Part shown: one piece after another, positions 1-64,000 of the stretch | Position numbering within the stretch: the first letter of the stretch is position 1 | Layout: every line of letters starts with the position of its first letter | IMG/VR virus record: IMGVR_UViG_3300032236_002285 | Location: 248,001-312,000 of that record | Direction: 5' to 3' (one strand) | DNA length: 64,000 nucleotides | Program-made: the position numbers and the translations under genes | The notes under the pieces: model-generated | Databases searched by the model: none | What the model was told of the DNA's origin: nothing | Seen by the model: only the letters and a program-made list of their open reading frames with translations

Positions 1-122
1 GTATCTATAGATGAAAGTGATGATTCTAAGAAATATTCATATCATGTTAAAAGAGGATTTTTAAGAACTGATAAATGTTATATTAAGATAGCCCCTATAA
101 GAATAGAAATTCAATTAGCATA

Positions 123-647
123 ATGAAACATATAAAGACATATAAACTATTTGAAAGTATTGATACTGATAAAATTTATAATAACATAGATACTTCTGAT
201 AATGATGTTTATTATCAAATACCATTCCAATGGTTTTATGACGGTAAAGAATTTGGTGATGACTTTAAGTTATTTCTTGGTGAAAGATTTATTTATGATT
301 ACATAAAAGATGAAGAAATAACAAAAGAATTAGAATCTGATTTAAGTAATGTTGATTTAAGTAAAGGGTGGGAATCTGATACATTTCATTCTGGTGATAA
401 TAAAGATAACATACACACTAAAAGGATTGCTAAATTAGTTCAGTCATTACAAAATAATGAGCCACTAAGACCTATATCTTTTTGGGTATCAGAAAATAGT
501 TATATGCATGATTGTTATAATTTCATAGAAGATGGAAATCATAGGTTAAGAGCTTTACAGTATTTAGGTTATGATTATTTCCCAGCTTATGTTTATGGTT
601 CTCATGAGAAGTTTATTTTAGAAGAATTAAAAAAATTAAATAGTTAA
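123..647 (+). CDS. ParB/Srx-like N-terminal domain protein with capsid-targeting-like N-terminus
   Basis: IEDGNHRLRAL motif typical of the ParB/sulfiredoxin fold; begins MKHIKTYKLFES. Confidence 0.55.
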   Translation: MKHIKTYKLFESIDTDKIYNNIDTSDNDVYYQIPFQWFYDGKEFGDDFKLFLGERFIYDYIKDEEITKELESDLSNVDLSKGWESDTFHSGDNKDNIHTKRIAKLVQSLQNNEPLRPISFWVSENSYMHDCYNFIEDGNHRLRALQYLGYDYFPAYVYGSHEKFILEELKKLNS

Positions 648-658
648 TATATACTATA

Positions 659-1132
659 ATGAAACATCTAAAGACATACAAGATATTTGAAAATATTGAT
701 ACGATAATAAATGATCTTAAAGATATCTTATTAGAGTTACAAGATAAGAACTTTAACATACGAATTGCGAGTATTGAACATCATGCTGGTGAAAATGCCT
801 TAGATATAACTATATCTAAAGATGGTGGTAATTTTGATTTCTGGACAGAAAGTAATATAGGTGAACTCACACCTTTCAATTTTATTGAGGTTAAAGAGGA
901 TCTAATAAGATTATTAGAATATGCTAATAGTGAAGGATGGTATGACTTTAACTTTGAAATTATTACACCATCAAACACATTAAATGGTAGTAAAAAATTT
1001 AATGATGGTACATACCAAGCTTCGGTGGAAGTTAAAGGTGATGAGATTGTAACTAATTACAGTTGGAATCAAGGTGAACCAATTAAAGATGATGAAAAGA
1101 TCCTTTGTGTTTATATTGGATTGTTGAAATAA
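659..1132 (+). CDS. hypothetical protein, MKHLKTYKIFE family (putative head-internal protein)
   Basis: N-terminal tag plus DLKDILLELQD, shared with the next ORF; TAATATATA at 645-653. Confidence 0.6.
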   Translation: MKHLKTYKIFENIDTIINDLKDILLELQDKNFNIRIASIEHHAGENALDITISKDGGNFDFWTESNIGELTPFNFIEVKEDLIRLLEYANSEGWYDFNFEIITPSNTLNGSKKFNDGTYQASVEVKGDEIVTNYSWNQGEPIKDDEKILCVYIGLLK

Positions 1133-1143
1133 TATATACTCTA

Positions 1144-1536
1144 ATGAAACATCTAAAATCATATAAAGTATTTGAGTCAACTGAGACAGAGCAAGACTTA
1201 AAAGATATCCTACTTGAGCTACAAGATGAAGGATATAAAGTTATACATAATGATGATGTTATGTTAGGGGTTACTGGTGAACCAGGAAATATTAAAGCTA
1301 TCTGGGTAAGAGATGTTAATAATCCAAGTTATAGTGAAGGTAAAGATTGGGAAGAGTTAAGAGATTACGCTTTAAGAATTAAAGATTACTTAGGTGATAA
1401 GTATTTGAGCTTTGCTTGGAGACCTATTCTTTTAGGAAGTCAAGGTAAAGAAAATCCTTATCATACTGTTAAGTTAAATGAAGATACCCAAATAGATGAA
1501 AAAATATACTCATTCGTAATAAAATACAAAGAATAA
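1144..1536 (+). CDS. hypothetical protein, MKHLKSYKVFE family (paralog of 659..1132)
   Basis: Start moved from 1105 to ATG 1144, 5 nt after TAATATATA (1130-1138); shares DLKDILLELQD. Confidence 0.65.
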   Translation: MKHLKSYKVFESTETEQDLKDILLELQDEGYKVIHNDDVMLGVTGEPGNIKAIWVRDVNNPSYSEGKDWEELRDYALRIKDYLGDKYLSFAWRPILLGSQGKENPYHTVKLNEDTQIDEKIYSFVIKYKE

Positions 1537-1566
1537 AAAAGCCCTCTTAATGAGGGCTTTCTTTTT
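1535..1566. terminator. bidirectional intrinsic terminator
   Basis: AAAGCCCTC-ttaat-GAGGGCTTT flanked by A/T runs, between convergent genes. Confidence 0.8.
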
Positions 1567-4501
1567 ATCTTAATAAAGTGATATTACCTTTCTTATAGAA
1601 TCTCTTACCTTTATATGAATAAGCTTCTGCTTCATAAACATAAACACCAATCGGACAAGGCTCACCTTTAAATCTACCATCCCAGCCTTCATCTATATTC
1701 TTTGTTTCAAATACCATCTGACCCCATCTATTGAATATTCTAAAATGATCCAATGTAGCAATACCATGATGTTGTACTTTAATTATATCATTAGGTGAAG
1801 AACCCGGTGAAAAAGCATTAGCCACATCAATATAAGAATCATCTTCTACAATCACAACAACTGTATCAGTTACTTCACAACCATATTCTGTTTTAGCATT
1901 GACAGTATAAATAATACTAGATTGTACTGAAGTAATAGGTGATGATATACAAGGATTACTTAAACCATTAAGCGGAAACCAATTAAAGTATAAACAATTA
2001 CCACCTGGTGTAAATTGATATGATTCACCTGGATATAATCTAATCGTATCTGGTAGATTAATACTTGCTAAGTTTTTAATCTCTACATTTACAAGAGTAG
2101 AATCTATACAACCTGTTACTTCTTGTGCCACGACTAAATAAGTAAAATTACCTGGAGGCCATACTGTTGGCTCTTGAGCCGTATCACTACTAATATATAA
2201 ATTAGGGTACCAATGAATCCAAGTTAAAGGAGCGGCAAAAGTACTTAATAACTTAGTAGAATCTCCAGGACACAATGGTTTTATTCCTAAAGGTTGGAAA
2301 AAATTACTTGCAATTACCGTATAAGTCGCATCATCACTTCCATTACATCCGATTGGTGTTGTTACCGTTAAGTTAACATTTTGACTCAATACACTATTAA
2401 AGATTGGATTCGCTATTGATGGGTTATTAAACGCACCTGAAGGTGTCCAAGTGTAAGTGTAAAAAGGATATGTTCCTGGTGTTATTATTGGATCACATTG
2501 AATTGTATCACCATTACATATTGTTCTGTCCGCCCCAATAAACACAGTTGGATTTGGTTGAACATCAATATAGATTGTCTTAATTGAATCTTTACATCCT
2601 GTCTTGGTTGCTTTGATTGTATATAACCTTGAGGTGTCAGGTGTAATCGTTGGTGACATTATGTTTGGATTACTCACAAATAAATTAGGTGTCCATTTAT
2701 AAGTATAACGATTATCACCAGTTACATTTATGTTAACCGTATTACCCTTACAAATCGCAGTATCTTTATTGTTTAGTTTGAACCCTTGTAATACTTTTAT
2801 TTTCAATGTATCATAACGAGCACATTGATTTAATCCATTTGGAGTTATCTTAACAATATAAGTCGTATCTTTTGTAGGAGTACAAATTGGATTATTAATA
2901 GTATCCTTATTCAAAAAAGTTGAAGGAAACCATTTAACACTAAAAATTGTGTTAGCACTTGGAATTAAATTAGTATTCAATAATAACGAGTTATTGATAC
3001 AAGTTACAGTATCTGGTCCCAAATTGAATATCGGTATTGGTGATACTGTTACGGTAGTCGTATCTTTGTATTTATCACAAACACCCATCAAATTACTTGT
3101 AACCACATATTGAGTTGTTACAGTTGGATTAGCAAATGGAGCAGGACAATTAGTACAAGTTAATGAAGTCACAGGCGAACCACCAGGTAAAACTGACCAA
3201 GTGAATTGGGTACCACCAGCAACTTGCAACATAGCATAATCACCAATACATATTATTGGATATGTGGTGATATGAGTTTGTTGCCAAATATAAATTGGTA
3301 CAATAAATGTTTGTGATACAGGAATACCAGGAGGTGTACAAGTAGAATCTTTAATAGTAAATGTTAATATCCTTAAACCTGTATCAATTAATGAAGGAGA
3401 CCAATTAAAACAAGTTCTAACTGAATCTGTAAATGGATGAGTTGTAGTAAGTGTTGAACCAGGAGTGGTAATGCTATTATTAGATGATACAACTAATATA
3501 GCATTTGAATTAGTTGATTTGGCATCAAAACAAAATGATATTGTATGACCACCACATCCTTCTATTCTACCATTGTTCCAAGTACCACCTACAATAGATA
3601 CTGTATCTAAATTCAAGGTTGGTGGAGGGATGGTACAAGCTTTAACAATAATTTGTATATCTCTCATCACAGAACCTATTAACACACCATTTCTCCATTC
3701 TTTTACAAAAACAGTAACAACTGCAACTTGTTGAATGTTAGGTGTAAATGATATCTGTCCTGTTGTTGGACTAATAGTAAATGTATTGTTTGTACTTAAT
3801 GGGTTATTAGTTAAGTTATAGGTTACGGGTGGTGAAGTTGTGTTTGTAAATCCTATGTCTGAACCCGCAATAACATTACAACCGGCTGAACTTGTTTTTG
3901 GTTGAATTATAGAAAATGACATTGAATCGTTATTAGGGTCAACAGCGCCATTATTATAGTTGTATGGCATATTAACACAAAGATAAGGTACTGGTTTTAC
4001 GGTAAAATAAGGTGATGAATTACCTTGAGCATATTGATTGTTAAGCATTGCTTCAACATACATATTCTGAGTACCAGGTTGATATAAATTAGTAATGGCA
4101 TTATTTCTAGCACCTTCAGAAATATAAAATTTCCATGAATTACATCTTGAAGGCAGTGTGATTGTGTTTTCATATATCCACTCTCTATAACCAGGGAAGG
4201 TACCACCGTTACAAGTACTTGGGTAACCAGGACAACCGGTACTTACTTCTTGTCCATTGGTTGGACTTGTAATTTTACTGAGTGTTATGTTAGTACACCA
4301 ATTAGTACAAGGATTAAAACAATAACATAAAACATCACTGGGTTCTGGAATACCAGTACAATCTCTATAAAATTTGAATGTAATTTTATATGTTGAATCT
4401 GATATCCAACTATAAAGTAGTTCACCGCCAGCGCAGTGAGATGCTTTGCTCACGTTAGCAAAGGAAAGTAGCATAATTAATGCTAAGAGTAATCGTTTCA
4501 T
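1565..4501 (-). CDS. secreted T9SS type-B cargo (gliding motility-associated C-terminal domain, Ig/PKD-like repeats)
   Basis: Sec signal peptide; SHCAGGELLY..FYRDC N-terminus; C-terminal NAFSP..IFNRWGQMVF..GWDGRFKG..GVYVY..GNITLLR (CHU_C / type-B CTD). Confidence 0.85.
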   Translation of the reverse strand: MKRLLLALIMLLSFANVSKASHCAGGELLYSWISDSTYKITFKFYRDCTGIPEPSDVLCYCFNPCTNWCTNITLSKITSPTNGQEVSTGCPGYPSTCNGGTFPGYREWIYENTITLPSRCNSWKFYISEGARNNAITNLYQPGTQNMYVEAMLNNQYAQGNSSPYFTVKPVPYLCVNMPYNYNNGAVDPNNDSMSFSIIQPKTSSAGCNVIAGSDIGFTNTTSPPVTYNLTNNPLSTNNTFTISPTTGQISFTPNIQQVAVVTVFVKEWRNGVLIGSVMRDIQIIVKACTIPPPTLNLDTVSIVGGTWNNGRIEGCGGHTISFCFDAKSTNSNAILVVSSNNSITTPGSTLTTTHPFTDSVRTCFNWSPSLIDTGLRILTFTIKDSTCTPPGIPVSQTFIVPIYIWQQTHITTYPIICIGDYAMLQVAGGTQFTWSVLPGGSPVTSLTCTNCPAPFANPTVTTQYVVTSNLMGVCDKYKDTTTVTVSPIPIFNLGPDTVTCINNSLLLNTNLIPSANTIFSVKWFPSTFLNKDTINNPICTPTKDTTYIVKITPNGLNQCARYDTLKIKVLQGFKLNNKDTAICKGNTVNINVTGDNRYTYKWTPNLFVSNPNIMSPTITPDTSRLYTIKATKTGCKDSIKTIYIDVQPNPTVFIGADRTICNGDTIQCDPIITPGTYPFYTYTWTPSGAFNNPSIANPIFNSVLSQNVNLTVTTPIGCNGSDDATYTVIASNFFQPLGIKPLCPGDSTKLLSTFAAPLTWIHWYPNLYISSDTAQEPTVWPPGNFTYLVVAQEVTGCIDSTLVNVEIKNLASINLPDTIRLYPGESYQFTPGGNCLYFNWFPLNGLSNPCISSPITSVQSSIIYTVNAKTEYGCEVTDTVVVIVEDDSYIDVANAFSPGSSPNDIIKVQHHGIATLDHFRIFNRWGQMVFETKNIDEGWDGRFKGEPCPIGVYVYEAEAYSYKGKRFYKKGNITLLR

Positions 4502-4577
4502 ATTTAAGGTTTTACATAAAGTTATGACACTACCATGACAATTCCAAAAATTATTTTTTTATTTAATATATACTTTA

Positions 4578-4979
4578 ATGAAACACTTAAAGAAATATAA
4601 TGAATCTGATCAAGAATTCACATTCATAGACATTATTGATATCCTACAAGATATCATTGATGAAGGTCATGATATTGTTATTTATTCAGCTACAGGTAAT
4701 TATTATACACCTGAAGATATTAATAAAAGAGGTGTAGAAACTGAATTCAGGTTTCAGAGATATGCTAATGAAAATAAAAAGTCATTTAAGATTCAAATCA
4801 ACTTCAAGATGAGTTTAGAGTATAGTTATCTTGTTGATTTCTTTGATGAGATGAAAGTACCTATCGCCAGATTTGAAGATACTGGATTTTATCTAAGCCA
4901 TATGGAACCAAAAGTAACTGACGAATCGGATCTCTATCGTTGTTATGGGGTTTACTACAATTTTGAATCAGATAATTAA
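4578..4979 (+). CDS. hypothetical protein, MKHLKKYNES family
   Basis: N-terminal tag; TAATATATA at 4564-4572. Confidence 0.6.
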   Translation: MKHLKKYNESDQEFTFIDIIDILQDIIDEGHDIVIYSATGNYYTPEDINKRGVETEFRFQRYANENKKSFKIQINFKMSLEYSYLVDFFDEMKVPIARFEDTGFYLSHMEPKVTDESDLYRCYGVYYNFESDN

Positions 4980-4983
4980 TAAG

Positions 4984-5577
4984 CTATAATCCAGATTTTT
5001 CTAAACAATCCTTTAAGAAAACCTTTGCTTCTTCTGGTGTTAAATCATTAGCATCTTTTCCACTTGGTACGGTATAAGCAAAATCACCAGCTTTAATTAG
5101 TCTTCTACCAGCCGCATCATTATCATAAATAACAATCTTCTTTTGTATTAAAGTTTTTAACCAAGATTTTAGTGAATCACTTGGGTTATTACAAAGAACA
5201 GCTATAGCCGGATAACCAGCTTCTTGAATTCTAGCCGCATCAAATATACCTTCAGTTATAAATACAAACTCATCACTCATAACATCTAAAGATTCTAATC
5301 CCCAAACAGCAATCTTTTTACCTTTACCTTCATCAGAAACCCAAGTGAAATATTTAGCCATTCTTGGATCTTCTAAATTGGATTGACCTGTTTTTTGATA
5401 ATCAGGATTGTATTTTTGATAACCCACCATTTGACCAGACAGGTTGTAAAGAAAGAAATAAGAATCTCCAGTATCTTCATCCATAATGACTCTAGTCTTC
5501 GTAGGATCAACGCCACGACCTTTTAGATGGTCTGTTAGACTACCTTCAAATTCTTCATATAGTTTTAAATATCTCAT
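4984..5577 (-). CDS. Toprim-domain (DnaG primase core-like) protein with N-terminal tag
   Basis: VFITEGIFDA and IYDNDAAG Toprim motifs; begins MRYLKLYEEFE; late motif at 5582-5590. Confidence 0.7.
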   Translation of the reverse strand: MRYLKLYEEFEGSLTDHLKGRGVDPTKTRVIMDEDTGDSYFFLYNLSGQMVGYQKYNPDYQKTGQSNLEDPRMAKYFTWVSDEGKGKKIAVWGLESLDVMSDEFVFITEGIFDAARIQEAGYPAIAVLCNNPSDSLKSWLKTLIQKKIVIYDNDAAGRRLIKAGDFAYTVPSGKDANDLTPEEAKVFLKDCLEKSGL

Positions 5578-5654
5578 AGTGTATATATTAATTTTAAATT
5601 AATACAAACTGGATGTATATACATTTATATATACTAAAAATATAATCTTACGAT

Positions 5655-5849
5655 ATGGCAGCACCTAAAGACAAAATGTTCTCACTACGAATTCCTGAAA
5701 AACTCTTAAATGAATATAGAGAGTTTTGTGAAGAAAATTCTATTAACATTTCTATGAGATTAAGAAAATTTATTGAAAGAGACCTTGAGGGTTATAGGGC
5801 TAAAAAGCTTCAACAACAAATACAAAGAAAAAATAATAATCAATCTTAA
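5655..5849 (+). CDS. ribbon-helix-helix (CopG/Arc-like) DNA-binding protein
   Basis: MFSLRIPEKLLNEYREFCEENSINISMRLRKFIE beta-helix-helix pattern. Confidence 0.6.
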   Translation: MAAPKDKMFSLRIPEKLLNEYREFCEENSINISMRLRKFIERDLEGYRAKKLQQQIQRKNNNQS

Positions 5850-5859
5850 TATATAGATT

Positions 5860-6903
5860 ATGAGATATATTAAAACATACGAGTCATATAAAACTAACAA
5901 ACTTCTTCAAGAAGATTTTGACAGAAAGATAACTATTCTACATAATGTAGAATTAGATGGTACAGATGAAGAACTTTTTAGAAGAATTTTTGACAAAGTT
6001 GTTGAATCTATCAAAGATGAATCTATTAAACAAGAAATCAAGAATTATGTTTCTGAAAATCAATTACTAAATGAAGGATTTTTTGATAAATTAAAAGAAA
6101 GATTTCCTAAAGCGGCTCAAGTTTCTAAATCACTTTCGGATAAAGCTGAAGGTATTTTAAGTAATATCTTACAAAAGGTTAAAGATGCTGTTTCTTTTGT
6201 TAAAAAGATTACTGAAGGTATATCAGAGTTTTTCAAAATGGCTATTGAAAAAGGTAAAGCTTTTTATATTGAGCAATTGAAAACTGGTCAGTTAAAATCA
6301 AAAGTAGATGAATTAGTTAAAACTAAAAAAGAAGGTCTGAAGACTGATTTATTTACAATTGAAAGTGTTCTTAATTTTTATAGAGTAGATTTTATGGGTA
6401 AGATTAATAATACTATTACAACCAATCTTACTAACTTCTTAAATAAAGAACAAACTCCAATTGCAGAATCTATGTTAAATGAAGGTGGTAATGTTATTTC
6501 TACTTTAGTTCATGGTATTGAAGCTATTCCACCATTCTCTTGGTTGGAAGCCCTTGCTAAATCTGGTGAAAAGGGTGCTGCCGCAGTTATTGCTGCTTTA
6601 AGCTCTTTAACTCAAAAATTAGGTGGTCATGCTTTTCAACTTCCAGTTGTTGCTATTTTAATTGGTTTACTTATAGAACAAATCATTAAAGGCCAAGCAG
6701 GTCACTGGTTATTAGAATTAGCTGGTCCTACTCCACTAGGAATGGCAATTAAAGGTATTAAAATGACAGCTTCTATAATAGCACTTATTGTTGCCATTGA
6801 TTCTGTTGTTGGTGGTCAATTGGGTATTGTTAATAATCATCACGATGACCACACCGAACACGGTGAACATGCAGAAACTGAGACTACTGAAAACACAGCA
6901 TAA
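5860..6903 (+). CDS. putative head-internal/ejection protein with hydrophobic C-terminal helices
   Basis: MRYIKTYES tag, repeated LLxE/LNE sites, hydrophobic C-terminal third, late motif at 5847-5855. Confidence 0.5.
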   Translation: MRYIKTYESYKTNKLLQEDFDRKITILHNVELDGTDEELFRRIFDKVVESIKDESIKQEIKNYVSENQLLNEGFFDKLKERFPKAAQVSKSLSDKAEGILSNILQKVKDAVSFVKKITEGISEFFKMAIEKGKAFYIEQLKTGQLKSKVDELVKTKKEGLKTDLFTIESVLNFYRVDFMGKINNTITTNLTNFLNKEQTPIAESMLNEGGNVISTLVHGIEAIPPFSWLEALAKSGEKGAAAVIAALSSLTQKLGGHAFQLPVVAILIGLLIEQIIKGQAGHWLLELAGPTPLGMAIKGIKMTASIIALIVAIDSVVGGQLGIVNNHHDDHTEHGEHAETETTENTA

Positions 6904-6905
6904 AT

Positions 6906-6937
6906 AAAAAGAGGAAGTTAAAAACTTCCTCTTTTTT
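6906..6937. terminator. bidirectional intrinsic terminator
   Basis: AAAAAGAGGAAGT-taaaa-ACTTCCTCTTTTT. Confidence 0.8.
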
Positions 6938-7271
6938 ATCTTATTAAAGTAACATAACCTTTTTGAGCCATCATAGTTCCATCACAATCATATGTGATAT
7001 ACCAGTTATAAATTCCTAAATCTTGAACAACTCCATTAAAAGTTCCATCCCATCTTTTATCATTTAATTGAGATTCAAAAACGGTTTGACCCCATTTATT
7101 TTTAATTATAAAATTTAATATTTTATAATGATTACCAATTGGTCCAAAGGAATCGTTTTTACCATCATTATTTGGTGTAAAAGCGGATGGTAATGATAAA
7201 ACACAAGATTGAGATCTACCTAAATTAATAACACCTATTAAAAGCGCTATCATAAGCAATGTTTTTTTCAT
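6936..7271 (-). CDS. stand-alone T9SS type-B C-terminal domain with signal peptide
   Basis: Signal peptide followed directly by LPSAFTPNNDGKNDSF..NKWGQTVF..WDGTFNG..GIYNW..GYVTLIR. Confidence 0.85.
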   Translation of the reverse strand: MKKTLLMIALLIGVINLGRSQSCVLSLPSAFTPNNDGKNDSFGPIGNHYKILNFIIKNKWGQTVFESQLNDKRWDGTFNGVVQDLGIYNWYITYDCDGTMMAQKGYVTLIR

Positions 7272-7364
7272 AAATTATAACGTTATTTTCTTTATATATA
7301 ATACTGATAATCAAATGTTTTTATATTTTTTTAAAACAAATTAGGTTATTTAAAATAAACATCC

Positions 7365-7504
7365 TATCTTTGTATAACAAAACGAAAAAATAAATTACAA
7401 ATTAAAAAAAGATTAAAAAAGATTAAAAAAATTAGGTAGAATTAAAACTTTTTCTTAATTTTGTATAAAATAAGTCAAAAGGGACAAAAACTTTTTAATA
7501 TATA
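7365..7504 (+). promoter_or_regulatory. promoter block of tRNA operon 1: two Bacteroidota sigma70-type -7 boxes and a late motif
   Basis: TATCTTTG 7365-7372, TAATTTTG 7456-7463, TAATATATA 7496-7504; 7441-7504 closely matches 23022-23086. Confidence 0.7.
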
Positions 7505-7509
7505 CAACA

Positions 7510-7617
7510 ATGACAACAATGAATTTAAATATGAATATGAATCTAACGGTGGTGCTTAATACATTATGTATTAGACGCTCTGAGGGCTTCGTCATATCTA
7601 AACGATTTGTTGACTAA
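7510..7617 (+). CDS. attenuator leader peptide 1, MTTMNLNMNMNLTVVLNTLCIRRSEGFVISKRFVD
   Basis: ATG 5 nt after the late motif; TAA at 7615-7617; overlaps the antiterminator strand 7579-7591. Confidence 0.7.
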   Translation: MTTMNLNMNMNLTVVLNTLCIRRSEGFVISKRFVD

Positions 7618-7649
7618 ATGTATAACAAATTTTATAAAGGATAAAATCG

Positions 7650-7682
7650 AAACCCTCAGACAAAAAATCTGAGGGTTTTTTT
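7650..7682 (+). terminator. attenuator terminator upstream of tRNA array 1
   Basis: AAACCCTCAGA-caaaaaa-TCTGAGGGTTT plus T-run; 5' arm can instead pair with 7579-7591 (12 of 13 bp). Confidence 0.85.
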
Positions 7683-7697
7683 ATATGTAATAAATTT

Positions 7698-7769
7698 GGG
7701 GTGGTAGCTTAATGGTGAAGCAATCGGCTGTTAACCGATAGATTATAGGTTCGAATCCTATCCACCCCG
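7698..7769 (+). tRNA. tRNA-Asn(GTT)
   Basis: GGGGTGG/CCACCCC acceptor; ATCGG-CTGTTAA-CCGAT; TTCGAAT T-loop. Confidence 0.9.
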
Positions 7770-7780
7770 CAAAAATAAAC

Positions 7781-7865
7781 TGGTAGGTACCCGAGCGGTC
7801 TTCAGGGACTAGTCTGATATACTAGGTGAGAAATCACGACGTGGGTTCAAATCCCACCCTACCAA
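7781..7865 (+). tRNA. tRNA-Ile(GAT) with long variable arm
   Basis: TGGTAGG/CCTACCA; CTAGT-CTGATAT-ACTAG; variable hairpin GTGA-GAAA-TCAC. Confidence 0.8.
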
Positions 7866-7871
7866 CAACAT

Positions 7872-7943
7872 TCACTGGTAGCTCAGAGGCAGAGCAACCG
7901 CCTGTTAAGCGGTAGGTCGGGATATCGTAATTCACCCAGTGAG
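7872..7943 (+). tRNA. tRNA-Asn(GTT), irregular T-arm
   Basis: TCACTGG/CCAGTGA, G73; CCGC-CTGTTAA-GCGG; T-stem poorly paired. Confidence 0.75.
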
Positions 7944-7949
7944 CAAAAC

Positions 7950-8028
7950 GCCTCAGTAGCCGAGGTCGCCTTCTAAGCGACTAATCGTAACGGAACTGAA
8001 AATGTAGGTTCGAATCCTACCTGGGGTA
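7950..8028 (+). tRNA. atypical tRNA-Arg(TCT): D-arm nearly absent, long variable region
   Basis: GCCTCAG/CTGGGGT; GTCGC-CTTCTAA-GCGAC; GTAGG-TTCGAAT-CCTAC. Confidence 0.65.
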
Positions 8029-8083
8029 CAAAAAAAAGGGACACTAGTCTTATTAATATATAAGTAAAATGTAGGTTTGTATT

Positions 8084-8914
8084 ATGTTAGACTTTGAAAA
8101 TATTCAAAAAGACTTTGAAAGTGGTCTTTTTTATCAAAAAGATATACTAATTAAGTATAGTATATCAATTAAAAAATTAAGAACTTTTGTAAAAAAAGGT
8201 TTATTGAATAAAGAAAATTGGAAATTAAAAAAATATGAAGTAAAAAGAGAAACAAAAAAGTTAATATCAGAAGGTAGAAAAAAATGGTTGAAAGAAAATA
8301 CATCTAAACATCCTTGGAGAAATGGAAATAAATCTAAGCCTTGTGAGGAGTTTAAGAAATTCTTAAAAAGTAGGAATATTTTCTTTTTGGAAGAGGTTAT
8401 GATTTCAAAAGAAAGATTCTATTCGGTTGATATTTTAATACCTGAGTTCACTTCGGTTGTAGAAATTAATGGTAATCAACATTATAAATCTAATGGAGAA
8501 CTTAAAGATTACTATAGTGAAAGAAATAGTTTTATAAAAAATAAAGGATGGTCGATATATGAAGTACACTACTCAATTGTTTATAATTTAGAAATGTGTG
8601 ATTCTATTTTAGAAAATATTAAAAATAATAATAAAATCGATATACCATTTTATATAAAAAATAAGAAAGAAAAAAAATATAAGAATAGGGAAGAGTACTG
8701 GAATAAAAGAAAAATTAATAAATTGAATAGTTATAGTGAAAGATTAAATGAATTAAAAAACAGTAGTATAGATTTTAAAAAGATTGGATGGGTTAAACTA
8801 GCATCTGAGATATTAAAAGTTAAAAATGTAAATAAACTATTAAAAGAAATCGATCCAGAATTTTATAAAAATTGTTATAAAAGAAAACAAAATGCCGAGG
8901 TGGTGGAATGGTAG
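8084..8914 (+). CDS. DUF559/Vsr-like PD-(D/E)XK homing endonuclease inserted in tRNA array
   Basis: FYSVDILIP..VVEINGNQHY..RNSFI..GWSIYEVHY; Lys-rich; last 21 nt overlap tRNA-Leu. Confidence 0.7.
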   Translation: MLDFENIQKDFESGLFYQKDILIKYSISIKKLRTFVKKGLLNKENWKLKKYEVKRETKKLISEGRKKWLKENTSKHPWRNGNKSKPCEEFKKFLKSRNIFFLEEVMISKERFYSVDILIPEFTSVVEINGNQHYKSNGELKDYYSERNSFIKNKGWSIYEVHYSIVYNLEMCDSILENIKNNNKIDIPFYIKNKKEKKYKNREEYWNKRKINKLNSYSERLNELKNSSIDFKKIGWVKLASEILKVKNVNKLLKEIDPEFYKNCYKRKQNAEVVEW

Positions 8915-8976
8915 ACACGCTAGCCTTAGAAGCTAGTACCCGCAAGGGTGTGTGGGTTCGAGTCCCACCCTCGGTA
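8894..8976 (+). tRNA. tRNA-Leu(TAG)
   Basis: GCCGAGG/CCTCGGT; CTAGC-CTTAGAA-GCTAG; type II variable arm. Confidence 0.9.
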
Positions 8977-9001
8977 CTGAAGTGAAACGAAAGTTCACTA
9001 C
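8977..9001 (+). repeat. 25-nt tRNA-Leu 3' trailer, copy 1
   Basis: CTGAAGTGAAACGAAAGTTCACTAC, identical to 9810-9834; GAAA-capped hairpin. Confidence 0.9.
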
Positions 9002-9010
9002 AAAAAAAAT

Positions 9011-9096
9011 TGATAGGTTGCCGTAGTGGCCGAACGGTCCGGACTGTTAATCCGGTGACGAATAGTCCATCGTGGGTTCGAATCCCACCCTGTCAG
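9011..9096 (+). tRNA. tRNA-Asn(GTT) with long variable region
   Basis: TGATAGG/CCTGTCA, G73; CCGGA-CTGTTAA-TCCGG. Confidence 0.8.
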
Positions 9097-9103
9097 CAAA
9101 TAT

Positions 9104-9175
9104 AGTCCTGTAGCTTAATGGGAAAGCGCTTGCCTTACATGCAAGAGAGAGTCGGATCGTTACCGACCAGGACTA
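9104..9175 (+). tRNA. tRNA-Val(TAC)
   Basis: AGTCCTG/CAGGACT; CTTGC-CTTACAT-GCAAG; T-loop ATCGTTA. Confidence 0.85.
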
Positions 9176-9181
9176 CAAAAT

Positions 9182-9255
9182 TGGACTGTAGCTCATTTGG
9201 TTAGAGCGCCACGCTGATACCGTGGAGGTGGTCGGATCGTAACCGACCAGTCCAA
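9182..9255 (+). tRNA. tRNA-Ile(GAT)
   Basis: TGGACTG/CAGTCCA; CCACG-CTGATAC-CGTGG; T-loop ATCGTAA. Confidence 0.85.
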
Positions 9256-9261
9256 CAACAA

Positions 9262-9345
9262 GGTACTATGGCCGAGTGGAGTCTTTAAGACGGGAGGCAG
9301 TGGTCTGCAAAACTTCTCACACTGGTTCGAATCCAGTTAGTACCT
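9262..9345 (+). tRNA. tRNA-Cys(GCA) with expanded D-loop
   Basis: GGTACTA/TAGTACC, U73; loop CTGCAAA; extra GTCT-TTA-AGAC hairpin in the D-loop. Confidence 0.75.
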
Positions 9346-9350
9346 CAAAC

Positions 9351-9422
9351 GCTTCTTAAGCATTAATGGTGATGCACTAGTCTTGTAAACTAGAGAAATC
9401 GGATCGTTACCGGTAAGAAGCT
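9351..9422 (+). tRNA. tRNA-Thr(TGT)
   Basis: GCTTCTT/AAGAAGC; CTAGT-CTTGTAA-ACTAG. Confidence 0.85.
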
Positions 9423-9428
9423 CTAAAT

Positions 9429-9500
9429 TGTTCTGTAGCTCAATGGTAGAGCGCTTCTGTGACATGGAAGAGGTAGTCGGATCGTTACCGACCAGGACAA
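9429..9500 (+). tRNA. tRNA-Val(GAC)
   Basis: TGTTCTG/CAGGACA; CTTCT-GTGACAT-GGAAG. Confidence 0.8.
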
Positions 9501-9525
9501 CAAAATAATGGATGGTGATTAAGAG

Positions 9526-9598
9526 TGTTACTTCGTGAAATGGTATACACATTTGTCTTAAAAACAAACTTTTGAGGGTTCAAGTCCCTCAGTAAAAT
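9526..9598 (+). tRNA. degenerate tRNA-Leu(TAA)-like element lacking the variable arm
   Basis: Leu-type D-arm GTGAAATGGTATACAC; TTTGT-CTTAAAA-ACAAA; GAGGG-TTCAAGT-CCCTC; acceptor stem has a mismatch. Confidence 0.55.
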
Positions 9599-9625
9599 CA
9601 CTCTTTGAACTTTCCTCCATTATAT

Positions 9626-9709
9626 GCCGATGTGGCTCAGTGGCGACAGCACTGGTTTTGTAAACCAGAGACGAATAGTCCAACGGGGGTTCGAGTCCCT
9701 CCATCGGCT
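9626..9709 (+). tRNA. tRNA-Thr(TGT) with long variable region
   Basis: GCCGATG/CATCGGC; CTGGT-TTTGTAA-ACCAG. Confidence 0.85.
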
Positions 9710-9724
9710 CAAAATAAATCACCT

Positions 9725-9809
9725 GCCTGGGTGGTGGAACGGTAGACACGCTGGACTTAAAATCCAGTGGGCAGTAATGCCCGTGAGGGTTCGAGTCCCT
9801 CTCCAGGTA
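9725..9809 (+). tRNA. tRNA-Leu(TAA)
   Basis: GCCTGGG/TCCAGGT; CTGGA-CTTAAAA-TCCAG; type II arm. Confidence 0.9.
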
Positions 9810-9834
9810 CTGAAGTGAAACGAAAGTTCACTAC
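9810..9834 (+). repeat. 25-nt tRNA-Leu 3' trailer, copy 2
   Basis: Identical to 8977-9001. Confidence 0.9.
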
Positions 9835-9840
9835 TAAATT

Positions 9841-9911
9841 ATTGGGATAGTTTAATGGTAAATCGTGGGCCTGATATGCCCGTGTTCTTGGTTCGATTCC
9901 AGGTCTCAATA
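9841..9911 (+). tRNA. tRNA-Ile(GAT)
   Basis: ATTGGGA/TCTCAAT; TGGGC-CTGATAT-GCCCG. Confidence 0.8.
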
Positions 9912-9916
9912 CAAAC

Positions 9917-9988
9917 TTCGATATGGCCTATTGGTAGGGTGCAGGGGGACATGTTCCTGAGGACTTGGTTCGATTCCAGGTATCGATA
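9917..9988 (+). tRNA. tRNA-like element, anticodon undetermined (8-nt loop GGACATGT)
   Basis: Acceptor, D- and T-arms present (CTTGG-TTCGATT-CCAGG); non-canonical anticodon loop. Confidence 0.5.
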
Positions 9989-9995
9989 CAAACAT

Positions 9996-10082
9996 CGCGG
10001 GGTAGAGTAGAGGTCAAACTCACTGGGCTCATAACCCAGGGTTGCGCAAGTGACACGTCAGGTTCGAATCCTGCCCCCGCTA
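9996..10082 (+). tRNA. initiator-type tRNA-Met(CAT) with long variable arm
   Basis: Unpaired C1:U72; three consecutive G-C pairs in CTGGG-CTCATAA-CCCAG; extra GTTGC-GCAA-GTGAC hairpin. Confidence 0.8.
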
Positions 10083-10088
10083 CAACAA

Positions 10089-10161
10089 GCAGTCATCGTA
10101 TAGTAGGTGATTACACCACCTTGGTACGGTGGAGATTCCGGTTCGAATCCGGGTGATTGCT
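10089..10161 (+). tRNA. tRNA-Thr(GGT)
   Basis: GCAGTCA/TGATTGC; CCACC-TTGGTAC-GGTGG. Confidence 0.85.
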
Positions 10162-10166
10162 CAAAT

Positions 10167-10247
10167 GCCCAGATGGTGGAATGGTATACACGCCAGTCTA
10201 AGAAGCTGGTTCCTTCGGGATTGAGAGTTCGAGTCTCTCTCTGGGCA
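10167..10247 (+). tRNA. tRNA-Leu(AAG)
   Basis: GCCCAGA/TCTGGGC; CCAGT-CTAAGAA-GCTGG; Leu-type D-arm and variable arm. Confidence 0.85.
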
Positions 10248-10255
10248 CAACATAC

Positions 10256-10340
10256 GCCGGTGTGATCCGATGTGGTAATGGAGTTCGGCTCATATCCGAA
10301 TTGGTTTATCCTATTGCTGGTTCGACTCCAGCCACCGGTA
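10256..10340 (+). tRNA. tRNA-CAT (elongator Met or lysidine Ile2), long variable region
   Basis: GCCGGTG/CACCGGT; TTCGG-CTCATAT-CCGAA. Confidence 0.75.
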
Positions 10341-10345
10341 CAAAT

Positions 10346-10426
10346 GTCAGAATGGTGGAATGGTATACACGCTAGTTTCAAAAACTAGTGCCGAAAGGTA
10401 TGAGAGTTCAAATCTCTCTTCTGATA
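10346..10426 (+). tRNA. tRNA-Leu(CAA)
   Basis: GTCAGAA/TTCTGAT; CTAGT-TTCAAAA-ACTAG. Confidence 0.88.
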
Positions 10427-10448
10427 CTCGATAAAATAAAAAATAAAA

Positions 10449-10730
10449 ATGGAAAAGATTATCGACATCGTTAGAGATAACGTTGCAAGATTCGACTGGG
10501 CTTCTGAAGGAGTCCTCTACTACAAAGTAGAAACTGAAAAATATATCTATCACTTCCCAGTAGATATGAATAACAAAGAAGATGTGGGAACAGCTAATTT
10601 TGAATCAGAACATAAGGCTATAAATCTTATGAGATATTTAAGAAAAGCATCAGAAAACTTAGAAAAAATTAAAAACGATTCAGGTACGCCTGATTGGAAA
10701 AAGACATTAAGAGTTACACAAAAAGTATGA
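10449..10730 (+). CDS. hypothetical phage protein
   Basis: 93-aa ORF; its TGA overlaps the LeuRS ATG (ATGA). Confidence 0.6.
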   Translation: MEKIIDIVRDNVARFDWASEGVLYYKVETEKYIYHFPVDMNNKEDVGTANFESEHKAINLMRYLRKASENLEKIKNDSGTPDWKKTLRVTQKV

Positions 10731-11992
10731 AAGATGAAAAGTATATATGCGTTATGTTTCCTTACCCAAGTGGTTCGGGATTGCATGTAGGTCACTTTTA
10801 TAATTATGCTATAATTGATTCTTATTGTAGATACTTTAAATACAAAGGTCAACAAGTTTTTCAACCTTTTGGTTATGATGCCTTTGGTTTGCCGGCTGAA
10901 AACTATGCTAGAAAAGTAGGTCGTGATGCTAAAGATGTTACCTATGAAAACATCAGTCAATTTAGAAAACAGATGGAAAAGATGGATACCAACTATCAAG
11001 AAATGTTGGTAACATCTGATCCTTCTTATCAAAAATGGACACAATGGTTGTTTTTGAAATTGAAAGAACATGGCTTGGCTTATAAAAAAGATGGTGAAGT
11101 AAATTGGTGTCCTTCTTGTGAAACCGTATTGGCTCGTGAACAAGTTAAATCTGATTGTTGTGAAAGATGTTCAACTAAGGTAGAAATGAAAACAATGAAT
11201 CAGTGGTACTTTAAGATTACTGATTATAAAGAACGTTTGATTAAAAACTTGGATTGGATAGATTATCCAAAATCAACTATTAACGCGCAAAGAATGTGGT
11301 TGGAAAACTTGCACGATTGGTGTGTTTCTCGTCAAAGAAAATGGGGCTGTCCAATTCCAATAGAAGGTGAAACCGATACAATGGATACATTTGTAGATTC
11401 TTCATTTTACTATGTTAGATATTGTGATGCTACTAATGATAATGAATTGTGTGCTAAAGATAAATATAAACAAGTAGATGTTTATGTTGGTGGTAATGAA
11501 CACGCTTGTATGCACTTGATTTATGCTCGTTTTATTAATATGTTTTTGTATGATATTGGTGTTGTTTCAGAGGAAGAACCATTTAAGAAAGTTATACATC
11601 AAGGTATAATTTTGAACGAAGGTGAAAAAATGTCTAAAACAAAAGGTAATGTTATTAATCCAGATGATTATGACTCTGATGAATTGAGATTTTATATGAT
11701 GTTTATTGGTCATTATTTTGATGGTGGTTCTTGGTCTGACCAAAATATAGCTGGTATTAAAAGATTTATTAGTCGTTTTAAGGAGTGGATGTCAAGAGAA
11801 GGTTCTGATACTTTTGATATTGAATCATTTAAGAAAAAAATATTTAACTACACTGAGAGTTTTAAGTTTAATAAAGTTGTTAGTGAGTTTATGACAATAG
11901 TTAATCAAAATAGAACTAAAAACATAACACCTGAGATAAAAAAAGAATTGATTGAATTGATTAAGGTGTATATGCCTGGAATTAAAATTTAA
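10727..11992 (+). CDS. leuS: minimal leucyl-tRNA synthetase lacking the CP1 editing domain
   Basis: MFPYPSGSGLHVGH (HIGH), FGYDAFGLPAENYA, DWCVSRQRKWG, ETDTMDTFVDSSFYY, EKMSKTKGN; about 421 aa; start moved to ATG 10727. Confidence 0.9.
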   Translation: MKDEKYICVMFPYPSGSGLHVGHFYNYAIIDSYCRYFKYKGQQVFQPFGYDAFGLPAENYARKVGRDAKDVTYENISQFRKQMEKMDTNYQEMLVTSDPSYQKWTQWLFLKLKEHGLAYKKDGEVNWCPSCETVLAREQVKSDCCERCSTKVEMKTMNQWYFKITDYKERLIKNLDWIDYPKSTINAQRMWLENLHDWCVSRQRKWGCPIPIEGETDTMDTFVDSSFYYVRYCDATNDNELCAKDKYKQVDVYVGGNEHACMHLIYARFINMFLYDIGVVSEEEPFKKVIHQGIILNEGEKMSKTKGNVINPDDYDSDELRFYMMFIGHYFDGGSWSDQNIAGIKRFISRFKEWMSREGSDTFDIESFKKKIFNYTESFKFNKVVSEFMTIVNQNRTKNITPEIKKELIELIKVYMPGIKI

Positions 11993-11995
11993 ATT

Positions 11996-12024
11996 AAAAA
12001 AGTCCTCTATTTTAGAGGACTTTT
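11996..12024. terminator. bidirectional intrinsic terminator
   Basis: AAAAGTCCTCT-atttt-AGAGGACTTTT. Confidence 0.75.
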
Positions 12025-12077
12025 AATTTATTTAAGATTTTAAATATACACAATAAATGTTTATCACTATCATATCT

Positions 12078-12347
12078 TTATTTATCAGCTATAGTTAGTT
12101 TTAATCTTATTGTTGTATTTTCATCTGTGATATTACCAGTAGTTACTCTAACACCTTTTACCCAAACTTCTGACTCATTTACTTTAAAAGCATTAGTAAG
12201 ATTTAATCTACTAATTGATTGAGTTAAAAAATCGGCTACTGATAAGTCAGTATCTAACTTCATATCAAATGAAGGTGATGGGTAAGAACTTTTATTGCTC
12301 TTTGAATCTACATAAGTAATATCTGATTTAACGTGAAATAGTTTCAT
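12078..12347 (-). CDS. hypothetical protein
   Basis: 89-aa ORF co-oriented with the upstream 743-aa gene. Confidence 0.55.
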   Translation of the reverse strand: MKLFHVKSDITYVDSKSNKSSYPSPSFDMKLDTDLSVADFLTQSISRLNLTNAFKVNESEVWVKGVRVTTGNITDENTTIRLKLTIADK

Positions 12348-12368
12348 ATTTATTTTTATTATTTTTTA

Positions 12369-14600
12369 TTACCAAGTTATATCATTAATTTGATAATTAA
12401 TACTACCTAAGCCAGAACCTGTAGTAAATGTTTTAAGGGTATTACCTGAACCAAGAACATAAGTGTAGTTATTTGAATTATCGTGGAATGATGCAATTAA
12501 ACGACCATTGTAATAATCATAACTATCATTGTGTTCAAATCCATTAATAATATCTAAAGTGTTACCACTAAAGTCTAAAAGTTTAACACTCCAACTACCA
12601 GAATATGTTCCACTTGTATTGCTATATATACCCATAATCCTATCCAAACCAATTATAAAATAACTAGAGTTCATTGAATCACTACTTACTTCAAACTTAC
12701 TAGACATGCTATTTTTATTAACAAGTCTGTAATAAGGACTACCTGAGTTATAAATAATAGTAGTATTATCAGTGTAATCAAAATCTGAACCTTGTTGTGT
12801 TTCGGTCCAACCATAAGCAACATTGTCAAAAGTACTAAATGATCCACTTAATTTATTACTATACCAATCATTACCATCACCATCGGTGAACATAAATACA
12901 TCCCCAAGAGAATAGCCTATATTACTTGGTGATGTTCCATTCATAGTTTGTTCATCTAATTTAGTACCACTTGAATTAAAAGTTAAAGCAGTTGTACCAC
13001 CTGAGTTATTAACATAAACAGCATAGTATTTATCATCACCACCTGATAGATATTGAAAAGAAGAAAAATCTGTTAATGCAAAGTCTATATTACTTGTGCG
13101 TGATAAATACTTAATACTATAAACATCACCAGAACCATCATTAGTTCTAACTGATAAATATATACCATCTTTAGTTATTCTATTACTCCACTCATAATAG
13201 TTATTGTTACCACTATTAGAAAGTGCAACCGTTGTAAAATCATGACCTGGATATTTCATTAATGCTGTCCAGTTGGCTGAATAATCTGTTAATAAAATAA
13301 ATAAGTTTTCAGTAGATACCGGATCATCAGGATCGGTAGCATCTATATAATCCGCAAAAGCATATTGATCATTAAATAAAGAACTATCATAGGTATGATA
13401 ATCAAAAGTATCTGCATCACCATCATACACAACATAAGTATTTTGACTACCTGTATATGGACTATATAATTTGTAATAAAATTTATTATTACCATAAAAG
13501 TCGAAATTATGATTACCATATTGATAATCTGATGTTGATCCTAAATCAGCATAAACATTTATTCTTCTAATAGATGTACCACTAGTACTATAAACATCAA
13601 TATAATCTAAATAGCTATATGTAGTATCATAGTTAAAGAAAGCGATAACGTTTGATCTATAACCAACAACATAAGAACCGTGTCTATCTGATGTGTAAAC
13701 TAAACTCACAGCACCTGTATTAGTGTCAATTAAATAAGTATCATGATAACTAGATTGATAAACTCTAAAAAGAACGACATTACCGCTTCTTGAATAGTAA
13801 TCATAAGAGCCACCAAACCAATAAGTTTGAGAGTTAGGAACATTAAAAGTAGTTTTTTCTGACAAACCTGTATAAGTTATATAATCATAACCACCAGATA
13901 AATCATCTACAACAAATGTTATACCTTTTTTATAATTATGATAATCCCAACTGGCTACATTACTATCATAAGTATCTGAATATTGAATCACCCCATCAGG
14001 ACCAACAAATACCATTTTATACATATTACTATCACTATCATTAGTAAAGGTATACATTATATATCTTCCATCAACGGTATCATAGTATTGATAATTCCAG
14101 TCACTAGATGATAATCCAGAATCAATATCAGATATTAAAGTATCAGTTGTATAATTCATAACTGAAAATCCAAAATTTCCACTATTCATTACATAGTTAA
14201 AGAAAATTGCATCTCCTGAATTAAAATTACTAATGATGGTTCCATAGTTAGGAGAACTATTAAGCCAAGTTTTAGCATCATCAACATTTGAAAAAGTACC
14301 AGGACTTCCAGGTAATCTATTAATTAAGTGTAAAAGATCTGAATTTGTTTTTGTTGGAGTTTTCCAAAATGTCGGTTTATTAGGATCTGCGATACCTTTA
14401 CCACCAGCAGTTGTTCTACCTGCTAAGTTTGTTGAAGTTGTATCTGAATAAATAACATACCCTGATACATCATCAAGACCTGCTATCCAACCACCTGTTG
14501 TGTAATCAACTGCACCAGTTGCAACTGCTAAATTTCCTATTTGAGTAGCACCAGTAATTGGTGTTTTACTTGGATTGTACTTTACATCATATTTTGCCAT
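12369..14600 (-). CDS. putative virion structural protein (beta-rich, Ser/Tyr/Asp/Asn-rich; tail fibre/appendage-like)
   Basis: 743 aa, composition typical of fibre or propeller proteins; late motif at 14629-14637. Confidence 0.45.
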   Translation of the reverse strand: MAKYDVKYNPSKTPITGATQIGNLAVATGAVDYTTGGWIAGLDDVSGYVIYSDTTSTNLAGRTTAGGKGIADPNKPTFWKTPTKTNSDLLHLINRLPGSPGTFSNVDDAKTWLNSSPNYGTIISNFNSGDAIFFNYVMNSGNFGFSVMNYTTDTLISDIDSGLSSSDWNYQYYDTVDGRYIMYTFTNDSDSNMYKMVFVGPDGVIQYSDTYDSNVASWDYHNYKKGITFVVDDLSGGYDYITYTGLSEKTTFNVPNSQTYWFGGSYDYYSRSGNVVLFRVYQSSYHDTYLIDTNTGAVSLVYTSDRHGSYVVGYRSNVIAFFNYDTTYSYLDYIDVYSTSGTSIRRINVYADLGSTSDYQYGNHNFDFYGNNKFYYKLYSPYTGSQNTYVVYDGDADTFDYHTYDSSLFNDQYAFADYIDATDPDDPVSTENLFILLTDYSANWTALMKYPGHDFTTVALSNSGNNNYYEWSNRITKDGIYLSVRTNDGSGDVYSIKYLSRTSNIDFALTDFSSFQYLSGGDDKYYAVYVNNSGGTTALTFNSSGTKLDEQTMNGTSPSNIGYSLGDVFMFTDGDGNDWYSNKLSGSFSTFDNVAYGWTETQQGSDFDYTDNTTIIYNSGSPYYRLVNKNSMSSKFEVSSDSMNSSYFIIGLDRIMGIYSNTSGTYSGSWSVKLLDFSGNTLDIINGFEHNDSYDYYNGRLIASFHDNSNNYTYVLGSGNTLKTFTTGSGLGSINYQINDITW

Positions 14601-14696
14601 AGTGATTAAAATTTTTTATTTTATAGATTATATATTAAAATACCAAATAAACATTTTACAATCTCAGTTTTTTTCCATAAATTTGTAATCTAATTA

Positions 14697-14834
14697 ATGA
14701 GTATTTGTACAAAACTACAAACAATAACAGGTATACATAGATATCTTTTCAGACTACTATTTGTGATATGGTTCATCAATAGCGCATGGGCTTTATTTTG
14801 GTATATAGTGATTGGATTAATTATAGAAGATTAA
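14697..14834 (+). CDS. small predicted membrane protein (45 aa), not in the ORF track
   Basis: MSICTKLQTITGIHRYLFRLLFVIWFINSAWALFWYIVIGLIIED; TAAATTTG box at 14678-14685. Confidence 0.5.
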   Translation: MSICTKLQTITGIHRYLFRLLFVIWFINSAWALFWYIVIGLIIED

Positions 14835-14866
14835 TAAATTTATATTAAAAAATAATATATATGGAC

Positions 14867-16486
14867 ATGAAATACATTAAAACTAGAAATAGATTTCTTG
14901 CTGAATCAAAAGGTGAAATGAGCGACAACGCTCTTCATACACTTGCGACTCATGATGATGGACAATCTCCTGATGTTCAAAAAAGTTTGGATGCACTTGA
15001 CGAGGTTTCTCCTAAAGGTAAAGTGGTAACTCGTTTTGCTCCTTCACCAACAGGATTTTTACATATCGGAGGTGTTCGTACAGCTCTTTACAACTACTTG
15101 TTTGCTAAAAAACACGGTGGTATCTTTTATGTTCGTATTGAAGATACTGACCAAAAACGTTTTGTAGGCGATGCTGAAAAATATATTCAAGACGCTTTAG
15201 AATGGTGTGGTATTGACCCAGATTATGCACCTTGGAAAGGTGGTCCTAATGGACCTTACCGCCAATCGGAAAGAGATTATTCTGGTCATATTCAAACTCT
15301 TTTAGATAAGGGTATGGCTTACTATGCTTTTGATACAGAAGATGATATGGTTAAAGTAAGAGCTGAAAATGCTCACTTTGCTTACGATACTAAAACTCGT
15401 ATGTCAATGAAGAACTCACTCTCTTTATCTAAAGAAGAAGTTGATGCACTTCTTGCTGCTAATACTCCATTTGTAATTCGCTTCAAAACACCAGAAAATA
15501 GAACTATCACCGTTAATGATGTAATTCGTGGTGAAGTTAGTTTGAATACAAATCAAACTGATGATAAAGTTTTGGTTAAATCAAATGGTATTCCTACATA
15601 TCATATGGCTAACGTATGTGACGACCACGATATGGGAACTACTCACGTTATTCGTGGTGAAGAATGGTTGCCTTCAACTCCACTTCACTTAATGTTATAT
15701 GAAGCATTTGGTTGGGAAGCTCCTACATTTGCTCACCTACCTCTAATTTTGAATCCTGATGGTAAAGGTAAGTTGTCTAAACGTAAAGCTTTAGCTTTAG
15801 GTATTCCAGCTTTCCCAATGGGTGGTGAAGGTGAAGATGATAAAGGTCAAAAAGTAAAGTATCTTGGTTTCAAAGATGAAGGTTTTGAACCACAAGCTAT
15901 GTTGAATTTCTTGGTGCTTTTAGGTTGGTCCCCAACAGATACTCAAGAACTTATGACTATGGCTGACATGATTTCTAAATTTGACTTAGCTCATGTTCAT
16001 AAGGCTGGTGCTCGTTTTGATGTTGAAAAAGCTAAACACTTTAATGCTCAACACTTGAACACTTATAGAAGTGATGAAGAAATTCTTTCACATATTGATA
16101 TGGGTGATACCTATCATTACTCACCAGAAAATCTTTCTAAGATTGTGGATATCTGTAAAAAGAGAGCAGTCTTTACTAAAGATTTACAAGCTGTTGCTGA
16201 TATCTTCTTTAAGCCAATTGTGATTAAAGAAACAGATGTTAAGTTATTAACTGATGATTACAAAAAAGTATTCTCAGTTTTTGTAACTAAGTCAATTGAT
16301 TGGACGGCTGAAACTATTAAACAAACAATTCACGACATTTGTCAAGAAATAGGTGTTAAAATGGGTAAGATAATGCCTGCTTTAAGATTGGCTATTGCTG
16401 GTGGATTACCAGGTCCAGATTTGGCAACAACAATGGAAATAATTGGTAGGGATGAAACCTTAATAAGAATTAAAAACACTTTATAA
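14867..16486 (+). CDS. gltX: glutamyl-tRNA synthetase with ~50-aa N-terminal extension carrying the capsid-targeting-like tag
   Basis: VVTRFAPSPTGFLHIGG, RIEDTD, HVIRGEEW, KLSKRK; starts MKYIKTRNRFLAES 5 nt after TAATATATA (14853-14861). Confidence 0.92.
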   Translation: MKYIKTRNRFLAESKGEMSDNALHTLATHDDGQSPDVQKSLDALDEVSPKGKVVTRFAPSPTGFLHIGGVRTALYNYLFAKKHGGIFYVRIEDTDQKRFVGDAEKYIQDALEWCGIDPDYAPWKGGPNGPYRQSERDYSGHIQTLLDKGMAYYAFDTEDDMVKVRAENAHFAYDTKTRMSMKNSLSLSKEEVDALLAANTPFVIRFKTPENRTITVNDVIRGEVSLNTNQTDDKVLVKSNGIPTYHMANVCDDHDMGTTHVIRGEEWLPSTPLHLMLYEAFGWEAPTFAHLPLILNPDGKGKLSKRKALALGIPAFPMGGEGEDDKGQKVKYLGFKDEGFEPQAMLNFLVLLGWSPTDTQELMTMADMISKFDLAHVHKAGARFDVEKAKHFNAQHLNTYRSDEEILSHIDMGDTYHYSPENLSKIVDICKKRAVFTKDLQAVADIFFKPIVIKETDVKLLTDDYKKVFSVFVTKSIDWTAETIKQTIHDICQEIGVKMGKIMPALRLAIAGGLPGPDLATTMEIIGRDETLIRIKNTL

Positions 16487-16517
16487 AAAAAGCCTCTGAT
16501 TTTTCAGAGGCTTTTTT
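16485..16517. terminator. bidirectional intrinsic terminator
   Basis: AAAAAAGCCTCTGA-tttt-TCAGAGGCTTTTTT. Confidence 0.8.
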
Positions 16518-16518
16518 A

Positions 16519-18798
16519 CTATTCAAATAGTGGGAATTTTGGCAAATATAGTCTCGTAGTGGCGTTATCTGCAAATATCATATATTTAGAATCATCTCTA
16601 ATAACATATTGATTAAGTATTTTATTATGAACATCAGATGGTATAATATCTGTAAACATTCTAATATTAGTTATTCTCATATCAGAAGCAAGTATATCAA
16701 GATTTGTATTTTCAAGTTGATATTCAATTGGTATAATATTTTGAGTACTATTATACTCTAATCTAAGTATAGTTGATGTTAAATTAGGAGCATCACTTTC
16801 CTCTTCTACATTTCTCTTATAGATGAATTGACTCATAGTTCTTTGTCTTTGGTCTATATTAAGAACATAACAATACCAAACATCTTCTTGAAGTGCTGTA
16901 TTATCACTTGATGCATGTCCTAATAGATCATAGTTATAAGTATTTGAATTTAAAGTAACTTGTATAGCATCATTTACCAAATTAACTTTCCAACCTAGTG
17001 AGTTAGTAACATCATAATAGTTCATAAAGTTATAAACCTCATCTGTTATATAATTATTAATCTTAAACCAAAGCATATATCCAATATTATCAGATACTTT
17101 AAGAATTGGATCAAAGTTTTGATAGGTAACTGCAACTTGCTGATAATTTACGGTAGACAAGTCATAATTAGCCTTACTAATAATAGTTGAAGAGTTTTCA
17201 ATTAATTCTTTATCAATTGTTGCATTATAACTTAATCTAATAGGATCGGATGATAATGGTGTAAATTGTTGCTTATTAGCAATTGAAGCTTTATCTTGAG
17301 CATTCTCAATGCCAAATAACTCATCAATAGTAGAGTTCTTGGTAAGTTGTTGTAACTTGTCTTTGATTTCCTGAGTACCAGCTTTGACATTTGCTTTTTG
17401 AGTGTATTTCTTCAATATCAATTTATAGTAAATAGCTGAGTTATTGAAGTTTCTAAATTGCTGAGCATGGTCAACTTGAAACATTCTATTAACATCACAG
17501 AAATACAAGAAATCTTCTTTTGAAGGTCTTCTTTGAGGTCCAAAAATTTCTTTGAATTGCTTTTTAGTTATATGAACCGTCATGTTTTCAAATAAACTTA
17601 AATCAAATTGATTCATTACTATTTGAGAATCTGGGAAATTATTACCATCAACTGCTACTTTTAAGTTACCTTCACATACTACATTATATAATTGATACTC
17701 ATGCATTGTATGGTCTTGACCTCTTTTATCTGGATCAGTAACAAAGTAAATAACTCTATGTCCAAACATTTGCTCAGAATCAGCACTTAATTTATTCAAT
17801 AAATCCATAGCAGTGTTTTGCTTGTAAGGATTAAATAAGTTAGCTTTATCTTGAGAATTCAATTGTGGTAAAGTTGAACCATTACCAGTTGTATCACAAG
17901 CACCAGAAGAATTTGAAATACCACCACCAACACCAGTACCTGAACCATTTGTATTATCAGCAGGTATAAAATTACCACTTGGATCCACATAACCTACTAA
18001 GTTAGATTGACAACACTCTCTAATACCATAAAGATTAGTTTTGAAATAATCTTGACTGACATTTTGAAAATCACCAATTAAATTAATATCTTGAATACTT
18101 TTAACTGATTGAGAGTTATTTGTTATTGAGTATTCTATTTGGAAAAATCTAATAGGATTAATTCTAACCGTTGTTATATTTTCTTTAGTAAATGGTTCCC
18201 AATTAGACCAAGTTCTTGAATTATCTTGTGAGAATCTATATTTAATATCAACATCAACCGTTCCTGTTGCTGATATAATTTCTAAGTCACTTATATTAAA
18301 AACTTTATAAATAAATGGAGCTTTCCAAATAATATTATCACCAGGCACTAAACTAATAGTACTAACACCATCACCAGCATTTTCAGCAACAACTCTTTCG
18401 AGTTTACCGCCAATTGAGTATTCTAAAATTCTAATAGCACCAACAGCAGATGAACCAGATCTAACCCATTTAATATCTAAATAAAGTGGGTCTTTGGTAT
18501 CAATAGTTGGGAAGTTATCAATAGCTCTTTTTAGATCAAACCAATCAGTCCAAGCATTACCATCTCTTGATATGCGATAATAGTTTTTCAAAAATCTAGT
18601 ATCAGTCATACCTAAAGTATCATACTTAAATGTTGTTAATTCTTTAACATTTTGTAAATTAACAAAACTTATTGTATATTCGGATCCGATTGAATTGAAA
18701 TATGGCGTCGCATCAACTGAATTGACTTGAGCATTTATATCAAATTTATCAGATATATCAATGGTGCCGTTTTCTAAGTTTGAAACTATTTGTTGCAT
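16519..18798 (-). CDS. neck/head-closure (T4 gp14-like domain) multidomain structural protein
   Basis: Central FGHRVIYF..FDLSLFENMTVHITKKQF..RRPSKEDFLYF..MFQV resembles gp14; LamG-like C-terminus; late motif at 18803-18811. Confidence 0.55.
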   Translation of the reverse strand: MQQIVSNLENGTIDISDKFDINAQVNSVDATPYFNSIGSEYTISFVNLQNVKELTTFKYDTLGMTDTRFLKNYYRISRDGNAWTDWFDLKRAIDNFPTIDTKDPLYLDIKWVRSGSSAVGAIRILEYSIGGKLERVVAENAGDGVSTISLVPGDNIIWKAPFIYKVFNISDLEIISATGTVDVDIKYRFSQDNSRTWSNWEPFTKENITTVRINPIRFFQIEYSITNNSQSVKSIQDINLIGDFQNVSQDYFKTNLYGIRECCQSNLVGYVDPSGNFIPADNTNGSGTGVGGGISNSSGACDTTGNGSTLPQLNSQDKANLFNPYKQNTAMDLLNKLSADSEQMFGHRVIYFVTDPDKRGQDHTMHEYQLYNVVCEGNLKVAVDGNNFPDSQIVMNQFDLSLFENMTVHITKKQFKEIFGPQRRPSKEDFLYFCDVNRMFQVDHAQQFRNFNNSAIYYKLILKKYTQKANVKAGTQEIKDKLQQLTKNSTIDELFGIENAQDKASIANKQQFTPLSSDPIRLSYNATIDKELIENSSTIISKANYDLSTVNYQQVAVTYQNFDPILKVSDNIGYMLWFKINNYITDEVYNFMNYYDVTNSLGWKVNLVNDAIQVTLNSNTYNYDLLGHASSDNTALQEDVWYCYVLNIDQRQRTMSQFIYKRNVEEESDAPNLTSTILRLEYNSTQNIIPIEYQLENTNLDILASDMRITNIRMFTDIIPSDVHNKILNQYVIRDDSKYMIFADNATTRLYLPKFPLFE

Positions 18799-18853
18799 GA
18801 CTTATATATTAAAAAAGCAATTCCGGATATTAATTAAAATAATTCTATATAAA

Positions 18854-18885
18854 TTTGGATATTGTGGATAAGTAATGTATATTTG
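18854..18885 (+). promoter_or_regulatory. Bacteroidota sigma70-type promoter
   Basis: TTTG (18854) - 20 nt - TATATTTG (18878-18885). Confidence 0.75.
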
Positions 18886-18910
18886 TATTTAGAAAAATCA
18901 TAACCCTAAA

Positions 18911-20146
18911 ATGATGAATATAAAAGACAAGTTTATTGAGTTAACAAGTAGAACATATCCTCACGGAACTGAGGAAGATGTTTTTCCTTTGTTAAACCCT
19001 GAACTACAAAAAGATGAGTTTAATAACCTTTTTATTAAAATTGGTGAAAGTGATGTTATGTTTACATCGCACTTAGATACTGCAACATCTGCACTTACCT
19101 CTGTTAGTCACGTTTTTGATGGTAACATAATTAAGACAGATGGTAAATCTATTTTAGGTGCTGATGATAAAGCAGGTGTTACTATTATGCTTTATATGAT
19201 TGAAAATAAAATCCCAGGACTTTATTACTTTTTCTTAGGTGAAGAAGTAGGTTGTATTGGTTCTAAGAAAGTTTCTAATAAATATAAAACTGAAAAACTT
19301 GAAGGTATCAATAAAGTAATTTCATTTGACCGTAGAGGTACCGACTCTGTTATTACTTTTCAATCTAGTCAAAGATGTTGCTCTGATAAATTTGGTGAAG
19401 AATTATCTAAACAATTAAATTTAGCAAATGATACTTTTTCATATAAGAATGACCCAACTGGTATCTTAACTGACTCTATTCAATTTATTAGCATTTATCC
19501 AGAGTGTACTAACATTTCTGTTGGTTATCGTTCAGAACACACATTTGCTGAACAACAAGATATTGAACACTTGACTAAATTAGCTGAGGCTTGTTTGAAA
19601 GTAGATTGGAATGGTTTACCTGTTGAAAGAGATCCTTCTAAAACTGAATACAAATCATACGGTGGTTACGGTGGATATGGTTGGAGTGATTGGGATGATT
19701 ATGACTACGGTTATAAAACAACTACCAATAACACTTCAAAGTGGAATTGGAATAAAAATGTAACACCAAAGACTGATAAAATTTGGTTCCACGATAAGAA
19801 ATATAACTATGTTTCTAATGTAGAACTTGATTCTTTAACTAAAAAAGTTATATCAGTTGATTTGTGTAAAGAACGTGTTGAGTATGAAAAGATGATAGTT
19901 GAAGATTTATTAATGTCATTGGATTTAAGTTATAAAGATTTTACTTGGGATGGTTTTAAGTTGAAAGTATTCTATAAGCAAAATGCTGGTGACCACACAA
20001 CAGAGTGTGATCGTAATGACTTGTTAGAATATTTACCTGAACTTGACTATTCAAATGGTGATGATTTAGGTGATTATAAGAGTAACACAAATGAATTTGA
20101 TGATTTTACTGATTCTTCAGAATTTAATTACTCAGAATTTGACTAA
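18911..20146 (+). CDS. M28/M20-family zinc peptidase
   Basis: FTSHLDT, ILGADDKAG, FFLGEEVGCIGS, ISFDRRG metal-binding motifs. Confidence 0.8.
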   Translation: MMNIKDKFIELTSRTYPHGTEEDVFPLLNPELQKDEFNNLFIKIGESDVMFTSHLDTATSALTSVSHVFDGNIIKTDGKSILGADDKAGVTIMLYMIENKIPGLYYFFLGEEVGCIGSKKVSNKYKTEKLEGINKVISFDRRGTDSVITFQSSQRCCSDKFGEELSKQLNLANDTFSYKNDPTGILTDSIQFISIYPECTNISVGYRSEHTFAEQQDIEHLTKLAEACLKVDWNGLPVERDPSKTEYKSYGGYGGYGWSDWDDYDYGYKTTTNNTSKWNWNKNVTPKTDKIWFHDKKYNYVSNVELDSLTKKVISVDLCKERVEYEKMIVEDLLMSLDLSYKDFTWDGFKLKVFYKQNAGDHTTECDRNDLLEYLPELDYSNGDDLGDYKSNTNEFDDFTDSSEFNYSEFD

Positions 20147-20185
20147 TAAAGAGCCAGAAAACTGGCTCTTTTTAAATATTATATT

Positions 20186-20635
20186 ATGAAAACAATAGCA
20201 ATCTACGCTGGAAGTTTTAACCCATTTCACATCGGACATCTTAATATAGTTGAGAAAGCCGAAAAAATATTTGGTAGTGGTAATGTTGTTATCGCTATAG
20301 GAGTTAACCCAGAAAAGCCAAAATCTGATATTGAAATCAGATGTCAAGAAATCAGTAAAAAGATTAATCGTCAAGTTATTTACTATACTAAATTTCTTCA
20401 TGAACTAATTGAAGATTATGAAAAATCTGGTTATAGTGTTGTACTTATAAGAGGTTTAAGAAATGGTGACGACTTAGCTTATGAAGATAACCAACTTAAA
20501 TTTATCAATGATTTCAAAAAAGATATCAATGTTGTTTTCTTTCGCTGTGATGAAGAATTTAAACACATTAGTTCTTCTGCTATTAGAAATCTACAATCTT
20601 TCCGACCAGGTTCCGGTGATAAATATTTAGTATAA
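20186..20635 (+). CDS. coaD: pantetheine-phosphate adenylyltransferase
   Basis: AIYAGSFNPFHIGH, LIRGLRNGDDLAYE, ISSSAIR. Confidence 0.8.
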   Translation: MKTIAIYAGSFNPFHIGHLNIVEKAEKIFGSGNVVIAIGVNPEKPKSDIEIRCQEISKKINRQVIYYTKFLHELIEDYEKSGYSVVLIRGLRNGDDLAYEDNQLKFINDFKKDINVVFFRCDEEFKHISSSAIRNLQSFRPGSGDKYLV

Positions 20636-20883
20636 TGAGGGATATTGAGGGTAGATATTTATCTGATAATGAAATTGAAGCAATTAATTCTTATTTATTA
20701 CAAAATGGTTGCTCAACTATTAATGGCACACCAAATATAACAAATATACACTTTACTAATGGTTTTTATAAAACCGAATTTTCAGAGGCTAACAAAGCAA
20801 CATTAAGTTACCTTGAAGTACCTGAAAACTGGGTTAAGTCATTTATAAGAGATAAGAAAATAAATAAAATAATAAATGGATAA
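20635..20883 (+). CDS. hypothetical protein with C-terminal RDKKINKI motif
   Basis: Translationally coupled to neighbours; shared C-terminal motif. Confidence 0.55.
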   Translation: MRDIEGRYLSDNEIEAINSYLLQNGCSTINGTPNITNIHFTNGFYKTEFSEANKATLSYLEVPENWVKSFIRDKKINKIING

Positions 20884-21286
20884 GCAAAGATACTTCAATG
20901 TAATAAAAAACTATAAGAAAATGTGTTCAAACCTTATAGCAAGTATTTCATCATATAATTGGTCTGACGAATTTTGTAGAAAAGAAGTTAAAGAACTTTA
21001 TGCAAAACTAATTAAAGAATTTGAAAATGTTGACTTCACTCAATTCACACTTGAAGAACTAAAGCAACTTGATTTTAATATGTTGGATGATGATACAATC
21101 TTAATGCCAGTTTGGGCAATTGATTGTTTACCAGATGGTGCTATTGTAATGAGTATTAATGGTGATGAAATCACTTTTGATAAATCTAAAGGTTTAGATA
21201 AAGATGTAAGATTTGGATGTACCGCCTATGGATTTTCTAAATCTCAATTAAGAGATTCTGCTATTGAGCAAGTTTTAGGTAAGTAG
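20876..21286 (+). CDS. hypothetical protein with C-terminal RDSAIEQVL motif
   Basis: Operon position; shared C-terminal motif. Confidence 0.6.
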   Translation: MDKQRYFNVIKNYKKMCSNLIASISSYNWSDEFCRKEVKELYAKLIKEFENVDFTQFTLEELKQLDFNMLDDDTILMPVWAIDCLPDGAIVMSINGDEITFDKSKGLDKDVRFGCTAYGFSKSQLRDSAIEQVLGK

Positions 21287-21287
21287 T

Positions 21288-21692
21288 ATGAAAGAAGTAG
21301 AATTGCTAAAATTAGGGTACATAGTACATGCCGTTAGACAAGATAAAAAAAATCTTATAATGGTTGCTTTCAATGGTGGTCCATTATTTGACTATTATAT
21401 TTCAATTTTAACTAGTCAATGTGATGATTACGAATATCTAAAAACTGATAAGTCTATTATTGGTGGTATAAATTTAAACTTGATGAATCGAAAAGATTTA
21501 GAAACATTCAAGTGTGTACCAGATGATAATCCAATTGTAGGTAAAAACTTTACAGTAAATAATCATTATTGGAGTACATCAGAAGTTAAAAAGATAATAA
21601 ATAATAATATTATAATAACTAAAAACTCAGTCTATGCCATTCATGATATTTCTGAGTTAAGAGATAAAAAAATAAATGATTTAGGTATATGA
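21288..21692 (+). CDS. hypothetical protein with C-terminal RDKKINDLGI motif
   Basis: Operon position; shared C-terminal motif. Confidence 0.6.
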   Translation: MKEVELLKLGYIVHAVRQDKKNLIMVAFNGGPLFDYYISILTSQCDDYEYLKTDKSIIGGINLNLMNRKDLETFKCVPDDNPIVGKNFTVNNHYWSTSEVKKIINNNIIITKNSVYAIHDISELRDKKINDLGI

Positions 21693-22243
21693 TTAATTAT
21701 ATTCCAACAAATAGAAACAATCCAAGATTAGCAAATGTAGGTAGTGCTTGGGGTAATATTCCTACAATAATAAAAGACATAATTGATAGGTTTAATTTAA
21801 AACAAGATTTAGCTCTTGAATTTGGCGTTGAGTATGGTTATTCAACTTCAGCGTTAGCTAACTATTTTAATAATGTAATTGGTGTTGATACTTTTGAAGG
21901 AGATCCACACTCTGGATTTAAAATAAATCATCTTGAAACAACTACTGAAAATCTTAAAGATTTTAGTAATATTCAATTAGTTAAATCAGATTACAGAGAT
22001 TATATTAAAGATAATAATAATATGTATGATATGATTCATATTGATATTATACACACTTACAATGAAACATTTGAATGCGGTGAGTGGGCAATAAATCACT
22101 CAAAGTGTGTTGTTTTTCATGATACACTTTCATTTTATGAAATAATGAGAGTTTGTGAAGATCTATCAGCAAAACACAACCTTGATTTTTACAATTATGA
22201 GGAATCTTATGGTTTAGGTATTTTAATTAATAATAATCTATAA
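21689..22243 (+). CDS. class I SAM-dependent methyltransferase (Methyltransf_24-like)
   Basis: ALEFGVEYGYST, IGVDTF, YDMIHIDIIHTY, VVFHD. Confidence 0.8.
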   Translation: MINYIPTNRNNPRLANVGSAWGNIPTIIKDIIDRFNLKQDLALEFGVEYGYSTSALANYFNNVIGVDTFEGDPHSGFKINHLETTTENLKDFSNIQLVKSDYRDYIKDNNNMYDMIHIDIIHTYNETFECGEWAINHSKCVVFHDTLSFYEIMRVCEDLSAKHNLDFYNYEESYGLGILINNNL

Positions 22244-22310
22244 ACTAAATAAAGAATAAAAGTATAACAAATGGCAATAATGCCATAATTAAAAATAAAC
22301 AAGAATAAAA

Positions 22311-22502
22311 ATGAAAACAGGAACAGTAAAGTTCTACAATGAGGCTAAAGGATTTGGTTTCATCACAGACGAAAACGGAACTGACGTGTTTGTACACGCT
22401 ACAGGACTAAAAGATGAAATCAGAGAAAATGATTCAGTTAGCTTTGAAGTAACAGAAGGTAAAAAAGGATTAAATGCAATTAATGTAACAGTTAATGCTT
22501 AA
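22311..22502 (+). CDS. cspA: cold-shock protein
   Basis: GTVKFYNEAKGFGFI..DVFVH (RNP1/RNP2). Confidence 0.95.
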   Translation: MKTGTVKFYNEAKGFGFITDENGTDVFVHATGLKDEIRENDSVSFEVTEGKKGLNAINVTVNA

Positions 22503-22521
22503 TATATTTTTAGTACTAATT

Positions 22522-22551
22522 AAAACCCTTAGATTTATCTGAGGGTTTTTT
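22522..22551 (+). terminator. intrinsic terminator
   Basis: AAAACCCTTAGA-ttta-TCTGAGGGTTTTTT. Confidence 0.8.
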
Positions 22552-22576
22552 GTTTATAAAAATTAATATATAATGT

Positions 22577-22951
22577 ATGAAATATTTACAAACAATAAAC
22601 GAATATCAAAGAACTGTAGGTTTTAGATATTCTGAACCAAAAGAAAAATATAAAGTATCTTTATTATGTAAAGGTCAAGATATCAATGAAGATAAGATAA
22701 ATGAAGGTTTATCAAAAGTTAGTGAATTGACTTATGACTCAAAGTCTATTGAAGTAAATTTACTTGATGAAGGTATGATTGCTGAACTACCAGAAATTGG
22801 ATCTGTAGAGATTAGCGCAATTGTTAGTTTTAATGTAACTCTTTACAATGAGAAAGAAGTAAATGGTGTTGTTAGTGAATTAGGTCAAAAGTTATCAAAA
22901 TTTGATATTGAAATATTAGATTTTAAATCAAAAGAAAATTTGGAAGATTAA
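22577..22951 (+). CDS. hypothetical protein, MKYLQTINEY tag family
   Basis: Late motif at 22564-22572; N-terminal tag. Confidence 0.6.
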   Translation: MKYLQTINEYQRTVGFRYSEPKEKYKVSLLCKGQDINEDKINEGLSKVSELTYDSKSIEVNLLDEGMIAELPEIGSVEISAIVSFNVTLYNEKEVNGVVSELGQKLSKFDIEILDFKSKENLED

Positions 22952-23086
22952 AATATTATTTCTATCTTTGTATTCACAAAACAAAAAAGAATTAAAAAAA
23001 AATTAAAAAAATATTTGACAAATTAAAACTTTGTTGTATATTTGTATAAAATAAGAACAAAAGGAACAAAAACTTTTTAATATATA
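22939..23086 (+). promoter_or_regulatory. promoter block of tRNA operon 2: two sigma70-type promoters and a late motif
   Basis: TTTG22939/TATCTTTG22963; TTTG23014/TATATTTG23037; TAATATATA 23078-23086; homologous to 7441-7504. Confidence 0.75.
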
Positions 23087-23091
23087 CAGAA

Positions 23092-23190
23092 ATGAAAAAC
23101 TTAAACTTAAATATCGTTAACCCTCAACCGCAAGTTGTAATCGATCAGGATCCTGGTTCGAAAGGGGCTAACTATGTGGTTTTAAGTTAA
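23092..23190 (+). CDS. attenuator leader peptide 2, MKNLNLNIVNPQPQVVIDQDPGSKGANYVVLS
   Basis: ATG 5 nt after the late motif; TAA at 23188-23190; Pro/Gln/Asp-rich core. Confidence 0.6.
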   Translation: MKNLNLNIVNPQPQVVIDQDPGSKGANYVVLS

Positions 23191-23213
23191 AGATATTATA
23201 ACTATGAAACATT

Positions 23214-23246
23214 ACCCAGTTAGTCGAAAGATTAACTGGGTTTTTT
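23214..23246 (+). terminator. attenuator terminator upstream of the Asp/Pro tRNA block
   Basis: ACCCAGTTAGTC-gaaa-GATTAACTGGGT plus T-run; 23166-23173 GGCTAACT can pair with 23218-23225. Confidence 0.85.
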
Positions 23247-23257
23247 GTTTTAGATAC

Positions 23258-23329
23258 AGTCCGTGGGTATGTTGGTATGAATAACCTCCTGTCACGGGGA
23301 AGAAGCCGGTTCGATTCCGGTACGGACTG
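23258..23329 (+). tRNA. tRNA-Asp(GTC)
   Basis: AGTCCGT/ACGGACT, G73; loop CTGTCAC. Confidence 0.85.
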
Positions 23330-23334
23330 CAAAA

Positions 23335-23408
23335 CGAGAAGTGACTAAGGTTTTAAGCACGCGCCGTCTGGAGCGGTGAGTTAGCAGGTTCGATTCCTGT
23401 CTTCTCGA
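23335..23408 (+). tRNA. tRNA-Pro(TGG)-like with atypical anticodon loop
   Basis: C1:G72 and A73 (CGAGAAG/CTTCTCG-A); CGCCG-TCTGGAG-CGGTG has C33 and A37. Confidence 0.6.
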
Positions 23409-23471
23409 CAACAAGTAGCTTTTGAGGCGAAAAATACTCTTTAGAGAATAGAGTAAAACAATTCTCAAAAT

Positions 23472-23544
23472 GGTCTCGTGGTTGAATGGTTACAATACCA
23501 CCCTGTCACGGTGCGAGATGCCGGTTCGATTCCGGTCGAGACCG
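23472..23544 (+). tRNA. tRNA-Asp(GTC)
   Basis: GGTCTCG/CGAGACC, G73; loop CTGTCAC. Confidence 0.9.
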
Positions 23545-23549
23545 CAAAA

Positions 23550-23620
23550 GGACATATAGCTTAAAAGGAAAGAGTACCTCCAGTGGGAGGGGAGTCTTGG
23601 TTCAAGTCCAGGTATGTCCG
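23550..23620 (+). tRNA. tRNA-like element, anticodon undetermined (shortened loop)
   Basis: GGACATA/TATGTCC, G73; D- and T-arms intact; CCTCC-AGTG-GGAGG. Confidence 0.5.
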
Positions 23621-23626
23621 CAAAAA

Positions 23627-23698
23627 GGTCTATTAGGGTAGTGGTTATCCTTCCCGACTGTCTATCGGGAGACACCGGTTCGAATCCGGTATAGACCG
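23627..23698 (+). tRNA. tRNA-Asp(GTC)
   Basis: GGTCTAT/ATAGACC; CCCGA-CTGTCTA-TCGGG. Confidence 0.88.
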
Positions 23699-23745
23699 CA
23701 AATGGGCTTTTCAAGACAAAAAGTTTGTAGATTACTTAATGAAAC

Positions 23746-23820
23746 GGTCTAGTGGTGAAGTGGCTATCATATCTGCCTGTCACGCAGAAGTAGAGGGATC
23801 GAAACCCTTCTAGACCGCCA
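23746..23820 (+). tRNA. tRNA-Asp(GTC), CCA encoded
   Basis: GGTCTAG/CTAGACC-GCCA; TCTGC-CTGTCAC-GCAGA. Confidence 0.9.
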
Positions 23821-23826
23821 AAAATT

Positions 23827-23901
23827 CGGGGTGTAGCGTAGTCCGGTTATCGCGCATGCTTTGGGAGCATGAAATCGTAGGTTCGAATCCTGCCACCCCG
23901 A
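23827..23901 (+). tRNA. tRNA-Pro(TGG)
   Basis: CGGGGTG/CACCCCG-A; CATGC-TTTGGGA-GCATG. Confidence 0.92.
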
Positions 23902-23932
23902 CAAAGAAACAAAATATTAATAAATAGAAATT

Positions 23933-23986
23933 ATGAGAACAACAACACAATACCAGCAACAACAACAAATTAATCCAACGGATTGA
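23933..23986 (+). CDS. attenuator leader peptide 3, MRTTTQYQQQQQINPTD
   Basis: Six Gln codons (CAA x5, CAG x1) in 17; TGA lies inside segment 2 of a 1:2/2:3/3:4 hairpin set. Confidence 0.85.
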   Translation: MRTTTQYQQQQQINPTD

Positions 23987-24014
23987 TAACGGTATCGTAT
24001 TGTCTAAACTTTAC

Positions 24015-24048
24015 AAACCCTATTCAATCTGATTGAGTAGGGTTTTTT
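24015..24048 (+). terminator. attenuator terminator upstream of tRNA-Gln x3 and glnS
   Basis: AAACCCTATTCAA-tctga-TTGAGTAGGGTTT plus T-run, ending 2 nt before tRNA-Gln. Confidence 0.88.
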
Positions 24049-24050
24049 AT

Positions 24051-24121
24051 TGTCTGATGGTGTAGTGGTAGCACAAGGGTCTTTGATCCCCTTAGTTCAG
24101 GTCCGATTCCTGATCAGACAA
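24051..24121 (+). tRNA. tRNA-Gln(TTG)
   Basis: TGTCTGA/TCAGACA; loop CTTTGAT; T-loop TCCGATT. Confidence 0.8.
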
Positions 24122-24128
24122 CAAATAT

Positions 24129-24210
24129 TGAGGAATAGAATAATGGCAGTTCACCCGCCTTTGAAGCGGAGAGAGAAATCTCAGTGTAGGTTCGAGTCCT
24201 ACTTCCTCAA
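24129..24210 (+). tRNA. tRNA-Gln(TTG) with long variable arm
   Basis: TGAGGAA/TTCCTCA; CCGC-CTTTGAA-GCGG; GAGA-GAAA-TCTC arm. Confidence 0.82.
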
Positions 24211-24216
24211 CAAAAT

Positions 24217-24288
24217 TGCTTTATAGTATATGGGTTAACATATCTGTCTTTGAAACAGATGAACTTGGTTCGAGTCCAAGTGGAGCAA
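24217..24288 (+). tRNA. tRNA-Gln(TTG)
   Basis: TGCTTTA/TGGAGCA; TCTGT-CTTTGAA-ACAGA. Confidence 0.85.
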
Positions 24289-24306
24289 CAAAAAATAATA
24301 ACTACT

Positions 24307-25911
24307 ATGAATTTCATTGAAGAAAAAATAATTGAAAAAGGTAATCTTGATAAACTAACATTGAGATTTCCACCAGAACCAAATGGCTATTTACATATTG
24401 GTCACGCTAAATCCATTATCTTAAATTTTGGTTTAGCTGAAAAATATAATAGACCTTGTAACTTGAGATTTGATGATACTAACCCAACTACCGAAGATAC
24501 TCACTTTGTTGAGTCAATTATAAAAGATATAGAATGGTTAGGTTACAAACCCGCCAATATTTTCTATACATCTGATTATTTTGATTTTCTTTATGAATGT
24601 GCTATTACTTTAATTAAAAAAGGATTAGCTTATGTTGATGATTCAACATCAGAAGAAATTGCTAACTTAAAAGGAACACCAACTTCACCTGGTAAAGATT
24701 CACCTTATAAGTCAAGAAGTGTTGATGAAAATTTAGACCTATTTAATAGAATGAGATTAGGTGAATTTGTAGAAGGTTCTAAAATTCTTAGAGCTAATAT
24801 TGATATGACTTCTCCTAATATGATTTTAAGAGATCCAGTTCTTTATAGAATAATATCTAAGTCACACCACAGAACTGGTGATACTTGGAAGATTTATCCA
24901 ATGTATGACTTTGCTCATCCACTTTCAGATTATAAAGAAGGTATTACCGATTCTTTATGTACTTTAGAATTTGAAGTTCACAGACCTTTATATATGTGGG
25001 TTTTAGAAAATTGTGATTTAGAAAATCCGCTTCCAGAAGAAACTGAGTTTGCTCGTTTGAACATTGACTATACGGTTATGTCAAAGAGAAAATTAAAAAG
25101 ATTAGTTGAAGAAGGATTTGTAGATGGTTGGGATGATCCAAGAATGCCAACTATTTCTGGTTTAAGAAGAAGAGGTTTTACTCCAAATGCTATTAAAGAT
25201 TTTTGTGATAGAATTTCTGTTACAAGAAAAGATGGTATTGTTTCTTATTTACTTTTAGAAGAATGTTTAAGAACTGATTTGAACATAGTTACCAATAGAT
25301 TAATGGGTGTTATGGATCCAGTTAAGTTAGTTATTACTAATTGGGATAGCGGAACTGAAATGGTTGAAGTTGAAAATAATCCTGGTGATGAAAGTGCTGG
25401 TACAAGAATGATTCCTTTTAGTGGTGAACTATTTATTGAAAGAGAAGATTTCAGAGAAGAAGCTAATAATAAATTTCATAGATTGAAATTAGGTGGTGAA
25501 GTAAGATTAAAAGGCGCTTATGTTATTATGGCTAACGAAGTTATCAAAGATGAATTTGGAGAAATCACTGAGATTAGATGTACTTACGATCCTTTAACAA
25601 GATCAGGTATGTCTATTGAAAGAAAGATTAAAGGAACTATTCACTGGGTATCTGCTGAACACGGAGTTAGAATGAATGTAAATGAATATGATAGATTATT
25701 TAATGATGGATCACCAGATAAAAATGAAGATGATTTTATCAATTATATCAACCCAGATTCACTTATAATTAATGATAAGGCAATCTTTGAACCTCACGTT
25801 TTAAACGTCAAGGAACCAGTTCAAATGATGAGAAAAGGGTATTATATTTTAGATACTGATGGTAAAAGTTTCAATAAAACGGTAAGTTTAAAAGAAGGTT
25901 GGGTAGGTTAA
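24307..25911 (+). CDS. glnS: glutaminyl-tRNA synthetase
   Basis: RFPPEPNGYLHIGHAKS, RFDDTNP, IYPMYDFAH, SLCTLEF, VMSKRKL, GWDDPRMPTISGLRRRG; start moved to ATG 24307 (ORF-track start lies inside a tRNA). Confidence 0.95.
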   Translation: MNFIEEKIIEKGNLDKLTLRFPPEPNGYLHIGHAKSIILNFGLAEKYNRPCNLRFDDTNPTTEDTHFVESIIKDIEWLGYKPANIFYTSDYFDFLYECAITLIKKGLAYVDDSTSEEIANLKGTPTSPGKDSPYKSRSVDENLDLFNRMRLGEFVEGSKILRANIDMTSPNMILRDPVLYRIISKSHHRTGDTWKIYPMYDFAHPLSDYKEGITDSLCTLEFEVHRPLYMWVLENCDLENPLPEETEFARLNIDYTVMSKRKLKRLVEEGFVDGWDDPRMPTISGLRRRGFTPNAIKDFCDRISVTRKDGIVSYLLLEECLRTDLNIVTNRLMGVMDPVKLVITNWDSGTEMVEVENNPGDESAGTRMIPFSGELFIEREDFREEANNKFHRLKLGGEVRLKGAYVIMANEVIKDEFGEITEIRCTYDPLTRSGMSIERKIKGTIHWVSAEHGVRMNVNEYDRLFNDGSPDKNEDDFINYINPDSLIINDKAIFEPHVLNVKEPVQMMRKGYYILDTDGKSFNKTVSLKEGWVG

Positions 25912-26288
25912 ACTGCCTCCCATCTACCATCTGATAAAAATCTATATGAACCAATAAACTCAAATTTTGCCCATTGTTCCGGTGATATTAAAGAAAGAAA
26001 TTCTTCTCCATTTTTGGAGTAAAGATGATAAACTTCACCAGATATTGGTTCAAAATTATGCTTTGCTTTATAAAGTCTTTCATTTATTTTAATTTCAAGC
26101 ATTAGTGATTCGTATTCTTTAGCCATTTCTTCAAAACGAGCAGAGTAATATTTTTTTACTTTGCTTGTTTTTTCCAGCCTAAAAAGGTCGATGTTATCCG
26201 GTGAAAATTTTTGCGAGCCGATTTCCGTTGGATAGGTTTTAACCATTCTATCCACAACATAACTCATTGGTAATTTCTTATCTTGCAT
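25908..26288 (-). CDS. DUF2452-like protein
   Basis: TYPTEIGSQKF..FEPISGEVYHLY..FLSLISPEQW pattern recalled from Bacteroidota DUF2452. Confidence 0.55.
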   Translation of the reverse strand: MQDKKLPMSYVVDRMVKTYPTEIGSQKFSPDNIDLFRLEKTSKVKKYYSARFEEMAKEYESLMLEIKINERLYKAKHNFEPISGEVYHLYSKNGEEFLSLISPEQWAKFEFIGSYRFLSDGRWEAV

Positions 26289-26397
26289 ACAATTATATTA
26301 ATAATAACTATAATGTTTTTATAAGGTTATCATGATGTTTCATGAATTTAAATTTCCTATATTGTAAAATTATTATTATATTTGTGAATATATACAA

Positions 26398-26853
26398 TTG
26401 ATGCTCTGCGTTTATAAAATTAAATTTAATAAGTCACCTTTTGACCTTAATGATGACTATGAAAGACTTTCTGACATAGATAAGGAAAAGATTGCTGATA
26501 TGGAAGCAGAGTCATTTTTGGATTACGAGGAAGATGGTAGATATGCTTTCTTTATCATTGCTGAGCCAACTGAAGTTAAAAAATATACAAATGTTCTTAG
26601 TGAAAATTTAGTTCAATTTGAATTAAATAATATGTCTGATGATATATTAAAGGGAAATTTTAATATTGAAGACTCGGTTGGAAGTAAAGTAAAAACAATC
26701 AACTCGATGAAATATTCATTTTTTGTTGACGATTTGAAAGATTGGATATACAACAATTTAGATATTGATACTATATTAGATAGAATATCTTCTGTTGGAA
26801 TGGCATCTTTAACAGACGTAGAAAAGAAATTTTTAAAGAATTATAACTTATGA
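26398..26853 (+). CDS. hypothetical protein with C-terminal DUF6576-like helix bundle
   Basis: LDIDTILDRISSVGMASLTDVEKKFL. Confidence 0.5.
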   Translation: MMLCVYKIKFNKSPFDLNDDYERLSDIDKEKIADMEAESFLDYEEDGRYAFFIIAEPTEVKKYTNVLSENLVQFELNNMSDDILKGNFNIEDSVGSKVKTINSMKYSFFVDDLKDWIYNNLDIDTILDRISSVGMASLTDVEKKFLKNYNL

Positions 26854-27263
26854 ACTTATTTTTAGATGATATTAGAATTCCTGGAATGGCACACAATGCT
26901 AAGAAAGGATTAGGTCTTGACTATCTACCTACTAATAAATGGGTTATTGCTCGTGATTATTTTGAATTTGTTAATATAGTTGATAAACACTTTGACGAAA
27001 TTGAATTAGTTTCATTTGACCATGATTTGGCTTGTGTTAAAGATGGTATAGAATATACTGGTAAAACTGCTGTTGATTATTTAATCAACTATTGCTTAGA
27101 ACATAGTAAACAATTTCCTGATTGGTATGCTCATACTGATAACACTTCTGGTCGTCAAAACATCATTGGTGCTATTACCAACTATTTAAAAGTAGTTGAA
27201 GGCAAAGACCTTTCAGATTTTAGATATTATCATAATGGTATTGTTAATGGAAAATTTGTATGA
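26850..27263 (+). CDS. cyclic-phosphate-processing receiver-like domain protein
   Basis: LFLDDIRIP..SFDHDL..TG..HTDN motif pattern. Confidence 0.65.
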   Translation: MNLFLDDIRIPGMAHNAKKGLGLDYLPTNKWVIARDYFEFVNIVDKHFDEIELVSFDHDLACVKDGIEYTGKTAVDYLINYCLEHSKQFPDWYAHTDNTSGRQNIIGAITNYLKVVEGKDLSDFRYYHNGIVNGKFV

Positions 27264-27571
27264 ACTTTATCACAAAACACTTAATTGAAAAAATTGGCGA
27301 ACAGATTAGACAAAAACAATCTATTCTAAAACATAACCACTTTTATTACTTTGATGAACCTATTAAAGATGGTAAAAAGCATAAAAGAGTTATAGATAGA
27401 GTTGATAGGTCTTATCCTTACGTTAAGAATGAAATTTTACCAATTACTTGGTATGCTTTAGATGCTTCTTCTTTAAGAGAGCTTTACATGAAATTAAAAT
27501 ATAACCAGTTTTACATCTATAAAAAATTAGAAGATGGTAAAAGCTATAAAACAAGAATTAAAAACAAATGA
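27260..27571 (+). CDS. hypothetical protein
   Basis: Overlapping start/stop within an operon. Confidence 0.55.
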   Translation: MNFITKHLIEKIGEQIRQKQSILKHNHFYYFDEPIKDGKKHKRVIDRVDRSYPYVKNEILPITWYALDASSLRELYMKLKYNQFYIYKKLEDGKSYKTRIKNK

Positions 27572-28278
27572 TAGTAGGAAAAAGCTTTAAATATTGCACT
27601 GATTATGATTACAACACATATCGTGATTGTAGTAATCATGGGTGTGATGATGAAGGAATTTGTCGTTGTGGAACTATTGAAAATGCTCATATCATTTCAG
27701 TAAACATACCTTCAATGGTTGATGAAATATATTCAGAATATTTTGATAATAGTTTAGCTTCTAAAAGAAACTCTACTATCAATAATATATTAGGTGGTGT
27801 TTCTAAAGAAATTGATATTTATACCATTGATAGGATTTTAAGAATCAATGGTGCCTATGAACCATCTAATTGGGATATTCAAATTTGTGGTGGATATTAT
27901 GGTCAAGAAATTGACGATATTCTTTTAGAAGATAGTATTGCTAGAAAAGTTGAGGACCAAATCAATGAAGCTTTTTCAATTATTGATTTAACATCAAGAG
28001 TTGAATATCTTTTAACTTTGGAATATGGAGAGGTTTTACCTGCTTTAAAAGGTCGTCAATATTCAATTGAAATGGTTGAAAGAGATAGTATCATTTTTGG
28101 TTCAGATGAACATTATAGAAAAGTAAATACTAAAAACCTTGACCATTATTCTGATAAGAATTATGAAGGTATTAGAGGTATTGCTTTAGTTAAAGACAAT
28201 AAATTCAGATTGATTGATGGTTATCACCGTTGTTCAACATCTGAGAACATTAAGATTAAACTTTTAATCGCAAAATAA
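27568..28278 (+). CDS. protein with C-terminal ParB-like nuclease motif
   Basis: FRLIDGYHR. Confidence 0.5.
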   Translation: MIVGKSFKYCTDYDYNTYRDCSNHGCDDEGICRCGTIENAHIISVNIPSMVDEIYSEYFDNSLASKRNSTINNILGGVSKEIDIYTIDRILRINGAYEPSNWDIQICGGYYGQEIDDILLEDSIARKVEDQINEAFSIIDLTSRVEYLLTLEYGEVLPALKGRQYSIEMVERDSIIFGSDEHYRKVNTKNLDHYSDKNYEGIRGIALVKDNKFRLIDGYHRCSTSENIKIKLLIAK

Positions 28279-28721
28279 TGATTGATTTTTTTCATAGTGG
28301 AAGTCAAGTAGGATTTGTAATCAACGGTGTTGGTGGTGCAATCCTACTTTTTTATATATTGATAGAACTATCTATGGTGGTTGTAACTGGTACATTTTTA
28401 TGGCGTAAGTTATTAATTGCTTTTAATGTTCATAGACAAGTAAAGTCAACTATCCCAAGGTGGTGGAAGATTGATAGAATATCAATTATAACAATTGTTA
28501 AGAAAAAGAATAATCTTTTATCTTGGGATTACGAATGTTATGTTCATGTTAGTTCTAATTATATTGAGGGAGTTTGGACAAATGACCATGTAAAAACTAA
28601 TAGTTGGGGAAAAATTTTAAAGTGTGACCTTTTTGATGATATTAAAACTATTGATTCAAGACACGGTGATAAAGTAAAACAGTATAATAGAGATAATACA
28701 TTAGATAAACTTGGAATTTAG
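28278..28721 (+). CDS. membrane protein with C-terminal RDNTLDKLGI motif
   Basis: N-terminal hydrophobic helix; shared C-terminal motif. Confidence 0.55.
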   Translation: MIDFFHSGSQVGFVINGVGGAILLFYILIELSMVVVTGTFLWRKLLIAFNVHRQVKSTIPRWWKIDRISIITIVKKKNNLLSWDYECYVHVSSNYIEGVWTNDHVKTNSWGKILKCDLFDDIKTIDSRHGDKVKQYNRDNTLDKLGI

Positions 28722-30613
28722 TTCCAAGTTTCATTATCTAAGTCTTCTTTTCTATCTTCACACTTAGCTCTTAACATAGAAATTCTATCTCTATATTCTT
28801 GTTCTTCTTTATTGTCAAACTTGATTCTTAACTGACCTTTATCATTTAAGATATCGTCATACTTATTATATAATTTATCAACTCTTTCAATAAGAACATC
28901 TAAGAACTCACTAATACTTTCAGTATAAGTAAACCAATCAATTACTCTTTTCTCTTCACCATCAACAGATTGTTCTATTAAAGCATAACCTAAAGCTTTA
29001 GCATCTATTTCAGTTAGATATTCAACTCCTGTTATATCAACAGCATTACTATCTTTAGCTTCTTCTATCTTATAAACCTCAGTTGCGAATTTCTTAGGAA
29101 TGTAATTACCTTTATAATCAACAACTAATAAATCTTGACTTATGTAACTATAGCTAGACCAGTCGCTAAATTTATCAGATATTTTATCAAACCAAAACCA
29201 ATCAGTGTCTATTAGAGTAATATTGTTATCACCTTCATACATATATTTATCACCAGGACTTGGTACATCACCATCACTATAAATCTCAGTAACTACTCTT
29301 ACAGCGGTTTGATCGTATAACATTCTACGTTCAATATCAGACCAAACACCATCATCTACATGGAAATATTCATCATGATCTTCATCATAGAATATATCAT
29401 CATAGTCTTCTGGGTACCAACCTTGTCTTCTTCTACTACTTGCTCTTCTAACTTCAACCGATCTATCCAGGATTAAATAATCATCAAGAGGGTCTGACCA
29501 AATAGCATCATCTTCAGAAATTCTTCTATCATACCATTCAGAGTAAACACCACCTTCAATTTCTTGATATCCACCACCAGTATCTTCTAAAATATACTGA
29601 CCTTCATAGTCTTTATCTTGTTCATCATCATTGTGTAAAATGCCATTACTAACATCATATCTTCTAAAAGTATCCATATAAGGGTATCTGTTGTAATCTT
29701 TATCTTTAACCTTAACCGTCATCTGAACATTTTTAACTTCATCATTTATAGTAACCGTTGAATAACTATGATGGTTATTATATGATTTATAACACCAACC
29801 TTGTTCTTTAGCATAGTTTTTGAATTTTTGAACATCAGAGTCTTTAATAGTATATTGTCTATCCATAAAATACTCAACACCTTCAATAACATCACTACCT
29901 CTTTTTATAGATGATAATTTCCAAACCAAAGCTCTGCCTAATATTTTATCATCTTCTTTAAGTATTAATAATTTACAAACATCTTGGTTTTGAGTATAGA
30001 TTCCAAATAAACCTCTTTTTTTAGCCATACAAGATGAACCTAATGTACCACCTTCTTCTTTATAATTCTCATACCAGTACCAATATTCAATATCTTCGCC
30101 TTCAACTAAATCAAAATGCTCTCCAGTTTTTTCTAAAGAAGCTTTAAATGAATTTACAAAATCTTGTCTTTGTTTATCATTATATTTTCCGGGAAATAGT
30201 TTATTAACAAACTTACCTAATGCTACTTCGTTTCTTGATTTAGTAAATACTCCAGAAGCGTCAGGTGTTTTATTCATATCAAACTCATGTAAGTCATTTG
30301 AATAAGTCTGAGGATCTGGCATTGCCTTGTTATCAATGTTTATAGACCAATCTATATCAGGATATTTAGCATTAATCAACGGCTTAGCATTTCTCATTGT
30401 TATAAAAGAAAGATAACCTTCTTTACCTAAATCAATAAAAGTCATATCAGGCTTTACATCGGTACCTTCTGAATTTAATAATTCAGCCGCAATATCATTA
30501 TTCTTTATTCTACTAAGAGCTTTTCTAACATTTGGTGAGTAATACAAAAAAGACTCATTGATAGCCTTTTCTAATAATAAATCTTCAATAAAACTATTAT
30601 AATTTGAAATCAT
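28718..30613 (-). CDS. large putative head-internal protein (tag family)
   Basis: MISNYNSFIEDLLLEKAINES; late motif at 30620-30628; LGSSCM..GRALVW..MDRQY core; acidic C-terminal half. Confidence 0.5.
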   Translation of the reverse strand: MISNYNSFIEDLLLEKAINESFLYYSPNVRKALSRIKNNDIAAELLNSEGTDVKPDMTFIDLGKEGYLSFITMRNAKPLINAKYPDIDWSINIDNKAMPDPQTYSNDLHEFDMNKTPDASGVFTKSRNEVALGKFVNKLFPGKYNDKQRQDFVNSFKASLEKTGEHFDLVEGEDIEYWYWYENYKEEGGTLGSSCMAKKRGLFGIYTQNQDVCKLLILKEDDKILGRALVWKLSSIKRGSDVIEGVEYFMDRQYTIKDSDVQKFKNYAKEQGWCYKSYNNHHSYSTVTINDEVKNVQMTVKVKDKDYNRYPYMDTFRRYDVSNGILHNDDEQDKDYEGQYILEDTGGGYQEIEGGVYSEWYDRRISEDDAIWSDPLDDYLILDRSVEVRRASSRRRQGWYPEDYDDIFYDEDHDEYFHVDDGVWSDIERRMLYDQTAVRVVTEIYSDGDVPSPGDKYMYEGDNNITLIDTDWFWFDKISDKFSDWSSYSYISQDLLVVDYKGNYIPKKFATEVYKIEEAKDSNAVDITGVEYLTEIDAKALGYALIEQSVDGEEKRVIDWFTYTESISEFLDVLIERVDKLYNKYDDILNDKGQLRIKFDNKEEQEYRDRISMLRAKCEDRKEDLDNETWN

Positions 30614-30692
30614 ACAAACTATATATTAATTTTATATTGGTAAATTAATAAATATATCATATCTTTGTAAGACAAAAAATTATACACAATTA

Positions 30693-31298
30693 ATGGCAAC
30701 TATAAAAAAGTTCAACCAATTTAACACATCTGAATGGATAGGACCTTTAACAATCCTCGATATTAAGGATAATATCGTTTATACTAACTTTGGTAATTTC
30801 TCTAATAAGTCAGAAAATAAATTAACTATAGGCTACTCTTATATTTTAAGAGTTGTAGGTAATGATATTGTTGATACAGGAATGTCCTGTGTTGACTTAG
30901 TTGTTTTAGTAGATACTGGAACAAATTATAAAATTCTTTCTATTAAGCGTGGTAAAGAACCATTCAAAGGAATGTGGGCTAATCCAGGTGGTAACATTGA
31001 TGAAGGTGAGATACCTTTAGATGCCGCAATCCGTGAGTTAGAAGAAGAAACAGGACTTCTTATACATCCTAGAGACTTTACTTACGTTGGTGCCTTTGAT
31101 AAGCCTTATCGTGACCCTAGAAATAAAAACTGTGTTAGTCATGCTTTTGCTACTGTCTTAGATGAAATCCCAGAAGTTGTAGCTGGTGATGATGCTACAG
31201 AATGTACTTGGAATGATGTTAGTTATGACGGTGATGTAACCGTTGATATGGCATTTGACCACGCAGAAATAATTAAAAAATCAATTCAATCAATTTAA
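30693..31298 (+). CDS. NUDIX hydrolase
   Basis: PGGNIDEGEIPLDAAIRELEEETG Nudix box; MAFDHAEII. Confidence 0.9.
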   Translation: MATIKKFNQFNTSEWIGPLTILDIKDNIVYTNFGNFSNKSENKLTIGYSYILRVVGNDIVDTGMSCVDLVVLVDTGTNYKILSIKRGKEPFKGMWANPGGNIDEGEIPLDAAIRELEEETGLLIHPRDFTYVGAFDKPYRDPRNKNCVSHAFATVLDEIPEVVAGDDATECTWNDVSYDGDVTVDMAFDHAEIIKKSIQSI

Positions 31299-31299
31299 T

Positions 31300-31788
31300 A
31301 TGAATTTAAAATACTTAAAAGAACCATTTGTTATTATCCTTATCGGACCACCTCTTTCGGGTAAATCAACTTGGATTAGAGAAAACTTTCCAACGACTGA
31401 AGTAATTAGTCGTGATGAAACCGTTATGGAAGTATATGGTTCAAGAAACTATACAGAAGCATTTAACAATGTTGATCAAAAAGAAGTAGATAGAGTTTTA
31501 ACTCAAAAGTTTATTGATGCTAATGAGGCTAAGAAAAATGTGATTGTTGATATGACTCATATGGCTTCTAAACGTAGAAAGCAAAATCTAAACTATTTTT
31601 CTGATGATTACTATAAGTTGGGTGTTATCTTTCCTATTTTATCAGATGAAGAATATGAAAGAAGAAACAAAAAAAGAATTGAAGAGGAAAACAAAGATCT
31701 TCCAATGAGAATTGTAAAGAATATGATTTCTTCTTATCAACCAATTCAACCAGATGAAGATTTTAACAAAGTAATAACATTAAAATAA
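31300..31788 (+). CDS. P-loop kinase, AAA_33 / T4 polynucleotide-kinase-like
   Basis: LIGPPLSGKSTW..ISRD..VIVDMT..RR. Confidence 0.75.
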   Translation: MNLKYLKEPFVIILIGPPLSGKSTWIRENFPTTEVISRDETVMEVYGSRNYTEAFNNVDQKEVDRVLTQKFIDANEAKKNVIVDMTHMASKRRKQNLNYFSDDYYKLGVIFPILSDEEYERRNKKRIEEENKDLPMRIVKNMISSYQPIQPDEDFNKVITLK

Positions 31789-31793
31789 AATAT

Positions 31794-32120
31794 ATGTCAA
31801 GTACATTCGACGCATTGGTAGAAGCTATACAGGCTTCTGGTAAAAAATTTAACGAGATTGGTAAAGAATCTATTTTTGCTTATCTTCAAAAACAAGGTGA
31901 ACCTAAAAGCACATGGGATTCTACTTATCAAAAACTAAATGATATGTTTACTCCAACTAAAAAGAAATCTAACTTATCAAGTGCTGGAAATTCTGGAACT
32001 TCTATGATGGTAGATACACATGTGTCTGTTGTTGATTATTCAGACTCATCACACAATGATGTTAAGACTAGACAACCAAGGAAGTCAATTTTTTCTGAGA
32101 TAAAGAAAGTAGCTGGGTAA
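31794..32120 (+). CDS. hypothetical protein
   Basis: 108-aa ORF in operon; hairpin terminator at 32133-32167. Confidence 0.55.
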   Translation: MSSTFDALVEAIQASGKKFNEIGKESIFAYLQKQGEPKSTWDSTYQKLNDMFTPTKKKSNLSSAGNSGTSMMVDTHVSVVDYSDSSHNDVKTRQPRKSIFSEIKKVAG

Positions 32121-32216
32121 AAGAAATTATTTAATCATAGGCATACTATAAGTGTGCCTATGATTTTGTATTTTAAAAAGTATTTATTATATTTGTATTT
32201 CAAATAAAATATATAC

Positions 32217-32579
32217 ATGACTGATTTTATCTCTACATACTCTCTGAACACTAATGAAATTAACAAATTGGTTGATTTTGATTGTGTAAAATCAGATAGA
32301 TGGATTGATTTAGTACTTGAAAATGAAGGTCAATTTAGTAGAACTGGTGAGTTCATGGCATTCGATATAGATGGTGTGGAATTAGTTATATTTTATAATT
32401 TATCTGTATATGGTAAAATAGAATATGATAGAGGTGATTATTGGACACCACCATATTGTGATGTTGATATCACTGGTGAATCTATTGATGTGAATCAAGT
32501 TATCTTAGATAACTATGATATTGAGTTAACAAAAGAACTCAAAGATTCATTTTCAAAAGTAATTAAAAATAATTTATAA
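32217..32579 (+). CDS. hypothetical protein
   Basis: TATATTTG box ~20 nt upstream. Confidence 0.55.
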   Translation: MTDFISTYSLNTNEINKLVDFDCVKSDRWIDLVLENEGQFSRTGEFMAFDIDGVELVIFYNLSVYGKIEYDRGDYWTPPYCDVDITGESIDVNQVILDNYDIELTKELKDSFSKVIKNNL

Positions 32580-32581
32580 TT

Positions 32582-32908
32582 ATGGCAAATGTTTATTTTG
32601 ATAAGGAAAATTACGGTAACTGGGTAGTTTATGAATTAGAAGACTACTATAATTTTAAAGCCGTTAACTATCAAACAAATGAAGAATCAAATCATATTTT
32701 ATCTTGGTCTAGAAATTATGATGAATCTGATTTAAGTGATAATGTAGATAGAATCTATGATGTAGAAATAGATGAAGTAAAATATTATTTTCTTTTTTGT
32801 AAAAATAATAAAGGCTGGGATTTAATCTCAGAAGATCCAAGTAAATTAGAACTACTTATAAAAGAAAAAGGTTTATTTTTTACTGGTGAGACTAAGATAG
32901 TTGAGTAA
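32582..32908 (+). CDS. hypothetical protein
   Basis: Co-oriented acidic ORF. Confidence 0.5.
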   Translation: MANVYFDKENYGNWVVYELEDYYNFKAVNYQTNEESNHILSWSRNYDESDLSDNVDRIYDVEIDEVKYYFLFCKNNKGWDLISEDPSKLELLIKEKGLFFTGETKIVE

Positions 32909-33730
32909 GTTATCCATCAATTGGTCAGCTCTTTCAAAAAATTCTTTATTCTTTAATACTTTTATATTCGCTGTATAATAGTCAACTCCTTTATTTACAT
33001 AAAATGATTGTACCAATTCATCAGGTACATAAACACCGGAATACTTTAATTGATTTATAAAAGGCATAACAACATTTTTAGGATTGTGTGAAAAGCCATC
33101 ATCCATAATATCATATGAATCCGGTAATTCTCTATCGTGATAATCATCGGCACCATCATCACCATGTACATAAAACCCCGCAACTTTACCTTCTAAATGA
33201 TTTCTTAAAAGACTATCAAATTTTCTAGACTTTGATAGTTTACCAGTCACCTCGGCATTTTTAATATTCTCTCTACCCAATACATTAATAGCATCCCAAA
33301 CATTCATAGTTAAGTTAGAACAAACTAAACGATCAAACATTGTTTTAACTTGAGCTGATAAAGAATGCCAATGAACAGGTGAAACAATTATAAAAGCATC
33401 ACATTCTTGTAATAGATTATAAACATCTAATTCGTGTAGTAAGTCAGGTACTTTTTGGTCACCTTTGTTATAACAAGAACAAGGAAAGTGACAATGATAA
33501 CCACCCGCAGTTGAAACACAACCTTTACAAGGTTGAATAGTTGGCTTCTTATATTGATTAACAGAAAGGTCTATAAGTTTGAAGTTAATAAAAGGAGACC
33601 ACTCTTCTAAAATATAATCAACAATAACATGACTTTTAGAGTCCATGCCAGGACAAGTATCTTTATCTCTTGGAGAACCTTGAAATAAAACGACATTTGG
33701 TTTTTTGTCACCGAGCTTTCTAATAATCAT
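32873..33730 (-). CDS. flavodoxin-fold NADPH-dependent FMN reductase / iron-sulfur flavoprotein
   Basis: FQGSPR, IQPCKGC..HCHFPCSC, DAFIIVSPVHWHSLSAQVKTMFDRL; late motif at 33736-33744. Confidence 0.8.
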   Translation of the reverse strand: MIIRKLGDKKPNVVLFQGSPRDKDTCPGMDSKSHVIVDYILEEWSPFINFKLIDLSVNQYKKPTIQPCKGCVSTAGGYHCHFPCSCYNKGDQKVPDLLHELDVYNLLQECDAFIIVSPVHWHSLSAQVKTMFDRLVCSNLTMNVWDAINVLGRENIKNAEVTGKLSKSRKFDSLLRNHLEGKVAGFYVHGDDGADDYHDRELPDSYDIMDDGFSHNPKNVVMPFINQLKYSGVYVPDELVQSFYVNKGVDYYTANIKVLKNKEFFERADQLMDNLLNYLSLTSKK

Positions 33731-33767
33731 ATTTGTATATATTAATTATTTTTACTATCTTTGCCTT

Positions 33768-34196
33768 ATGAAAGTTAGTTTTGATTTTGATAATACGTTA
33801 TCTCGAAAGGATGTTCAAGAGTTTGCCAAAGAGTTGGTGAATGAAGGGCACGAAGTTTGGATTGTTACTTCTAGGTTTGATGATGAAACTGCTGAAAAAA
33901 ACCTTAATAAATCTGGTCTTTTTGCCGGTGTTGTTAATCAAAACCAAAAACTTTTTAAGGTTGCTGAACAATGTGGCATTAAAAAAGAGAATATTCAATT
34001 TACTTGTATGGAATCTAAATCTTTATTTTTAGAAGGTAAAGGATTTATATTTCATTTAGATGATGATGATATTGAGTTGATGGATATTCATGAAAATAAT
34101 AAATTTACTGGTTATAAATGTTTTCCAGTTCATGTTGACCATTTTGAGTGGAAAGAAACTTGTAAAGATATTTTGAAAAAAAGTTTGGCGGAATAA
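33768..34196 (+). CDS. HAD-superfamily-like protein
   Basis: MKVSFDFDNTL (DxD), IVTSR, HLDDD; start moved to ATG 33768. Confidence 0.7.
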   Translation: MKVSFDFDNTLSRKDVQEFAKELVNEGHEVWIVTSRFDDETAEKNLNKSGLFAGVVNQNQKLFKVAEQCGIKKENIQFTCMESKSLFLEGKGFIFHLDDDDIELMDIHENNKFTGYKCFPVHVDHFEWKETCKDILKKSLAE

Positions 34197-34214
34197 AAAA
34201 TTGTTGTATCTTTG
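34184..34214 (+). promoter_or_regulatory. Bacteroidota sigma70-type promoter
   Basis: TTTG (34184) - 19 nt - TATCTTTG (34207-34214). Confidence 0.7.
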
Positions 34215-34249
34215 TGTAACAAAAAGAGAACACAATGATTAAATAATAA

Positions 34250-34354
34250 ATGAAAACAATTTTCGTAATTAAATTATTTGTAATTCTAGGAATTACAAGT
34301 ATGGGTCCGAAAAACTATTCTTACTCTATAACATTGGCGACACGGTGCCGATAA
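34250..34354 (+). CDS. small ORF, 34 aa with hydrophobic N-terminus
   Basis: MKTIFVIKLFVILGITSMGPKNYSYSITLATRCR, first ORF after the promoter. Confidence 0.35.
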   Translation: MKTIFVIKLFVILGITSMGPKNYSYSITLATRCR

Positions 34355-34456
34355 TGGAAGAAAAACAAATTAGAGTGGATATTTATCCAAATTCTAAAAA
34401 GTGATAAAAATTTGCGGTTTTTTACAACTTTTGAAAATCGTAAAGTATAACATAAA

Positions 34457-34605
34457 GAGTTTTCGTAGTGGTTAACTCTTAATTCCTCCAACTGAGGGGT
34501 CTGTTTTTACAGGGTGGGTACTAAACCCCACGCAAAGTTTTCGTAGTGGTTAACTTACCTCTGAACAGAGGGGTCTGTTTTTACAGGGTGGATACCTAAC
34601 TCCAC
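34457..34605 (+). ncRNA. tandem pair of ~73-nt four-hairpin structured RNA repeats
   Basis: Copies 34457-34531 and 34535-34605; invariant TTCGTAGTGGTT loop and GAGGGGTCTGTTTTTACAGGGTGG core; compensatory stem changes. Confidence 0.65.
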
Positions 34606-34620
34606 ACTAAAATTAATTCT

Positions 34621-34731
34621 ATGAATGACACGGAAATGTATGCTTTAATAGCAACTCCTGTTATATTGTTTGGTTCAATAGCAATCGCAGTGTATAAGGA
34701 AAAGAGAGCCAAGAGAAAGAAAGGCGTTTAA
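34621..34731 (+). CDS. small single-pass membrane peptide (36 aa)
   Basis: MNDTEMYALIATPVILFGSIAIAVYKEKRAKRKKGV, followed by terminator at 34730-34757. Confidence 0.55.
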   Translation: MNDTEMYALIATPVILFGSIAIAVYKEKRAKRKKGV

Positions 34732-34791
34732 TCCCATCTAAGATGGGATTTTTTTTGTAAAACTTTTTAATAATTTTTAATATTAACATTA

Positions 34792-35241
34792 ATGGATTTA
34801 CTAACATCAGAAATAGATATTTTACTTCTTATATTACCTAGAATTTTAGTAGCCACAATATGTGGATTTCTTGTAGGTTGGGATAGAGAAAAGAAAAAGA
34901 AAGTAGCCGGTTTAAGAACAATGGTTCTTATTAGCGTTGGTACTTGTATATTTGTTTTATCAGCTCTTGTTTGTTCAAAAATGTATAATATATCAGACCC
35001 ATCCAGAATTATATCAACTATTATAACTGGTATAGGATTTTTAGGTGCTGGTGTTATTATGAAACATGATGATAAAATTGTTGGTGTAACAACCGCTTCT
35101 TTTATATGGGTAATCGCGGGTATAGGTATTATGGCTGGTCTTGGAATAATTATTATGCCAATTGTTTTGACTTTTGGACTTTTATTCATATCTTCGTATT
35201 TCGAAAAATTAGAAAAGTACATACAAAGAAAAAATCAATAG
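34792..35241 (+). CDS. MgtC/SapB family membrane protein
   Basis: GFLVGWDRE..AGLRTMVLISVG..DPSRIISTIITGIGFLGAGVI..GVTTAS. Confidence 0.9.
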   Translation: MDLLTSEIDILLLILPRILVATICGFLVGWDREKKKKVAGLRTMVLISVGTCIFVLSALVCSKMYNISDPSRIISTIITGIGFLGAGVIMKHDDKIVGVTTASFIWVIAGIGIMAGLGIIIMPIVLTFGLLFISSYFEKLEKYIQRKNQ

Positions 35242-35730
35242 ATGAAATTAGAAATCGAACGCAAATTTCTATTGAAGGCTATGCCTGATATAGATCCTAC
35301 CGAGGTTGTTAAAATTGACCAATACTATTTTAAAAATTCAAAAGGTGTTTGGGAACGAGCTCGATCATGGGAGTCTAATAAGAATGGTAAAAAATATATT
35401 CACACGGTTAAAAAAAGCATTTCTAAAGGTGTAAACCTTGAAGATGAAAAAGCATTAACTGATGTTGAGTTTGTTGATTTTAAAAATAAGTGTTTATCAA
35501 AAACACTTGAGTCTAAATTCATTTCCAAAGAAAGATGGATTTATCCAGATGGTAAACTTTATTGGGAAGTTGATATTTTTAATAGTGGTCACCATTTAAT
35601 TGTAGCAGAGATTGAAATACCTACAAAAAGCTATAAATTGACTATTCCGGATTTTATTAAAGATAAAATGCTGTTAGAAGTAACAGGATTAAAACAATTC
35701 AGTAATAGAAACCTTTCTAATAAAATCTAA
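35242..35730 (+). CDS. CYTH-domain (triphosphate tunnel metalloenzyme) protein
   Basis: LEIERKFL, KERWIY, WEVDIF, VAEIE. Confidence 0.85.
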   Translation: MKLEIERKFLLKAMPDIDPTEVVKIDQYYFKNSKGVWERARSWESNKNGKKYIHTVKKSISKGVNLEDEKALTDVEFVDFKNKCLSKTLESKFISKERWIYPDGKLYWEVDIFNSGHHLIVAEIEIPTKSYKLTIPDFIKDKMLLEVTGLKQFSNRNLSNKI

Positions 35731-35740
35731 TATAAAAAAC

Positions 35741-36274
35741 ATGAGTAATAAATTAGAATTAAGAATGTATGGTCTTGTACCATATAATATTTCACCAATT
35801 CAACAAGCTATCCAATTTGGACACGCTGTTGTTGAGTATGGTCAAAAAATGAAATACTTAGGTGAACATAAGCAGTCACTGAATACTCAGTACAATGATT
35901 GGGCTGATAACTGGAAAACATTTATCATCTTAAATGGTGGTACGACAAATCATAAAACTTCCTTAGAAAATGGATTACCATTTGGTAGTCTGAATAACCA
36001 CTTACTTACTTTATCTGAAAATGATGTTGAGCTTGCTCATTTTAGTGAGCCAGATTTGGGTGACCAATTAACTGCGGTTGTTTTCATTGTTGATGAAAGA
36101 GTATTTAATAAAAAGAAATATCCGGATTTTGGATTTGACTATGATGAAATAAATGAATGCTTTGTTAGAAATACTAATTTTGGTCTAAAGCCAGACTCTG
36201 CTTGGAAAGAAAGTATAGGTGGTGCTAAAAATGTCTTCCTAAGAGACTTTTTGAAAAACTTTAGATTAGCTTAA
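35741..36274 (+). CDS. peptidyl-tRNA hydrolase 2 (PTH2)-like protein
   Basis: AIQFGHAV, KTFIILNGG, FSEPDLGDQLTAV. Confidence 0.6.
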   Translation: MSNKLELRMYGLVPYNISPIQQAIQFGHAVVEYGQKMKYLGEHKQSLNTQYNDWADNWKTFIILNGGTTNHKTSLENGLPFGSLNNHLLTLSENDVELAHFSEPDLGDQLTAVVFIVDERVFNKKKYPDFGFDYDEINECFVRNTNFGLKPDSAWKESIGGAKNVFLRDFLKNFRLA

Positions 36275-36276
36275 CT

Positions 36277-36624
36277 ATGGCTGAAAGTTGGATAAAGATT
36301 AATGATGAAATATTTTACACTAAAGATATATCAATTCAATTAAGTATTGGATCACATGCTTCTTTATCATTGACATTTGATATTAATAAATATCCAAGCT
36401 ATTCAAATATATTTTTTACTAAATATGATGGTCGTGAAAAATTTAATATTGTAGGTAAAGATTTTGAAGCAAAAGGAACTATAATTAAAACAATTGATAT
36501 TGATAAAAGTACAATGATTGTATCTGTTAGATGTGATTTGCTTAATCATAAAGATATTTCAGAAAGAAGAGAAGAAATTCTTGATAAAGTACTAAACAAC
36601 CCTGAAAATAATAATATAAAATAA
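36277..36624 (+). CDS. hypothetical protein with RREEILDKVL motif
   Basis: Operon position; shared C-terminal motif. Confidence 0.55.
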   Translation: MAESWIKINDEIFYTKDISIQLSIGSHASLSLTFDINKYPSYSNIFFTKYDGREKFNIVGKDFEAKGTIIKTIDIDKSTMIVSVRCDLLNHKDISERREEILDKVLNNPENNNIK

Positions 36625-36642
36625 ACAAGTAAAATTTAAAAT

Positions 36643-38775
<2,133 letters not shown>

Positions 38776-38800
38776 ACTTCCTTCTGTTCATATCAAAGAT

Positions 38801-38832
38801 AAGAGAGAGTTGAAAAACTCTCTCTTTTTATT
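38801..38832 (+). terminator. intrinsic terminator
   Basis: AAGAGAGAGT-tgaaaa-ACTCTCTCTT plus T-run. Confidence 0.75.
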
Positions 38833-38866
38833 TTAAACAATTATTATAATAATCAGTATAAACAAT

Positions 38867-39451
38867 ATGGTACTTTACATTTTTATAACACATCAGAAAA
38901 ACATAAATAACTGCTATAATAGAATCTTTAATATGATGAAGGATGATTTTATAGTCGTTCAGGGTGGATTTGCTAAAGATGAATATGATGAGGACAAAAA
39001 AATACTGAAATTGAATTGTAATGATTTATATGTAGGTCTGCCGGAAAAAGTTATGAAAACATTTCATTATTTAATTAGTGATGATAGATTTAGTAAATAT
39101 ACACACTTTTGTAAATTGGATGATGATATGATAGTTACTAAAAGATTTGAAAATTTAACTGATGATTATTTAGGTAATGTTTCTTATCAAGAGGGTAATA
39201 GAAATTGGCACATTGGTAGATGTGGTAATTTTTGGGATAAGATTCCATATTTAGGTAAATTTGTACCTTGGTGTATGGGTGGGTTTGGTTATGTTGTTTC
39301 AAGAAAAGCTTTGCAAAAAGTATTACCAAATTTTAACTATTTAGATCATATTTATGAAGATCTATACATGGGTATTATTTTAAATAATTCAGGCATACTA
39401 CCTAAAATGATAAATACAAAAGAATATCTGATAAGCCCAGACCATAAATAA
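38867..39451 (+). CDS. glycosyltransferase, GT31 (galactosyltransferase/Fringe)-like
   Basis: GLPEKV, CKLDDD (DxD), WCMGGFGYVVS, YEDLYMG. Confidence 0.7.
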   Translation: MVLYIFITHQKNINNCYNRIFNMMKDDFIVVQGGFAKDEYDEDKKILKLNCNDLYVGLPEKVMKTFHYLISDDRFSKYTHFCKLDDDMIVTKRFENLTDDYLGNVSYQEGNRNWHIGRCGNFWDKIPYLGKFVPWCMGGFGYVVSRKALQKVLPNFNYLDHIYEDLYMGIILNNSGILPKMINTKEYLISPDHK

Positions 39452-39462
39452 GTAAAATAGTA

Positions 39463-40485
39463 ATGATTAAAATTTATACCTATGCTCATAAAAGACCAGA
39501 TTTTATCGCAATTCAATTTGACTCTATTTCTAAATACCTTAAAGACGACTATGAATATGTTGTTTTTAACAACGCTATAGATGATGAAAATTTAAGTTCT
39601 CAAATAGAAAAAGAATGTCAAAAGATTAATATAAAATGTATAAAAGTACAGCTACAAGAAGATATTAATAATCAAAATTTTATTGATGGTTCTGAGATAC
39701 AATTTATAAATAACAATGGTAATTACAAATACGCTAATCCAAATGTTGCTTGTTCTTACCCTCTTATTTGGTCTTTTAAAAATATTATATCTAAAGATGA
39801 TAATGAAAATATAATTGTTATCATTGATTCTGATATGTTTTTTAGTAGAGATATCTCTATTAAAGATTTAATGACCGGTTATGATATAGCCTTTATTCCT
39901 CAATATAGAAATAATGATGTTCACTATATGTGGAATGGGTTTGTTATTATAGATGGTAGTAAAAATAATTTAAATGAAATAAACTGGTTTTGTGGAAGAG
40001 TTAATGGCCAACCTGTTGATGTTGGTGGACAAACTCATTTTTATCTTAAAAATAATCCTCAATTAAAAATAATGTATTTAGAGTTTTGGAATCTAAATGA
40101 ATTTAATAATGATGAATATAGATCACATCTAAATGGTAATATGTGCGTTCTTTTTTCTTTGAAAGACAATGAAGTTGTAGATTTTACTCCAATAGATAGT
40201 AGGTTTACTGATAATAATAAATTATTTGATTACGAAATAGATAAAGATAGTTTTGATGAGTATATAAAATACTATACAGATAATATTAAATATATTAAAA
40301 ACTCTGTAGAATCATTTAACTTTCCAAAACCAGAGCATATAGATTTTATAAAATGTTATAATAAAAAAATAGAAGACTCTTTTATTTTTCATTACAAGAG
40401 TGGTAGTAACTATCTAAACTTCCAAGATAATAATTATAATAAGTTAAAGACTAATGCTCTTAAAAAATTAATTGAATCACTATGA
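39463..40485 (+). CDS. putative GT-A fold glycosyltransferase
   Basis: YVVFNNA, IIDSDMFF (DxD), HYMWNG, DVGGQ. Confidence 0.6.
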   Translation: MIKIYTYAHKRPDFIAIQFDSISKYLKDDYEYVVFNNAIDDENLSSQIEKECQKINIKCIKVQLQEDINNQNFIDGSEIQFINNNGNYKYANPNVACSYPLIWSFKNIISKDDNENIIVIIDSDMFFSRDISIKDLMTGYDIAFIPQYRNNDVHYMWNGFVIIDGSKNNLNEINWFCGRVNGQPVDVGGQTHFYLKNNPQLKIMYLEFWNLNEFNNDEYRSHLNGNMCVLFSLKDNEVVDFTPIDSRFTDNNKLFDYEIDKDSFDEYIKYYTDNIKYIKNSVESFNFPKPEHIDFIKCYNKKIEDSFIFHYKSGSNYLNFQDNNYNKLKTNALKKLIESL

Positions 40486-41186
40486 TATTTTTTTCAATTG
40501 CCATACCCACTTATGAAATGAAAGGTAAAGGTGTTGAGTATTTAAGACAAAGCTTTCAAATATTAAAAAATCAAACATTTAAGGATTTTGAAATTGTTAT
40601 ATCCGACCATAGTAAAAATGATGATATAAAAAACTTATGTGAAGAGTGGAAAGATACTTTAGATATTAAATACTTCCAAAATACAAAAGATATAGGTAGC
40701 TCTTCATCAAATATAAACAATGCTATTATTAATTCTAAAGGTGAATGGGTTAAAATATTATTTCAAGATGACTTTTTATATAATGATCAATCATTAGAAA
40801 ACACTCATAAAGTAATTATTGAAAATTCTGATAAAAAATGGTTTGCTTCATCATGTGAACACAGCAATGATGGTAATACTTTTTATCGACCACTTTATCC
40901 AAAATGGGATGATAGAATGTTATATGGTTTTAATAGCATTAGCTCACCTAGTGTTATAACTATTAAAAATGATAGCACAAGATTATTTTTTGATAAAGAT
41001 TATATATGGTTAATGGATTGTGACTATTATCAAAGATACTTTAATAAGTTTGGTCTACCAACTATTATACCCGATATAACCGTGGTTAATAGAACATGGG
41101 GTGACCAGTTAACAAATACTATTCCTGATTCTGTTAAAAAGAATGAACATTATCAGATATTAAAAAAACATAGAATTATATGGTAA
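40482..41186 (+). CDS. glycosyltransferase family 2
   Basis: SIAIPTY, IVISDHS, ILFQDDF, WLMDCD. Confidence 0.85.
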   Translation: MIFFSIAIPTYEMKGKGVEYLRQSFQILKNQTFKDFEIVISDHSKNDDIKNLCEEWKDTLDIKYFQNTKDIGSSSSNINNAIINSKGEWVKILFQDDFLYNDQSLENTHKVIIENSDKKWFASSCEHSNDGNTFYRPLYPKWDDRMLYGFNSISSPSVITIKNDSTRLFFDKDYIWLMDCDYYQRYFNKFGLPTIIPDITVVNRTWGDQLTNTIPDSVKKNEHYQILKKHRIIW

Positions 41187-41836
41187 ATAAAATTAATTTA
41201 AATAACGTAACAATAGTCTCTGTTGCTTGTGTTAGACCATTAGAAACATTAAAGGCTATTAAATATTCAATGAATGGAATTGAGTTTAATAAAGCAATGT
41301 TATTAACAAATCATAATATAACAGACAATGAAGTTGAAATAGTTAATATTAATAATCTAGATTATGAAGGCTACAATCGGTTCATTGTTTATGATTTACA
41401 CAAATATATTGAAACAGAATTTGCTTTAATTGTTCAAGATGATGGATATGTTATCAACCCTAATATGTGGCAAGATGATTTTTTAAAATACGATTACATA
41501 GGTGCTCCTTGGGGGTTGCCTAGTGATAATTTTAGTTTTAGAGATCCATTTGGTAATTTAATTAGAGTTGGTAATGGTGGTTTTTCTTTAAGAAGTAAAA
41601 AGATATTATCACTTCCTACTCAACTAGGATTAGAATGGAAAAGCTATTTTGGTTTTTATAACGAAGATGGGTTTTTTACTTGTCACAATAGACATCATTT
41701 TGAAAAAGAAGGTTGTGTATTTGCTCCAATTGATGTTGCTAAGTATTTCTCACATGAAGCAGAGATACCAGAAACAATAGGTATCCAACCATTTGGATTT
41801 CATGGTAAATGGTCAAAATATTTAAGAATGTTATAA
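41180..41836 (+). CDS. DUF5672-family putative glycosyltransferase
   Basis: LIVQDDG, YDYIGAPW, VGNGGFSLRS, NED, FSHE, PFGFH. Confidence 0.8.
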   Translation: MVNKINLNNVTIVSVACVRPLETLKAIKYSMNGIEFNKAMLLTNHNITDNEVEIVNINNLDYEGYNRFIVYDLHKYIETEFALIVQDDGYVINPNMWQDDFLKYDYIGAPWGLPSDNFSFRDPFGNLIRVGNGGFSLRSKKILSLPTQLGLEWKSYFGFYNEDGFFTCHNRHHFEKEGCVFAPIDVAKYFSHEAEIPETIGIQPFGFHGKWSKYLRML

Positions 41837-41838
41837 AT

Positions 41839-42768
41839 ATGTTAACAGCAACAATGACAGGTAATTTAGGCAACCATATGTGGAATTATGTTCTATGTAG
41901 AGTTGTCGCTGAGAAATTAGGATATGAATGGGGTGTTAATCCTGTTCCAACACATGATTATCATAATGGTTCAAACCAAATGTACTTCATGAATGTTGAT
42001 TTTGGTAAAGAAGTAGAGGTTATTGGTAAAAACGAAAGAGGTCTTAATGTTTATAAAAACATACCTAATGAGTATTATGATAGTCCAAAAAAATATAATT
42101 ACATCGGTAATGAGTGTTGGATAAATCTTTATGATTCTAATGTATTTAATGTACAAGATAATACAATGATTCATTTAATATCACAATCAGAAGATTATTT
42201 AATAGATAGAAAAAGTGAAATACAATCTTGGTTTAATATTAAAGATGAATATAAAAACGAATATAATAATAGACTACTCGAATCTGGTATAAATTTAGAT
42301 GATAATTTATGTGTTATAAATTTCAGAGGTGGTGAGTTTTTATCAGTTCATAATTTAGTTCCTAGACCTGAGTATTGGAGAGATTGTATCAATCATATGA
42401 AATCTATAAATCCAAATATGAACTTTATAATAATAACAGATGATGTTAGATCCGCTACTAGATATATCGGAAATTACCCTTGTTATCATTTTGATATTGG
42501 AATGGATTTTTATATTATAAACCAATCAAAATATTCTATATTGAGTAATTCCAGTTTTGGCTGGTGGGCTTCTTGGTTAAATATTAAATCAAATTTAACA
42601 ATTGGTCCAAAATATTGGGCAAGACATAACATAAGTGATGGTTATTGGTCATTAGGTGACCAGTATGTAAGAGGTTGGTATTATATGGGTAGAGATGGAT
42701 TACTATATGACTATGATGCTTGTAAAAAAGAATCTAATGAATACTATAAAAATAAAAATTTAATATAA
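41839..42768 (+). CDS. alpha-1,2-fucosyltransferase (GT11)-like
   Basis: GNLGNHMW, INFRGGEF, IITDD, SNSSFGWWASWL; start moved to ATG 41839. Confidence 0.8.
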   Translation: MLTATMTGNLGNHMWNYVLCRVVAEKLGYEWGVNPVPTHDYHNGSNQMYFMNVDFGKEVEVIGKNERGLNVYKNIPNEYYDSPKKYNYIGNECWINLYDSNVFNVQDNTMIHLISQSEDYLIDRKSEIQSWFNIKDEYKNEYNNRLLESGINLDDNLCVINFRGGEFLSVHNLVPRPEYWRDCINHMKSINPNMNFIIITDDVRSATRYIGNYPCYHFDIGMDFYIINQSKYSILSNSSFGWWASWLNIKSNLTIGPKYWARHNISDGYWSLGDQYVRGWYYMGRDGLLYDYDACKKESNEYYKNKNLI

Positions 42769-43637
42769 TGAGAAAAATTTATGATTGCTTTCTATTCTTT
42801 AATGAATTGGATTTACTTGAGATGAGATTAAACATTATGGATCCATATGTTGATTATTTTGTAATCACTGAAGCCTCAGTAACACATAGCGGAATACCTA
42901 AACCTTATAACTTTGAGGCAAATAAAGAAATGTTTTCTAAGTTTCTACATAAAATAATTTATATAAAAAACGATGACATTCCAAATGACTTTGTTAATTT
43001 ACCTCAAATTGAAAATCCAGATTCATATGAAGGACAATGTGTTAAAAAAATACATGAACTAATTGAATCTCAAAATGGATTATTCAATAGACAAACTGAA
43101 CCTTATTTTGGTAGAGACTTCTTTCAAAAAGAATCTATTCGTAAAGGCTTAGAAAATTGTCAAGATAATGATATTATAATCTCATCTGACTTAGATGAAA
43201 TACCAAACCCAGAGATATTAAAAAATATAGATGAGTATTTAGATAAGGCAAAGTTTTTCACGTTTGTTCAAAAAACATATTATTACTATTTGAACTTCTT
43301 AAAAGAATCTAATTGGAAAGGATCTAGATTAGCTTTATATAAAGATGTTAAAGACTACTCTTACAACAAATTAAGAGCTCAACAAAATTATGATTTAGAA
43401 AATGGTGGTTGGCATTTTAGTTTTATGGGTGGACCAGAAAGAGTTAGAACAAAGATAGCCTCATACTCACATCAAGATTTAAATAACCAATATGTTATGG
43501 CTAGTGTTGAAAGTAATATTGAAAAAGGTATGGATCCATTTTTTAGAGGTGGTTTAGCAAAAGTAGAAATAGATAATACATATCCAGAATATCTTTTAAA
43601 TAATTTAGATAGATACTCACATATGATTAAAAAATAA
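42768..43637 (+). CDS. glycosyltransferase family 17 (GlcNAc-transferase-like)
   Basis: IYDCFLFFNELDLLEMRL, SDLDEIP, GGWHFSFMG. Confidence 0.85.
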   Translation: MRKIYDCFLFFNELDLLEMRLNIMDPYVDYFVITEASVTHSGIPKPYNFEANKEMFSKFLHKIIYIKNDDIPNDFVNLPQIENPDSYEGQCVKKIHELIESQNGLFNRQTEPYFGRDFFQKESIRKGLENCQDNDIIISSDLDEIPNPEILKNIDEYLDKAKFFTFVQKTYYYYLNFLKESNWKGSRLALYKDVKDYSYNKLRAQQNYDLENGGWHFSFMGGPERVRTKIASYSHQDLNNQYVMASVESNIEKGMDPFFRGGLAKVEIDNTYPEYLLNNLDRYSHMIKK

Positions 43638-43648
43638 AAATATTAAAA

Positions 43649-44167
43649 ATGAATAATTACGACATTTTATCAGAAAACTCCGAGCATCACTGGCCTTTAC
43701 TAAATACTAATAATGAAGTTTTATTAGATTTAGGTTGTGGAAGACACTGGGCATTTGAATTAGAAGATTCAAGTCCTGTTTATTTAGGTAAAGAAGCATT
43801 AAAAGTTATAGCAATAGATGCTTCACCACAAGAAATAGACTATTTTAACTCCGCTGATTTAGATAAAGATAAGTTTACTTTTCTTTGTATGAAGATACAA
43901 TCTAAGCAAGATATACTTAATTTGATTGGTGAGTATAAACCAACCGTTTTAAAATGTGATATTGAAGGATTTGAGACAAATTTTTATGACATAACAAAAG
44001 AAGAAATGTCTAATATAAAAGAAATAGGAATGGAGTACCATAATTATGATATTTTAGATAAAATATCAAATAAGCTTATTGAGTGGGGATTTGATATTCA
44101 CACAAAAGCAAGATTTGCTTTTGTTGATGCTCCTCAAATGGGTGTTTTGTTCTGTAAAAGAAAATAA
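43649..44167 (+). CDS. FkbM-like methyltransferase-fold protein
   Basis: LLDLGCG, VIAIDA, LKCDIEG, MEYH. Confidence 0.6.
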   Translation: MNNYDILSENSEHHWPLLNTNNEVLLDLGCGRHWAFELEDSSPVYLGKEALKVIAIDASPQEIDYFNSADLDKDKFTFLCMKIQSKQDILNLIGEYKPTVLKCDIEGFETNFYDITKEEMSNIKEIGMEYHNYDILDKISNKLIEWGFDIHTKARFAFVDAPQMGVLFCKRK

Positions 44168-44176
44168 AATTAAAAT

Positions 44177-45169
44177 ATGAACATTAAAAGAATTATTATT
44201 TGGGGTCATTGTATAAACGGTAATACTGCCGGTAGCCATAGTTGGATACACAGAGGTTACTATCTGGCATTTAAAAAATTAGGTTATGAAACACATTGGA
44301 TTGACAATTTATCAACAATTGATCAAAATGATTTATCCGGAACTTTATTTTTTACAGAAGGTACTGCATCAGGTACTATGCCTGTAAGAGAGGATTGTTA
44401 TTATGTTTTACATCATATTGATAACAATCCTTTTATTCAAAAAGGTGCTAAGTATGTTAATCTTTGTAACTATTTACATGTTGAGTTAAATGAAGGTAGA
44501 AATTGGAACTACCCTGGTTCATCTATTGAAAAAATAAAAGATTATGTTTACTATGATATTAATAGTAAGGCTATTTATCAACCTTGGGCAACAGACCTTT
44601 TACCGGAACAAATAGAAGAAAATATAGCAAACTTTGATATTAACAAGAAAGAAATAAACTTTGTTGGTAGTGTTTGGTCAGAAAATATCAACGAAATAAT
44701 GCCATTTTTTATGGATTGTTTTAAGCGAGATATTAAGTTAAATATCTATGGTTGGTTTCAATTTCCAAATCTTATGAAATCATATACAAACATTTCTCAT
44801 ATGGCACCTTGTGGAACTAGTGAAGAAGTAGCAATTAATCTTATTAAATCTTCTTTAATATATCCTGATGTTAGAGGTGAGTTACACAGAAGAGTTGGAT
44901 ATATCCCATGTAGAACATTTAAGAATATAAGTTATGGTTGTATACCTTGTACTAATTCTTTGCCAGTTTATGAATTCTTTGATAAGATTTTACCATATTC
45001 TGAAAATACAGGTGAGTTTATTCAAAAGTCGATAGACTATTTAACAAATGATAAAAATAAAGAAAAATCAATTTATCTAATGAATAAGGTTAAAGAACAT
45101 CACACCTATATTAACAGAGCATTGGATTTATTAGATTTTATAAAAGTTATCTATAATAATGGAGAATAA
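44177..45169 (+). CDS. putative GT-B glycosyltransferase (CgeB-like C-terminus)
   Basis: FVGSVW, YIPCRTFKNISYG, HTYINRA. Confidence 0.6.
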   Translation: MNIKRIIIWGHCINGNTAGSHSWIHRGYYLAFKKLGYETHWIDNLSTIDQNDLSGTLFFTEGTASGTMPVREDCYYVLHHIDNNPFIQKGAKYVNLCNYLHVELNEGRNWNYPGSSIEKIKDYVYYDINSKAIYQPWATDLLPEQIEENIANFDINKKEINFVGSVWSENINEIMPFFMDCFKRDIKLNIYGWFQFPNLMKSYTNISHMAPCGTSEEVAINLIKSSLIYPDVRGELHRRVGYIPCRTFKNISYGCIPCTNSLPVYEFFDKILPYSENTGEFIQKSIDYLTNDKNKEKSIYLMNKVKEHHTYINRALDLLDFIKVIYNNGE

Positions 45170-46217
45170 AATAGCAATTATAACAGGTTCAGCTGGGCTT
45201 ATAGGTTCACAAGCATGTGACTTTTTTAGTAAGAAAGGATATAAAATTATTGGCATAGATAACGATATGAGAGCTTATTTCTTTGGTGAAGGTTCTTCTA
45301 CTAAAGACTCATTAAAGTCTCTTAAATCGAAAATAAATGACTATGAACACTATAATATAGATATCAGAGACTATCAAAAACTAAGTGAAGTATTTAGTAA
45401 CTACTCATCTGATATTGATATTGTAATTCACACAGCGGCTCAACCATCACATGACTGGGCGGCTAACGAGCCTTTAACAGATTTTAGTATTAATGCTACT
45501 GGAACAATGAATATGTTAGAAGTAACAAGATTGAATTGTCCTAAAGCTACATTTATCTTTACATCAACTAATAAAGTTTATGGTGATACACCTAATTATT
45601 TAGACTTGATTGAAACAGATACTAGATGGGAATTAATTGATGGTAGTATAAATGAAACCATGTCTATTGATAATACTAAACATTCTGTATTTGGTGCTTC
45701 TAAAGTAGCTGCTGATGTTATGTGTCAAGAATATGGTAAATACTTTGGAATGAATATTGGTATTTTCAGAGGTGGTTGTTTAACTGGACCAAATCATGCC
45801 GGTGCTGAATTACACGGCTTTCTTTCTTATTTAGTTAAGTGTATTGTTAATGATAAACCATATACAATCTTTGGTTACAAAGGCAAACAAGTAAGAGATA
45901 ATATTCACTCTTGGGATTTAGTTAATATGTTCTGGGAATTTCATCAGAATCCAAAACAAGGTGAGGTTTATAATGCTGGTGGTGGTAGAGATAACTCTAC
46001 TTCTATATTAGAAGCGATTGACACAATTAATAAAATTGCGGGAACTAATTGGTCTAATTACACTATATCTGAACAAAATAGAATTGGCGATCATATTTGG
46101 TATATTTCTGATTTAACAAAATTTAGAACTCATTACCCAAATTGGAATATAACTATTGACTTAGAAGAAACCATTAGACAAATGGTTGATTTTGAAAAAA
46201 GTAAATTAAATAAATGA
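45159..46217 (+). CDS. NAD-dependent nucleotide-sugar epimerase (CDP-paratose/tyvelose epimerase-like)
   Basis: ITGSAGLIG, HTAAQPSH, TSTNKVYG, FGASK, GKQVRDN. Confidence 0.85.
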   Translation: MENKIAIITGSAGLIGSQACDFFSKKGYKIIGIDNDMRAYFFGEGSSTKDSLKSLKSKINDYEHYNIDIRDYQKLSEVFSNYSSDIDIVIHTAAQPSHDWAANEPLTDFSINATGTMNMLEVTRLNCPKATFIFTSTNKVYGDTPNYLDLIETDTRWELIDGSINETMSIDNTKHSVFGASKVAADVMCQEYGKYFGMNIGIFRGGCLTGPNHAGAELHGFLSYLVKCIVNDKPYTIFGYKGKQVRDNIHSWDLVNMFWEFHQNPKQGEVYNAGGGRDNSTSILEAIDTINKIAGTNWSNYTISEQNRIGDHIWYISDLTKFRTHYPNWNITIDLEETIRQMVDFEKSKLNK

Positions 46218-47044
46218 TTATAGTAAAACTAATGGGTGGTATGGGTAACCAAATGTTTCAATACGCATTTGGTAGAGCGTTGTCCTTAAAATATAATACA
46301 CCATTAAAGATTGATTTATCATTCTTGAAAAACAGAAATATGGGTCCTGGCTTTATTTATCGTGATTATGATTTAAATCTTTTTAATGTATATGAGGATT
46401 TCAATGTTAATTATAATGGTGTTGCTGTTGCGAGTGAACCATTTTTTCATTATTCAAATGAGTTGGTTAATGCCATTGCTCAAGTAAAAGATAGAAATAT
46501 TTTAATTGATGGCTATTGGCAATCACCAAAATACTTTTTAGGATTAGACTCTCAAATTAGAAAAGATTTTGAATTTAAAAATAAAGTTGATGATAGTAAA
46601 GATGATAATATACTAAATATGGTTAATCTCATAACCAATTCAAACTCTGTTATGATAAACGTAAGAAGAACAGATTATCTAAATACAAATCATCATGGTG
46701 TTATGGGTTTAGAATATATTAATAATTCGGTTAATATTATTAAAAGTAAAGTAGAAAATCCTAAGTTTTTTATATTCTCTGATGATATTGATTGGTGTAA
46801 AAGTAATATAGTTTTAGATAATATGGTCATAGTTGATCACTCATATAAAGGTGATAGATTTTCATACTATTTACAATTAATGATGATGTGTAAAAACTTT
46901 ATTATACCCAATAGCACATTTGCTTGGTGGGCCGCTTGGTTGAATCAGTATGAAGATAAAATTGTAATAGCTCCTAAGAAGTGGCTAGCGAGTGATAAAA
47001 TAAATACAAATGATATAATACCAAGTGATTGGATAAGAATATAA
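46214..47044 (+). CDS. alpha-1,2-fucosyltransferase (GT11)
   Basis: GGMGNQMFQYA, GYWQS, NVRRTDY, FSDD, NSTFAWWAAWL. Confidence 0.88.
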   Translation: MIIVKLMGGMGNQMFQYAFGRALSLKYNTPLKIDLSFLKNRNMGPGFIYRDYDLNLFNVYEDFNVNYNGVAVASEPFFHYSNELVNAIAQVKDRNILIDGYWQSPKYFLGLDSQIRKDFEFKNKVDDSKDDNILNMVNLITNSNSVMINVRRTDYLNTNHHGVMGLEYINNSVNIIKSKVENPKFFIFSDDIDWCKSNIVLDNMVIVDHSYKGDRFSYYLQLMMMCKNFIIPNSTFAWWAAWLNQYEDKIVIAPKKWLASDKINTNDIIPSDWIRI

Positions 47045-47052
47045 AAATTAAA

Positions 47053-48045
47053 ATGAAAAAAATATTTATTACGGGTTGTGCCGGTTTACTGGGTGCTAAT
47101 TTTTCCAGATATCTACTAGATAAAGGATATTTTGTTGTAGGAGTTGATAACTTTTTTGGAGGTTATAAAGACTTTTTACCAAATCATGAAAACTTTAAAT
47201 TTTATGAAATTGATCTTTATGATAACAAATCAATATCAGAACTTTTTGAAAAATACGAATTTGATTGTGTATATCATTTTGCTGCTTATGCTGCAGAGGG
47301 GTTATCACCTTTCATAAGAAGATTTAATTATATAAACAATGTTGTTAACTCAATGTCAGTTATAAATGAATGTATTAATAGAGATATTAAAATTATATTC
47401 ACATCATCTATGGCTGTCTATGGTGGTCAAACTCCACCATTTGATGAGTCTATGCTTCCTAGCCCTGTTGACTCATATGGTATAGCTAAGTTTTCAGTTG
47501 AACAAGATTTAGCTTGTGGTGCTTCTCAATTTAATTTAAGATATAACATTATCAGACCTCATAATGTACTTGGTACTTATCAAAATATTTGGGATAAATA
47601 TAGAAATGTAATTGGTATTTTTATTAGACAATCATTGAATAATCAACCCATTACAATCTATGGTGATGGTCTTCAAACAAGAGCATTTTCTGATATTAAA
47701 TACTATATGAAACCATTTGAAATGTTAATTGATGGATTTGATGGAGAAACTTTTAATATAGGAGCAGACAAATACTATACAATTTTAGAGGTTGCTAATA
47801 AGGTTAAATCGATCGCGGATAAATATGGCTACAAAACAGACATTGTTCATCTTGAACCAAGACATGAAGTAAAACACGCTTATTGTGACCACACTAAAGC
47901 AAAAGATAAATTAAACTTTATTGATGATACAAATATTGATGTTTTAATTGAAGATATGTTTATTTGGGCAATGAAACAACCTAAAAGAGAAGTTAAAAAA
48001 ATTGAATATGAAGTAACTAATAAAATATATTCATATTGGAAATAA
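47053..48045 (+). CDS. NAD-dependent epimerase/dehydratase (GalE-like)
   Basis: ITGCAGLLG, TSSMAVYG, YGIAK (YxxxK), RAFSDI; start moved to ATG 47053. Confidence 0.88.
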   Translation: MKKIFITGCAGLLGANFSRYLLDKGYFVVGVDNFFGGYKDFLPNHENFKFYEIDLYDNKSISELFEKYEFDCVYHFAAYAAEGLSPFIRRFNYINNVVNSMSVINECINRDIKIIFTSSMAVYGGQTPPFDESMLPSPVDSYGIAKFSVEQDLACGASQFNLRYNIIRPHNVLGTYQNIWDKYRNVIGIFIRQSLNNQPITIYGDGLQTRAFSDIKYYMKPFEMLIDGFDGETFNIGADKYYTILEVANKVKSIADKYGYKTDIVHLEPRHEVKHAYCDHTKAKDKLNFIDDTNIDVLIEDMFIWAMKQPKREVKKIEYEVTNKIYSYWK

Positions 48046-48051
48046 ATTATT

Positions 48052-49503
48052 ATGATTAAAGAAAAAGATATAGTATTTGTAACAACTACTCTTTATACTA
48101 AGTGGTTGGGTTATCAAAAAAGAATAATTAAAGAATTATTTCCAGATAGTCATCATATAATAGTTGATGGTAGAAATAATTGGCCAAACTCTTGGTTTTA
48201 TTGGATAGATGAGGTTAAAAAGTGTGATCAGAAATACTACATTCACATTGATGAAGATTTTTTTATAACAAGTAAAGATGAACTTTTGAAGGTTATTGAA
48301 AAAATGGATTCAGAAAGTATAGATTTAATTGGTTGTCCAGATGGTCACCATCATTTTAGAGGAGCAAATCCAGTAGCTATCAATACATTTTTAATGTTTG
48401 GTAGAGTAGATGATATTAAAAGAATTAATACAGATTTAAAAAACATGAGATTTAATCTTACTTCTTTTGACGGTTCTACTTATTCGTGGCAAAATAGTTA
48501 TGGTATTAGGTTCAAAGAATCTTATAAATCTGATTTTAATTATCAATTTGATAAACAAGGTGGTTCAAACTTTATAAATGAGCATGAGCCTTACTATGCC
48601 TTTTTGTGGACAATGAAAGAACTGGGTTGTAAATTTGATTATTTGTTTCCTTACTTTGATGAGAGATTTAAATCAACTAATGCTAGATTAACTACAGACT
48701 CACCTGACATTGGTATACACATGTGGTATACTAGAAACTGGCACGAAACATTTGATGTTCATGGATTACCAAATCGTGAGAGATATGAAAGAGTTGAAAA
48801 GGTTTTATTAGATAATAAGAAAATAAATATTTATATCAATGTTGCTATTATTGGTAGTGTAAATTACATACTATCTGAATTATTAAATACTATATTCAAA
48901 AGTGGTTTATATTTTGCTTGTAATAAGATAGTGCTAATTTGTAATGGTGATTTTAATCAAATATCACTAAACTTAAATATTCCAAAAATTGAAATTGTTA
49001 AAGCAAATTCTGATATATCTAAATGTGAATTTCCTACATTAGATAGAATTTGGAATGATTGTCAACAAGAAGAACTAATAGTTTTATACTTACATACTAA
49101 AGGTGTTACTAAACCAGGTCAACAAACAATACAAGATTGGACAAACTTACTTTCTTATTTTAATATAGGAAAGTGGCAAGATAGGTTTTATGATTTAAAT
49201 GATTATGATTGTTCGGGTATAAATTTTGGAGGTAACAAAGAAGATATTAATGAAAATCCTGAAACTTGGGGATACGGTAAAGCACCTGTTCATTATAGTG
49301 GAAACTTCTGGTGGTCTAAATCATCTCATATTAAAAAGCTACCTAATCCTATAAGTTGGCTACCTGATAACAATTATAGAAAATGGAGAGTTATGGCTGA
49401 GATGTGGTTGTGTCAAATAGATGGTGATTACAAATCTGCATGGCAGTCAAATGTAAATCACTATAAACAAAATTACCCAAAAAATTTATATGAATCAAAT
49501 TAA
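48052..49503 (+). CDS. two-domain putative glycosyltransferase
   Basis: N-terminal HIDEDFF (DxD) domain; C-terminal LYLHTKG..HYSGNFWW..AEMW domain. Confidence 0.6.
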   Translation: MIKEKDIVFVTTTLYTKWLGYQKRIIKELFPDSHHIIVDGRNNWPNSWFYWIDEVKKCDQKYYIHIDEDFFITSKDELLKVIEKMDSESIDLIGCPDGHHHFRGANPVAINTFLMFGRVDDIKRINTDLKNMRFNLTSFDGSTYSWQNSYGIRFKESYKSDFNYQFDKQGGSNFINEHEPYYAFLWTMKELGCKFDYLFPYFDERFKSTNARLTTDSPDIGIHMWYTRNWHETFDVHGLPNRERYERVEKVLLDNKKINIYINVAIIGSVNYILSELLNTIFKSGLYFACNKIVLICNGDFNQISLNLNIPKIEIVKANSDISKCEFPTLDRIWNDCQQEELIVLYLHTKGVTKPGQQTIQDWTNLLSYFNIGKWQDRFYDLNDYDCSGINFGGNKEDINENPETWGYGKAPVHYSGNFWWSKSSHIKKLPNPISWLPDNNYRKWRVMAEMWLCQIDGDYKSAWQSNVNHYKQNYPKNLYESN

Positions 49504-49717
49504 AACAGGAGCTGGTGGTGAAATCTATTCAAATCCAGAAGCAGATAAATTAAGTGAGCACTACGGTATTGATATAGCTGATCAATTAACATCTATGTTA
49601 TCGGCTGAATTAGCCAAAAGTATTGATAGAGATATTCTAAGAAGTTTAGGTTTAGAACCAGATAGAAATAAAAGAAGGATAAATTCTATTAATAAGATAT
49701 TTAAAGACGTTGAATAA
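49490..49717 (+). CDS. 75-aa protein containing a T4 gp23 major-capsid-like helix
   Basis: EHYGIDIADQLTSMLSAELAKSIDRDILRSL resembles the gp23 HGLDAE.ELANILS.EI..EINREVVR segment. Confidence 0.45.
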   Translation: MNQIKTGAGGEIYSNPEADKLSEHYGIDIADQLTSMLSAELAKSIDRDILRSLGLEPDRNKRRINSINKIFKDVE

Positions 49718-50300
49718 TAGTTGGTAAAGAACCAAGTTCAAGTACTTTAGATTTATCCAATAAGAACTCAATATCATAAAAGTTAAAGTGAAATGTCATT
49801 GTAAATTCTTTAGCATTCACTTTTTGTTGTGAATAGTTAAATGTATTATCTGAAAGACCTTTAAGAACTATTTCATAGAATCTAATTACATAAATAGCGT
49901 CTCTGTGTATATCAACACAAGTAATTGTAAAAGGATTAACCCAAGCATTTTCAACATCTAAATAGTGTTTAGTTAAAATATCAAACATTAACCAATAGTT
50001 CAAATCAGCATCAACAGATCTAAATGTGACATTTAACTCATGAGTTGTTGTGATATCTTGAACATTTTTAGCTGGTTTGAATTCTCTAATTTTACCTCTC
50101 ATATTAGTTTGTTTAGGCATATCAAAACTAATTCCTGGAAAATTAACAGACTTAATAGTTGAGTTAATATAATCAATTACATTCTCATACTGAACCCAAT
50201 TTTTTTCTAATATTGGTGTATAAGTTTGAATAACATCATGTTCCACAAAATCACTTGGTAAGTTAAATATAAACTGACTCCCTTGACTACTTAATCTCAT
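49701..50300 (-). CDS. tail tube / tube-associated (T4 gp19/gp54-like) structural protein
   Basis: TIKSVNFPGISF..ELNVTF..LNYWLMF..FTITC..EFTMTFHFNFY pattern; size fits. Confidence 0.5.
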   Translation of the reverse strand: MRLSSQGSQFIFNLPSDFVEHDVIQTYTPILEKNWVQYENVIDYINSTIKSVNFPGISFDMPKQTNMRGKIREFKPAKNVQDITTTHELNVTFRSVDADLNYWLMFDILTKHYLDVENAWVNPFTITCVDIHRDAIYVIRFYEIVLKGLSDNTFNYSQQKVNAKEFTMTFHFNFYDIEFLLDKSKVLELGSLPTIIQRL

Positions 50301-50316
50301 TTATTATTGTTATTTT

Positions 50317-52206
50317 TTATCCAGTAAGACCTGTTGCTGATGTCGCTGATGATATTGCATTATTTGATAATACACCTGGTTTAGATACCGGTATAGACTC
50401 AGTTGTTATTGCTCTTCTAGTAACTACAGCAGTTTCTTTAGGTAAATTAGGATCTTTAATAATTGTTGGGTTAGCACTAGCCGCTTGATTCAATCCAGCA
50501 ACATTAGCAACATTATCATGTACTCTAAATAAACCAGTATAAATAACAGATGTGATATTTTGAACATAACTAGTAATATAAAAAACATTAATACCTGATT
50601 CGTAAATCTTTTTAAGATCAGGATATTTATTTTGTGTAACTTTAAAGGCTAATTGACCAATTGATAAGTCAATTGAACCAGATTCTGTATAAAGTGGAAA
50701 TTCAAAATATTTAGAATCCGTTTTGAATACCAACTTAATATCACCATAAGTAGTTAGATTCAAGTAGTTAGGTTTAAGAACATCACCATTAGCTATATAA
50801 AAATTAACAATATTATCAAATGGGTATAGAACAATAGTAATTTTACCATTTCCATAGAATGTTGTATTATTAAATAAAGCATTATCTGATTTACCAACAA
50901 TATTAGCTCTGTCTATTAAAACAGGGAATGGAACATTAACCGTTTCAACCTTTACATTATTAGTATTAGTGCTAGGAATAACTCTACCTGTTGATGCTTT
51001 ACTAACAGAGTTAGGTAAAGTTATCTGACCCATTGAGTTTGATAAACCTACTAATGAAGGATCAATATTAGATTTAATATTATAGATTTTTGGTTTATGA
51101 GCATTTGATAAATTAATCTTAGTTAGATTTAAAGCATATTTAGATACTTCATCTTGTAGCATACCATAAGAAGCTCTTCTAATAATATAAGAATCATCTA
51201 CAGCATCTATTAATCTCATTTCAACATCTATAATAGCTGTTGTAGTTGAATATTTAATAATCGGTCTATATTCAACGGTTTCATTAAAGTTTTCATTTTG
51301 AGTAACCGTTGTTGTTTTACCTCTAATATTTTGTTCATACATTGTTATATTATACTGAACATAATACCTATGACCAATATTATAAGACTCTTCTATAAAC
51401 TGGTTAAACCCACCAATTGTATCATTGTAAGTTCCGTATATTTCAAAGAAATCACCATTAGCTGAATGTGCTACAACCAAACCAAGTCTTTCAAATTCTG
51501 GAGTTTGTGGAAGAGTTGTTGTTACTTTAGATGCTAAAAGGTAGCTAGTTATACCATTTATTGTTTGTATATTATTTATAAAGTGAAAATCAATAAATAT
51601 TGGTGATGTTGAATTCATACCACCACCATTGGTAAGATTAGCATTTATACTATTCTCTTTTGGAAGATTATTGGTCTTTTGAGAAGCAATATCACTTAAA
51701 GCAGGTACTAAAATAGTTATATTTTTACCCCATTGTTTTTCTTGAAAAAGAAGTGGAGGTGTTGTAAAATTTAACAAGTATTGCTGACTAACATCAGTCA
51801 TATCAAAGTAAAAATTAGAAACATCAAATGTTCTTTGGTTTGAAACATCAAACCCATATACTTTAATATAAAAACCTAAATATTCACCAAATGTCCAGTT
51901 TATTGGAACGTGAATTTTAATAGTATCAAATCTAGTTGGGGTACCAGAAGCATACTCTTTTAATTGTAAAAATGAATAATAAGATGGATTTACTTTTGCG
52001 TATTTCTGACTTACTGAATCAACTCTAAATAATTGATTACCTAATGTGTTTGCAGTAACAGATGAGCTACCTGATATAAAAGATTGGCTTCTGTCTCTAG
52101 AATCTACCAAAACATCATAAGATTCACTTAATAAATTACCGTCATCATAAATGTATTCAAGTAAAATATTTTTATCTAGTTTTATAAATTTAGAAATTTT
52201 AGCCAT
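50317..52206 (-). CDS. putative structural protein
   Basis: 629 aa, beta-rich; late motif at 52227-52235; adjacent to the tube-like gene. Confidence 0.45.
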   Translation of the reverse strand: MAKISKFIKLDKNILLEYIYDDGNLLSESYDVLVDSRDRSQSFISGSSSVTANTLGNQLFRVDSVSQKYAKVNPSYYSFLQLKEYASGTPTRFDTIKIHVPINWTFGEYLGFYIKVYGFDVSNQRTFDVSNFYFDMTDVSQQYLLNFTTPPLLFQEKQWGKNITILVPALSDIASQKTNNLPKENSINANLTNGGGMNSTSPIFIDFHFINNIQTINGITSYLLASKVTTTLPQTPEFERLGLVVAHSANGDFFEIYGTYNDTIGGFNQFIEESYNIGHRYYVQYNITMYEQNIRGKTTTVTQNENFNETVEYRPIIKYSTTTAIIDVEMRLIDAVDDSYIIRRASYGMLQDEVSKYALNLTKINLSNAHKPKIYNIKSNIDPSLVGLSNSMGQITLPNSVSKASTGRVIPSTNTNNVKVETVNVPFPVLIDRANIVGKSDNALFNNTTFYGNGKITIVLYPFDNIVNFYIANGDVLKPNYLNLTTYGDIKLVFKTDSKYFEFPLYTESGSIDLSIGQLAFKVTQNKYPDLKKIYESGINVFYITSYVQNITSVIYTGLFRVHDNVANVAGLNQAASANPTIIKDPNLPKETAVVTRRAITTESIPVSKPGVLSNNAISSATSATGLTG

Positions 52207-52254
52207 CAGATAGATATCTTTTGGTTTATATATTAAAAAAGAAAACCTTTCTTA

Positions 52255-52668
52255 TTAAGAAAGGCCCTCTTTTATTAATCTATCTTTAACAGATTCTACT
52301 ATTTGATCTTCTGTTAGACTTGGATGGTTATCAACTATCTGTCGATATAATTCCATCTCTTCTTTGGCTAACTTTTCTATCTCTACATTTATTGGATTTA
52401 CAAGATTCTCCAATCTTTTTCCTTCTTCCTCAACTTCATCAATAATTTTAAGTAGTTTTTCAAAAACTTCTACTTGACTCATATTGTTGTTTTTCTTCTT
52501 TGCGCTTTCCTCAACTTCTTTATTAAAGTCATCAAGTTTCTTAACGGTTTCTTCTAATCTATCAGAAACCTGTAAAGCTCTTGCTCTGTAAAGATCTAAA
52601 TTATTTATTAGTTTCAAATAGGTTCTCCTAATAGAGATAGCCATCTGTAAGTATTTTTCATCTACCAT
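52255..52668 (-). CDS. hypothetical coiled-coil protein
   Basis: Heptad-rich 137-aa ORF. Confidence 0.6.
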   Translation of the reverse strand: MVDEKYLQMAISIRRTYLKLINNLDLYRARALQVSDRLEETVKKLDDFNKEVEESAKKKNNNMSQVEVFEKLLKIIDEVEEEGKRLENLVNPINVEIEKLAKEEMELYRQIVDNHPSLTEDQIVESVKDRLIKEGLS

Positions 52669-53555
52669 TATTTAGAAACTTCTTTTTTAGCTCTAGGTTT
52701 TCTAGTAGTTTTTGGTGCTTCAGTTTCAGTTTTATTAACTTGAGTAACTGAATCGGTTATTTGTGAATTTACATCTTTAACCACCTCAGCGCCATAAACC
52801 AATTCCTTAATCTTTTGTTTAATCATATCTTCAATAATTTGAGGATTTCTTAAAAGATTATCAGTAAATTCTGCTGCTAAGAAGTCAATTATACTTGTAT
52901 TATAAGAATCTTCCATCATCTCGATAAAGTCAGGACGTGGAATTTTATTTTTAATCTCAAGAGATATTGAAAAATCTTTAGATCTTTTAACATTCTTAAA
53001 CATAGTTATAATAGGATCTTCCTGAGCAATTGGTTGTTGAAATGTTTGAACTGGTCTAGAAACTGGTTGCTGAACTTGTTCAACTCTACTAACCTCAACC
53101 TTTTGAACTTCTTCAGATTCAGGATTTAATAATTTATTAAATGCTTCATTTTGTTTATTAACAGCATCTTGTGTATTGGTAGCACCATATTTTCTAGCTA
53201 ATTCAGCTCTTTCGTCTTCTTCAGTAGTCATTATTATAGCACTTTCATTCATTGCTGGTTTAGCAATGTTAGAATTAATACCATCGACATTTATCATAAC
53301 TTCTCCGGCATTTATATCATCTCTAATTTTATCCACAGGAATACTTTTAATTTTTTCAGCTAAGCTGTTATAAGCGCCTTGATTATTAAAAAAATTAGAA
53401 ACATCAATTTGTTCAGTATATAAATCAGGATTTAGAAGATTGGAAACTTTTTCTTTTCCTTTATTTTCAAGAATAGCAATATCTTCAAATGCGTCAATAA
53501 CTCTTATAGACTCACCAGTTCTGTTATTCTTAAATGTTTTATTACTAATGCTCAT
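52668..53555 (-). CDS. hypothetical protein
   Basis: 295-aa ORF coupled to the downstream gene. Confidence 0.6.
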   Translation of the reverse strand: MSISNKTFKNNRTGESIRVIDAFEDIAILENKGKEKVSNLLNPDLYTEQIDVSNFFNNQGAYNSLAEKIKSIPVDKIRDDINAGEVMINVDGINSNIAKPAMNESAIIMTTEEDERAELARKYGATNTQDAVNKQNEAFNKLLNPESEEVQKVEVSRVEQVQQPVSRPVQTFQQPIAQEDPIITMFKNVKRSKDFSISLEIKNKIPRPDFIEMMEDSYNTSIIDFLAAEFTDNLLRNPQIIEDMIKQKIKELVYGAEVVKDVNSQITDSVTQVNKTETEAPKTTRKPRAKKEVSK

Positions 53556-53601
53556 ATTGAAATATTATTTTTATTTTTATAGTATTTTTTATACTAAAAG
53601 T

Positions 53602-54270
53602 TTATTGAAAATCAACTCTGTCTTTTTTAATCACTCTATTTATGTATGAATTTAGTGGTTGTAAGTTTGTATAATGATTTAATTTTATTACATCATCTTC
53701 TGATTTAGCAGTTGATAGTGGTATTATATGATCAATATCCCAGAATGTTCCGTGGTTTTCCCAAGTCATTTCTGATGTAAATTTTTCTTCAATATAATTT
53801 TTGAAAAAAGTTACATCACAGCCTAAAATTTCAAATGTTTTTGATTTTTTTGTATAGTTTTTATTTTTGAATGCTTTTCTTATCATAGAGGATATTGAGA
53901 ATTTCAATTTAAATAAAGGATCTGATTTTCTTCTTTCTCTCTGATAGTTTGATTTATATTCTGTAATCTTCTCTTTATTTAACTTAGCGTGTTCGGATTT
54001 ATACTTTTTTATTTTTTCTTTGTTGTTTGTAGCATAATTCTTTTGATAATCCAACTTACTATCTCTGTTTGATTTATAGTTTTCTTTTAACCTTTCAAGA
54101 ATTTCATCTTTATTTGAGTCATAATAATTACTCATGTATTCTTTAATTTTTTCTGAGTTTTTCTGTCTATGATTTTTTTTATACTCAAACATGCATTTTT
54201 TACAAGAGTTTCTACCCCTAACAAAAAGATCTATTTCTTTTTCCTCTCCACATTTTATACACTTTTTCAT
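53602..54270 (-). CDS. HNH homing endonuclease
   Basis: N-terminal CxxC..CxxC; TWENHGTFWDIDHIIPL..NHYTNLQPL..N; start moved to ATG 54270. Confidence 0.85.
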   Translation of the reverse strand: MKKCIKCGEEKEIDLFVRGRNSCKKCMFEYKKNHRQKNSEKIKEYMSNYYDSNKDEILERLKENYKSNRDSKLDYQKNYATNNKEKIKKYKSEHAKLNKEKITEYKSNYQRERRKSDPLFKLKFSISSMIRKAFKNKNYTKKSKTFEILGCDVTFFKNYIEEKFTSEMTWENHGTFWDIDHIIPLSTAKSEDDVIKLNHYTNLQPLNSYINRVIKKDRVDFQ

Positions 54271-54341
54271 AAAGTATATATAAAAAAAATAAGGGTTCCT
54301 TGAAAAAAGAACCACTTATTTTTGATTGATTGACTTTTTGA

Positions 54342-55310
54342 TTATAAATCAGCAAAGAAATCATCTTCATCAGCTGAAGCACTTGTAGTTGCCGCTGGTT
54401 TACCAGAGAAGTTATCTTCAAAATCAAAATCATCAGATGATGGTTTTGCCTCTTGTTTAGGGTTAGAGAAAGAAGAAGAAGCTTTACCAGTTAAGAAGTT
54501 TGAAATCTCAGTGATTTTAGCTTGTTGCTCTTCAGTCAATTTCTTTGGAGCAAATTCTTCTAAATCGTGGTCACGGTCTAATAAGAAATCTTTGATTTTA
54601 CTTTGAACACCAGCTTCAATTTTACCATCGTTAAGAGGAGCATTTTTGAAAGCTTGTTTCTCTTTGAAATAAATTGGAAGAGAAGTTGTTTCTGGTTTGA
54701 ACATACTCATTTTGTAGTCAGGGTATGTTTCGTCACCTGTTTGGATTTCTTTAACAACTAATACAAAATCTTTACCAGCTGCTAAGTCAAATACGTTACA
54801 ACCTACACCAGAGATTTCACCATTCTTTTCAGCCATGATTTTATCTTTGATAGTTTTACCATATTGGAAGATTAAAATCTTACCAACTAATTCTGGTTGT
54901 TGTTCGTCTTCGATAACTAATACATAAGAGTAGTATTTCTTAGAGTACTTTAATTGCTTTGATTTTTCAATCAAAATCGCATTTTTTGAATTTTGCATTT
55001 GGTAATACAAATCAGTCAAAGGACACTTCTCGTTGAAGTTCTTTGGTGAATCAAACCAACCGCTTAATTCTTTAGGTTGTTTAATATCAACATAGTGAGT
55101 AATTTTCTCAATTGCTGATTGACCAACTTTACCTTCTTTGGTCAAGTTAGGAAGTAATCTTACTACAGATCTCCATCCTCTTTTTTTGTCTTTCACTTTT
55201 GAAAGATCTACACGATAAATACCATCGTTGTTGTTGTTTGCTTTCGCCTCATTAAGGAAGTCCATTTTGCTGTCTAAACCGCCATTAAATAAATCATCTA
55301 ATTCTGCCAT
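54342..55310 (-). CDS. single-stranded DNA-binding protein, T4 gp32-like
   Basis: VVRLLP, KCPLTD, KYYSYVLVIED..GKILIFQYGKTI, FDLAAGKDFVL, YPDY, acidic C-terminal tail DDFFADL. Confidence 0.85.
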   Translation of the reverse strand: MAELDDLFNGGLDSKMDFLNEAKANNNNDGIYRVDLSKVKDKKRGWRSVVRLLPNLTKEGKVGQSAIEKITHYVDIKQPKELSGWFDSPKNFNEKCPLTDLYYQMQNSKNAILIEKSKQLKYSKKYYSYVLVIEDEQQPELVGKILIFQYGKTIKDKIMAEKNGEISGVGCNVFDLAAGKDFVLVVKEIQTGDETYPDYKMSMFKPETTSLPIYFKEKQAFKNAPLNDGKIEAGVQSKIKDFLLDRDHDLEEFAPKKLTEEQQAKITEISNFLTGKASSSFSNPKQEAKPSSDDFDFEDNFSGKPAATTSASADEDDFFADL

Positions 55311-55528
55311 GATTGCTTTTTATTTTTTTTGTTTATCAAATACATTATTGTATCTGATTAATATTTATATTATAGGATTAAAAAAAGTTTTAAGATTGTT
55401 TGGAAGTGTGGTTAATATTTAATATATTATTGGAAATTTGAAAAAATTCCACACTTTTTATAGAAAAAAAATTATTAAAAGTTCAATAAAATCTTGAGAG
55501 ATCAATCATTAACATCGGTATCATCATA

Positions 55529-56104
55529 TTAAATGAAATAACCTTTTAAGAAATCAATTAATCTATTACCAACTTCAATTTTCTCTTCGTTTGGATTCCA
55601 CATTGGTCTTTCATAAGCCCAATTTGCCAAAACCTGAGCTTTTGTAAGATATTCTACAGCATCTTCTAAAATAGTAATAATTTGTTCTGGTTCAACATTT
55701 TCACCTTCCTCAATATGCTTTTTAAGATCTTCAACAGAATCATCAAATCCCATTTCAATAGTACCTATAATAGCTTGAAATGCTACTTGTAAGGCTTGCA
55801 TATTATATTCGGATTTAAGTTTCTCTAACTTGTTATCCATAACTAAAACTCTAAATTTAAATTGATCCTCATCTGATAAATCATACTTATCAACCATGTC
55901 TTCAATGATACTTAGAATATCTTCACCATCAGAGACTCTATACATAAACTCTTGTTTATTTGACTTTGGTAAAGCTTTAGCAAATTGCTCAGCTTGATAT
56001 CCAATATTATATTTATCGGGGTTAGCATTATATGATTTTATAGTTGATTTAAAATCATCAGATAATGATTCAATAAATAATTTAAAGTTTTTTATATTTT
56101 TCAT
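55529..56104 (-). CDS. hypothetical protein, MKNIKNFKLFIES tag family
   Basis: N-terminal tag. Confidence 0.6.
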   Translation of the reverse strand: MKNIKNFKLFIESLSDDFKSTIKSYNANPDKYNIGYQAEQFAKALPKSNKQEFMYRVSDGEDILSIIEDMVDKYDLSDEDQFKFRVLVMDNKLEKLKSEYNMQALQVAFQAIIGTIEMGFDDSVEDLKKHIEEGENVEPEQIITILEDAVEYLTKAQVLANWAYERPMWNPNEEKIEVGNRLIDFLKGYFI

Positions 56105-56889
56105 TTTGATTTAATTACTTTTATTCTTTCCAATTGATACTTCATAATATCAACTTCTTGATTCTGTTTTAAGAAATCAACTATTTTTTGATACATCTGT
56201 ATGGTAATCCTGCAGTCTGTAAGAGCATCGTGATAGTTTGTCATATTAATTCCAAGCGCTGGTCCTACTTTAGACATTGATGATGATATTAATCCACCAT
56301 CTCTATCAGATGTTCCAATAAAATTAATTATATCTTTATATTTAACATCAGTTTCAGCCAATGCTTGTAATAGTGGTAGGTAGTATAATTGAATTAACAT
56401 CTTAGTGTCAAATACTTCATTCTTAATTTTATGACCATATCTACCAGATAACATAGCCATATCAAAAGCAGCATTTTGTGCTATAAGTAAACAAGGTTCG
56501 TAATTACCAACCCAATCAAAGAACTGATCTAATATTTCTTGTTCATTTTTATATTTGAACTTACCGGAACCATAATGATTGAATCCTAAAACCCATTTAG
56601 TTTTATCACCAGGTTTACTAAATTTTGACTTAGTTTCATCAGTTAGTTTAATCTTCTCATCAAATAAACCTAATTCTTTGAATGTATTTGAATTAAAATT
56701 ATAATCAGTAGACAAACAAGATACTTGAGTTAATTGTTGTTTCTTAGGACCACCCAACCCAGTCGTCTCGGTATCTATGAACAACCACTTTAAATTAGAT
56801 TTTGACTCAATCCAATTGAGAATCTCTGGTATACTTTTATACCACATCTTATTCTCATTAATTAATTCACTATATTTTAATATTTTCAT
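56101..56889 (-). CDS. DEDDh 3'-5' exonuclease (DnaQ-like) with N-terminal tag
   Basis: FIDTETTG, AQNAAFD, HDALTDC; MKILKYSELINE; late motif at 56894-56902. Confidence 0.8.
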   Translation of the reverse strand: MKILKYSELINENKMWYKSIPEILNWIESKSNLKWLFIDTETTGLGGPKKQQLTQVSCLSTDYNFNSNTFKELGLFDEKIKLTDETKSKFSKPGDKTKWVLGFNHYGSGKFKYKNEQEILDQFFDWVGNYEPCLLIAQNAAFDMAMLSGRYGHKIKNEVFDTKMLIQLYYLPLLQALAETDVKYKDIINFIGTSDRDGGLISSSMSKVGPALGINMTNYHDALTDCRITIQMYQKIVDFLKQNQEVDIMKYQLERIKVIKSK

Positions 56890-56984
56890 AAACTATATAT
56901 TAAAACCTATACTATGTTTTTTATTTTGGGTTGATACAGAAAGACATTAAAAAATTAATATATAAGTAAAATAGAATTTTATAT

Positions 56985-57746
56985 ATGAAAAATTGTTTAA
57001 AGTGTAATGAGGATATAACAAAAAGAGGTGCTAGATTTAAATATTGTAAAGAATGTTCAGAGATATCAAAAAAAGAATCTTATAAAAAATATCTAAGTAG
57101 TGAAGATGTTAAAATTTCAAAAAATAAATATAGCAAAGAATATTACAAAGAAAATAAAGACAAATTAAAACCAGTTAGAAAAAAATGGAGGGAAACTAAT
57201 TCACAAAAAGAGAAAAATTACAATAAAGATAGATATCAATCATTTGATAAAGAAAGATTATCAAACTACTACACCGAGAATAAAGAAGAAATAAATAGAA
57301 AAAAATTAGAATATAGAAAAACTGAAGAGTATAAAAAATGGATATCTGAATATAGAATAAAAAATGCTCATAAGCAAAGATATAGAGATTCATTAAAATC
57401 TGTTATTAGGCGACTTAACCGTGATAAAAATGATTATACAAATAATCTATTAGGATATAGTGATTTAGAATTTAAGTTACATATAGAAAGCCAATTCACT
57501 GAAAAAATGAGTTGGTCTGAAAGAAAATCATTTGAAATTGACCATATCATACCAATAGTTGCTTTTATAGAAAATACTCCTTTGTCTATTGTTAGTTCTT
57601 TAGAAAATTTAAGACCAATGGATCCTGAAGATAATATTAAAAAATATACATCTCTGGATTATAACTATATTGAATTGTATGAAAAATATATTGAATTTTT
57701 AACGGATGATTATAAGAGTAAGGTATTGGATTATATTTCAAAGTAA
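56985..57746 (+). CDS. HNH homing endonuclease
   Basis: N-terminal CxxC..CxxC; FEIDHIIPI..SLENLRPM..NIKK. Confidence 0.8.
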   Translation: MKNCLKCNEDITKRGARFKYCKECSEISKKESYKKYLSSEDVKISKNKYSKEYYKENKDKLKPVRKKWRETNSQKEKNYNKDRYQSFDKERLSNYYTENKEEINRKKLEYRKTEEYKKWISEYRIKNAHKQRYRDSLKSVIRRLNRDKNDYTNNLLGYSDLEFKLHIESQFTEKMSWSERKSFEIDHIIPIVAFIENTPLSIVSSLENLRPMDPEDNIKKYTSLDYNYIELYEKYIEFLTDDYKSKVLDYISK

Positions 57747-58276
57747 ATCTTTTCACCATTTGATAGTGAATAACAAATTTTATTTACATTCTTAACTTCG
57801 TATTTATAATCGGGTTTTACATATTTCTTACCAGTTCCTTTCTTAACATAAGAAATTGTAATATGTGGCTTGTAATCAGGGAATTGATCCGAGTTAGGAA
57901 ATTTAGACAACTCATCGTGTAAATGTTGTAAAGCACCATCCGGTATTACATTAAACTTAACAACATCAAATTTATCGTTTTTTTCAAATATACCTATACC
58001 ATCTACTTTAATATTAATATCATCTGAATAGTTCTCAAATACTGATTTAACCATTTCAGGAGTTACATCATCATGTAAACCATATAAAATAGTAACATGT
58101 GGATTATCTTGAATGCCTTTAGGATCATCATTTTCATCACCGTAAAATATGTCTTCTGGATCAATAGATGATGTTATTTCATCCCAGTTACTTACCGGAA
58201 TATTAATCATTACACAGCCATATTTATGACCGTTAATTGATTCATTTACAAATTGTATATAGTTTTTAATTATCAT
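57731..58276 (-). CDS. 2H phosphoesterase, T4 gp57B/Acb1-like, with N-terminal tag
   Basis: Two HxT motifs, PHVTILY and FPDYKPHITISY; begins MIIKNYIQFVNES. Confidence 0.75.
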   Translation of the reverse strand: MIIKNYIQFVNESINGHKYGCVMINIPVSNWDEITSSIDPEDIFYGDENDDPKGIQDNPHVTILYGLHDDVTPEMVKSVFENYSDDINIKVDGIGIFEKNDKFDVVKFNVIPDGALQHLHDELSKFPNSDQFPDYKPHITISYVKKGTGKKYVKPDYKYEVKNVNKICYSLSNGEKIYFEI

Positions 58277-58704
58277 ATTTTACCTTGTATTATTATTCTA
58301 TTAGTTTCCCATAAATTATTATATGAAAATTCGAAATCAAGTCCAGTTTCATCGTGCAATCTTTTTATAGCGATTATAAAATCCTGATAATCTTCTGAAG
58401 AAAAATTCACAGAATTGGTTGTTGTTCTTTTTTCCCAAGAAATATCACCACTAGAGTTTATCTCTCCTGTAAATTCAAATTTCTTATAATTATAAGGATC
58501 ATACGAAAATATATGATCCTTTTCTCGTTTTTTCATTATATATTTGAAATGTGGCATTGGATGATATGATAAATTATTATCTGGGTCTTGTGACCAATAC
58601 CAACCATTATCTTCAAACTCTTGAAAACAATCTTTAATAGTATCAAAAACTTGTTGATAGATTTTTTCCTCTATTGATTCATTAAATCTTTTAAGATATT
58701 TCAT
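58273..58704 (-). CDS. hypothetical protein, MKYLKRFNES tag family
   Basis: Start moved to ATG 58704, 7 nt from the late motif (58712-58720). Confidence 0.65.
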   Translation of the reverse strand: MKYLKRFNESIEEKIYQQVFDTIKDCFQEFEDNGWYWSQDPDNNLSYHPMPHFKYIMKKREKDHIFSYDPYNYKKFEFTGEINSSGDISWEKRTTTNSVNFSSEDYQDFIIAIKRLHDETGLDFEFSYNNLWETNRIIIQGKI

Positions 58705-58841
58705 ATATCTATATATATTATTTGTTGTAATCAAATTTATTTTATATCTTTGTAATGTTAATTTCTTCTTAGATAGAATTTAATTGGTGGCACAAGGACG
58801 GACTCGAACCCAGATTGTTAAACAAATTAAATTAAAGAATT

Positions 58842-59930
58842 ATGAGTAATTTTAAAGTATCTAAAGAAAAAATCGAGCTCTTCGTTCACCCGAACGCTGA
58901 CGCTCTTGAACTCGCAAAAATTGGTTCTTACCAAGTAGTAGTTCAAAAAGGTCTTTACACGACCGGTGATGAGGTAATCTTCGCACCTGAAAAATCTGTT
59001 CTAACCGGACAGCTTAAATCAGAGTACGAAAAATATCTTTCTGGTCCAAATAAAGATAGGGTAAAGGCGGTTCGTCTTAGAAATGAAATCTCTTCTGGGA
59101 TTATCATTCCAAAAGAATTAGTTCCTAACTTTGAAAGCTATACGGTTGGTGTAGATATTTCAGAGGATTTAGGAATCACTAAATACGAACCACCAATTCC
59201 AGTTCACTTGGCTGGAAGTGTGACAAGATTTGATATGCCACACATCGGAAATCACGACTGCGAACATGCAAATGTTTATGTTAATGATTTAGTACCAGGT
59301 GAAAGAGTTGTTATCACTGAGAAAGTACATGGGTCTCAATTCATCTTAGCACATGAGATTGAAACTGAGAAAACGATTGTAAGTTCTAAGGGTATGTTAA
59401 AAGCCGGATTGTCTTTACAAGATGAAGAAGGTAACACATACTGGGTAGCGGCTAGGAACGATAATATCATTGGTAGAATTAGAAATAATTTTACAGAAGG
59501 TGTTGTTCAAGTGTTTGGTGAGGTTATTCCAGTTCAAAGTGGATATAACTACGGACAAACAAAACCAACCGCAAGGTTGTTTGATGTTAGGGTAAATGGC
59601 AAATCCATTCCTTACGATATGGTACCTGATGAATTGAGAGAGTTGTGGGTACCAATCATTTACGATGGTACTCTTAATTTAGAATCTAAAGAAGTAGTTC
59701 TTTATGAAGATGAATCAAGAGGAATCCGTAAGACAAGAGTTGACTTCATCCTTCCAAAAGATGTCGTAGAACTTTGTAAGGGAAAAGAGTTAGTGTCTGG
59801 TCAAGAATTACATATCCGTGAAGGTGTTGTACTTCGTCCTTACATTGACCGTGATGCTAAAGATGGTACTAAACTTAGGTTGAAAATCATCAACCCGGCA
59901 TACAAGGAATCCGGAGAAGAAATTAACTAA
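58842..59930 (+). CDS. RNA ligase, DRB0094/Rnl5-like with N-terminal tRNA-binding OB domain
   Basis: HPNADALEL..VVQKG..LRNEISSG (OB domain); TEKVHGS (motif I), VFGE, LFDV, REGVVL, LKIIN. Confidence 0.85.
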   Translation: MSNFKVSKEKIELFVHPNADALELAKIGSYQVVVQKGLYTTGDEVIFAPEKSVLTGQLKSEYEKYLSGPNKDRVKAVRLRNEISSGIIIPKELVPNFESYTVGVDISEDLGITKYEPPIPVHLAGSVTRFDMPHIGNHDCEHANVYVNDLVPGERVVITEKVHGSQFILAHEIETEKTIVSSKGMLKAGLSLQDEEGNTYWVAARNDNIIGRIRNNFTEGVVQVFGEVIPVQSGYNYGQTKPTARLFDVRVNGKSIPYDMVPDELRELWVPIIYDGTLNLESKEVVLYEDESRGIRKTRVDFILPKDVVELCKGKELVSGQELHIREGVVLRPYIDRDAKDGTKLRLKIINPAYKESGEEIN

Positions 59931-59933
59931 AAG

Positions 59934-59962
59934 AAAAACCCACTCATTTGAGTGGGTTTTTT
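59934..59962. terminator. bidirectional intrinsic terminator
   Basis: AAAAACCCACTCA-tt-TGAGTGGGTTTTT between convergent genes. Confidence 0.75.
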
Positions 59963-60252
59963 TATTCTTCGTCTTTGTGAATTAATTTAATTTCATCTTG
60001 CCATCCTTCTGGAAGTTCTTCCTCTTCTTCTGTATCAAAATCAAAACCCATTGAAACAAGATAATTCATTACTGAGTTTATCATAATATCATCAGCACCT
60101 CTTTCTTTCATATAATCTTCAAAATCTTCTACCGTATAAGAACCTTTCTCAGCTCTTAACTCTTCTAATTTAGGTAATATATCTACTGCGATATCTTCAT
60201 GAATATCAGAATCTATTTTACCGTATGCTTCAAATGTTTTTAAGTATTTCAT
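59962..60252 (-). CDS. acidic hypothetical protein, MKYLKTFEAY tag family
   Basis: N-terminal tag. Confidence 0.6.
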   Translation of the reverse strand: MKYLKTFEAYGKIDSDIHEDIAVDILPKLEELRAEKGSYTVEDFEDYMKERGADDIMINSVMNYLVSMGFDFDTEEEEELPEGWQDEIKLIHKDEE

Positions 60253-60261
60253 ATAACTATA

Positions 60262-60780
60262 TTATTTTTTTGACCAGATAGATTTATTAAAAACCTTTTC
60301 AGCTTCAGACTTTATTACAGAATACAATTGAGAGAATTTATTTAAATCAAATGGCGCTTCTTCGTCTGATTCAAAGTAACAATTTTGTATAAACTCTAAA
60401 GGTGGACAAGCCGCAACAACTCTATTGATATATTCTTCTTCATCAAAATCTCTATTGTGAATACTACTATCAATATTCATTAAGTTTCTGTATTTCTCAC
60501 GGTTATAAGTTCCTATTTGTTGCATTATAGGATCTAATAAGATTGAAATATCAACTATTGTTTGAGTTAAGTTTTGCTCTTTACTCGTAGCTTGTGTTAA
60601 CAATAATAAGCCGGTAAATGCTCTAGATAAAACTAAGTGTGGTACAACATTTGTACCACGAACCGTGCCTTTCCATTTTAACTCATGTTTAAATTGGTCA
60701 TTATATACAACAAAACTATCATTTATATAATCATCAAGTGTATATTTTGATGATTCATTAAATCTCTTTAAGTGTTTCAT
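60262..60780 (-). CDS. hypothetical protein, MKHLKRFNES tag family
   Basis: N-terminal tag. Confidence 0.6.
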   Translation of the reverse strand: MKHLKRFNESSKYTLDDYINDSFVVYNDQFKHELKWKGTVRGTNVVPHLVLSRAFTGLLLLTQATSKEQNLTQTIVDISILLDPIMQQIGTYNREKYRNLMNIDSSIHNRDFDEEEYINRVVAACPPLEFIQNCYFESDEEAPFDLNKFSQLYSVIKSEAEKVFNKSIWSKK

Positions 60781-60782
60781 AA

Positions 60783-61301
60783 TTATTTCTTCTTTTTTGA
60801 TTCACCTGAAAATGGAGACATTAAATGTTTAAGATTCCAAGAAGGTACAAATTTTTTATTATGCTTTTCAAAGTCTTCATATGATTCAATTCCTGTATCA
60901 ATAGGATTTTCAATATATTGAATATTAGCACCTTGTTTATTCATATCAGAGATTCTGTTACCAATGTCGGTTTTAGCTGACATCTTCATAACTCTTTTAA
61001 GTTGATCTACCGTATGTTGTCTAGGTAAAGCTTCATTTGTTTGTTCAACAACATCAATTGTACCATCATCATTAAATTGAGCCAACCAAGGTCCGTTACA
61101 AATTATAATTGATTGACCTACTAGCTCTGGGTTAATGTTTTCTGGTCCGAATTCCTTAACACTTTTAACACCATCTTCATCTATAACAAAGTGAAAGTCA
61201 TCTCCTTTATTTTTATCAAGAAGTCCTTTGATTCTACCTGCTACAGATATAAATTCAGTTACACCACCAATTGGTTTAAGTCTAGCTCTAATAATTTTCA
61301 T
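60783..61301 (-). CDS. hypothetical late protein
   Basis: Late motif at 61306-61314. Confidence 0.6.
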   Translation of the reverse strand: MKIIRARLKPIGGVTEFISVAGRIKGLLDKNKGDDFHFVIDEDGVKSVKEFGPENINPELVGQSIIICNGPWLAQFNDDGTIDVVEQTNEALPRQHTVDQLKRVMKMSAKTDIGNRISDMNKQGANIQYIENPIDTGIESYEDFEKHNKKFVPSWNLKHLMSPFSGESKKKK

Positions 61302-61343
61302 AAAGTATATATTAAATAAAAAAACTCAATCTTTTAATTGAGT

Positions 61344-62441
61344 TTAAATAGTGTTTATCCAACAATAGTCATCATACTTAAACCAGTAAAATGCTCTGTT
61401 ATTTCTTCTTAGTAAGTTAAAATAAAAATCTTTATTTTCATCTGTTTCAGTTAAAATAAAAACTTTTTTATTATTTATATCTGGTTCTATTTTTGACTTA
61501 CCGCAAATAACAATGTTATCTGATTTAGAATTAACTGAGTCAAATGTAATTTCTATATCAGGAAATAATTCTATTAAAAGTCTTCTTTTAACCAATAAAT
61601 TGGAAAATCCATAAATATCTATAGACTTTACATTTTTCCAATCAAGTGTTAAAAAGTTGTAACAATCTAGTTCAAAATCACAACCATCACCGGTGAAAAA
61701 GTAAGGAAAATAAAAAAAATCTCTTTTATTTTTTTGATACCATTTATCAAACTCATCATCTATCTGCTTAATTTGACTAACTTCTTCAGGTGTTCTTTCT
61801 TTTGTACTATTAGATACTTTATCAGTTTCATACTCAACATAACATCTTGGTAAACAAAGTACATCACCTTTTGTACTTAAATATTTAACAATATATTGGT
61901 CATTCATTCTAATCATTTTACTATCATCAGTAAATACATCAGACCAATCTATTTTAATTTTACTCCTCCAAACTCTACCTAAAAAGCTGAGAGCTGGCAT
62001 AACTCTACCTTTGTCAATAAAGGGATTTAAAAAAGGCGTATGAACAAAGTATCTTTTTAATTTACCTGACTTTTTTATCCATTTTGAAGCAGATAAAATA
62101 CAAACAACTTCCGGAAATTTATCAAACCAAATTTGACAATGTTCTAGATATGATGGATGATATAAATCATCACCGTCTATGTGAAATATAAATTCACCTT
62201 TAGCATATAAAGAAGGATTTCTATAGAATTCTCTCTTCTCAGTTTGTATAATTCTTCTAACCCTTTTATCTTTTTTAGATATCTCTAATAAAGTTTTATC
62301 AGTTTCTGGATTATCTGAAAAATCATCAGTGACAACCCATTCCCAATCTACATTTTGAGTTTTAGCACACTCATATAATCTGTAGATGTAAGATGGATCG
62401 TCACCGAAGAAAGATGTTACAATAGAGAATTTAGGACTCAT
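61344..62441 (-). CDS. glycosyltransferase family 2
   Basis: SIVTSF, VVTDDFS, FHIDGDD. Confidence 0.75.
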   Translation of the reverse strand: MSPKFSIVTSFFGDDPSYIYRLYECAKTQNVDWEWVVTDDFSDNPETDKTLLEISKKDKRVRRIIQTEKREFYRNPSLYAKGEFIFHIDGDDLYHPSYLEHCQIWFDKFPEVVCILSASKWIKKSGKLKRYFVHTPFLNPFIDKGRVMPALSFLGRVWRSKIKIDWSDVFTDDSKMIRMNDQYIVKYLSTKGDVLCLPRCYVEYETDKVSNSTKERTPEEVSQIKQIDDEFDKWYQKNKRDFFYFPYFFTGDGCDFELDCYNFLTLDWKNVKSIDIYGFSNLLVKRRLLIELFPDIEITFDSVNSKSDNIVICGKSKIEPDINNKKVFILTETDENKDFYFNLLRRNNRAFYWFKYDDYCWINTI

Positions 62442-62444
62442 TAA

Positions 62445-63401
62445 TTAAAAATCGTCATCTAATTTATCAAAGTCAATAGCCTTGTCTGATACTTTTTGAT
62501 ATTCAGCAACTCTTTTCTCAAAGAAGTTAGTTTTACCTTGTAAAGAAATCATATCCATAAAGTCAAAAGGATTTTCAACATTATAAACCTTTTTACAACC
62601 TAAAGCACTCATCCAAAAATCAGCAACATACTCAATATATTGTTCCATCAATCTAGAATTCATACCAATTAAAGATACTGGTAAAGACTCAGTGATGAAT
62701 TCTCTTTCGATATCAACAGCTGAGCAAATAATTTCTTGAATTCTTTCAGCACTTACTTTGTTTTGAATATATCTATTGTGTAACAAAGTAGCAAATTGAC
62801 AATGTAAGCCTTCATCTCTTGAGATTAACTCATTAGAGAAAGTTAAACCTGGCATTAAACCTCTTTTCTTTAACCAGAAGATAGAACAGAATGAACCAGA
62901 GAAAAAGATACCTTCAACAGCAGCAAATGCGATTAATCTTTCAGCAAATGATTCAGAGTTAATCCACTTCAAAGCCCAATCAGCTTTCTTCATAATAGAA
63001 GGGAAGTTGTCAATTGCGTGAAACAATCTATCTTTTTCAGCTGAATCTTTGATATAAGTATCAATTAAAAGAGAGTATGTTTCAGAGTGAACATTCTCCA
63101 TCGCAATTTGAAAACCATAGAAAGATTTTGCTTCTGGGTACTGAACTTCTTTTAGGAAGTTTTCGGCTAAGTTTTCATTTACAATACCGTCAGATGCGGC
63201 AAAGAATGCTAAAACCATTTTAATAAAATGCTGTTCATCGGCATTTAATTTTTCATTCCAATCGGTTAAGTCTTGAGCTAAATCAATTTCCTCGGCAGTC
63301 CAAAAGCTCATCTCAGCCGTCTTATACATTTCCCAAATATCGTGATATTTTAAGGGAAACATTACAAATCTGTCTTTGTTTTCTTGTAGTATGTGTTCCA
63401 T
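62445..63401 (-). CDS. nrdB: ribonucleotide reductase class Ia beta subunit
   Basis: [60 protein letters not shown]. Confidence 0.97.
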
Positions 63402-63535
63402 ATTTTTAATTTATTTGTATTTATTTATATAGGTATTTATTAATAATGTTTAGTTTCTTTTTTATTTAATCCAAACTTACTATATTTGTACTTTATAACA
63501 TTTAAAAGTTGAATACCGCAGAAACAAATAAAAAA

Positions 63536-64000
63536 ATGAAATGGACGAATAAGCGATCGAGAATAGTCGATGCGCTTGAAAGTAACGCGCATGAGAATAA
63601 ATTGGAAAGTATGATAAGTAACTTATCACTTTTGAACTCAGATGAATTTTCAAAAGTAAAAAATCGACTACTTTTCTTGGCTTTAAAAAATGCTTCAAAA
63701 GAGTGTGCTGAATTTCTTTTAAGTAAAGAATCAAAGTTTAACTCTATTGATATATTGCGTAAGTGTGACTGGACTAAAATGGTTGAGGTATTTAATTTAT
63801 TAAAACTTCATGAAGATAAAGACGACTCAGGAAATCATAAATCACTTCAAAAAGCATATCTAATAAATCGTTTAGTTGATCCTTCAAAAGTAGATGCTAA
63901 TAAAGAAAGAGTTGATTTCTTATTCAAGTTAATATCTGATGGATTTTTTACGGCTGAACAAGTTAGAGACCAAATAGAAGAAAACTACAAAGGTAAGCCT
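63536..64000 (+). CDS. hypothetical helical protein, truncated by window end
   Basis: ATG 63536 after TATATTTG (63481); open frame to 64000; one ankyrin-like LLFLALKN..CAEFLL segment. Confidence 0.55.
   Translation, partial: MKWTNKRSRIVDALESNAHENKLESMISNLSLLNSDEFSKVKNRLLFLALKNASKECAEFLLSKESKFNSIDILRKCDWTKMVEVFNLLKLHEDKDDSGNHKSLQKAYLINRLVDPSKVDANKERVDFLFKLISDGFFTAEQVRDQIEENYKGKP

Follow-up and report, generated by a model that had tools for sequence, protein, structure and literature searches.

A predicted minimal, leucine-sparing leucyl-tRNA synthetase gene beside a tRNA array in a 476-kb freshwater phage

Can a leucyl-tRNA synthetase (LeuRS) of half the usual size, encoded by a phage just downstream of a leucine-rich tRNA array, still be a working enzyme, and if so, under what conditions would it be made? 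To address this question, we analyzed a 64,000-nucleotide window (positions 248,001 to 312,000 of the IMG/VR record IMGVR_UViG_3300032236_002285) belonging to a 476-kb phage genome. A first-pass annotation of the sequence alone had described a protein of about 421 aa in which the chain joins directly across the site of the CP1 editing domain, the second Zn and leucine-specific inserts and the C-terminal domain appear absent, and the HIGH and KMSKS-type motifs are intact. Our analysis confirms this observation. The features of the locus, in window coordinates, are as follows:

7649..7679, both strands: strong bidirectional hairpin terminator (12-bp stem) just upstream of the tRNA array, the likely 5' boundary of the tRNA-LeuRS block.
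7698..10427, + strand: tRNA array with 18 ARAGORN calls and at least 20 by Rfam RF00005, including normal-length tRNAs and 83-88-nt tRNAs with a long variable arm for Ile, Asn, Thr and Met.
8894..8977, + strand: tRNA-Leu(UAG), type II, discriminator A73 (62 bits).
9725..9810, + strand: tRNA-Leu(UAA), type II, A73.
10167..10248, + strand: tRNA-Leu(AAG), type II, A73.
10346..10427, + strand: tRNA-Leu(CAA), the dedicated reader of UUG, which is the only Leu codon used by the LeuRS gene 300 nt downstream.
10449..10730, + strand: 93-aa ORF whose stop overlaps the LeuRS ATG (ATGA), matching phrog_20427 (unknown function).
10727..11992, + strand: minimal LeuRS CDS, 421 aa, with all 19 Leu codons being TTG.
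10784..10795, + strand: HIGH motif (HVGH, residues 20-23, equivalent to E. coli H49-H52), invariant in the family.
11078..11212, + strand: ZN1 or "CP1 hairpin" domain (residues 118-162, equivalent to E. coli 149-193), with four Cys ligands (C128, C131, C145, C148) and invariant E138 (E. coli E169) and R147 (E. coli R178).
11300..11311, + strand: junction L192-E193-N194-L195, where the 192-residue CP1 editing domain (E. coli 225-416) normally sits.
11627..11641, + strand: KMSKT (residues 301-305, equivalent to E. coli K619-S623), preceded by N-E-G-E (residues 297-300) in place of the leucine-specific domain, with G299 invariant.
11738..11965, + strand: predicted four-helix remnant of the anticodon-binding domain (residues 338-413, pLDDT above 90), basic in most family members (pI 8.9-10 in 24 of 29).
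11998..12024, both strands: strong bidirectional hairpin terminator 6 nt after the stop codon.

The ORF runs from the ATG at 10727 to the TAA at 11990-11992 and is the last gene of a + strand block that begins with the tRNA array. In addition to the four solid tRNA-Leu calls, the array contains one weak 74-nt Leu(UAA)-like call. The segment spanning the CP1 site, NAQRMWLENLHDWCVSRQ, corresponds to residues 186-203, and an alignment with E. coli LeuRS (860 aa; residue numbers preceded by Ec below) places residue 192 at Ec224 and residue 195 at Ec417, so that the whole CP1 domain is replaced by two residues. Also absent are Ec2-31, Ec435-483 (the second Zn/CP insert), Ec574-617 (the leucine-specific domain), Ec771-860 (the last anticodon-domain helix plus the C-terminal domain) and two short anticodon-domain loops, amounting to 425 residues in all. 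The E. coli leuS sequence was taken by its coordinates, as a DNA search of E. coli genomes had been uninformative. The best family match is the bacterial LeuRS model TIGR00396 (E 8.6e-119), with 398 bits, below the equivalog cut-off of 548.4 bits because of the missing domains.

We next asked whether the residues required for catalysis have been kept. Across 29 family members, the equivalents of Ec Y43, H49, H52, D80, E169, R178, W223, G530, E532, H537, K619 and K622 are invariant, H533 (28/29), M536 (25/29) and Y540 (27/29) are nearly invariant, and S623 is S or T (residue roles from PMC9424281 and PMC13454842). In the phage protein, the leucine and ATP site residues correspond to Y13, D51, G256, E258, H259, M262, H263 and Y266, and H20, H23, K301, M302 and K304 of the signature motifs are invariant. 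The four Cys ligands of ZN1 are found in 27 of 29 sequences, whereas Ec W177, described as important for the ZN domain, is Glu or Asp here. The AlphaFold model has a pLDDT of 85.5 and a pTM of 0.85, and its best Foldseek match is Mycoplasma mobile LeuRS (PDB 3ziu, TMq 0.86). VIA-align gave Z scores of 32-34.5, with 416-419 residues aligned to Ec 28-772, Tt/Ng 28-790 and Mm 32-551. At the C-terminal end, the four-helix core aligns structurally up to Ec772, although Pfam Anticodon_1 does not score and two loops and the last helix are missing; the protein ends at the equivalent of Ec ~770-772, without a C-terminal domain.

Half the normal length and a score below the equivalog cut-off could point to a decaying remnant or an assembly artefact of a full-length leuS, but this possibility is effectively refuted. 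The same architecture is present in more than 120 protein clusters of 412-440 aa (apart from a few shorter, apparently partial, entries and one of 472 aa) at 72-84% identity, many of them on 400-780-kb phage contigs, and in 45 independent IMG/VR viral loci, with dN/dS of 0.05-0.18. The fold is predicted with confidence, a clean terminator follows the stop codon, and a second sample holds 84% of the gene's sampled words. No RNA run holds the sequence; it was found only in DNA runs from one study, plus small shares in lake and freshwater metagenomes. A scan of genome contigs found only one family member in a cellular bin, on a 2.9-kb contig; as its peptide pattern biased it towards Gemmatimonadota LeuRS, it says nothing about the origin of the gene. 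We do not claim that this is the smallest LeuRS in nature, as the ESM Atlas lists still shorter, mostly viral, LeuRS-like clusters that may be fragments.

Because deletion of the C-terminal domain abolishes aminoacylation in Thermus thermophilus and E. coli LeuRS and nearly abolishes it in P. horikoshii LeuRS (PMC3561953), the published evidence argues against activity without this domain, and one alternative is that the core is catalytically competent but needs a partner, with binding of the tRNA-Leu elbow and variable arm supplied in trans by a non-homologous phage protein or by a host protein such as host LeuRS or another tRNA-binding factor. The naturally split LeuRS of A. aeolicus, with the C-terminal domain on a separate subunit (PMC3561953), and the 93-aa ORF overlapping the LeuRS start codon would be consistent with this view. 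Supply of the missing domains by another phage gene had been named beforehand as the outcome that would overturn the annotation, and it was not found. Pfam searches of the whole 476-kb genome for PF13603, PF08264, PF01588 and PF04073 (CP1, tRNA_bind and YbaK modules among them) returned nothing, so that the genome holds no Anticodon_1 homologue either. Custom profiles of the E. coli-defined C-terminal domain, CP1 and second insert (ZN2), built from 26 bacterial LeuRS, found nothing at E<=10 in the six-frame translation, although the positive controls worked and the ZN2 profile does detect the LeuRS of a 735-kb phage. The genome contains no other class Ia paralogue. The 93-aa ORF has no Pfam hit and no homologue beside LeuRS in the related loci labelled L002-L009, and no neighbour is conserved beside LeuRS in seven related loci, so it is not a conserved subunit. 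Moreover, hundreds of phage LeuRS sequences in two divergent lineages all end at the same helix, which suggests a self-sufficient solution. We regard the need for a partner as unlikely.

A second alternative, also unlikely, is a leucine-activating enzyme with a non-canonical acceptor or role, such as Leu-AMP formation for another acceptor, leucine sensing or sequestration of tRNA-Leu. Three modules that contact tRNA (CP1, the leucine-specific domain and the C-terminal domain) are lost, the equivalog cut-off is not reached, and aaRS paralogues with new functions are common (PMC9437257). Against this, the residues that handle the tRNA CCA end (E138 and R147 of ZN1 and S/T305 of KMSKS) are kept and invariant, the predicted anticodon-domain core is also kept, and the gene is repeatedly linked to tRNA-Leu arrays. 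Here, LeuRS follows tRNA-Leu(CAA) inside a block bracketed by two strong terminators; five tRNA-Leu genes precede the divergent LeuRS of the 735-kb phage, with similar arrays in the relatives' loci L101, L117, L126, L139 and L140; and the phage GlnRS directly follows the tRNA-Gln array. However, tRNA-Leu adjacency within 3 kb is absent in most relatives. The phage tRNA-Leu genes look like ordinary bacterial type II tRNA-Leu with A73, and their anticodons match the Leu codon usage of the phage.

The codon usage of the gene itself provides a further line of evidence. All 19 Leu codons are TTG, against 12% genome-wide (P = 4e-18), which makes this gene the sole such outlier among 430 ORFs. Horizontal transfer as the cause is rejected, because codon choice for the other amino acids, apart from Phe, matches the genome. 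Leucine content is also low, with 19 Leu in 421 residues (4.5%) against 7.8% genome-wide (P 0.005), while E. coli LeuRS has 35 Leu in the same 420 aligned columns. The bias is conserved despite saturated dS and recurs in relatives: single G-ending Leu codons (TTG or CTG) dominate in 25 of the 40 relatives analyzed, whereas 15 show no dominant G-ending Leu codon, so the bias is not universal, and in GC-rich relatives CTG is also common in the background. A quick tree of the relatives, which left out three duplicate or near-duplicate rows (L110, L118 and L138), was not used for any claim about the order of events. A related phage LeuRS lineage of 504-647 aa is essentially leucine-free, with 0 Leu in 40 of 47 clusters and 1-2 in the rest, against 7.5-8% in the nearest cellular LeuRS. 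In the phage under study, GlnRS has 1 Gln in 534 residues, and a HisRS-like ORF shows the same cognate avoidance. Avoidance of Leu codons makes most sense if the product relieves a shortage of Leu-tRNA.

These data might also reflect a resistant replacement LeuRS, a special case of an active enzyme, in which the phage or a host defence disables host LeuRS or most tRNA-Leu isoacceptors and the stripped enzyme is insensitive and restores leucylation; it would then have to be made with no Leu codons, or only with codons read by C34 tRNAs. The complete absence of Leu in most of the sister lineage and, where it occurs, the exclusive use of G-ending codons read by C34 tRNAs, which lack a modified wobble U, are compatible with this view. 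Self-immunity LeuRS copies exist in an antibiotic producer (PMC5059758), and benzoxaborole-type inhibitors act through the CP1 editing site (titles of PDB entries 4ari and 3zjt), a site that this protein lacks. Nevertheless, no inhibitor gene, nuclease or target was identified here, the simpler capacity-limitation model explains the same data, and the cognate avoidance of GlnRS and the HisRS-like ORF would require several parallel attacks. We consider this reading improbable.

The explanation we favor, with a probability of roughly 60%, is that the gene encodes a working, editing-less, minimal LeuRS of a huge phage that probably infects Bacteroidota in freshwater, consisting of the class Ia Rossmann core, the ZN1 hairpin and a four-helix stub of the anticodon-binding domain. 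In this view, the enzyme activates leucine and transfers it to the phage's own full set of type II tRNA-Leu (UAA, CAA, UAG, AAG), and probably to host tRNA-Leu as well, adding leucylation capacity when the replicating phage floods the cell with tRNA-Leu and with TTA-rich messages. Without CP1 or any trans-editing factor it could not clear mischarged tRNA-Leu and is expected to be less accurate than the host enzyme. The gene would be built for translation when Leu-tRNA-Leu is limiting, with few leucines, each spelled with UUG, a codon that is rare in the phage and has a dedicated C34 reader encoded directly upstream; the sister lineage would reach the same end by removing leucine altogether. 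What the analysis establishes is the architecture, the intact catalytic residues, conservation, purifying selection, the absence of the missing modules elsewhere in the genome, the linkage to tRNA-Leu and the codon and cognate-residue bias, while catalytic activity, expression, tRNA charging without the C-terminal domain, lower fidelity and the rationale of synthesis under shortage are inferences.

The interpretation offered by the first-pass annotation is thus partly supported. Its near-minimal natural synthetase agrees with sequence, predicted structure, family conservation and purifying selection; its suggestion of an error-prone enzyme is plausible, since no cis or trans editing module exists; and its suggestion of specificity for the four or five phage tRNA-Leu variants has no support either way. 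It missed that an anticodon-domain core is retained in the model, with only the last helix and the C-terminal domain gone besides the two loops, that the protein belongs to a large conserved phage family rather than being a one-off, and that the gene uses TTG alone for Leu while related phage LeuRS genes avoid leucine altogether.

If the enzyme is active, this 421-aa protein would set a much lower natural size for a LeuRS than the 637-residue chain of M. mobile, would contradict the deletion studies in which the C-terminal domain is indispensable, and so would point to a different way of holding tRNA-Leu; it would also be a compact, editing-free scaffold for synthetase engineering. The codon and composition signature can be read as a sequence-level indication of when these enzymes are needed, turning the open question of why phages carry synthetases into a testable one, as the enzymes appear to be selected to be made under shortage of their own product, and it offers cognate-residue depletion as a simple genomic screen for functionally important viral translation genes. 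A broader and more tentative possibility, somewhat less likely than not, is that huge phages carry a self-starting leucylation module that charges tRNA-Leu without the C-terminal, editing or leucine-specific domains, through a tRNA-binding mode not seen in cellular LeuRS, from a gene purged of leucine or confined to one low-demand codon so that it can be expressed when Leu-tRNA-Leu is nearly absent. The same principle would apply to other phage aaRS, such as the GlnRS with a single Gln, and would represent a general and previously undescribed design rule of viral translation take-over. Within the literature we could search, no description of truncated phage LeuRS or of cognate-free aaRS was found.

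Among known systems, huge phages carry up to 15 aaRS and up to 67 tRNAs, proposed to charge phage tRNA variants (Al-Shayeb et al. 2020, PMC7162821), and the 634-kb genome LR745206 holds an 82.5%-identical copy of this gene; the main text of that study does not describe domain loss or cognate-residue avoidance. The cognate bias of amino-acid biosynthetic enzymes (Alves and Savageau 2005; PMC4209129) follows the same concept, in that enzymes needed to relieve a shortage of an amino acid contain little of it, which avoids a synthesis deadlock, but it was described for biosynthetic pathways of cells and not for phage aaRS, where it reaches 0 of about 540 residues and, in the present gene, takes the form of a single-codon monopoly. 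The leucine-free lineage of 504-647 aa found here (for example the 735-kb phage LR756501, the loci L009 and L139-L141, and the proteins P0138-P0184) also lacks the leucine-specific and C-terminal domains, ends at the same helix, lacks CP1 in most members and is often preceded by tRNA-Leu arrays. It shares only 32% identity, however, keeps the Cys-rich second insert and, in some members, the N-terminal extension or a ~110-residue mini-CP1, and has 0 Leu rather than 19 TTG-encoded Leu; its member L141 scores above the TIGR00396 cut-off (625 bits).

M. mobile LeuRS is the best structural match (Z 32, 419 residues aligned) and is a natural bacterial-type LeuRS without CP1, experimentally active (kcat about 1.8-2.0 s-1) and editing-deficient, in which a Gly-containing tetrapeptide, GKDG, substitutes for the leucine-specific domain (PMC3643597), at the place taken by N-E-G-E in the phage protein. 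It keeps a nonapeptide reported to compensate for CP1 (PMC3643597, PMC3561953), most of the second insert, the full anticodon-binding domain and a further ~86 residues beyond the end of the phage protein (model residue 421 = Mm 551 of 637), whereas the phage protein has a 2-residue linker (E193-N194) and no counterpart of Mm273-312 or of anything beyond Mm551. Bit scores show no special sequence affinity to the M. mobile enzyme (T. thermophilus 285, M. mobile 282, E. coli 259). Finally, the engineered LeuRS urzyme (PMC9026127) shows that a heavily pared class I LeuRS core can retain activation and acylation chemistry, but it is a laboratory construct of ~120-130 residues with low activity, while the phage protein is a natural 421-aa predicted enzyme with ZN1 and a predicted anticodon-domain core.

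We examined the open reading frame at window 10727-11992 (+), which comprises 421 codons, begins with an ATG overlapping the stop of a 93-aa ORF, and ends in TAA, with a 12-bp hairpin terminator following 6 nt later. Among NCBIfam models, bacterial LeuRS (TIGR00396) ranked far above all others, with an E value of 8.6e-119 and 398 bits, although this score is below the 548-bit equivalog cut-off, while Pfam recognized only class I catalytic-domain models. Sequence comparison with solved structures returned the LeuRS of T. thermophilus, M. mobile and E. coli as the best hits. The match is broken exactly where the first-pass annotation, which had described a half-size LeuRS without an editing domain, placed the gap. 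To map the missing segments, we aligned the protein with E. coli LeuRS (taken from NC_000913.3) using MAFFT. E. coli residues 2-31, 225-416 (CP1), 435-483 (the second insert, called Zn2 in PMC9424281), 574-617 (the leucine-specific domain, given as A571-M617 in PMC3643597), 691-704, 736-743 and 771-860 have no counterpart in the phage protein, which amounts to 425 residues in all. The initial observation is confirmed.

In contrast to these losses, every residue that we could take from the literature as acting in leucine activation or in handling the CCA end is present, with a single exception. In E. coli numbering, Y43, H49, H52, D80, E169, R178, W223, G530, E532, H537, K619 and K622 are invariant across 29 family members, H533 (28/29), M536 (25/29) and Y540 (27/29) are nearly invariant, and S623 is Ser or Thr. 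Only W177 differs, being Glu or Asp here (roles from PMC9424281 and PMC13454842). The ZN1 hairpin keeps four Cys ligands, whereas two family members, P0044 and P0081, located on 709-kb and 519-kb contigs, have lost all four ZN1 cysteines (D..D...A..S pattern) but keep E138 and R147, which parallels the zinc-free ZN domains of Neisseria and Pseudomonas LeuRS described in PMC13454842. The place of the leucine-specific domain is taken by N-E-G-E with an invariant Gly, recalling the GKDG peptide that functionally replaces that domain in M. mobile LeuRS (PMC3643597).

An AlphaFold2 model built on the family alignment is confident (pLDDT 85.5, pTM 0.85) and ends in four predicted helices, residues 338-413, at pLDDT above 90. 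Foldseek ranked M. mobile LeuRS first (TMq 0.86), and VIA-align superposed 416-419 of the 421 residues on E. coli LeuRS 28-772, T. thermophilus and N. gonorrhoeae LeuRS 28-790, and M. mobile LeuRS 32-551, with Z values of 32-34.5 and an rmsd of 2.4-2.9 Å. In this model, the anticodon-binding domain appears to survive as a compact core, and what is missing at the C-terminus is its last helix and the C-terminal domain.

The window lies in a virus record of 476,236 bp with 30% G+C, estimated to be 97% complete. A word-based protein search returned more than 120 clusters at 72-84% identity, nearly all of 412-440 aa, many of which sit on contigs of 400-780 kb, and IMG/VR gave 45 loci down to 52% identity. 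The 634-kb genome LR745206 of Al-Shayeb et al. carries an 82.5%-identical copy. The 90%-identity cluster of family member P0004, which holds this LeuRS, also lists members of 167-234 aa named '8-oxo-dGTP diphosphatase' by JGI, probably a clustering or fused-call artefact. Pairwise dN/dS is 0.05-0.18, with dS near or beyond saturation.

We next asked whether the missing domains could be supplied by another phage gene, a condition set beforehand as one that would refute the first-pass reading. The genome contains no other class Ia synthetase, and Pfam searches detected no CP1 (PF13603), Anticodon_1, tRNA_bind or YbaK-type domain in it. Profile HMMs of the E. coli-defined C-terminal region, CP1 and second insert, built from 26 bacterial LeuRS, found nothing at E<=10 in its six-frame translation, although the second-insert profile does recognize the LeuRS of a 735-kb phage. 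The overlapping 93-aa ORF and all other neighbors are not conserved beside LeuRS in related loci. Supply of the domains by another phage gene is therefore not supported for any recognizable homologue, while a non-homologous partner remains as an unlikely rival explanation.

The gene closes a + strand block bracketed by two strong bidirectional terminators, and the block starts with at least 20 tRNA genes. The features of the window and of the wider genome that bear on this context are as follows.

1565-4501 (-): 978-aa protein ending in a CHU_C type IX secretion sorting domain (E 1.8e-12)
7649-7679: strong bidirectional terminator
7781-7866, 9011-9097, 9626-9710, 9997-10081, 10256-10341 and 24129-24211, with genome positions 219872-220138 and 231626-231712: ten tRNAs of 83-88 nt with a long variable arm
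7872-7943, 7950-8028 and 23335-23408: three tRNA-like genes found by Rfam and missed by ARAGORN
8084-8914 (+): 276-aa ORF inside the tRNA array
9917-9989 and 23550-23621: two odd tRNAs called by ARAGORN
10727-11992 (+): LeuRS
11998-12024: strong bidirectional terminator
14861-16486: full-size GluRS
24051-24289: tRNA-Gln genes
24307-25911: GlnRS
Genome contig G000:C1, 220433-221065 (positions 1306-1938 of the extracted locus L013): 210-aa HisRS-like catalytic core

Four genes of the array are canonical type II tRNA-Leu with A73, carrying the anticodons UAG, UAA, AAG and CAA, and the CAA gene lies directly upstream of the LeuRS region. A further tRNA-Leu(UAA) lies elsewhere in the genome. These anticodons match the Leu codon usage of the phage: TTA 56%, CTT 19%, TTG 12%, CTA 10%, and CTC plus CTG 2%. 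The GlnRS directly follows three tRNA-Gln genes. In the 735-kb phage, five tRNA-Leu genes directly precede its own divergent LeuRS, and similar arrays occur next to several relatives. The 276-aa ORF has no Pfam match and only a weak match to phrog_503 (unknown function), and overlaps the start of tRNA-Leu(UAG) by about 20 nt.

The ten 83-88-nt tRNAs have a base-paired long variable arm (class II shape) but carry anticodons for Ile, Asn, Thr, Met (2), Gln, Lys (3) and Glu. Most sit beside a normal tRNA of 72-76 nt with the same anticodon, and in every case where the comparison is clear they share its discriminator base, so that they look like class I tRNAs with an added arm rather than recoded Leu/Ser/Tyr bodies. 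The six in the window score 41-60 bits on Rfam tRNA, and we found no report of such tRNAs in the literature searched. Of the two odd ARAGORN calls, one has a 4-nt anticodon 'acat' and one a 2-nt anticodon 'gt'; Rfam does not report the 'acat' one. Regarding the host, the CHU_C domain, which is typical of Bacteroidota, points to that phylum, as does the Bacteroidetes host prediction for the largest Mahaphage genomes (PMC7162821). Relatives occur in lake and freshwater metagenomes.

Analysis of codon usage revealed an unexpected feature: the gene spares leucine. All 19 Leu codons are TTG, and with TTG at 12.2% of Leu codons genome-wide, the binomial probability is 4e-18. Among 430 ORFs, this gene is the only such outlier, the next highest TTG fraction being 0.46. 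Codon choice for every other amino acid is ordinary, except for Phe, which is spelled only TTT (25/25, against 75% TTT in the genome; p about 8e-4). The bias survives saturated synonymous divergence, since the genes at the related loci L002, L003, L004, L005 and L006 have 19/19, 20/20, 16/21, 23/29 and 20/24 TTG, respectively, against local backgrounds of 12-25%. In 40 relatives, a single G-ending codon holds at least 74% of the Leu codons in 25 genes; it is usually TTG, but it is CTG in the related loci L101 (19/20 against a background of 8%), L115 and L116. The other 15 show no such dominance, and on a quick tree the biased clades are interleaved with unbiased ones. Leu content is also low, at 4.5% against 7.8% genome-wide (P 0.005), and E. 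coli LeuRS has 35 Leu in the same 420 aligned columns, against 19 here.

The divergent LeuRS of the 735-kb phage (504 aa, 32% identity) has no CP1, leucine-specific or C-terminal domain, ends at the same helix, and contains no leucine at all. Its relatives at loci L139, L140 and L141 also have none, although the flanking genes have 7.5-7.9% Leu. A second protein search returned 47 clusters of this 504-647-aa lineage (proteins P0138-P0184; examples at L009:3998-5509, L139:2986-4545 and L141:2908-4536), of which 40 have 0 Leu and 7 have 1-2, whereas the nearest cellular LeuRS (Campylobacterota, ~816 aa) have 7.5-8%. All lack the C-terminal domain, and some 645-647-aa members keep a shrunken CP1. 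The 542-aa form scores 625 bits on TIGR00396, above the cut-off, and its predicted fold is confident (pLDDT 78, pTM 0.81).

A similar depletion was observed in other synthetases of this phage. The full-size GlnRS (668 bits on TIGR00440) has one Gln in 534 residues, against 3.0% genome-wide; the first 19 codons of a longer TTG-start ORF overlap the last tRNA-Gln gene and hold four more Gln, so the ATG at 24307 is the likely start. The HisRS-like core (PF13393, E 2.7e-26; TIGR00442, 158 bits, below cut-off) lacks the insertion and anticodon-binding domains and has no His residue, and lies about 1.6 kb downstream of tRNA-His, amid the Lys, Arg and Ser tRNA genes, as a second half-size synthetase in this phage. 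In contrast, the GluRS is not depleted.

Avoidance of an enzyme's own amino acid is the signature predicted by the cognate-bias hypothesis for enzymes that must be made to relieve a shortage of that amino acid (PMC4209129). Applied here, this hypothesis implies that these phage synthetases are selected to be translatable when their own product, the charged cognate tRNA, is scarce, which in turn argues that the product matters, in other words that they are working synthetases. The choice of a rare, G-ending codon with a dedicated C34 reader is what the selective-charging argument, reportedly made by Elf et al. 2003, would favor, as isoacceptors in low demand stay charged longest. In this genome, TTG (976 codons, one CAA gene plus possible wobble reading by UAA) and CTA/CTG (921 codons, one UAG gene) carry the lowest demand per tRNA gene, which is consistent with the idea but not uniquely so.

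We therefore favor an active, editing-less LeuRS that adds leucylation capacity for the phage tRNA-Leu set, with a fidelity probably lower than that of the host enzyme. While the architecture, its conservation and the codon and residue bias were observed directly, the leucylation activity, the reduced fidelity and the selection for translation under shortage are inferred from sequence and predicted structure. The main obstacle is biochemical precedent, since deletion of the C-terminal domain abolishes aminoacylation in T. thermophilus and E. coli LeuRS (PMC3561953), and, in addition, the CP1 bridge here is only two residues. Against that, two phage lineages comprising hundreds of sequences under purifying selection all lack that domain. 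Besides a non-homologous partner, two further rivals were weighed and considered unlikely: a non-tRNA role, and a resistant replacement enzyme made after host leucylation is disabled.

Huge-phage synthetases are known in general (PMC7162821), and public pipelines already label the proteins described here 'leucyl-tRNA synthetase', but we found no description of this architecture, or of cognate-free phage synthetases, in the literature searched. The protein is structurally closest to M. mobile LeuRS and is inferred to work like it. Nevertheless, it departs from both the canonical bacterial LeuRS equivalog and the M. mobile type in several features, having no C-terminal domain, no second insert and a shorter linker. 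Compared with these variations on a known enzyme, the leucine-sparing design is the more surprising element.

What the first reader, a model, noticed from the sequence alone, without database searches (positions are those of the whole stretch)
14853..16486. GluRS with a capsid-targeting-like propeptide: a possibly virion-packaged tRNA synthetase
Seen: ~50 extra residues before VVTRFAPSPTG, starting MKYIKTRNRFLAES, expressed from the late motif. LeuRS and GlnRS have neither feature. Established: GluRS is the target of the HipA toxin kinase; the target Ser in KLSKR is retained here. Inference: an injected GluRS could restore or buffer Glu-tRNA charging at the start of infection, or act as a kinase decoy.
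Basis: partly seen in the sequence, partly recalled or inferred. Interest (0 to 1): 0.75.

Follow-up and report, generated by a model that had tools for sequence, protein, structure and literature searches.

The report
Glutamyl-tRNA synthetase carrying capsid-targeting tag
A 476-kb freshwater phage encodes an intact-looking glutamyl-tRNA synthetase whose extra N-terminal peptide matches the tag that phage T4 uses to load proteins into its head, so the enzyme may be carried in the virion and injected with the DNA; no proteomic data exist to confirm this.

Summary
The GluRS gene (true start most likely ATG 14867, stop 16486) has 51 residues ahead of the catalytic core. A TAATATATA motif lies 5 nt upstream; genome-wide this motif marks late and structural genes.

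The extension starts MKYIKTRNRFLAE. It belongs to a family of N-terminal tags on about 60 otherwise unrelated proteins of this phage. The tag consensus, [YFW]xx[FY][ILVM]xE, has the same spacing as the four functionally mapped positions of the T4 capsid targeting sequence MKTYQEFIAE. The phage has a T4-type portal, major capsid protein and head protease. The protease ORF carries about 13 tandem YSEY[LI]AE repeats, which is the tag motif itself.

35 protein clusters from related huge phages keep the GluRS extension. Untagged GluRS genes occupy the same locus in the closest relatives.

Virion packaging, with cleavage after FLAE, is therefore the best-supported reading. It remains inferred, for these reasons:
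- There is no proteomic evidence.
- The GluRS tag is a variant lacking one aromatic residue.
- Two T4 proteins not known to be in the head also match the motif.
- Residues 14-51 are conserved but unexplained.

The HipA-decoy idea has no specific support, because the KLSKR serine is kept by nearly every GluRS compared. Other tagged proteins include RNA ligase, CCA-adding enzyme, a kinase and a 2H phosphoesterase.

The parts
14853..14861 (+). Late-class promoter motif TAATATATA, 5 nt upstream of the ATG at 14867. This spacing implies a leaderless or near-leaderless mRNA.
   Evidence: The same motif lies 3-9 nt before the ATG of 69 genes (this one included) and 14-40 nt before 75 others, including the portal, major capsid protein, protease, tail sheath and a tail fibre.
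14867..16486 (+). Glutamyl-tRNA synthetase gene: 539 aa plus stop, about 60.5 kDa, pI 5.9.
   Evidence: Best solved relative is 6brl_A, E 4e-149.
14867..14905 (+). N-terminal tag MKYIKTRNRFLAE (residues 1-13). Proposed capsid-targeting propeptide with an L-A-E site; predicted cleavage between E13 and S14.
   Evidence: A PSSM built from 22 other tagged proteins scores it 12.3 bits. That ranks 22nd of 615 N-termini, and only 6 of 121,031 internal positions score as high. F of F[ILVM]xE is at index 9, inside the modal window 7-9. Nearly invariant in 35 homologue clusters.
14906..15019 (+). Rest of the extension (residues 14-51). It is acidic (pI 4.4) and has conserved blocks DDAL.ILA..D..Q and LD.LD. 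Function unknown.
   Evidence: The AF2 model gives pLDDT below 50 with three short helices.
15020..15793 (+). Class-I catalytic domain, with HIGG at 15062-15073 and KLSKR at 15770-15784.
16118..16480 (+). Anticodon-binding domain (Pfam Anticodon_2).
14678..14685 (+). Host-type (Bacteroidota sigma-A, -7 box) promoter element TAAATTTG ahead of the small upstream ORF. Possible source of early read-through into the GluRS gene.
14697..14834 (+). 45-aa hydrophobic ORF directly upstream. It is conserved in the same position in L041 and L051.
12369..14600 (-). Neighbouring late-motif gene, 743 aa, rich in Y/N/S/T/D/G, with no family match. Possibly structural.
16519..18798 (-). Neighbouring late-motif gene, 759 aa, no family match. 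It is syntenic with GluRS in relatives (65-81% identity).
56101..56889 (-). Another tagged protein in the window: a DnaQ/RNase T-type exonuclease starting MKILKYSELINEN. Late motif 4 nt upstream.
57731..58276 (-). Another tagged protein in the window: a 2H phosphoesterase (2'-5' RNA ligase / Acb1-like) starting MIIKNYIQFVNES.

Best explanation
The gene encodes a complete, probably active bacterial-type GluRS (shown by sequence) fused to a 51-residue N-terminal extension.

The first 13 residues, MKYIKTRNRFLAE, are one copy of a tag that this huge, T4-related, Bacteroidota-infecting phage places at the N-terminus of about 60 unrelated proteins (shown).

The inferred mechanism follows T4 internal proteins and Alt.
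1. The tag is a short amphipathic helix resembling one unit of the phage's own scaffold repeat (YSEY[LI]AE...). It docks the protein into the scaffolding core while the prohead assembles.
2. The gp21-type head protease then cuts after the Glu of L-A-E (E13|S14).
3. The enzyme stays in the head and enters the next host with the DNA.

There it could charge tRNA-Glu before any phage gene is expressed; the phage carries four tRNA-Glu genes. This would matter if the host's Glu charging is shut down by starvation, a persister state or a defence system (speculative).

The late-class promoter directly upstream fits production at the time of head assembly. An early-type promoter further upstream may also supply enzyme during the infection itself.
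For: (1) The extension is real and under selection.
- There are 51 residues ahead of the core compared with solved GluRS.
- 35 protein clusters at 90% identity keep it, with MKYIK.R..F[LIV].E nearly invariant.
- Bacterial GluRS and a second phage GluRS type lack it.

(2) A tag family exists.
- [YFW]xx[FY][ILVM]xE starts at residue index 3-6 in 21 proteins, against about 1 expected from the internal rate.
- With looser forms, about 60 proteins carry a tag, and their bodies fall into 57 unrelated groups.
- Codons vary synonymously and conservatively, so selection acts on the peptide.
- The GluRS N-terminus scores 12.3 bits on a PSSM built without it.
- Another protein starts MKWIKDREKFLNEAK, the same variant form.

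(3) The tag matches the T4 CTS.
- IPII and IPIII start MKTYQEFIAE.
- In T4, residues 4 and 7 carry targeting and residues 8 and 10 carry processing (PMC9026906). These are the Y, F, I/L and E of the tag.
- The T4 gp23 maturation site FGSFLTE fits the same pattern.

(4) The machinery is present.
- T4-type portal, E 4e-60, and gp23-type capsid protein, E 6e-27.
- A head maturation protease, phrog_207 E 1e-31, with a weak Peptidase_S77 match.

(5) The protease ORF carries about 13 tandem 14-residue repeats YSEY[LI]AE.LDKNI.. They are conserved in LR756502 and LR756504.

(6) Timing fits.
- The motif class holds structural genes, whereas TAnnTTTG genes are DNA-metabolism genes.
- Tags associate with the late motif, odds ratio 4.2, p 5e-7.
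- A late-type motif precedes tagged GluRS in 6 of 10 lineages but untagged GluRS in 1 of 9.

(7) The tag family recurs in relatives: 9 of 179 genes in LR756504 and 6 of 138 in LR756502.

(8) AF2 gives the extension pLDDT below 50, detached from the body.

(9) In tags defined without reference to Glu, 26 of 42 have Glu within 3 residues after the second aromatic, against 8 expected.
Against: - No virion proteome exists for this phage or any tag-bearing relative.
- The GluRS tag lacks the aromatic residue three positions before F, the equivalent of T4 position 4, which is a targeting determinant. It has Tyr seven positions before F instead.
- In T4 the same pattern also begins gp61.1 and UvsW.1, which are not known head proteins. 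So only 2 of 4 matching gene starts in T4 are proven CTS.
- Tagging about 10% of the proteome is a large share, and it includes proteins with no obvious reason to be packaged, such as a DeoC aldolase and a methyltransferase.
- Residues 14-51 are as conserved as the enzyme body, which a removable tag does not explain.
- Some tagged homologues have only host-type promoters (L104, LR756504).
- This gene has an early-type box 180 nt upstream with no terminator between.
- Tags are most frequent (32%) on genes with the motif 3-9 nt from the ATG, so a link to leaderless translation is not fully excluded.
Confidence: 0.5

Rival explanations
1. The tag is a clade-specific N-terminal module unrelated to the capsid. 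It might help translation or folding of proteins made from leaderless, SD-less mRNAs, or dock proteins to some other phage structure or chaperone. Under this view, its likeness to the T4 CTS and to the scaffold repeat reflects only a common amphipathic-helix pattern.
For: - Tags are most frequent on genes whose ATG lies 3-9 nt after the promoter motif: 22 of 69, against 9 of 75 and 29 of 471 in the other classes.
- In T4 the pattern also starts gp61.1 and UvsW.1, which are not known head proteins.
- About 10% of the proteome carries a tag, including metabolic enzymes.
Against: - More than half of the leaderless-type genes are untagged, and 38 tagged genes are not of that type.
- Conservation is at the amino-acid level, with Y/F/W and I/L/V exchanges.
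- A Glu at fixed spacing is enriched even when it is not part of the definition.
- The identical motif is repeated about 13 times inside the protease-scaffold protein of three phages.
Confidence: 0.27
2. The extension is an appended synthetase domain, as in many aaRS. The conserved blocks at residues 14-51 would bind a partner (another synthetase, a tRNA-handling protein or a regulator), and the N-terminal 13 residues would simply be part of that domain.
For: - Residues 14-51 are conserved across 35 clusters.
- They form three predicted helices.
- No other protein of the genome shares this part.
Against: - The segment is acidic (pI 4.4), so direct tRNA binding is unlikely.
- The first 13 residues match a tag found on unrelated proteins.
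- This reading does not exclude packaging.
Confidence: 0.15
3. Kinase decoy: the phage GluRS soaks up HipA-type kinases that phosphorylate the serine of KLSKR in host GluRS.
For: - HipA phosphorylates the conserved Ser239 of E. coli GltX (PMC6581861).
- The phage enzyme has KLSKR.
Against: - The serine is present in 10 of the 11 GluRS aligned in each of two alignments, phage and bacterial. It is part of the class-I catalytic loop, so its retention carries no information.
- One untagged phage homologue (L051) has KLAKR instead.
- No HipA homologue or host genome is linked to this phage.
- A few dozen injected molecules could not titrate a kinase.
Confidence: 0.04
4. The start codon is mis-called and the extension is untranslated 5' sequence.
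For: In-frame Met codons exist at residue 18.
Against: - Amino-acid-level conservation extends to the first Met in 35 clusters.
- The internal Met is not conserved; for example it is absent in L044.
- The promoter motif lies 5 nt before ATG 14867.
Confidence: 0.02

Closest known systems
Phage T4 capsid targeting sequence (CTS) of internal proteins IPII/IPIII (MKTYQEFIAE), IPI and Alt, removed by prohead protease gp21
   Same: - It is a short N-terminal peptide on otherwise unrelated proteins.
- The pattern is aromatic-x-x-aromatic-[I/L]-x-Glu.
- The phage has a T4-type portal, capsid protein and gp21-like protease.
- It is expressed with the head genes.
   Different: - The cargo here is a housekeeping translation enzyme, not a small basic internal protein or an ADP-ribosyltransferase.
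- About 60 proteins are tagged, against a handful in T4.
- The GluRS tag is a spaced variant, with Tyr seven rather than three residues before Phe.
- The scaffold region fused to the protease is itself built of tag-like repeats, which T4 gp22 is not.
- Nothing here has been tested experimentally.
Ejection and inner-body proteins of phiKZ-like giant phages (SPN3US, 201phi2-1), processed at [A/S/G]-x-Glu by a gp21-related protease
   Same: - Many head-internal proteins are loaded through N-terminal propeptides.
- They are cut after Glu and injected into the host (PMC5694885).
   Different: - Those propeptides are mostly over 100 residues long and the P3 residue is small.
- Here the tags are 10-15 residues with I/L at P3, as in T4.
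- The capsid lineage is different.
Aminoacyl-tRNA synthetases of huge phages (Mahaphage clade; Al-Shayeb et al. 2020)
   Same: - It is a GluRS related to Bacteroidota enzymes, in phages of 0.4-0.7 Mb that also carry many tRNAs.
- The closest capsid relatives are LR756502/LR745206 (69%) and LR756504 (54%).
   Different: - That work treats the enzymes as intracellular helpers of translation.
- In the library searched, I found no N-terminal tag, late promoter or packaging described for them.
Bacteroidota-type bacterial GluRS (solved structures 6brl/6b1z)
   Same: The catalytic and anticodon-binding domains align end to end, E 4e-149, with HIGH and KLSKR motifs intact.
   Different: The bacterial enzyme starts about 10 residues before the core; the phage enzyme has 51.

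Membership tests
Class I glutamyl-tRNA synthetase (GltX type) | Catalytic Rossmann domain of the Glu/Gln class (Pfam tRNA-synt_1c) | tested here: met
   E 1.4e-91, residues 54-311 of the 541-aa form. Aligns with 6brl_A over 486 residues.
Class I glutamyl-tRNA synthetase (GltX type) | HIGH and KMSKS-type signature motifs | tested here: met
   HIGG at residues 66-69 and KLSKR at 302-306.
Class I glutamyl-tRNA synthetase (GltX type) | Bacterial GluRS anticodon-binding domain | tested here: met
   Anticodon_2, E 2.7e-24.
Class I glutamyl-tRNA synthetase (GltX type) | Charges tRNA-Glu | not testable with these tools
   Four tRNA-Glu genes are present in the genome.
T4-type capsid targeting sequence / gp21-cleaved propeptide | Short peptide at the extreme N-terminus, shared by otherwise unrelated proteins of the same phage | tested here: met
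   21 strict and about 60 loose tags, falling into 57 unrelated body groups. The GluRS scores 12.3 bits on the family PSSM.
T4-type capsid targeting sequence / gp21-cleaved propeptide | [I/L]-x-Glu processing site at the end of the tag (T4 positions 8 and 10) | tested here: met
   L11-A12-E13, followed by Ser. E is nearly invariant in 35 clusters.
T4-type capsid targeting sequence / gp21-cleaved propeptide | Two aromatic residues three apart (T4 positions 4 and 7, the targeting determinants) | tested here: inconclusive
   Phe10 is present, but residue 7 is Arg and the other aromatic is Tyr3, seven residues before Phe. One other protein clearly shares this variant. The LR756504 homologue has the canonical YSDFLKES.
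T4-type capsid targeting sequence / gp21-cleaved propeptide | Phage encodes a gp21-family head protease with a scaffolding core, a T4-type portal and a T4-type capsid protein | tested here: met
   phrog_207 E 1e-31, with Peptidase_S77 E 1e-5 (below Pfam cut-off); Portal_T4 E 4e-60; Gp23 E 6e-27. Scaffold-like repeats.
T4-type capsid targeting sequence / gp21-cleaved propeptide | Protein is made when proheads assemble | tested here: met
   Late-class motif 5 nt upstream. This is a sequence inference only; no transcript data were available.
T4-type capsid targeting sequence / gp21-cleaved propeptide | Protein is found in virions with the tag removed | not testable with these tools
   The phage is uncultivated. 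The cultured relative PTm1 lacks the tags in the 45 kb examined.
HipA-kinase target or decoy | Phosphorylatable Ser in the KLSKR loop | tested here: met
   Present, but also present in 10 of the 11 GluRS in each alignment, so it does not discriminate.
HipA-kinase target or decoy | A cognate HipA-type kinase in the host that acts on this protein | not testable with these tools
   The host is unknown beyond probable Bacteroidota.

The most novel reading that the evidence does not exclude
This clade of huge Bacteroidota phages uses a T4-like tag, modelled on its own scaffold repeat, to load dozens of unrelated enzymes into the head. The tagged set includes:
- GluRS
- a CCA-adding enzyme
- an Rnl1-type RNA ligase
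- a P-loop kinase
- a 2H phosphoesterase (Acb1-like)
- an exonuclease

The virion would then deliver a ready-made tRNA-charging, tRNA-repair and anti-defence kit together with the DNA. The packaged proteome of uncultivated huge phages could also be read directly from sequence.
Probability: 0.3. Interest if true: 0.85.

Novelty: new variant of a known kind. Interest (0 to 1): 0.7.

Why it matters
As far as I could find, aminoacyl-tRNA synthetases of huge phages have been read only as intracellular helpers made after infection. A synthetase carried in the particle would be a new class of injected cargo. It would mean the phage can start translation in hosts whose charging system is shut down.

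More generally, the tag gives a sequence-only way to predict which proteins an uncultivated T4-related huge phage packages. That set appears rich in tRNA-repair and counter-defence enzymes. The match between the tag and the scaffold repeat also suggests a concrete mechanism for how T4-type targeting sequences work, which is still unresolved for T4 itself.

Tried and rejected
- Megablast of the locus against phage records found nothing.
- Complex prediction of the protease-plus-repeat region (residues 1-450) with GluRS residues 1-60 gave no verdict (score 0.02). It counts neither for nor against binding.
- PHROGs and Pfam gave no hits for ten of the larger tagged proteins of unknown function, nor for the two genes flanking GluRS.
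- The cultured relative Tenacibaculum phage PTm1 has a fused scaffold-protease, but no tag family in the 45 kb examined. Its virion data therefore cannot serve as a proxy.
- A search for sequencing runs found only DNA metagenomes (freshwater) and one RNA run with 5% of the sampled words. Transcript starts could not be checked, and read laying was not used.
- I expected a strict link between the tag and a late-only promoter. It does not hold: several tagged homologues have both promoter types or only the host type.
- A T4 control for motif specificity gave 2 proven CTS among 4 matching gene starts.
- I considered a requirement for leaderless translation and judged it unlikely.
- I rejected paralogy as the source of the shared N-termini.
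Full report
**What is there.** The window is bases 248001-312000 of a 476,236-bp viral record with 30% G+C, estimated 97% complete. The ORF at 14861-16486 (+) encodes a class-I glutamyl-tRNA synthetase. It has Pfam tRNA-synt_1c (E 1e-91) and Anticodon_2 (E 3e-24) domains. HIGG and KLSKR motifs are present. It aligns end to end with a solved bacterial GluRS (6brl_A, E 4e-149). That alignment begins at query residue 52, so about 50 residues at the N-terminus are extra.

**Which start codon.** There are two ATGs, at 14861 and 14867. The second is the better start. The sequence TAATATATA (14853-14861) overlaps the first ATG and ends 5 nt before the second, which is the modal spacing in this genome. 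Most homologues also begin at MKYIK.

**The phage.** The major capsid protein is of the T4 gp23 type. Its closest relatives are uncultured phages of 630-735 kb (LR756502 and LR745206 at 69%, LR756504 at 54%, LR756501 at 52%). More distant relatives are Lak phages, Tenacibaculum phage PTm1 and Sphingomonas phage PAU. This is the 'Mahaphage' group of Al-Shayeb et al. 2020, predicted to infect Bacteroidetes (PMC7162821). A Bacteroidota host fits two further findings: the TAnnTTTG promoter boxes and a protein with a type-IX secretion CHU_C domain. The source samples are freshwater metagenomes.

**Two promoter classes.** T[AT]ATATATA occurs 193 times, and 151 of 615 crude gene calls have it within 100 nt upstream. 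The distances fall into two sharp classes, 3-9 nt and 14-40 nt. Genes in this class include the portal, capsid protein, head protease, tail sheath, a tail fibre and most of the largest ORFs. Genes without the motif are enriched for TAnnTTTG, the Bacteroidota sigma-A -7 box. The largest of these are helicases, NAD ligase, an SbcC-like protein and an HNH enzyme. So 'late motif' is a fair name, and GluRS has it. There is a caveat: a TAAATTTG box at 14678-14685 drives a 45-aa ORF just upstream, and no terminator intervenes. Early read-through is therefore possible.

**The extension is conserved.** Four viral contigs (63-91% identity) and LR756504 and LR756501 carry GluRS with N-terminal extensions. 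Bacterial GluRS and a second phage type (46-51% identity, starting M..IVTRIAPSPTG) do not. A search restricted to residues 1-60 found 35 clusters at 90% identity, on contigs of up to 770 kb. In these, MKYIK.R..F[LIV].E is nearly invariant. Two further blocks, DDAL.ILA..D..Q and LD.LD, are also conserved. AlphaFold2 gives residues 1-50 a pLDDT below 50, as three short helices detached from a confident body.

**Synteny.** The downstream 759-aa gene is 65-81% identical in L041, L051, L046 and LR756502. The small upstream ORF recurs in L041 and L051. The untagged GluRS type therefore sits at the same locus in the closest relatives. The tagged and untagged forms are alternative occupants of one site.

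**A genome-wide N-terminal tag.**
- BLAST of the extension against the phage's own proteins hit other N-termini, such as MKWIKDREKFLNEAK and MIKKYNQFLNESK.
- The pattern [YFW]xx[FY][ILVM]xE starts at residue index 3-6 in 21 proteins. About one is expected from its internal frequency.
- F[ILVM]xE has its F at index 7-9 in 20 proteins, against about 1.3 expected. The GluRS F is at index 9.
- With the looser form M[KR]x[ILV][KR]x[YFW]xx[FYL], about 60 proteins are tagged.
- With the first 22 residues removed, these fall into 57 unrelated groups, so the tag is modular and not inherited by paralogy.
- Codons at the conserved positions vary (TAT/TAC/TTT/TGG; ATT/ATA/TTA/CTA/GTA; GAA/GAG), so the peptide is what is selected.
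- A PSSM built from 22 other tags scores the GluRS N-terminus 12.3 bits. That is rank 22 of 615, and only 6 of 121,031 internal positions score as high.
- The family recurs in LR756504 (9 of 179 genes sampled) and LR756502 (6 of 138), including orthologues of tagged proteins here.

**Link to the head.**
- T4 IPII and IPIII begin MKTYQEFIAE, and IPI begins MKTFKEF....
- Mutational work summarised in PMC9026906 places targeting at residues 4 and 7 and processing at residues 8 and 10. These are the Y, F, I and E that define the tag here.
- The T4 gp23 maturation site FGSFLTE fits the same pattern.
- This phage has a T4-type portal (E 4e-60), a capsid protein (E 6e-27) and a head maturation protease. 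The protease matches phrog_207 at E 1e-31 and Peptidase_S77 at E 1e-5, the latter below the Pfam cut-off.
- The most telling point concerns that protease. It is the N-terminal third of a 720-aa ORF (genome 59876-62038, outside the window). Residues ~255-445 of that ORF are about 13 tandem 14-residue repeats, YSEY[LI]AE.LDKNI. Each repeat contains the tag motif and an [L/I]-A-E site, and the GluRS tag ends in FLAE.
- The same repeats occur 11 times in the homologous ORFs of LR756502 and LR756504.
- PTm1 annotates its homologue as 'prohead core scaffolding protein and protease'.

My inference is that the tag mimics one scaffold repeat. It would co-assemble with the core and be released by cleavage after Glu.

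**Timing.** Tags associate with the late motif (31 of 60 against 113 of 555; odds ratio 4.2, p 5e-7) and not with the early box. A late-type motif precedes tagged GluRS in 6 of 10 lineages and untagged GluRS in 1 of 9. However, some tagged genes have both promoter types or only the host type. Early synthesis does not preclude later packaging, so this evidence is weakly supportive.

**What else is tagged.** The tagged proteins with a recognisable family are:
- an Rnl1-type RNA ligase
- a P-loop kinase (AAA_33 / zeta-like)
- a CCA-adding or poly(A) polymerase-family enzyme
- a 2H phosphoesterase (also matching Acb1)
- a DnaQ/RNase T exonuclease
- a methyltransferase
- a DeoC aldolase

Together with GluRS, many of these act on tRNA or RNA. 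This suggests, but does not show, a packaged repair and counter-defence kit.

**Weaknesses.**
- Nothing here shows the protein in a particle.
- The GluRS tag is a variant, with Tyr seven rather than three residues before Phe. One other protein clearly shares that form. The LR756504 homologue has the canonical YSDFLKES.
- In T4, the DNA-level pattern hits four gene starts: ipII, ipIII, 61.1 and UvsW.1. Only the first two are known head proteins.
- Tags are commonest (32%) on genes whose ATG follows the motif by 3-9 nt. More than half of such genes are untagged, and 38 tagged genes lie elsewhere.
- Residues 14-51 are conserved and unexplained.
- The complex prediction returned no verdict.

**HipA idea.** HipA phosphorylates the conserved Ser239 of E. 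coli GltX (PMC6581861), and KLSKR is present here. The serine is kept in 10 of the 11 GluRS in each of two alignments, so its retention is uninformative. A decoy role for a few dozen molecules is implausible. A catalytic 'bootstrap' role after injection is conceivable but speculative.

**Verdict.** The capsid-targeting reading is the best-supported explanation at about 0.5 confidence. The main rival is a capsid-unrelated N-terminal module (about 0.27). The finding is a new variant of the T4 CTS system, with an unprecedented cargo and scale.

Noticed in passing
genome G000:C1:60638-61210 (outside the window; protease-scaffold ORF 59876-62038): About 13 tandem 14-residue repeats, YSEY[LI]AE.LDKNI., lie in the C-terminal part of the head-protease ORF. 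They are followed by an acidic His/Glu-rich segment. The repeats are conserved in LR756502 and LR756504.
   Followed up: yes
window 55529-58704 (-): Four consecutive genes all start with the tag: 55529-56104 (unknown function), 56101-56889 (DnaQ/RNase T exonuclease), 57731-58276 (2H phosphoesterase, Acb1-like) and 58273-58704 (unknown function).
   Followed up: partly
window 123-1536 (+) and 4578-6903: Six further small tagged genes start MKHIKTYKLFES, MKHLKTYKIFEN, MKHLKSYKVFES, MKHLKKYNES, MRYLKLYEEFEG and MRYIKTYESYK. Most have the late motif 4-5 nt before the ATG.
   Followed up: partly
window 10727-11992 (+): A LeuRS-like class-Ia synthetase fragment of about 420 aa starts MKDEKYICVMFPYPSGSGLHVGH. 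No Anticodon_1 domain was found anywhere in the genome, so it is a truncated or split enzyme, not a full LeuRS.
   Followed up: partly
window 7698-10427 and 23258-24289: The window holds 27 tRNA genes in two arrays (53 in the whole genome). ARAGORN reads two with abnormal anticodon loops: a 4-base 'acat' at 9917-9989 and a 2-base 'gt' at 23550-23621. GlnRS starts 19 nt after the third tRNA-Gln.
   Followed up: no
window 1565-4501 (-): A 978-aa protein carries a C-terminal CHU_C type-IX secretion sorting domain. This is a Bacteroidota-specific signal inside a phage genome.
   Followed up: no
window 36643-38775 (+): A ClpA/ClpB-type double AAA+ ATPase (AAA_2, ClpB_D2-small) is encoded by the phage.
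   Followed up: no
window 18911-20146 (+) and genome 64612-65967: Two paralogous peptidase-like proteins (phrog_4191; weak Peptidase_M28 match). One lies two genes downstream of the major capsid protein gene and carries an internal tag-like site, VIRKYGRFINELKA.
   Followed up: no
whole genome: The promoter motif T[AT]ATATATA sits at two sharply separated distances from start codons, 3-9 nt and 14-40 nt. The first class implies leaderless mRNAs. Early genes use the host TAnnTTTG box.
   Followed up: partly
L051:2995-4449 (untagged GluRS of a 385-kb relative): The signature loop reads KLAKR instead of KLSKR, so the serine that HipA targets in E. coli GltX is replaced by alanine in this phage enzyme.
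   Followed up: no
T4 record AF158101: 19101-19130 (-) and 114210-114242 (+): T4 gp61.1 (MKTFKEFIKE) and the ORF starting MLLEFKQFLYE inside the annotated uvsW (from memory, UvsW.1) begin with CTS-like sequences, yet they are not listed as head proteins.
   Followed up: partly
whole record: IMG/VR classes the 476-kb record as 'provirus'. Its content (T4-type head and tail genes, 53 tRNAs, no evident host flank in the parts examined) looks like a free huge-phage genome.
   Followed up: no

Follow-up and report, generated by a model that had tools for sequence, protein, structure and literature searches.

The window analysed here, a stretch of 64,000 nt (positions 248,001 to 312,000 of IMG/VR record IMGVR_UViG_3300032236_002285), is 100% identical to a ~476-kb contig of a Bacteroidetes-type megaphage. 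It is related, at 77% identity over the matching 1.8 kb, to the 642-kb uncultured phage LR756502 and, over a short tRNA stretch, to the 635-kb LR745206. These two genomes came from a freshwater lake and a subsurface sample (PMC9723777) and belong to the 'Mahaphage' group, whose largest members are predicted to infect Bacteroidetes (PMC7162821). Between a gene ending at 22951 and a tRNA array identified with ARAGORN and Rfam, the + strand carries a promoter-like site, a gene-start motif, a small ORF and a hairpin followed by a T-run (Table 1). Only 6 nt separate the T-run from the first tRNA-Asp, leaving no room for another promoter, and the array can therefore be transcribed only by reading through this hairpin. 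Further downstream follow a second leader with its own terminator (leader 3), three tRNA-Gln genes and, 17 nt after the last of these, a glutaminyl-tRNA synthetase gene (GlnRS; Pfam tRNA-synt_1c, E = 2e-97).

Table 1. Features of the leader 2 region and its downstream genes (window coordinates)
Feature	Position	Strand	Description
Host-type promoter	23014..23044	+	TTGACA (23015-20), 16-nt spacer, TATATT (23037-42); also reads as the putative Bacteroidetes form TTTG (23014-17), N19, TAnnTTTG (23037-44)
Gene-start motif	23078..23086	+	TAATATATA, 5 nt before the ATG; possibly a phage promoter giving a near-leaderless mRNA, or an initiation signal
Leader ORF (leader 2)	23092..23190	+	32 codons plus TAA (23188-23190)
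Region 1	23110..23138	+	Predicted to pair with 23167-23197 in the untranslated RNA (anti-antiterminator in this phage)
Sensor codon block	23122..23154	+	Codons 11-21, P Q P Q V V I D Q D P (3 Pro, 3 Gln, 2 Asp codons)
Region 2 (antiterminator strand)	23166..23181	+	Core GGCTAACT (23166-73) pairs over 8 positions (one G.U) with AGTTAGTC (23218-25)
Region 3 (terminator 5' arm)	23214..23225	+	ACCCAGTTAGTC; loop-proximal 8 nt shared with the antiterminator
Loop and region 4 (terminator 3' arm)	23226..23241	+	GAAA-GATTAACTGGGT; stem of 12 pairs including one G.U
T-run	23242..23251	+	TTTTTGTTTT
Controlled tRNA array	23258..23902	+	Asp, Pro-like (23335-23408), Asp, an odd tRNA-like gene, Asp, Asp, Pro(UGG)
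Leader 3 (second, serial gate)	23933..24045	+	Gln codon run (23933-23986) and own terminator (24015-24045); starts 31 nt after tRNA-Pro; no TAnnTTTG promoter
Distal cargo	24051..25911	+	Three tRNA-Gln genes (24051-24289) and GlnRS (24307-25911)

The promoter-like site scored 11/12, the best in 21500-25500. The initial annotation had proposed that this locus is an attenuator with a Pro/Gln/Asp-rich leader peptide, and all of its sequence statements were confirmed. We first asked if the arrangement could be due to chance. Pro, Gln and Asp together make up 13.9% of residues in the long ORFs of the window, and the probability of finding at least 8 of 11 is 1.6e-5, or about 3.5e-4 after allowing for all 11-mers of the peptide. 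The 203-nt leader folds at -50.4 kcal/mol (z = -4.7), and 0 of 200 shuffled sequences were as stable. Moreover, 8 terminator-like sites occur in 21500-25500, compared to 1.7 expected.

To test if the ORF bears the signature of translation, we aligned the same element from 11 phage contigs, whose neighbouring GlnRS is 57-93% identical to that of the window where this gene was captured. ATG-AAA is invariant, all indels inside the ORF are multiples of three, and a stop codon always lies 19-26 nt before the hairpin, which is present in every ortholog. The three Pro columns stay Pro in 8-9 of 11 sequences while using CCT, CCG, CCC and CCA, and the Gln and Asp columns are kept in 9-10, whereas the stretch in between (V V I) is deleted or replaced in several orthologs. 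This pattern is expected if codon identity is under selection, but not for an untranslated RNA. A degenerate codon pattern scanned over viral contigs was too unspecific (120 or more hits), but four of the hits were real after filtering for a downstream tRNA. With the additional orthologs, the number of distinct leader 2 peptides increased to 16.

The start context, in contrast, is not special to the leader. The TATATA core of TAATATATA is invariant in the 11 aligned orthologs, but this motif also occurs 20 times in the window (5.2 expected), and 19 of these copies lie just upstream of an ORF start. At about 19 ordinary genes it is followed by 4-5 nt and ATG, and these genes often begin M-K-x-(L/I)-K. 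All leader classes share the N-terminal sequence M-K-(N/T)-(L/I)-x-N-I, or more loosely M-(K/T)-(N/T)-(L/I)-x-N-I. So the N, L, I and V residues, of which the initial annotation regarded N, L and V as a weakness because no cognate tRNA is present here, are a generic start context and not sensor codons. Shine-Dalgarno sequences are absent, and a TAnnTTTG element, which appears to correspond to the Bacteroidetes promoter consensus, is conserved upstream of every leader that starts an operon. Both features fit the predicted host.

We subsequently investigated the alternative RNA structures. In the predicted minimum-energy fold, the untranslated leader forms a long helix between regions 1 and 2 plus the terminator. 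Here, one correction is necessary: the initial annotation had named TTAACCCT (23117-23124) as the segment sequestering region 2, but the predicted partner is mainly 23126-23138 (the Q-P-Q-V codons), while TTAAC (23117-21) pairs instead with 23186-90. This 1:2 helix is poorly conserved. Its pairs hold in only 3-10 of 11 orthologs, and it is absent from most ortholog nascent-RNA folds. In contrast, the core pairs of the antiterminator (2:3) are kept in 9-11 of 11 orthologs. RNAalifold on 8 orthologs recovered only the terminator with almost no covariation, because the hairpin sequence is nearly invariant within this class.

We then forced a 30-nt ribosome footprint (-15/+14 nt) to be unpaired and folded the nascent RNA up to the terminator loop. 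Region 2 pairs with arm 3 for every A-site from Pro 23122 to Asp 23149, but this pairing is lost from Pro 23152 through to the stop codon. The same step occurs immediately after the last Asp or Pro codon in all 11 orthologs. As a positive control, the identical script was applied to E. coli trpL, for which sequestration of arm 3 was 0.18 without a ribosome, 0.72-0.74 with the A-site on the two Trp codons, and again 0.18 at the stop. The contrast in our masked folds (about 0.8 against 0.34-0.45) is weaker than for trpL. The energies are in the same range: -9.8 (2:3) and -18.0 kcal/mol (3:4), compared to -10.9 and -14.0 for trp with the same software. Therefore, the antiterminator, although its core is only 8 bp, is not too weak to compete. 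But the full-length minimum-energy fold keeps the terminator in every masked state, so that antitermination must be kinetic. Furthermore, a ribosome at the stop codon covers only the 3' edge of region 2, and blocking of 2:3 would then depend on the ribosome wedging the loop between the two strands, which is an inference.

The strongest argument comes from related elements. We scanned the window, 300 kb of LR756502 and LR745206, and the IMG/VR loci, and found the same build before nearly every tRNA array: a small ORF, 17-33 nt, a hairpin with a T-run, and the tRNAs. The peptide cores follow the arrays: KHKHF..K..F precedes Phe/His/Lys, SSRSRSS Arg/Ser, YESYYEE Glu/Tyr, IAVIGNGAGAI Ile/Gly/Ala, NLNMNMNLTVVLN Asn/Leu/Val/Ile/Thr/Met, P/Q/D Asp/Pro, and Q-runs Gln tRNAs. 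In each of the two complete genomes, the true pairing of seven leaders with seven arrays is the only one of 5040 that reaches the observed score. Over 47 distinct peptides, the cognate fraction is 0.305, compared to 0.143 +/- 0.014 for shuffled pairings, and 0 of 20000 shuffles were as high. These sequences are related and hence not independent trials, but eight different classes contribute. Each class has its own region 2 complementary to its own terminator arm, and own-pair duplexes beat cross pairs, with only 47 and 18 of 5040 permutations doing as well. In 14 units of other classes, the footprint model again places the step within about two codons of the end of the cognate block.

Codon choice follows the same trend for Arg. 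The Arg/Ser leaders use only CGN codons (5 of 5, while CGN accounts for 10-12% of Arg codons in the genomes) ahead of tRNA-Arg(ACG) and (TCG), whereas the Asn/Leu/Val/Ile/Thr leaders use AGA (3/3). A matching tRNA-Arg(TCT) follows in LR745206, but in LR756502 only tRNA-Arg(CCT) was detected in that array. The use of Ile ATA versus ATT in leaders also looked matched to tRNA-Ile(UAU) versus (GAU), but since ATA represents 32-51% of Ile codons genome-wide, this is not significant on its own.

The presence of Gln codons in leader 2 makes sense in view of the operon structure. Leaders that start an operon carry TAnnTTTG about 40 nt upstream. The Gln leader never does, and it begins about 30 nt after the preceding tRNA. 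To reach the Gln genes, polymerase must therefore pass two gates in series, and Gln codons in the first leader would let a Gln shortage open it. In agreement with this reading, tRNA-Gln is itself inside the leader 2 array in three orthologs, and the Glu/Tyr leaders contain Ile, Gly and Ala codons and precede an Ile/Gly/Ala leader that also lacks TAnnTTTG.

Taken together, these results suggest that the element is most likely a ribosome-mediated (leader-peptide) transcription attenuator that gates a phage tRNA operon. In the absence of expression data, stalling, coupling, termination efficiency and the physiological signal are inferred. A search of sequencing runs recovered the source DNA sample and only weak RNA matches (share 0.12 or less), which are probably due to conserved tRNA words. 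In this model, transcription starts at the host-type promoter and/or at the TAATATATA motif, and the leader is translated while RNA polymerase moves on. If charged tRNA-Pro, tRNA-Gln or tRNA-Asp is scarce, the ribosome stalls inside 23122-23151, and region 2 is free to pair with the loop-proximal half of arm 3 as soon as it emerges. The terminator hairpin cannot nucleate, and polymerase reads into the Asp/Pro tRNA genes. If the codons are read quickly, the ribosome runs over region 2 to the stop codon, where it sits inside the 2-3 loop, the hairpin forms, and transcription ends at about 23247-23251. Leader 3 would open only on Gln-codon stalling and admit polymerase to the tRNA-Gln genes and GlnRS. 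The product of the gated genes would be the molecule being sensed, so that the circuit represents a direct negative feedback on tRNA supply during infection. Some features fit this model less well. There are only two Asp codons for four or five tRNA-Asp genes, and the Pro codons are mostly CCG/CCT, which host tRNAs might also read. In most orthologs the untranslated nascent RNA already prefers 2:3, and lack of translation may thus mean read-through rather than super-attenuation.

Other explanations appear unlikely, but are not excluded. The attenuator could report general translation capacity, such as ribosome loading or speed or slow Pro-related peptide-bond formation, with codon content being secondary. 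Indeed, sequestration of arm 3 is high for a ribosome anywhere in the first 19 codons, and the untranslated RNA of many orthologs defaults to the antiterminator. But a generic sensor requires neither the match between codon content and downstream tRNAs across eight classes, down to the Arg codon family, nor a cognate block that always ends at the last permissive ribosome position. Even less likely, the ORF could encode a small protein or occur by chance, with the hairpin acting as a constitutive, leaky terminator or in RNA processing or stability, and the tRNAs made by unregulated read-through or from an unrecognised phage promoter. The genome is AT-rich and full of small ORFs, strong terminators are common, and the TAATATATA motif shows that phage-specific start signals exist which our promoter scan does not model. 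However, this is difficult to reconcile with the 6-nt distance to the tRNA and with the recurrence of the same build, with matched composition, before nearly every array. Moreover, the peptide is conserved chiefly in its P/Q/D codons and in the nucleotides of region 2 while the rest drifts, and the terminator is unusually conserved where it overlaps the region 2 complement.

An RNA-only sensor in the style of a T-box, in which uncharged tRNAs bind codon-like triplets directly, would also be consistent with a terminator/antiterminator switch preceding translation-apparatus genes, but is very doubtful. Rfam gave only tRNAs at gathering score over the window and nothing credible at E up to 10 over 23040-23260. 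Neither T-box nor the curated Trp, His, Leu, Thr and Phe leaders were among the 19 sub-threshold hits, the best being PyrR with 23.8 bits against a gathering score of 54. In addition, the element is only about 160 nt long, shows a translation signature, and matches several different tRNAs by many in-frame codons and not by one specifier. Equally doubtful is a classical starvation attenuator that senses amino-acid supply and happens to sit before tRNA and aaRS genes. Stalling reports charged tRNA, so that amino-acid starvation would also open the gate, and GlnRS lies in the operon, an arrangement probably comparable to the E. coli pheST attenuator. But extra tRNA does not relieve amino-acid starvation, so such a circuit would have no corrective output, and the Arg codon family follows the anticodons of the downstream tRNA genes rather than just the amino acid. 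This possibility overlaps our preferred explanation and differs only in which input matters in vivo.

As in the leader-peptide attenuators of amino-acid operons (E. coli trp, his, leu, thr, ilv, pheA), a short translated ORF with cognate codons precedes an intrinsic terminator whose 5' arm can pair instead with an upstream segment, and ribosome position, here by inference, decides which pairing forms. Biased synonymous codon choice is likewise discussed for the leu and thr leaders (PMC1183508). Here, however, the cargo consists of tRNA genes plus an aaRS and not of biosynthetic enzymes, the element lies in a phage, codons for three amino acids are interspersed rather than forming a homopolymeric run, and the 1:2 helix is poorly conserved. 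The GlnRS part resembles the pheST attenuator with its pheM leader, where an aminoacyl-tRNA synthetase operon seems to be controlled by stalling at cognate codons, but apparently without tRNA genes and with a single gate. T-box riboswitches of Firmicutes also control translation-related genes depending on tRNA status, but bind uncharged tRNA directly and are not translated. In Salmonella mgtCBR (PMC3641672), two short ORF-dependent attenuators lie in one leader or operon. There, both appear to precede the coding region and to sense different signals, whereas here the second gate lies inside the operon between two tRNA sets, and the first leader carries the codons of both. We found no description of leader-peptide control of tRNA genes, although absence from the literature searched does not prove that none exists, and the megaphage papers examined mention tRNAs and synthetases but no such control (PMC9723777; PMC7162821).

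It is plausible, and in our view more likely than not, that a whole clade of Bacteroidetes-type megaphages runs a demand-driven tRNA supply network. Nearly every array would be gated by a leader peptide translated with the very tRNA species it controls, with Arg codon choice suggesting isoacceptor resolution, and gates would be wired in series so that a proximal leader integrates the needs of all downstream sets. This would be the first case of tRNA genes under ribosome-mediated attenuation, and of a sensor whose input and output are the same molecule. Phage-encoded tRNAs are usually treated as constitutive helpers for codon usage or as spares against host tRNA cleavage. A sensor switching on each set only when ribosomes wait for it would change that picture. 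It would show how a virus with dozens of tRNAs and several synthetases keeps translation balanced in a cell whose own tRNA pool may be changing or under attack, and would explain why the arrays are sorted by amino acid. The elements are modular and apparently codon-specific, and they could serve as codon- or tRNA-specific reporters. A BLAST search of the tRNA array against phage records for more distant relatives returned generic tRNA hits only.

Two observations concern the leader 2 sequence itself. A tRNA-like look of GGTTCGAAAGG inside the leader is peculiar to this phage and absent from orthologs. In the three Pro columns, 12 of 26 codons are CCG, 11 are CCT and only 1 is CCA, whereas the phages use CCA for 50-65% and CCG for 3-6% of their Pro codons. 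The arrays carry tRNA-Pro(UGG), and we can only suggest that avoiding its best codon may raise sensitivity, as has been argued for the rare Leu codons of the leu leader (PMC1183508).

Besides leader 2, the window contains two other attenuators of the same build. Leader 1 is rich in T/M/N/L/V/I and precedes 20 tRNAs of those identities, and its region 2 forms a -17 kcal/mol duplex with arm 3. Leader 3 carries a run of Gln codons and is followed by three tRNA-Gln genes and GlnRS. In leader 2, the direct repeat TAACTATG provides a second, weak partner for terminator arm 3 just upstream of the hairpin, but it is present only in this phage and its closest relative. In the alignment of leader 2 with its orthologs, the Pro codons are CCG (12/26) or CCT (11/26) and almost never CCA (1/26). 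In these genomes, CCA makes up 50-65% of Pro codons, and the arrays encode tRNA-Pro(UGG). The positions of these and the following features are listed in the table.

Features of the window and of individual loci (handles beginning with L)
Position	Strand	Feature
Window 645, 1130, 4564, 5847, 7496, 14853, 22564, 23078	+	TAATATATA motif (among others)
Window 5590, 18811, 30628, 33744, 56902, 58720, 61314	-	TAATATATA motif (among others)
Window 7510-7679 and 23933-24045		Attenuators of leader 1 and leader 3
Window 7781-7866, 9011-9097, 9626-9710, 9997-10081, 10256-10341, 24129-24211		Long tRNAs for Ile, Asn, Thr, Met and Gln
Window 8084-8914		276-aa ORF inside tRNA array 1
Window 9917-9989 and 23550-23621; L002 4420-4493		tRNA-like genes with abnormal anticodon loops
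Window 10694-11992 and 24307-25911		MetRS-like gene and GlnRS gene
Window 23122-23154 and orthologs		Leader-2 codons compared for Pro codon choice
Window 23169-23176 and 23199-23206		Direct repeat TAACTATG
Window 23335-23408		tRNA-Pro(UGG)-like gene
Window 23409-23471		Conserved spacer with small hairpin
L038 4870; L042 39 and 126; L039 9836-11470		tRNAs outside any leader-terminator unit
L022 4950-5103		Leader preceding tRNA-Trp

The motif TAATATATA, followed by 4-5 nt and ATG, marks the start of about 19 genes in the window, with 20 sites found against 5.2 expected. It often follows a terminator T-run directly, and the genes often open with M-K-x-(L/I)-K. It looks like a phage-specific promoter giving near-leaderless mRNAs, or an initiation signal. 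The same motif also accompanies an ORF without any Pfam match that sits inside tRNA array 1 and may be a mobile insertion. Furthermore, class-I aminoacyl-tRNA synthetase genes follow the arrays: a MetRS-like gene follows the Asn/Leu/Val/Ile/Thr/Met array, and GlnRS lies 17 nt after the last tRNA-Gln. These genes may share the attenuator control.

The tRNAs for Ile, Asn, Thr, Met and Gln are 83-87 nt long, and the tRNA-Gln at 24129-24211 has a long variable arm, a feature that in bacteria is normally confined to Leu, Ser and Tyr tRNAs. Some tRNA-like genes, which are conserved inside the arrays, have abnormal anticodon loops, for which ARAGORN reports 4-nt 'acat', 2-nt 'gt', and 'gtag' in the LR745206 ortholog. 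A further tRNA-Pro(UGG)-like gene is missed by ARAGORN and only borderline in Rfam (29.6 bits), but its orthologs in LR756502 and LR745206 are called Pro(tgg). Its anticodon loop appears to have C rather than U before the anticodon.

A few tRNAs lie outside any leader-terminator unit. Most of them are Met(CAT) genes just upstream of the Glu/Tyr leader, plus a Pro(AGG); Met-tRNA is needed to start the leader itself. In a more distant relative (GlnRS 60% identical), a leader with the core F-N-C-F-W-F-P-Y-Y-P-F precedes tRNA-Trp, at a locus that ends before the rest of the array can be seen. Finally, a conserved 60-nt spacer with a small hairpin separates the second and third tRNA of the Asp/Pro array behind leader 2 and is also present in LR745206.

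Follow-up and report, generated by a model that had tools for sequence, protein, structure and literature searches.

Positions 23,933 to 25,911 of the window (the whole 64,000-nucleotide stretch of IMG/VR record IMGVR_UViG_3300032236_002285 analysed here, 64 kb) carry a short open reading frame rich in glutamine codons, a terminator hairpin, three tRNA-Gln(UUG) genes and glnS, in that order (Table 1). The sequence comes from a huge bacteriophage. Such phages carry dozens of tRNA genes and several aminoacyl-tRNA synthetases, yet how these genes are regulated is largely unknown. An earlier note had proposed that the arrangement forms a glutamine attenuator with three alternative pairings (1:2, 2:3 and 3:4), and the sequence elements and foldings described there were confirmed.

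Organisation of the tRNA-Gln and glnS locus

The 17-codon leader ORF encodes MRTTTQYQQQQQINPTD, with six Gln among 16 residues. Gln makes up 2.9% of codons, giving a binomial P = 4e-6. It is the only run of five or more Gln codons in all six frames of the window, whereas an order-2 Markov model expects 0.07 runs of four or more and about 0 of five or more; the run is thus not chance. The earlier note also pointed out that five of the six codons are the cognate CAA. However, this equals the genome-wide usage (481 CAA : 63 CAG, 88%) and carries no extra information. The leader has no Shine-Dalgarno motif, which is the norm in this phage, where 1 of 64 long ORFs has one, and in Bacteroidetes (PMC7366714).

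Table 1. Features of the leader region and its surroundings, in window coordinates.
Feature	Coordinates	Strand	Details
Likely promoter of the enclosing operon	23014-23044	+	TTTG, 19 nt, TAtaTTTG (Bacteroidetes -33/-7 type, consensus as quoted in PMC7366714); also matches a sigma-70 pattern at 11 of 12 positions; function inferred
Upstream sibling attenuator	23092-23241	+	Leader 23092-23190 (core NPQPQVVIDQDP), terminator 23214-23241; placed before the tRNA-Asp/Pro block 23258-23902
Leader peptide ORF	23933-23986	+	16 aa plus TGA stop (23984-23986, inside segment 2)
Regulatory Gln codons	23948-23968	+	CAA 23948-50, (TAC), CAG 23954-56, CAA x4 23957-68
Segment 1	23942-23976	+	5' strand of the anti-antiterminator; inner arm 23969-76, outer strand 23942-54
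Segment 2	23979-24003	+	Pairs with segment 1 (23980-87 and 23991-24003) or segment 3 (23979-86 and 23991-93)
Segment 3	24015-24028	+	5' arm of the terminator and 3' partner of the antiterminator
Segment 4	24032-24048	+	3' arm of the terminator (24032-24045) and T-run (24043-24048)
Inner 1:2 hairpin	23969-76 with 23980-87		8 bp, -4.8 kcal/mol, z -1.6, 12/200 shuffles
Longer two-tier 1:2 helix	23942-54 with 23991-24003		Encloses the inner hairpin in folds of the whole leader
2:3 antiterminator	23979-86 with 24024-31; 23991-93 with 24017-19		-13.5 kcal/mol, z -3.0, 2/200 shuffles
3:4 terminator	24015-24045		14 bp, 3-nt loop, -16.7 kcal/mol, z -5.1, followed by TTTTTTATT
tRNA-Gln(UUG) genes	24051-24122, 24129-24211, 24217-24289	+	ARAGORN; Rfam tRNA at 52-57 bits; the second is 83 nt with a long variable arm
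glnS, glutaminyl-tRNA synthetase	24307-25911	+	534 aa; TIGR00440 at 668 bits against a cut-off of 426; tRNA-synt_1c and both anticodon-binding domains (PF00749, PF03950, PF20974)

The terminator tail ends 2 nt before the first tRNA gene, which leaves no room for a promoter, and glnS starts 17 nt after the last tRNA. These genes can therefore be expressed only by reading through the terminator. A sigma-70-like promoter hit within the leader (23983-24010, 9 of 12 positions) was rejected, as the scan found 74 such sites against 70.7 expected and a start there would run straight into the terminator. An Rfam scan of the whole window at the gathering threshold returned only tRNAs, and a permissive scan of 22900-24320 (E <= 10) added only noise (PyrR, rimP and NsiR1; E 7-9).

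Alternative pairings and their conservation in related phages

The ORF-terminator-tRNA-Gln layout recurs in 14 other loci (given below as L plus a number) of related huge, Mahaphage-type, Bacteroidetes-infecting phages. In all fifteen loci, the window's own included, a short ORF with 4-7 Gln codons is followed by a terminator and T-run, directly before tRNA-Gln arrays, except in L011, where the unit precedes an ORF and glnS. In the loci found through glnS, GlnRS identity runs from 100% down to 57%. The 13 different peptides are alike mainly in the Gln run, which shows synonymous CAA/CAG changes. Two relatives lack the unit: L010, although it has tRNA-Gln genes, and L013. The earlier note placed the switch within a larger operon (operon 2), but this nesting holds for the present lineage only; in other phages the unit stands alone, in L153 behind its own Bacteroidetes-type promoter motif.

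Twelve loci were folded with a ribosome parked on the last Gln codon and the 3' arm not yet transcribed. In all twelve, the minimum-energy fold pairs a segment starting 11-14 nt after the Gln run with the 5' arm of the terminator (z -1.5 to -5.7 against shuffles, 10 of 12 below -2.3). Terminator energies were -15 to -18 kcal/mol in the 12 relatives folded, and the leader stop codon lies inside or downstream of segment 2. Without a ribosome, 6-10 of the 9-13 segment-2 bases pair upstream instead, with partners inside or just after the Gln run in all 13 loci examined. The inner 1:2 hairpin is weak on its own and is paired in 77% of cells in relatives.

Segment 2 also tracks the terminator sequence. 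In a swap test over 13 loci, cognate duplexes average -13.0 kcal/mol and non-cognate ones -9.9, a difference matched by none of 20000 permutations, and the lineages with different terminators (L008, L011, L014 and L007) rank their own segment 2 first of 13. As MAFFT could not align the divergent leaders (L005, L008 and L014) in register, column-wise covariation was counted only for the sub-family sharing the GAUUGA motif. In its 10 aligned relatives, 96% of cells in the upper 2:3 helix are paired, against 11-47% when the partner is slid. Within this sub-family, however, the helix is conserved more than it co-varies, only 2 pairs having changes on both sides, so that real co-variation rests on the few divergent lineages. 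The antiterminator of L005 is marginal (z -1.5 in the parked-ribosome folds and -1.3 in the swap test).

Control loci lack the leader. None of 78 bacterial-type glnS loci (52-57% identity) has a short ORF with three or more consecutive Gln residues within 1.5 kb upstream. A loose leader motif gave 120 hits in viral contigs, of which only 3 are followed by any tRNA, all 3 being tRNA-Gln arrays. CAG codons in leaders were also compared with the presence of tRNA-Gln(CUG) in the array; a hand count gave 8 of 40 codons with that tRNA and 3 of 33 without, which is suggestive but too few to count.

The same design recurs with other amino acids. Two sibling attenuators in the window, and others in relatives, carry leaders whose residues match the tRNA arrays that follow them, and homologues of the upstream sibling leader precede Asp/Pro/Gln tRNAs in L001, L009, L012 and L015. 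A search with the promoter/5'-UTR motif shared by operons 1 and 2 found only 6 places, one of them a new array leader (L108); the motif also precedes ordinary genes and is not specific to attenuators.

A proposed glutamine-specific attenuator and its alternatives

The best explanation, to which we assign a probability of about 0.82 on computational evidence only, is a ribosome-mediated (leader-peptide) transcription attenuator specific for glutamine. In this model, transcription enters from the upstream tRNA-Asp/Pro block of the same operon and a ribosome starts on the leader. When charged Gln-tRNA(Gln) is plentiful, the ribosome runs to the UGA stop and covers segment 2, segments 3 and 4 form the terminator, and RNA polymerase stops at about 24046-24050. 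When it is scarce, the ribosome stalls on the last Gln codons (about 23960-23968), covers segment 1 and leaves segment 2 free from 23979 to pair with the 5' arm of the terminator as soon as that arm is made, so that polymerase reads into the tRNA-Gln genes and glnS. The outcome would be negative feedback, whereby the phage makes more tRNA-Gln and GlnRS only when decoding of Gln codons becomes limiting in the infected cell. The response to Gln-tRNA level, the coupling of transcription and translation in the (probably Bacteroidetes) host and the ribosome footprint (about 15 nt downstream of the P site) are inferred, and the model presumes a polymerase that obeys intrinsic terminators. Only stalls on roughly the last three or four Gln codons would mask segment 1. 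Furthermore, with the full RNA present the terminator is always the more stable fold; the switch must therefore be kinetic, as in trp, although no polymerase pause site was identified. Signs of leader-peptide attenuation are reported in Flavobacterium (PMC9723704).

Other readings are very unlikely. The stability of the terminator in every full-length fold, and the similar terminators that follow other units in the phage, would also suit a plain constitutive or leaky terminator, or an RNA-processing hairpin, separating the Asp/Pro from the Gln tRNAs, with the short ORF an unrelated conserved micro-protein or untranslated. This sits poorly with the absence of room for a promoter, with peptides conserved only in the Gln run, with a segment at a fixed distance after that run that is complementary to the terminator's 5' arm and changes with it, and with control loci that lack the ORF. 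Somewhat less improbable, though still very unlikely, is an attenuator that reports general translation capacity, that is, whether any ribosome follows the polymerase closely. The geometry also predicts termination when no ribosome loads and when ribosomes move fast, and a phage that takes over translation might want such a general gauge. The Gln run, however, is the one conserved feature of 13 otherwise different peptides and always precedes tRNA-Gln or glnS, while sibling leaders carry the residues of their own tRNA arrays.

A switch that needs no translation appears as remote as the plain terminator, whether by direct binding of uncharged tRNA-Gln (T-box-like), of glutamine (glutamine riboswitch), or of GlnRS to a tRNA-like operator. 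Synthetase genes are controlled by T-boxes in Firmicutes (PMC1262725) and by an operator mimic in E. coli thrS, but neither Rfam scan matched a T-box (RF00230), glnA RNA or Downstream-peptide motif, the hairpin loops hold no UUG anticodon mimic, and a reading frame with ATG, a Gln run and a stop inside segment 2 is kept across lineages. Least likely is that the nascent poly-Gln peptide itself arrests the ribosome in response to some ligand, as TnaC or SecM does. Leader peptides acting inside the exit tunnel are known, but arrest peptides are conserved in sequence and length, whereas here the flanks vary freely and the run of 4-7 residues is interrupted by Y, V or L; sibling leaders with mixed residues matching their arrays fit codon sensing better.

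A broader hypothesis, more likely than not in our view, is that the Gln unit is one module of a clade-wide system in which huge Bacteroidetes phages place each of their tRNA gene arrays, and the linked synthetases, behind a leader-peptide attenuator whose codons spell the amino acids of that array. Modules seen so far are Gln; Pro/Asp/Gln; Asn/Met/Leu/Thr/Val, sometimes also Cys/Ile/Arg; and possibly Phe/Trp/Tyr. The phage would then measure charged-tRNA supply one codon family at a time and top up only what its AT-rich genes exhaust. The same circuit would switch on replacement tRNAs automatically if a host defence cuts or depletes a given tRNA; in this reading, the Gln attenuator of L011 drives an RNA-repair-type HAD protein together with glnS.

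Comparison with known systems

The locus suggests that these tRNA and synthetase genes are not simply switched on, but appear to be under demand-driven feedback built from one of the oldest known bacterial control devices. Full-text literature searches found no description of leader-peptide control of phage tRNA genes or of a Gln leader, although absence from the literature searched is not proof of absence. The switch is small (about 120 nt), modular and present in many variants, and could serve as a natural sensor of the charging state of specific tRNAs.

The closest parallels are the trpL/hisL-type attenuators of enterobacterial amino-acid biosynthesis operons, which likewise have a short ORF with a run of cognate codons, four segments with 1:2, 2:3 and 3:4 alternatives, a stop codon at or in segment 2, and an intrinsic terminator directly before the regulated genes. 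The predicted logic, read-through when the charged tRNA is scarce, is that modelled in PMC1183508. Here the amino acid is glutamine, for which we know of no such leader, the regulated genes are tRNA genes plus a synthetase and not biosynthetic enzymes, and the element is carried by a phage and has no Shine-Dalgarno motif. It matches none of the Rfam leader families (His_leader, Trp_leader, Leu_leader, Thr_leader and similar); it works like these families, as far as its predicted logic goes, without being a sequence member of any of them.

In the pheM-pheST attenuator of E. coli and the predicted trpS and leuS attenuators of Streptomyces (PMC1262725), a classical attenuator with cognate codons controls an aminoacyl-tRNA synthetase gene, so the product acts on the very signal that is sensed. 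Those systems are cellular and control only the synthetase, whereas here the tRNA genes come first, the synthetase follows in the same transcript and the amino acid differs; there is no sequence relationship. The sibling leaders in the window, which mix several residue types (N, M, L, T, V; and P, Q, D), each corresponding to a product of the operon, recall the multi-amino-acid leaders of thr (Thr/Ile) and ilvGMEDA (Ile/Leu/Val), but their products are tRNAs, not enzymes, and the Gln unit itself is predicted to sense a single amino acid. T-box riboswitches before synthetase genes of Firmicutes share the biological purpose, namely to sense the charging state of one tRNA and switch a terminator/antiterminator pair before an aaRS gene. 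A T-box, however, binds uncharged tRNA directly and needs no translation, whereas here the proposed sensor is a translating ribosome.

The glutamine unit and its alternative structures

The window is AT-rich (29.9% GC) and comes from a huge phage, its own contig (locus L002) being a 476 kb IMG/VR viral contig. The nearest GenBank record is LR756502.1, a 642 kb uncultured phage whose glnS region is 77% identical. Phage genomes of that size from that study were placed in the ‘Mahaphage’ clade and predicted to infect Bacteroidetes (PMC7162821). Two observations fit such a host: only 1 of 64 long ORFs has a Shine-Dalgarno-like motif, and the enclosing operon starts behind a TTTG-19 nt-TAtaTTTG motif, which matches the Bacteroidetes consensus (PMC7366714).

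A 148-nt spacer separates tRNA-Pro from the first tRNA-Gln. It holds a short ORF, MRTTTQYQQQQQINPTD-stop, and a 14-bp hairpin followed by TTTTTTATT. Three tRNA-Gln(UUG) genes follow after 2 nt, and glnS, a clear GlnRS by Pfam and NCBIfam, follows the last tRNA after 17 nt. The coordinates and reading of the earlier note, which had described a glutamine attenuator before the three tRNAs and glnS, are correct. One of the tRNA-Gln(UUG) genes, conserved in most related loci, is unusually long and folds with an extra stem in the variable region; several other tRNAs of normally short types (Ile, Asn, Thr, Met) in the window are also long, the whole set spanning 83-87 nt. ARAGORN further reported tRNAs with odd anticodon loops, a 4-base ‘acat’ and a 2-base ‘gt’. 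Rfam scores the second as a tRNA (45 bits), and they may be unusual decoders or degenerate copies.

Coordinates of the glutamine unit, its surroundings and related features. Positions are those of the window unless preceded by an L-number, which denotes a locus recovered in the searches.
Feature	Position	Remarks
Promoter and 5' untranslated regions of the two tRNA operons	7440-7509; 23020-23091	clearly homologous to each other
Motif before ATG (examples)	7489-7509; 23071-23091; 22563-22576	like TAATATATA(C)
Leader before the Asn/Ile/Leu/Val/Thr/Met array	7510-7617	unit 7510-7690; T-run at 7676
Asn/Ile/Leu/Val/Thr/Met tRNA array	7698-10427
Long tRNAs	7781-7866; 9011-9097; 9626-9710; 9997-10081; 10256-10341; 24129-24211	the last is tRNA-Gln(UUG)
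tRNAs with odd anticodon loops	9917-9989; 23550-23621	4-base ‘acat’ and 2-base ‘gt’
LeuRS-like class I synthetase	10694-11992	432 aa
GluRS	14861-16486
Promoter motif of the enclosing operon	23014-23044	TTTG-19 nt-TAtaTTTG
Leader before the Asp/Pro block	23092-23190	unit 23092-23241
Segment complementary to the terminator 5' arm in that unit	23163-78
Terminator of that unit	23214-41
tRNA-Pro	23827-23902
Gln leader ORF	23933-23986	UGA stop at 23984-86
GAUUGA hexamer	23981-23986
Inner 1:2 hairpin	23969-76 with 23980-87
Outer helix	23942-54 with 23991-24003
2:3 pairing	23979-86 with 24024-31; 23991-93 with 24017-19
Terminator hairpin	24015-24045	14 bp
First tRNA-Gln(UUG)	from 24051
glnS	24307-25911
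Homologues of the Asn/Ile/Leu/Val/Thr/Met leader	L028:50-160; L108
Homologues of the Asp/Pro leader	L001:2070-2177; L009:759-854; L012:705-800; L015:727-816
Gln leader and terminator, HAD ORF and glnS	L011:377-2526
ORF between tRNA-Gln array and glnS	L029:611-1486	weak HNH endonuclease match
Aromatic-rich short ORF and terminator	L014:4450-4610	directly before tRNA-Trp

The free leader folds into a two-tier helix, comprising an inner hairpin and an outer helix, with the terminator forming alongside it. When the RNA is cut before the 3' arm of the terminator, the best fold is instead the 2:3 pairing (-13.5 kcal/mol, z -3.0). Segment 2 can therefore pair either backwards or with the 5' arm of the terminator. 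The terminator alone is -16.7 kcal/mol (z -5.1), whereas the inner 1:2 hairpin alone is weak (-4.8 kcal/mol, z -1.6). With the whole RNA present the terminator always wins, and any switch must therefore be kinetic, as in the trp leader.

The geometry was inferred from typical ribosome footprints. On this basis, a ribosome with the last Gln codon in its A site reaches to about 23978, which covers segment 1 and frees segment 2 exactly from 23979, where the antiterminator helix begins. A ribosome at the UGA stop covers segment 2, leaving segments 3 and 4 to form the terminator. Most of the Gln leaders end in GAU-UGA, although TGA is a minority stop codon in the phage (9 of 69 long ORFs). The GAUUGA hexamer is also the core of the 2:3 pairing, and a slow UGA stop might help to hold the ribosome on segment 2.

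To assess whether the leader could arise by chance, we examined codon usage. Gln makes up 2.9% of codons in the long ORFs of the window, and the leader holds the only run of >=5 Gln codons in any of the six frames, where a Markov model expects 0.07 runs of >=4. Six Gln among 16 residues has P = 4e-6. The CAA bias (5 of 6), which the earlier note had cited in support, is not informative, because 88% of all Gln codons here are CAA.

Related loci and conservation of structure

A scan of viral contigs with the GlnRS protein returned 26 loci. GenBank gave one more (L001), a metagenome scan gave L029, and a motif scan gave L153 and L210. Fifteen loci, the window's own included, carry a short ORF with 4-7 Gln codons followed by a strong terminator with a T-run. 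This unit sits directly before a tRNA-Gln array, except in locus L011, where it precedes no tRNA but an ORF with a HAD domain of the ‘Swiss Army Knife’ RNA-repair type (PF18143, E = 1.6e-23), followed by glnS. In L029 the ORF between the tRNA-Gln array and glnS may be a homing endonuclease insertion.

The 13 distinct peptides share little beyond the Gln run and, often, a C-terminal Asp, as exemplified by MTTSFQQQQQQQINRTD, MVNITINIQQQQQQQTLNKGSGIALS, MKNLTLQQQQQMIKLD and MSQTQTHIQQLQQQFDTKG. Within the run the changes are synonymous (CAA/CAG) or single interruptions. This is the pattern expected of a regulatory leader, and not that of a functional micro-protein or of a non-coding repeat. Leaders of arrays that include a tRNA-Gln(CUG) (L001, L005, L008, L012, L014, L029) tend to contain CAG codons more often (8 of 40 Gln codons) than leaders of arrays with only UUG tRNAs (L003, L006, L015; 3 of 33), though this is a hand count and the numbers are too small to judge. 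In some phages the unit follows ORFs rather than tRNAs, and in L153 it has its own TAtaTTTG promoter motif. The description of the unit in the earlier note as nested inside operon 2 therefore applies to this lineage only.

For 12 loci, we masked the RNA up to 10 nt past the last Gln codon and withheld the 3' arm. In all twelve the minimum-energy fold pairs a segment beginning 11-14 nt after the Gln run with the 5' arm of the terminator (z -1.5 to -5.7). Without masking, the same bases pair upstream, with partners inside or just after the Gln run, in 13 of 13 loci. Terminator sequences differ between lineages; for example, L008 and L014 have GCCUGG-type stems and L012 has CCUAUCAGUC, and segment 2 differs with them. 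In a swap test, cognate segment-2/segment-3 duplexes average -13.0 kcal/mol against -9.9 for non-cognate ones, a difference matched by no permutation out of 20000, and L007, L008, L011 and L014 rank their own partner first of 13. In the ten sequences that share the GAUUGA motif and align, the upper 2:3 helix is paired in 96% of cells, against 11-47% for slid partners, though it is mostly invariant, with 2 pairs changed on both sides. The inner 1:2 hairpin is paired in 77% of cells.

As controls, we examined 78 metagenomic glnS loci with 52-57% identity (bacterial-type, no tRNA-Gln upstream), none of which has a short ORF with three or more consecutive Gln residues in the 1.5 kb upstream. The loose motif CAACAACAA-N8-20-AGATTGAT gave 120 hits in viral contigs, of which 117 are followed by no tRNA, while the 3 that are followed by one all have tRNA-Gln arrays. 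Relatives without the unit exist, namely L010 and L013, and in L028 glnS follows another array directly.

Further units of the same build in the window and in other phages

The window holds two more units of the same build. One leader, MTTMNLNMNMNLTVVLNTLCIRRSEGFVISKRFVD, begins MTTMNLNMNMNLTVVLNTLCI, is followed by a terminator and precedes the Asn/Ile/Leu/Val/Thr/Met tRNA array and a LeuRS-like gene. Nineteen of the first 20 residues after Met belong to amino acids of that array. The LeuRS-like gene, which follows the array with its six tRNA-Leu genes, encodes a class I synthetase most like LeuRS, but at about half its length and below the model cut-off (399 bits against 548, matched in four pieces), and appears to lack large parts of a normal LeuRS. 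The second leader, with the core NPQPQVVIDQDP rich in P, Q and D, is followed by its own terminator and precedes the tRNA-Asp x4 / Pro block. In both, a downstream segment of the leader region is complementary to the 5' arm of the terminator. The homologous promoter and 5' untranslated regions of the two tRNA operons read roughly ...TTTGTATAAAATAAG-ACAAAAGG-ACAAAAACTTTTTAATATATACA.... In addition, a motif like TAATATATA(C) lies about 4-12 nt before the ATG of many genes and of these two leaders, and could be a phage promoter that gives nearly leaderless mRNAs, or a translation-start signal.

Homologous leaders in other phages vary but keep the residue types of their arrays. For example, PQQQPDQDPD stands before Pro/Asp tRNAs, and L028 and L108 have ...NTLCIR... 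leaders before arrays that also contain Arg tRNAs, and Cys in L028. In L014, FNCFWFPYYPF stands before tRNA-Trp and may represent a Phe/Trp/Tyr version of the same switch; the locus ends soon after. The binomial enrichments are strong; however, the ‘core’ stretches were chosen after the sequences had been seen, and those P values are thus optimistic.

Interpretation and comparison with known systems

The best-supported reading, which has yet to be tested at the bench, is a glutamine-specific, ribosome-mediated attenuator that gives negative feedback on the supply of charged tRNA-Gln, to which we assign a probability of about 0.8. A plain terminator with an unrelated ORF does not explain the missing promoter, the conserved run or the co-varying segment 2, nor does a general translation gauge explain why the run is Gln exactly where the tRNAs are Gln. 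T-box, glutamine-riboswitch and operator-mimic models find no support in Rfam or in the loops, and an arrest-peptide model fits poorly with the free variation of the peptide.

As far as our literature searches reach, three things are new: the amino acid (Gln), the targets (tRNA genes followed by the synthetase) and the carrier (a phage). The unit is not a sequence member of any Rfam leader family. Notwithstanding this, it is predicted to work like the trp/his attenuators, as modelled in PMC1183508, and in purpose it is most like the pheST attenuator and the predicted trpS/leuS attenuators of Streptomyces (PMC1262725).
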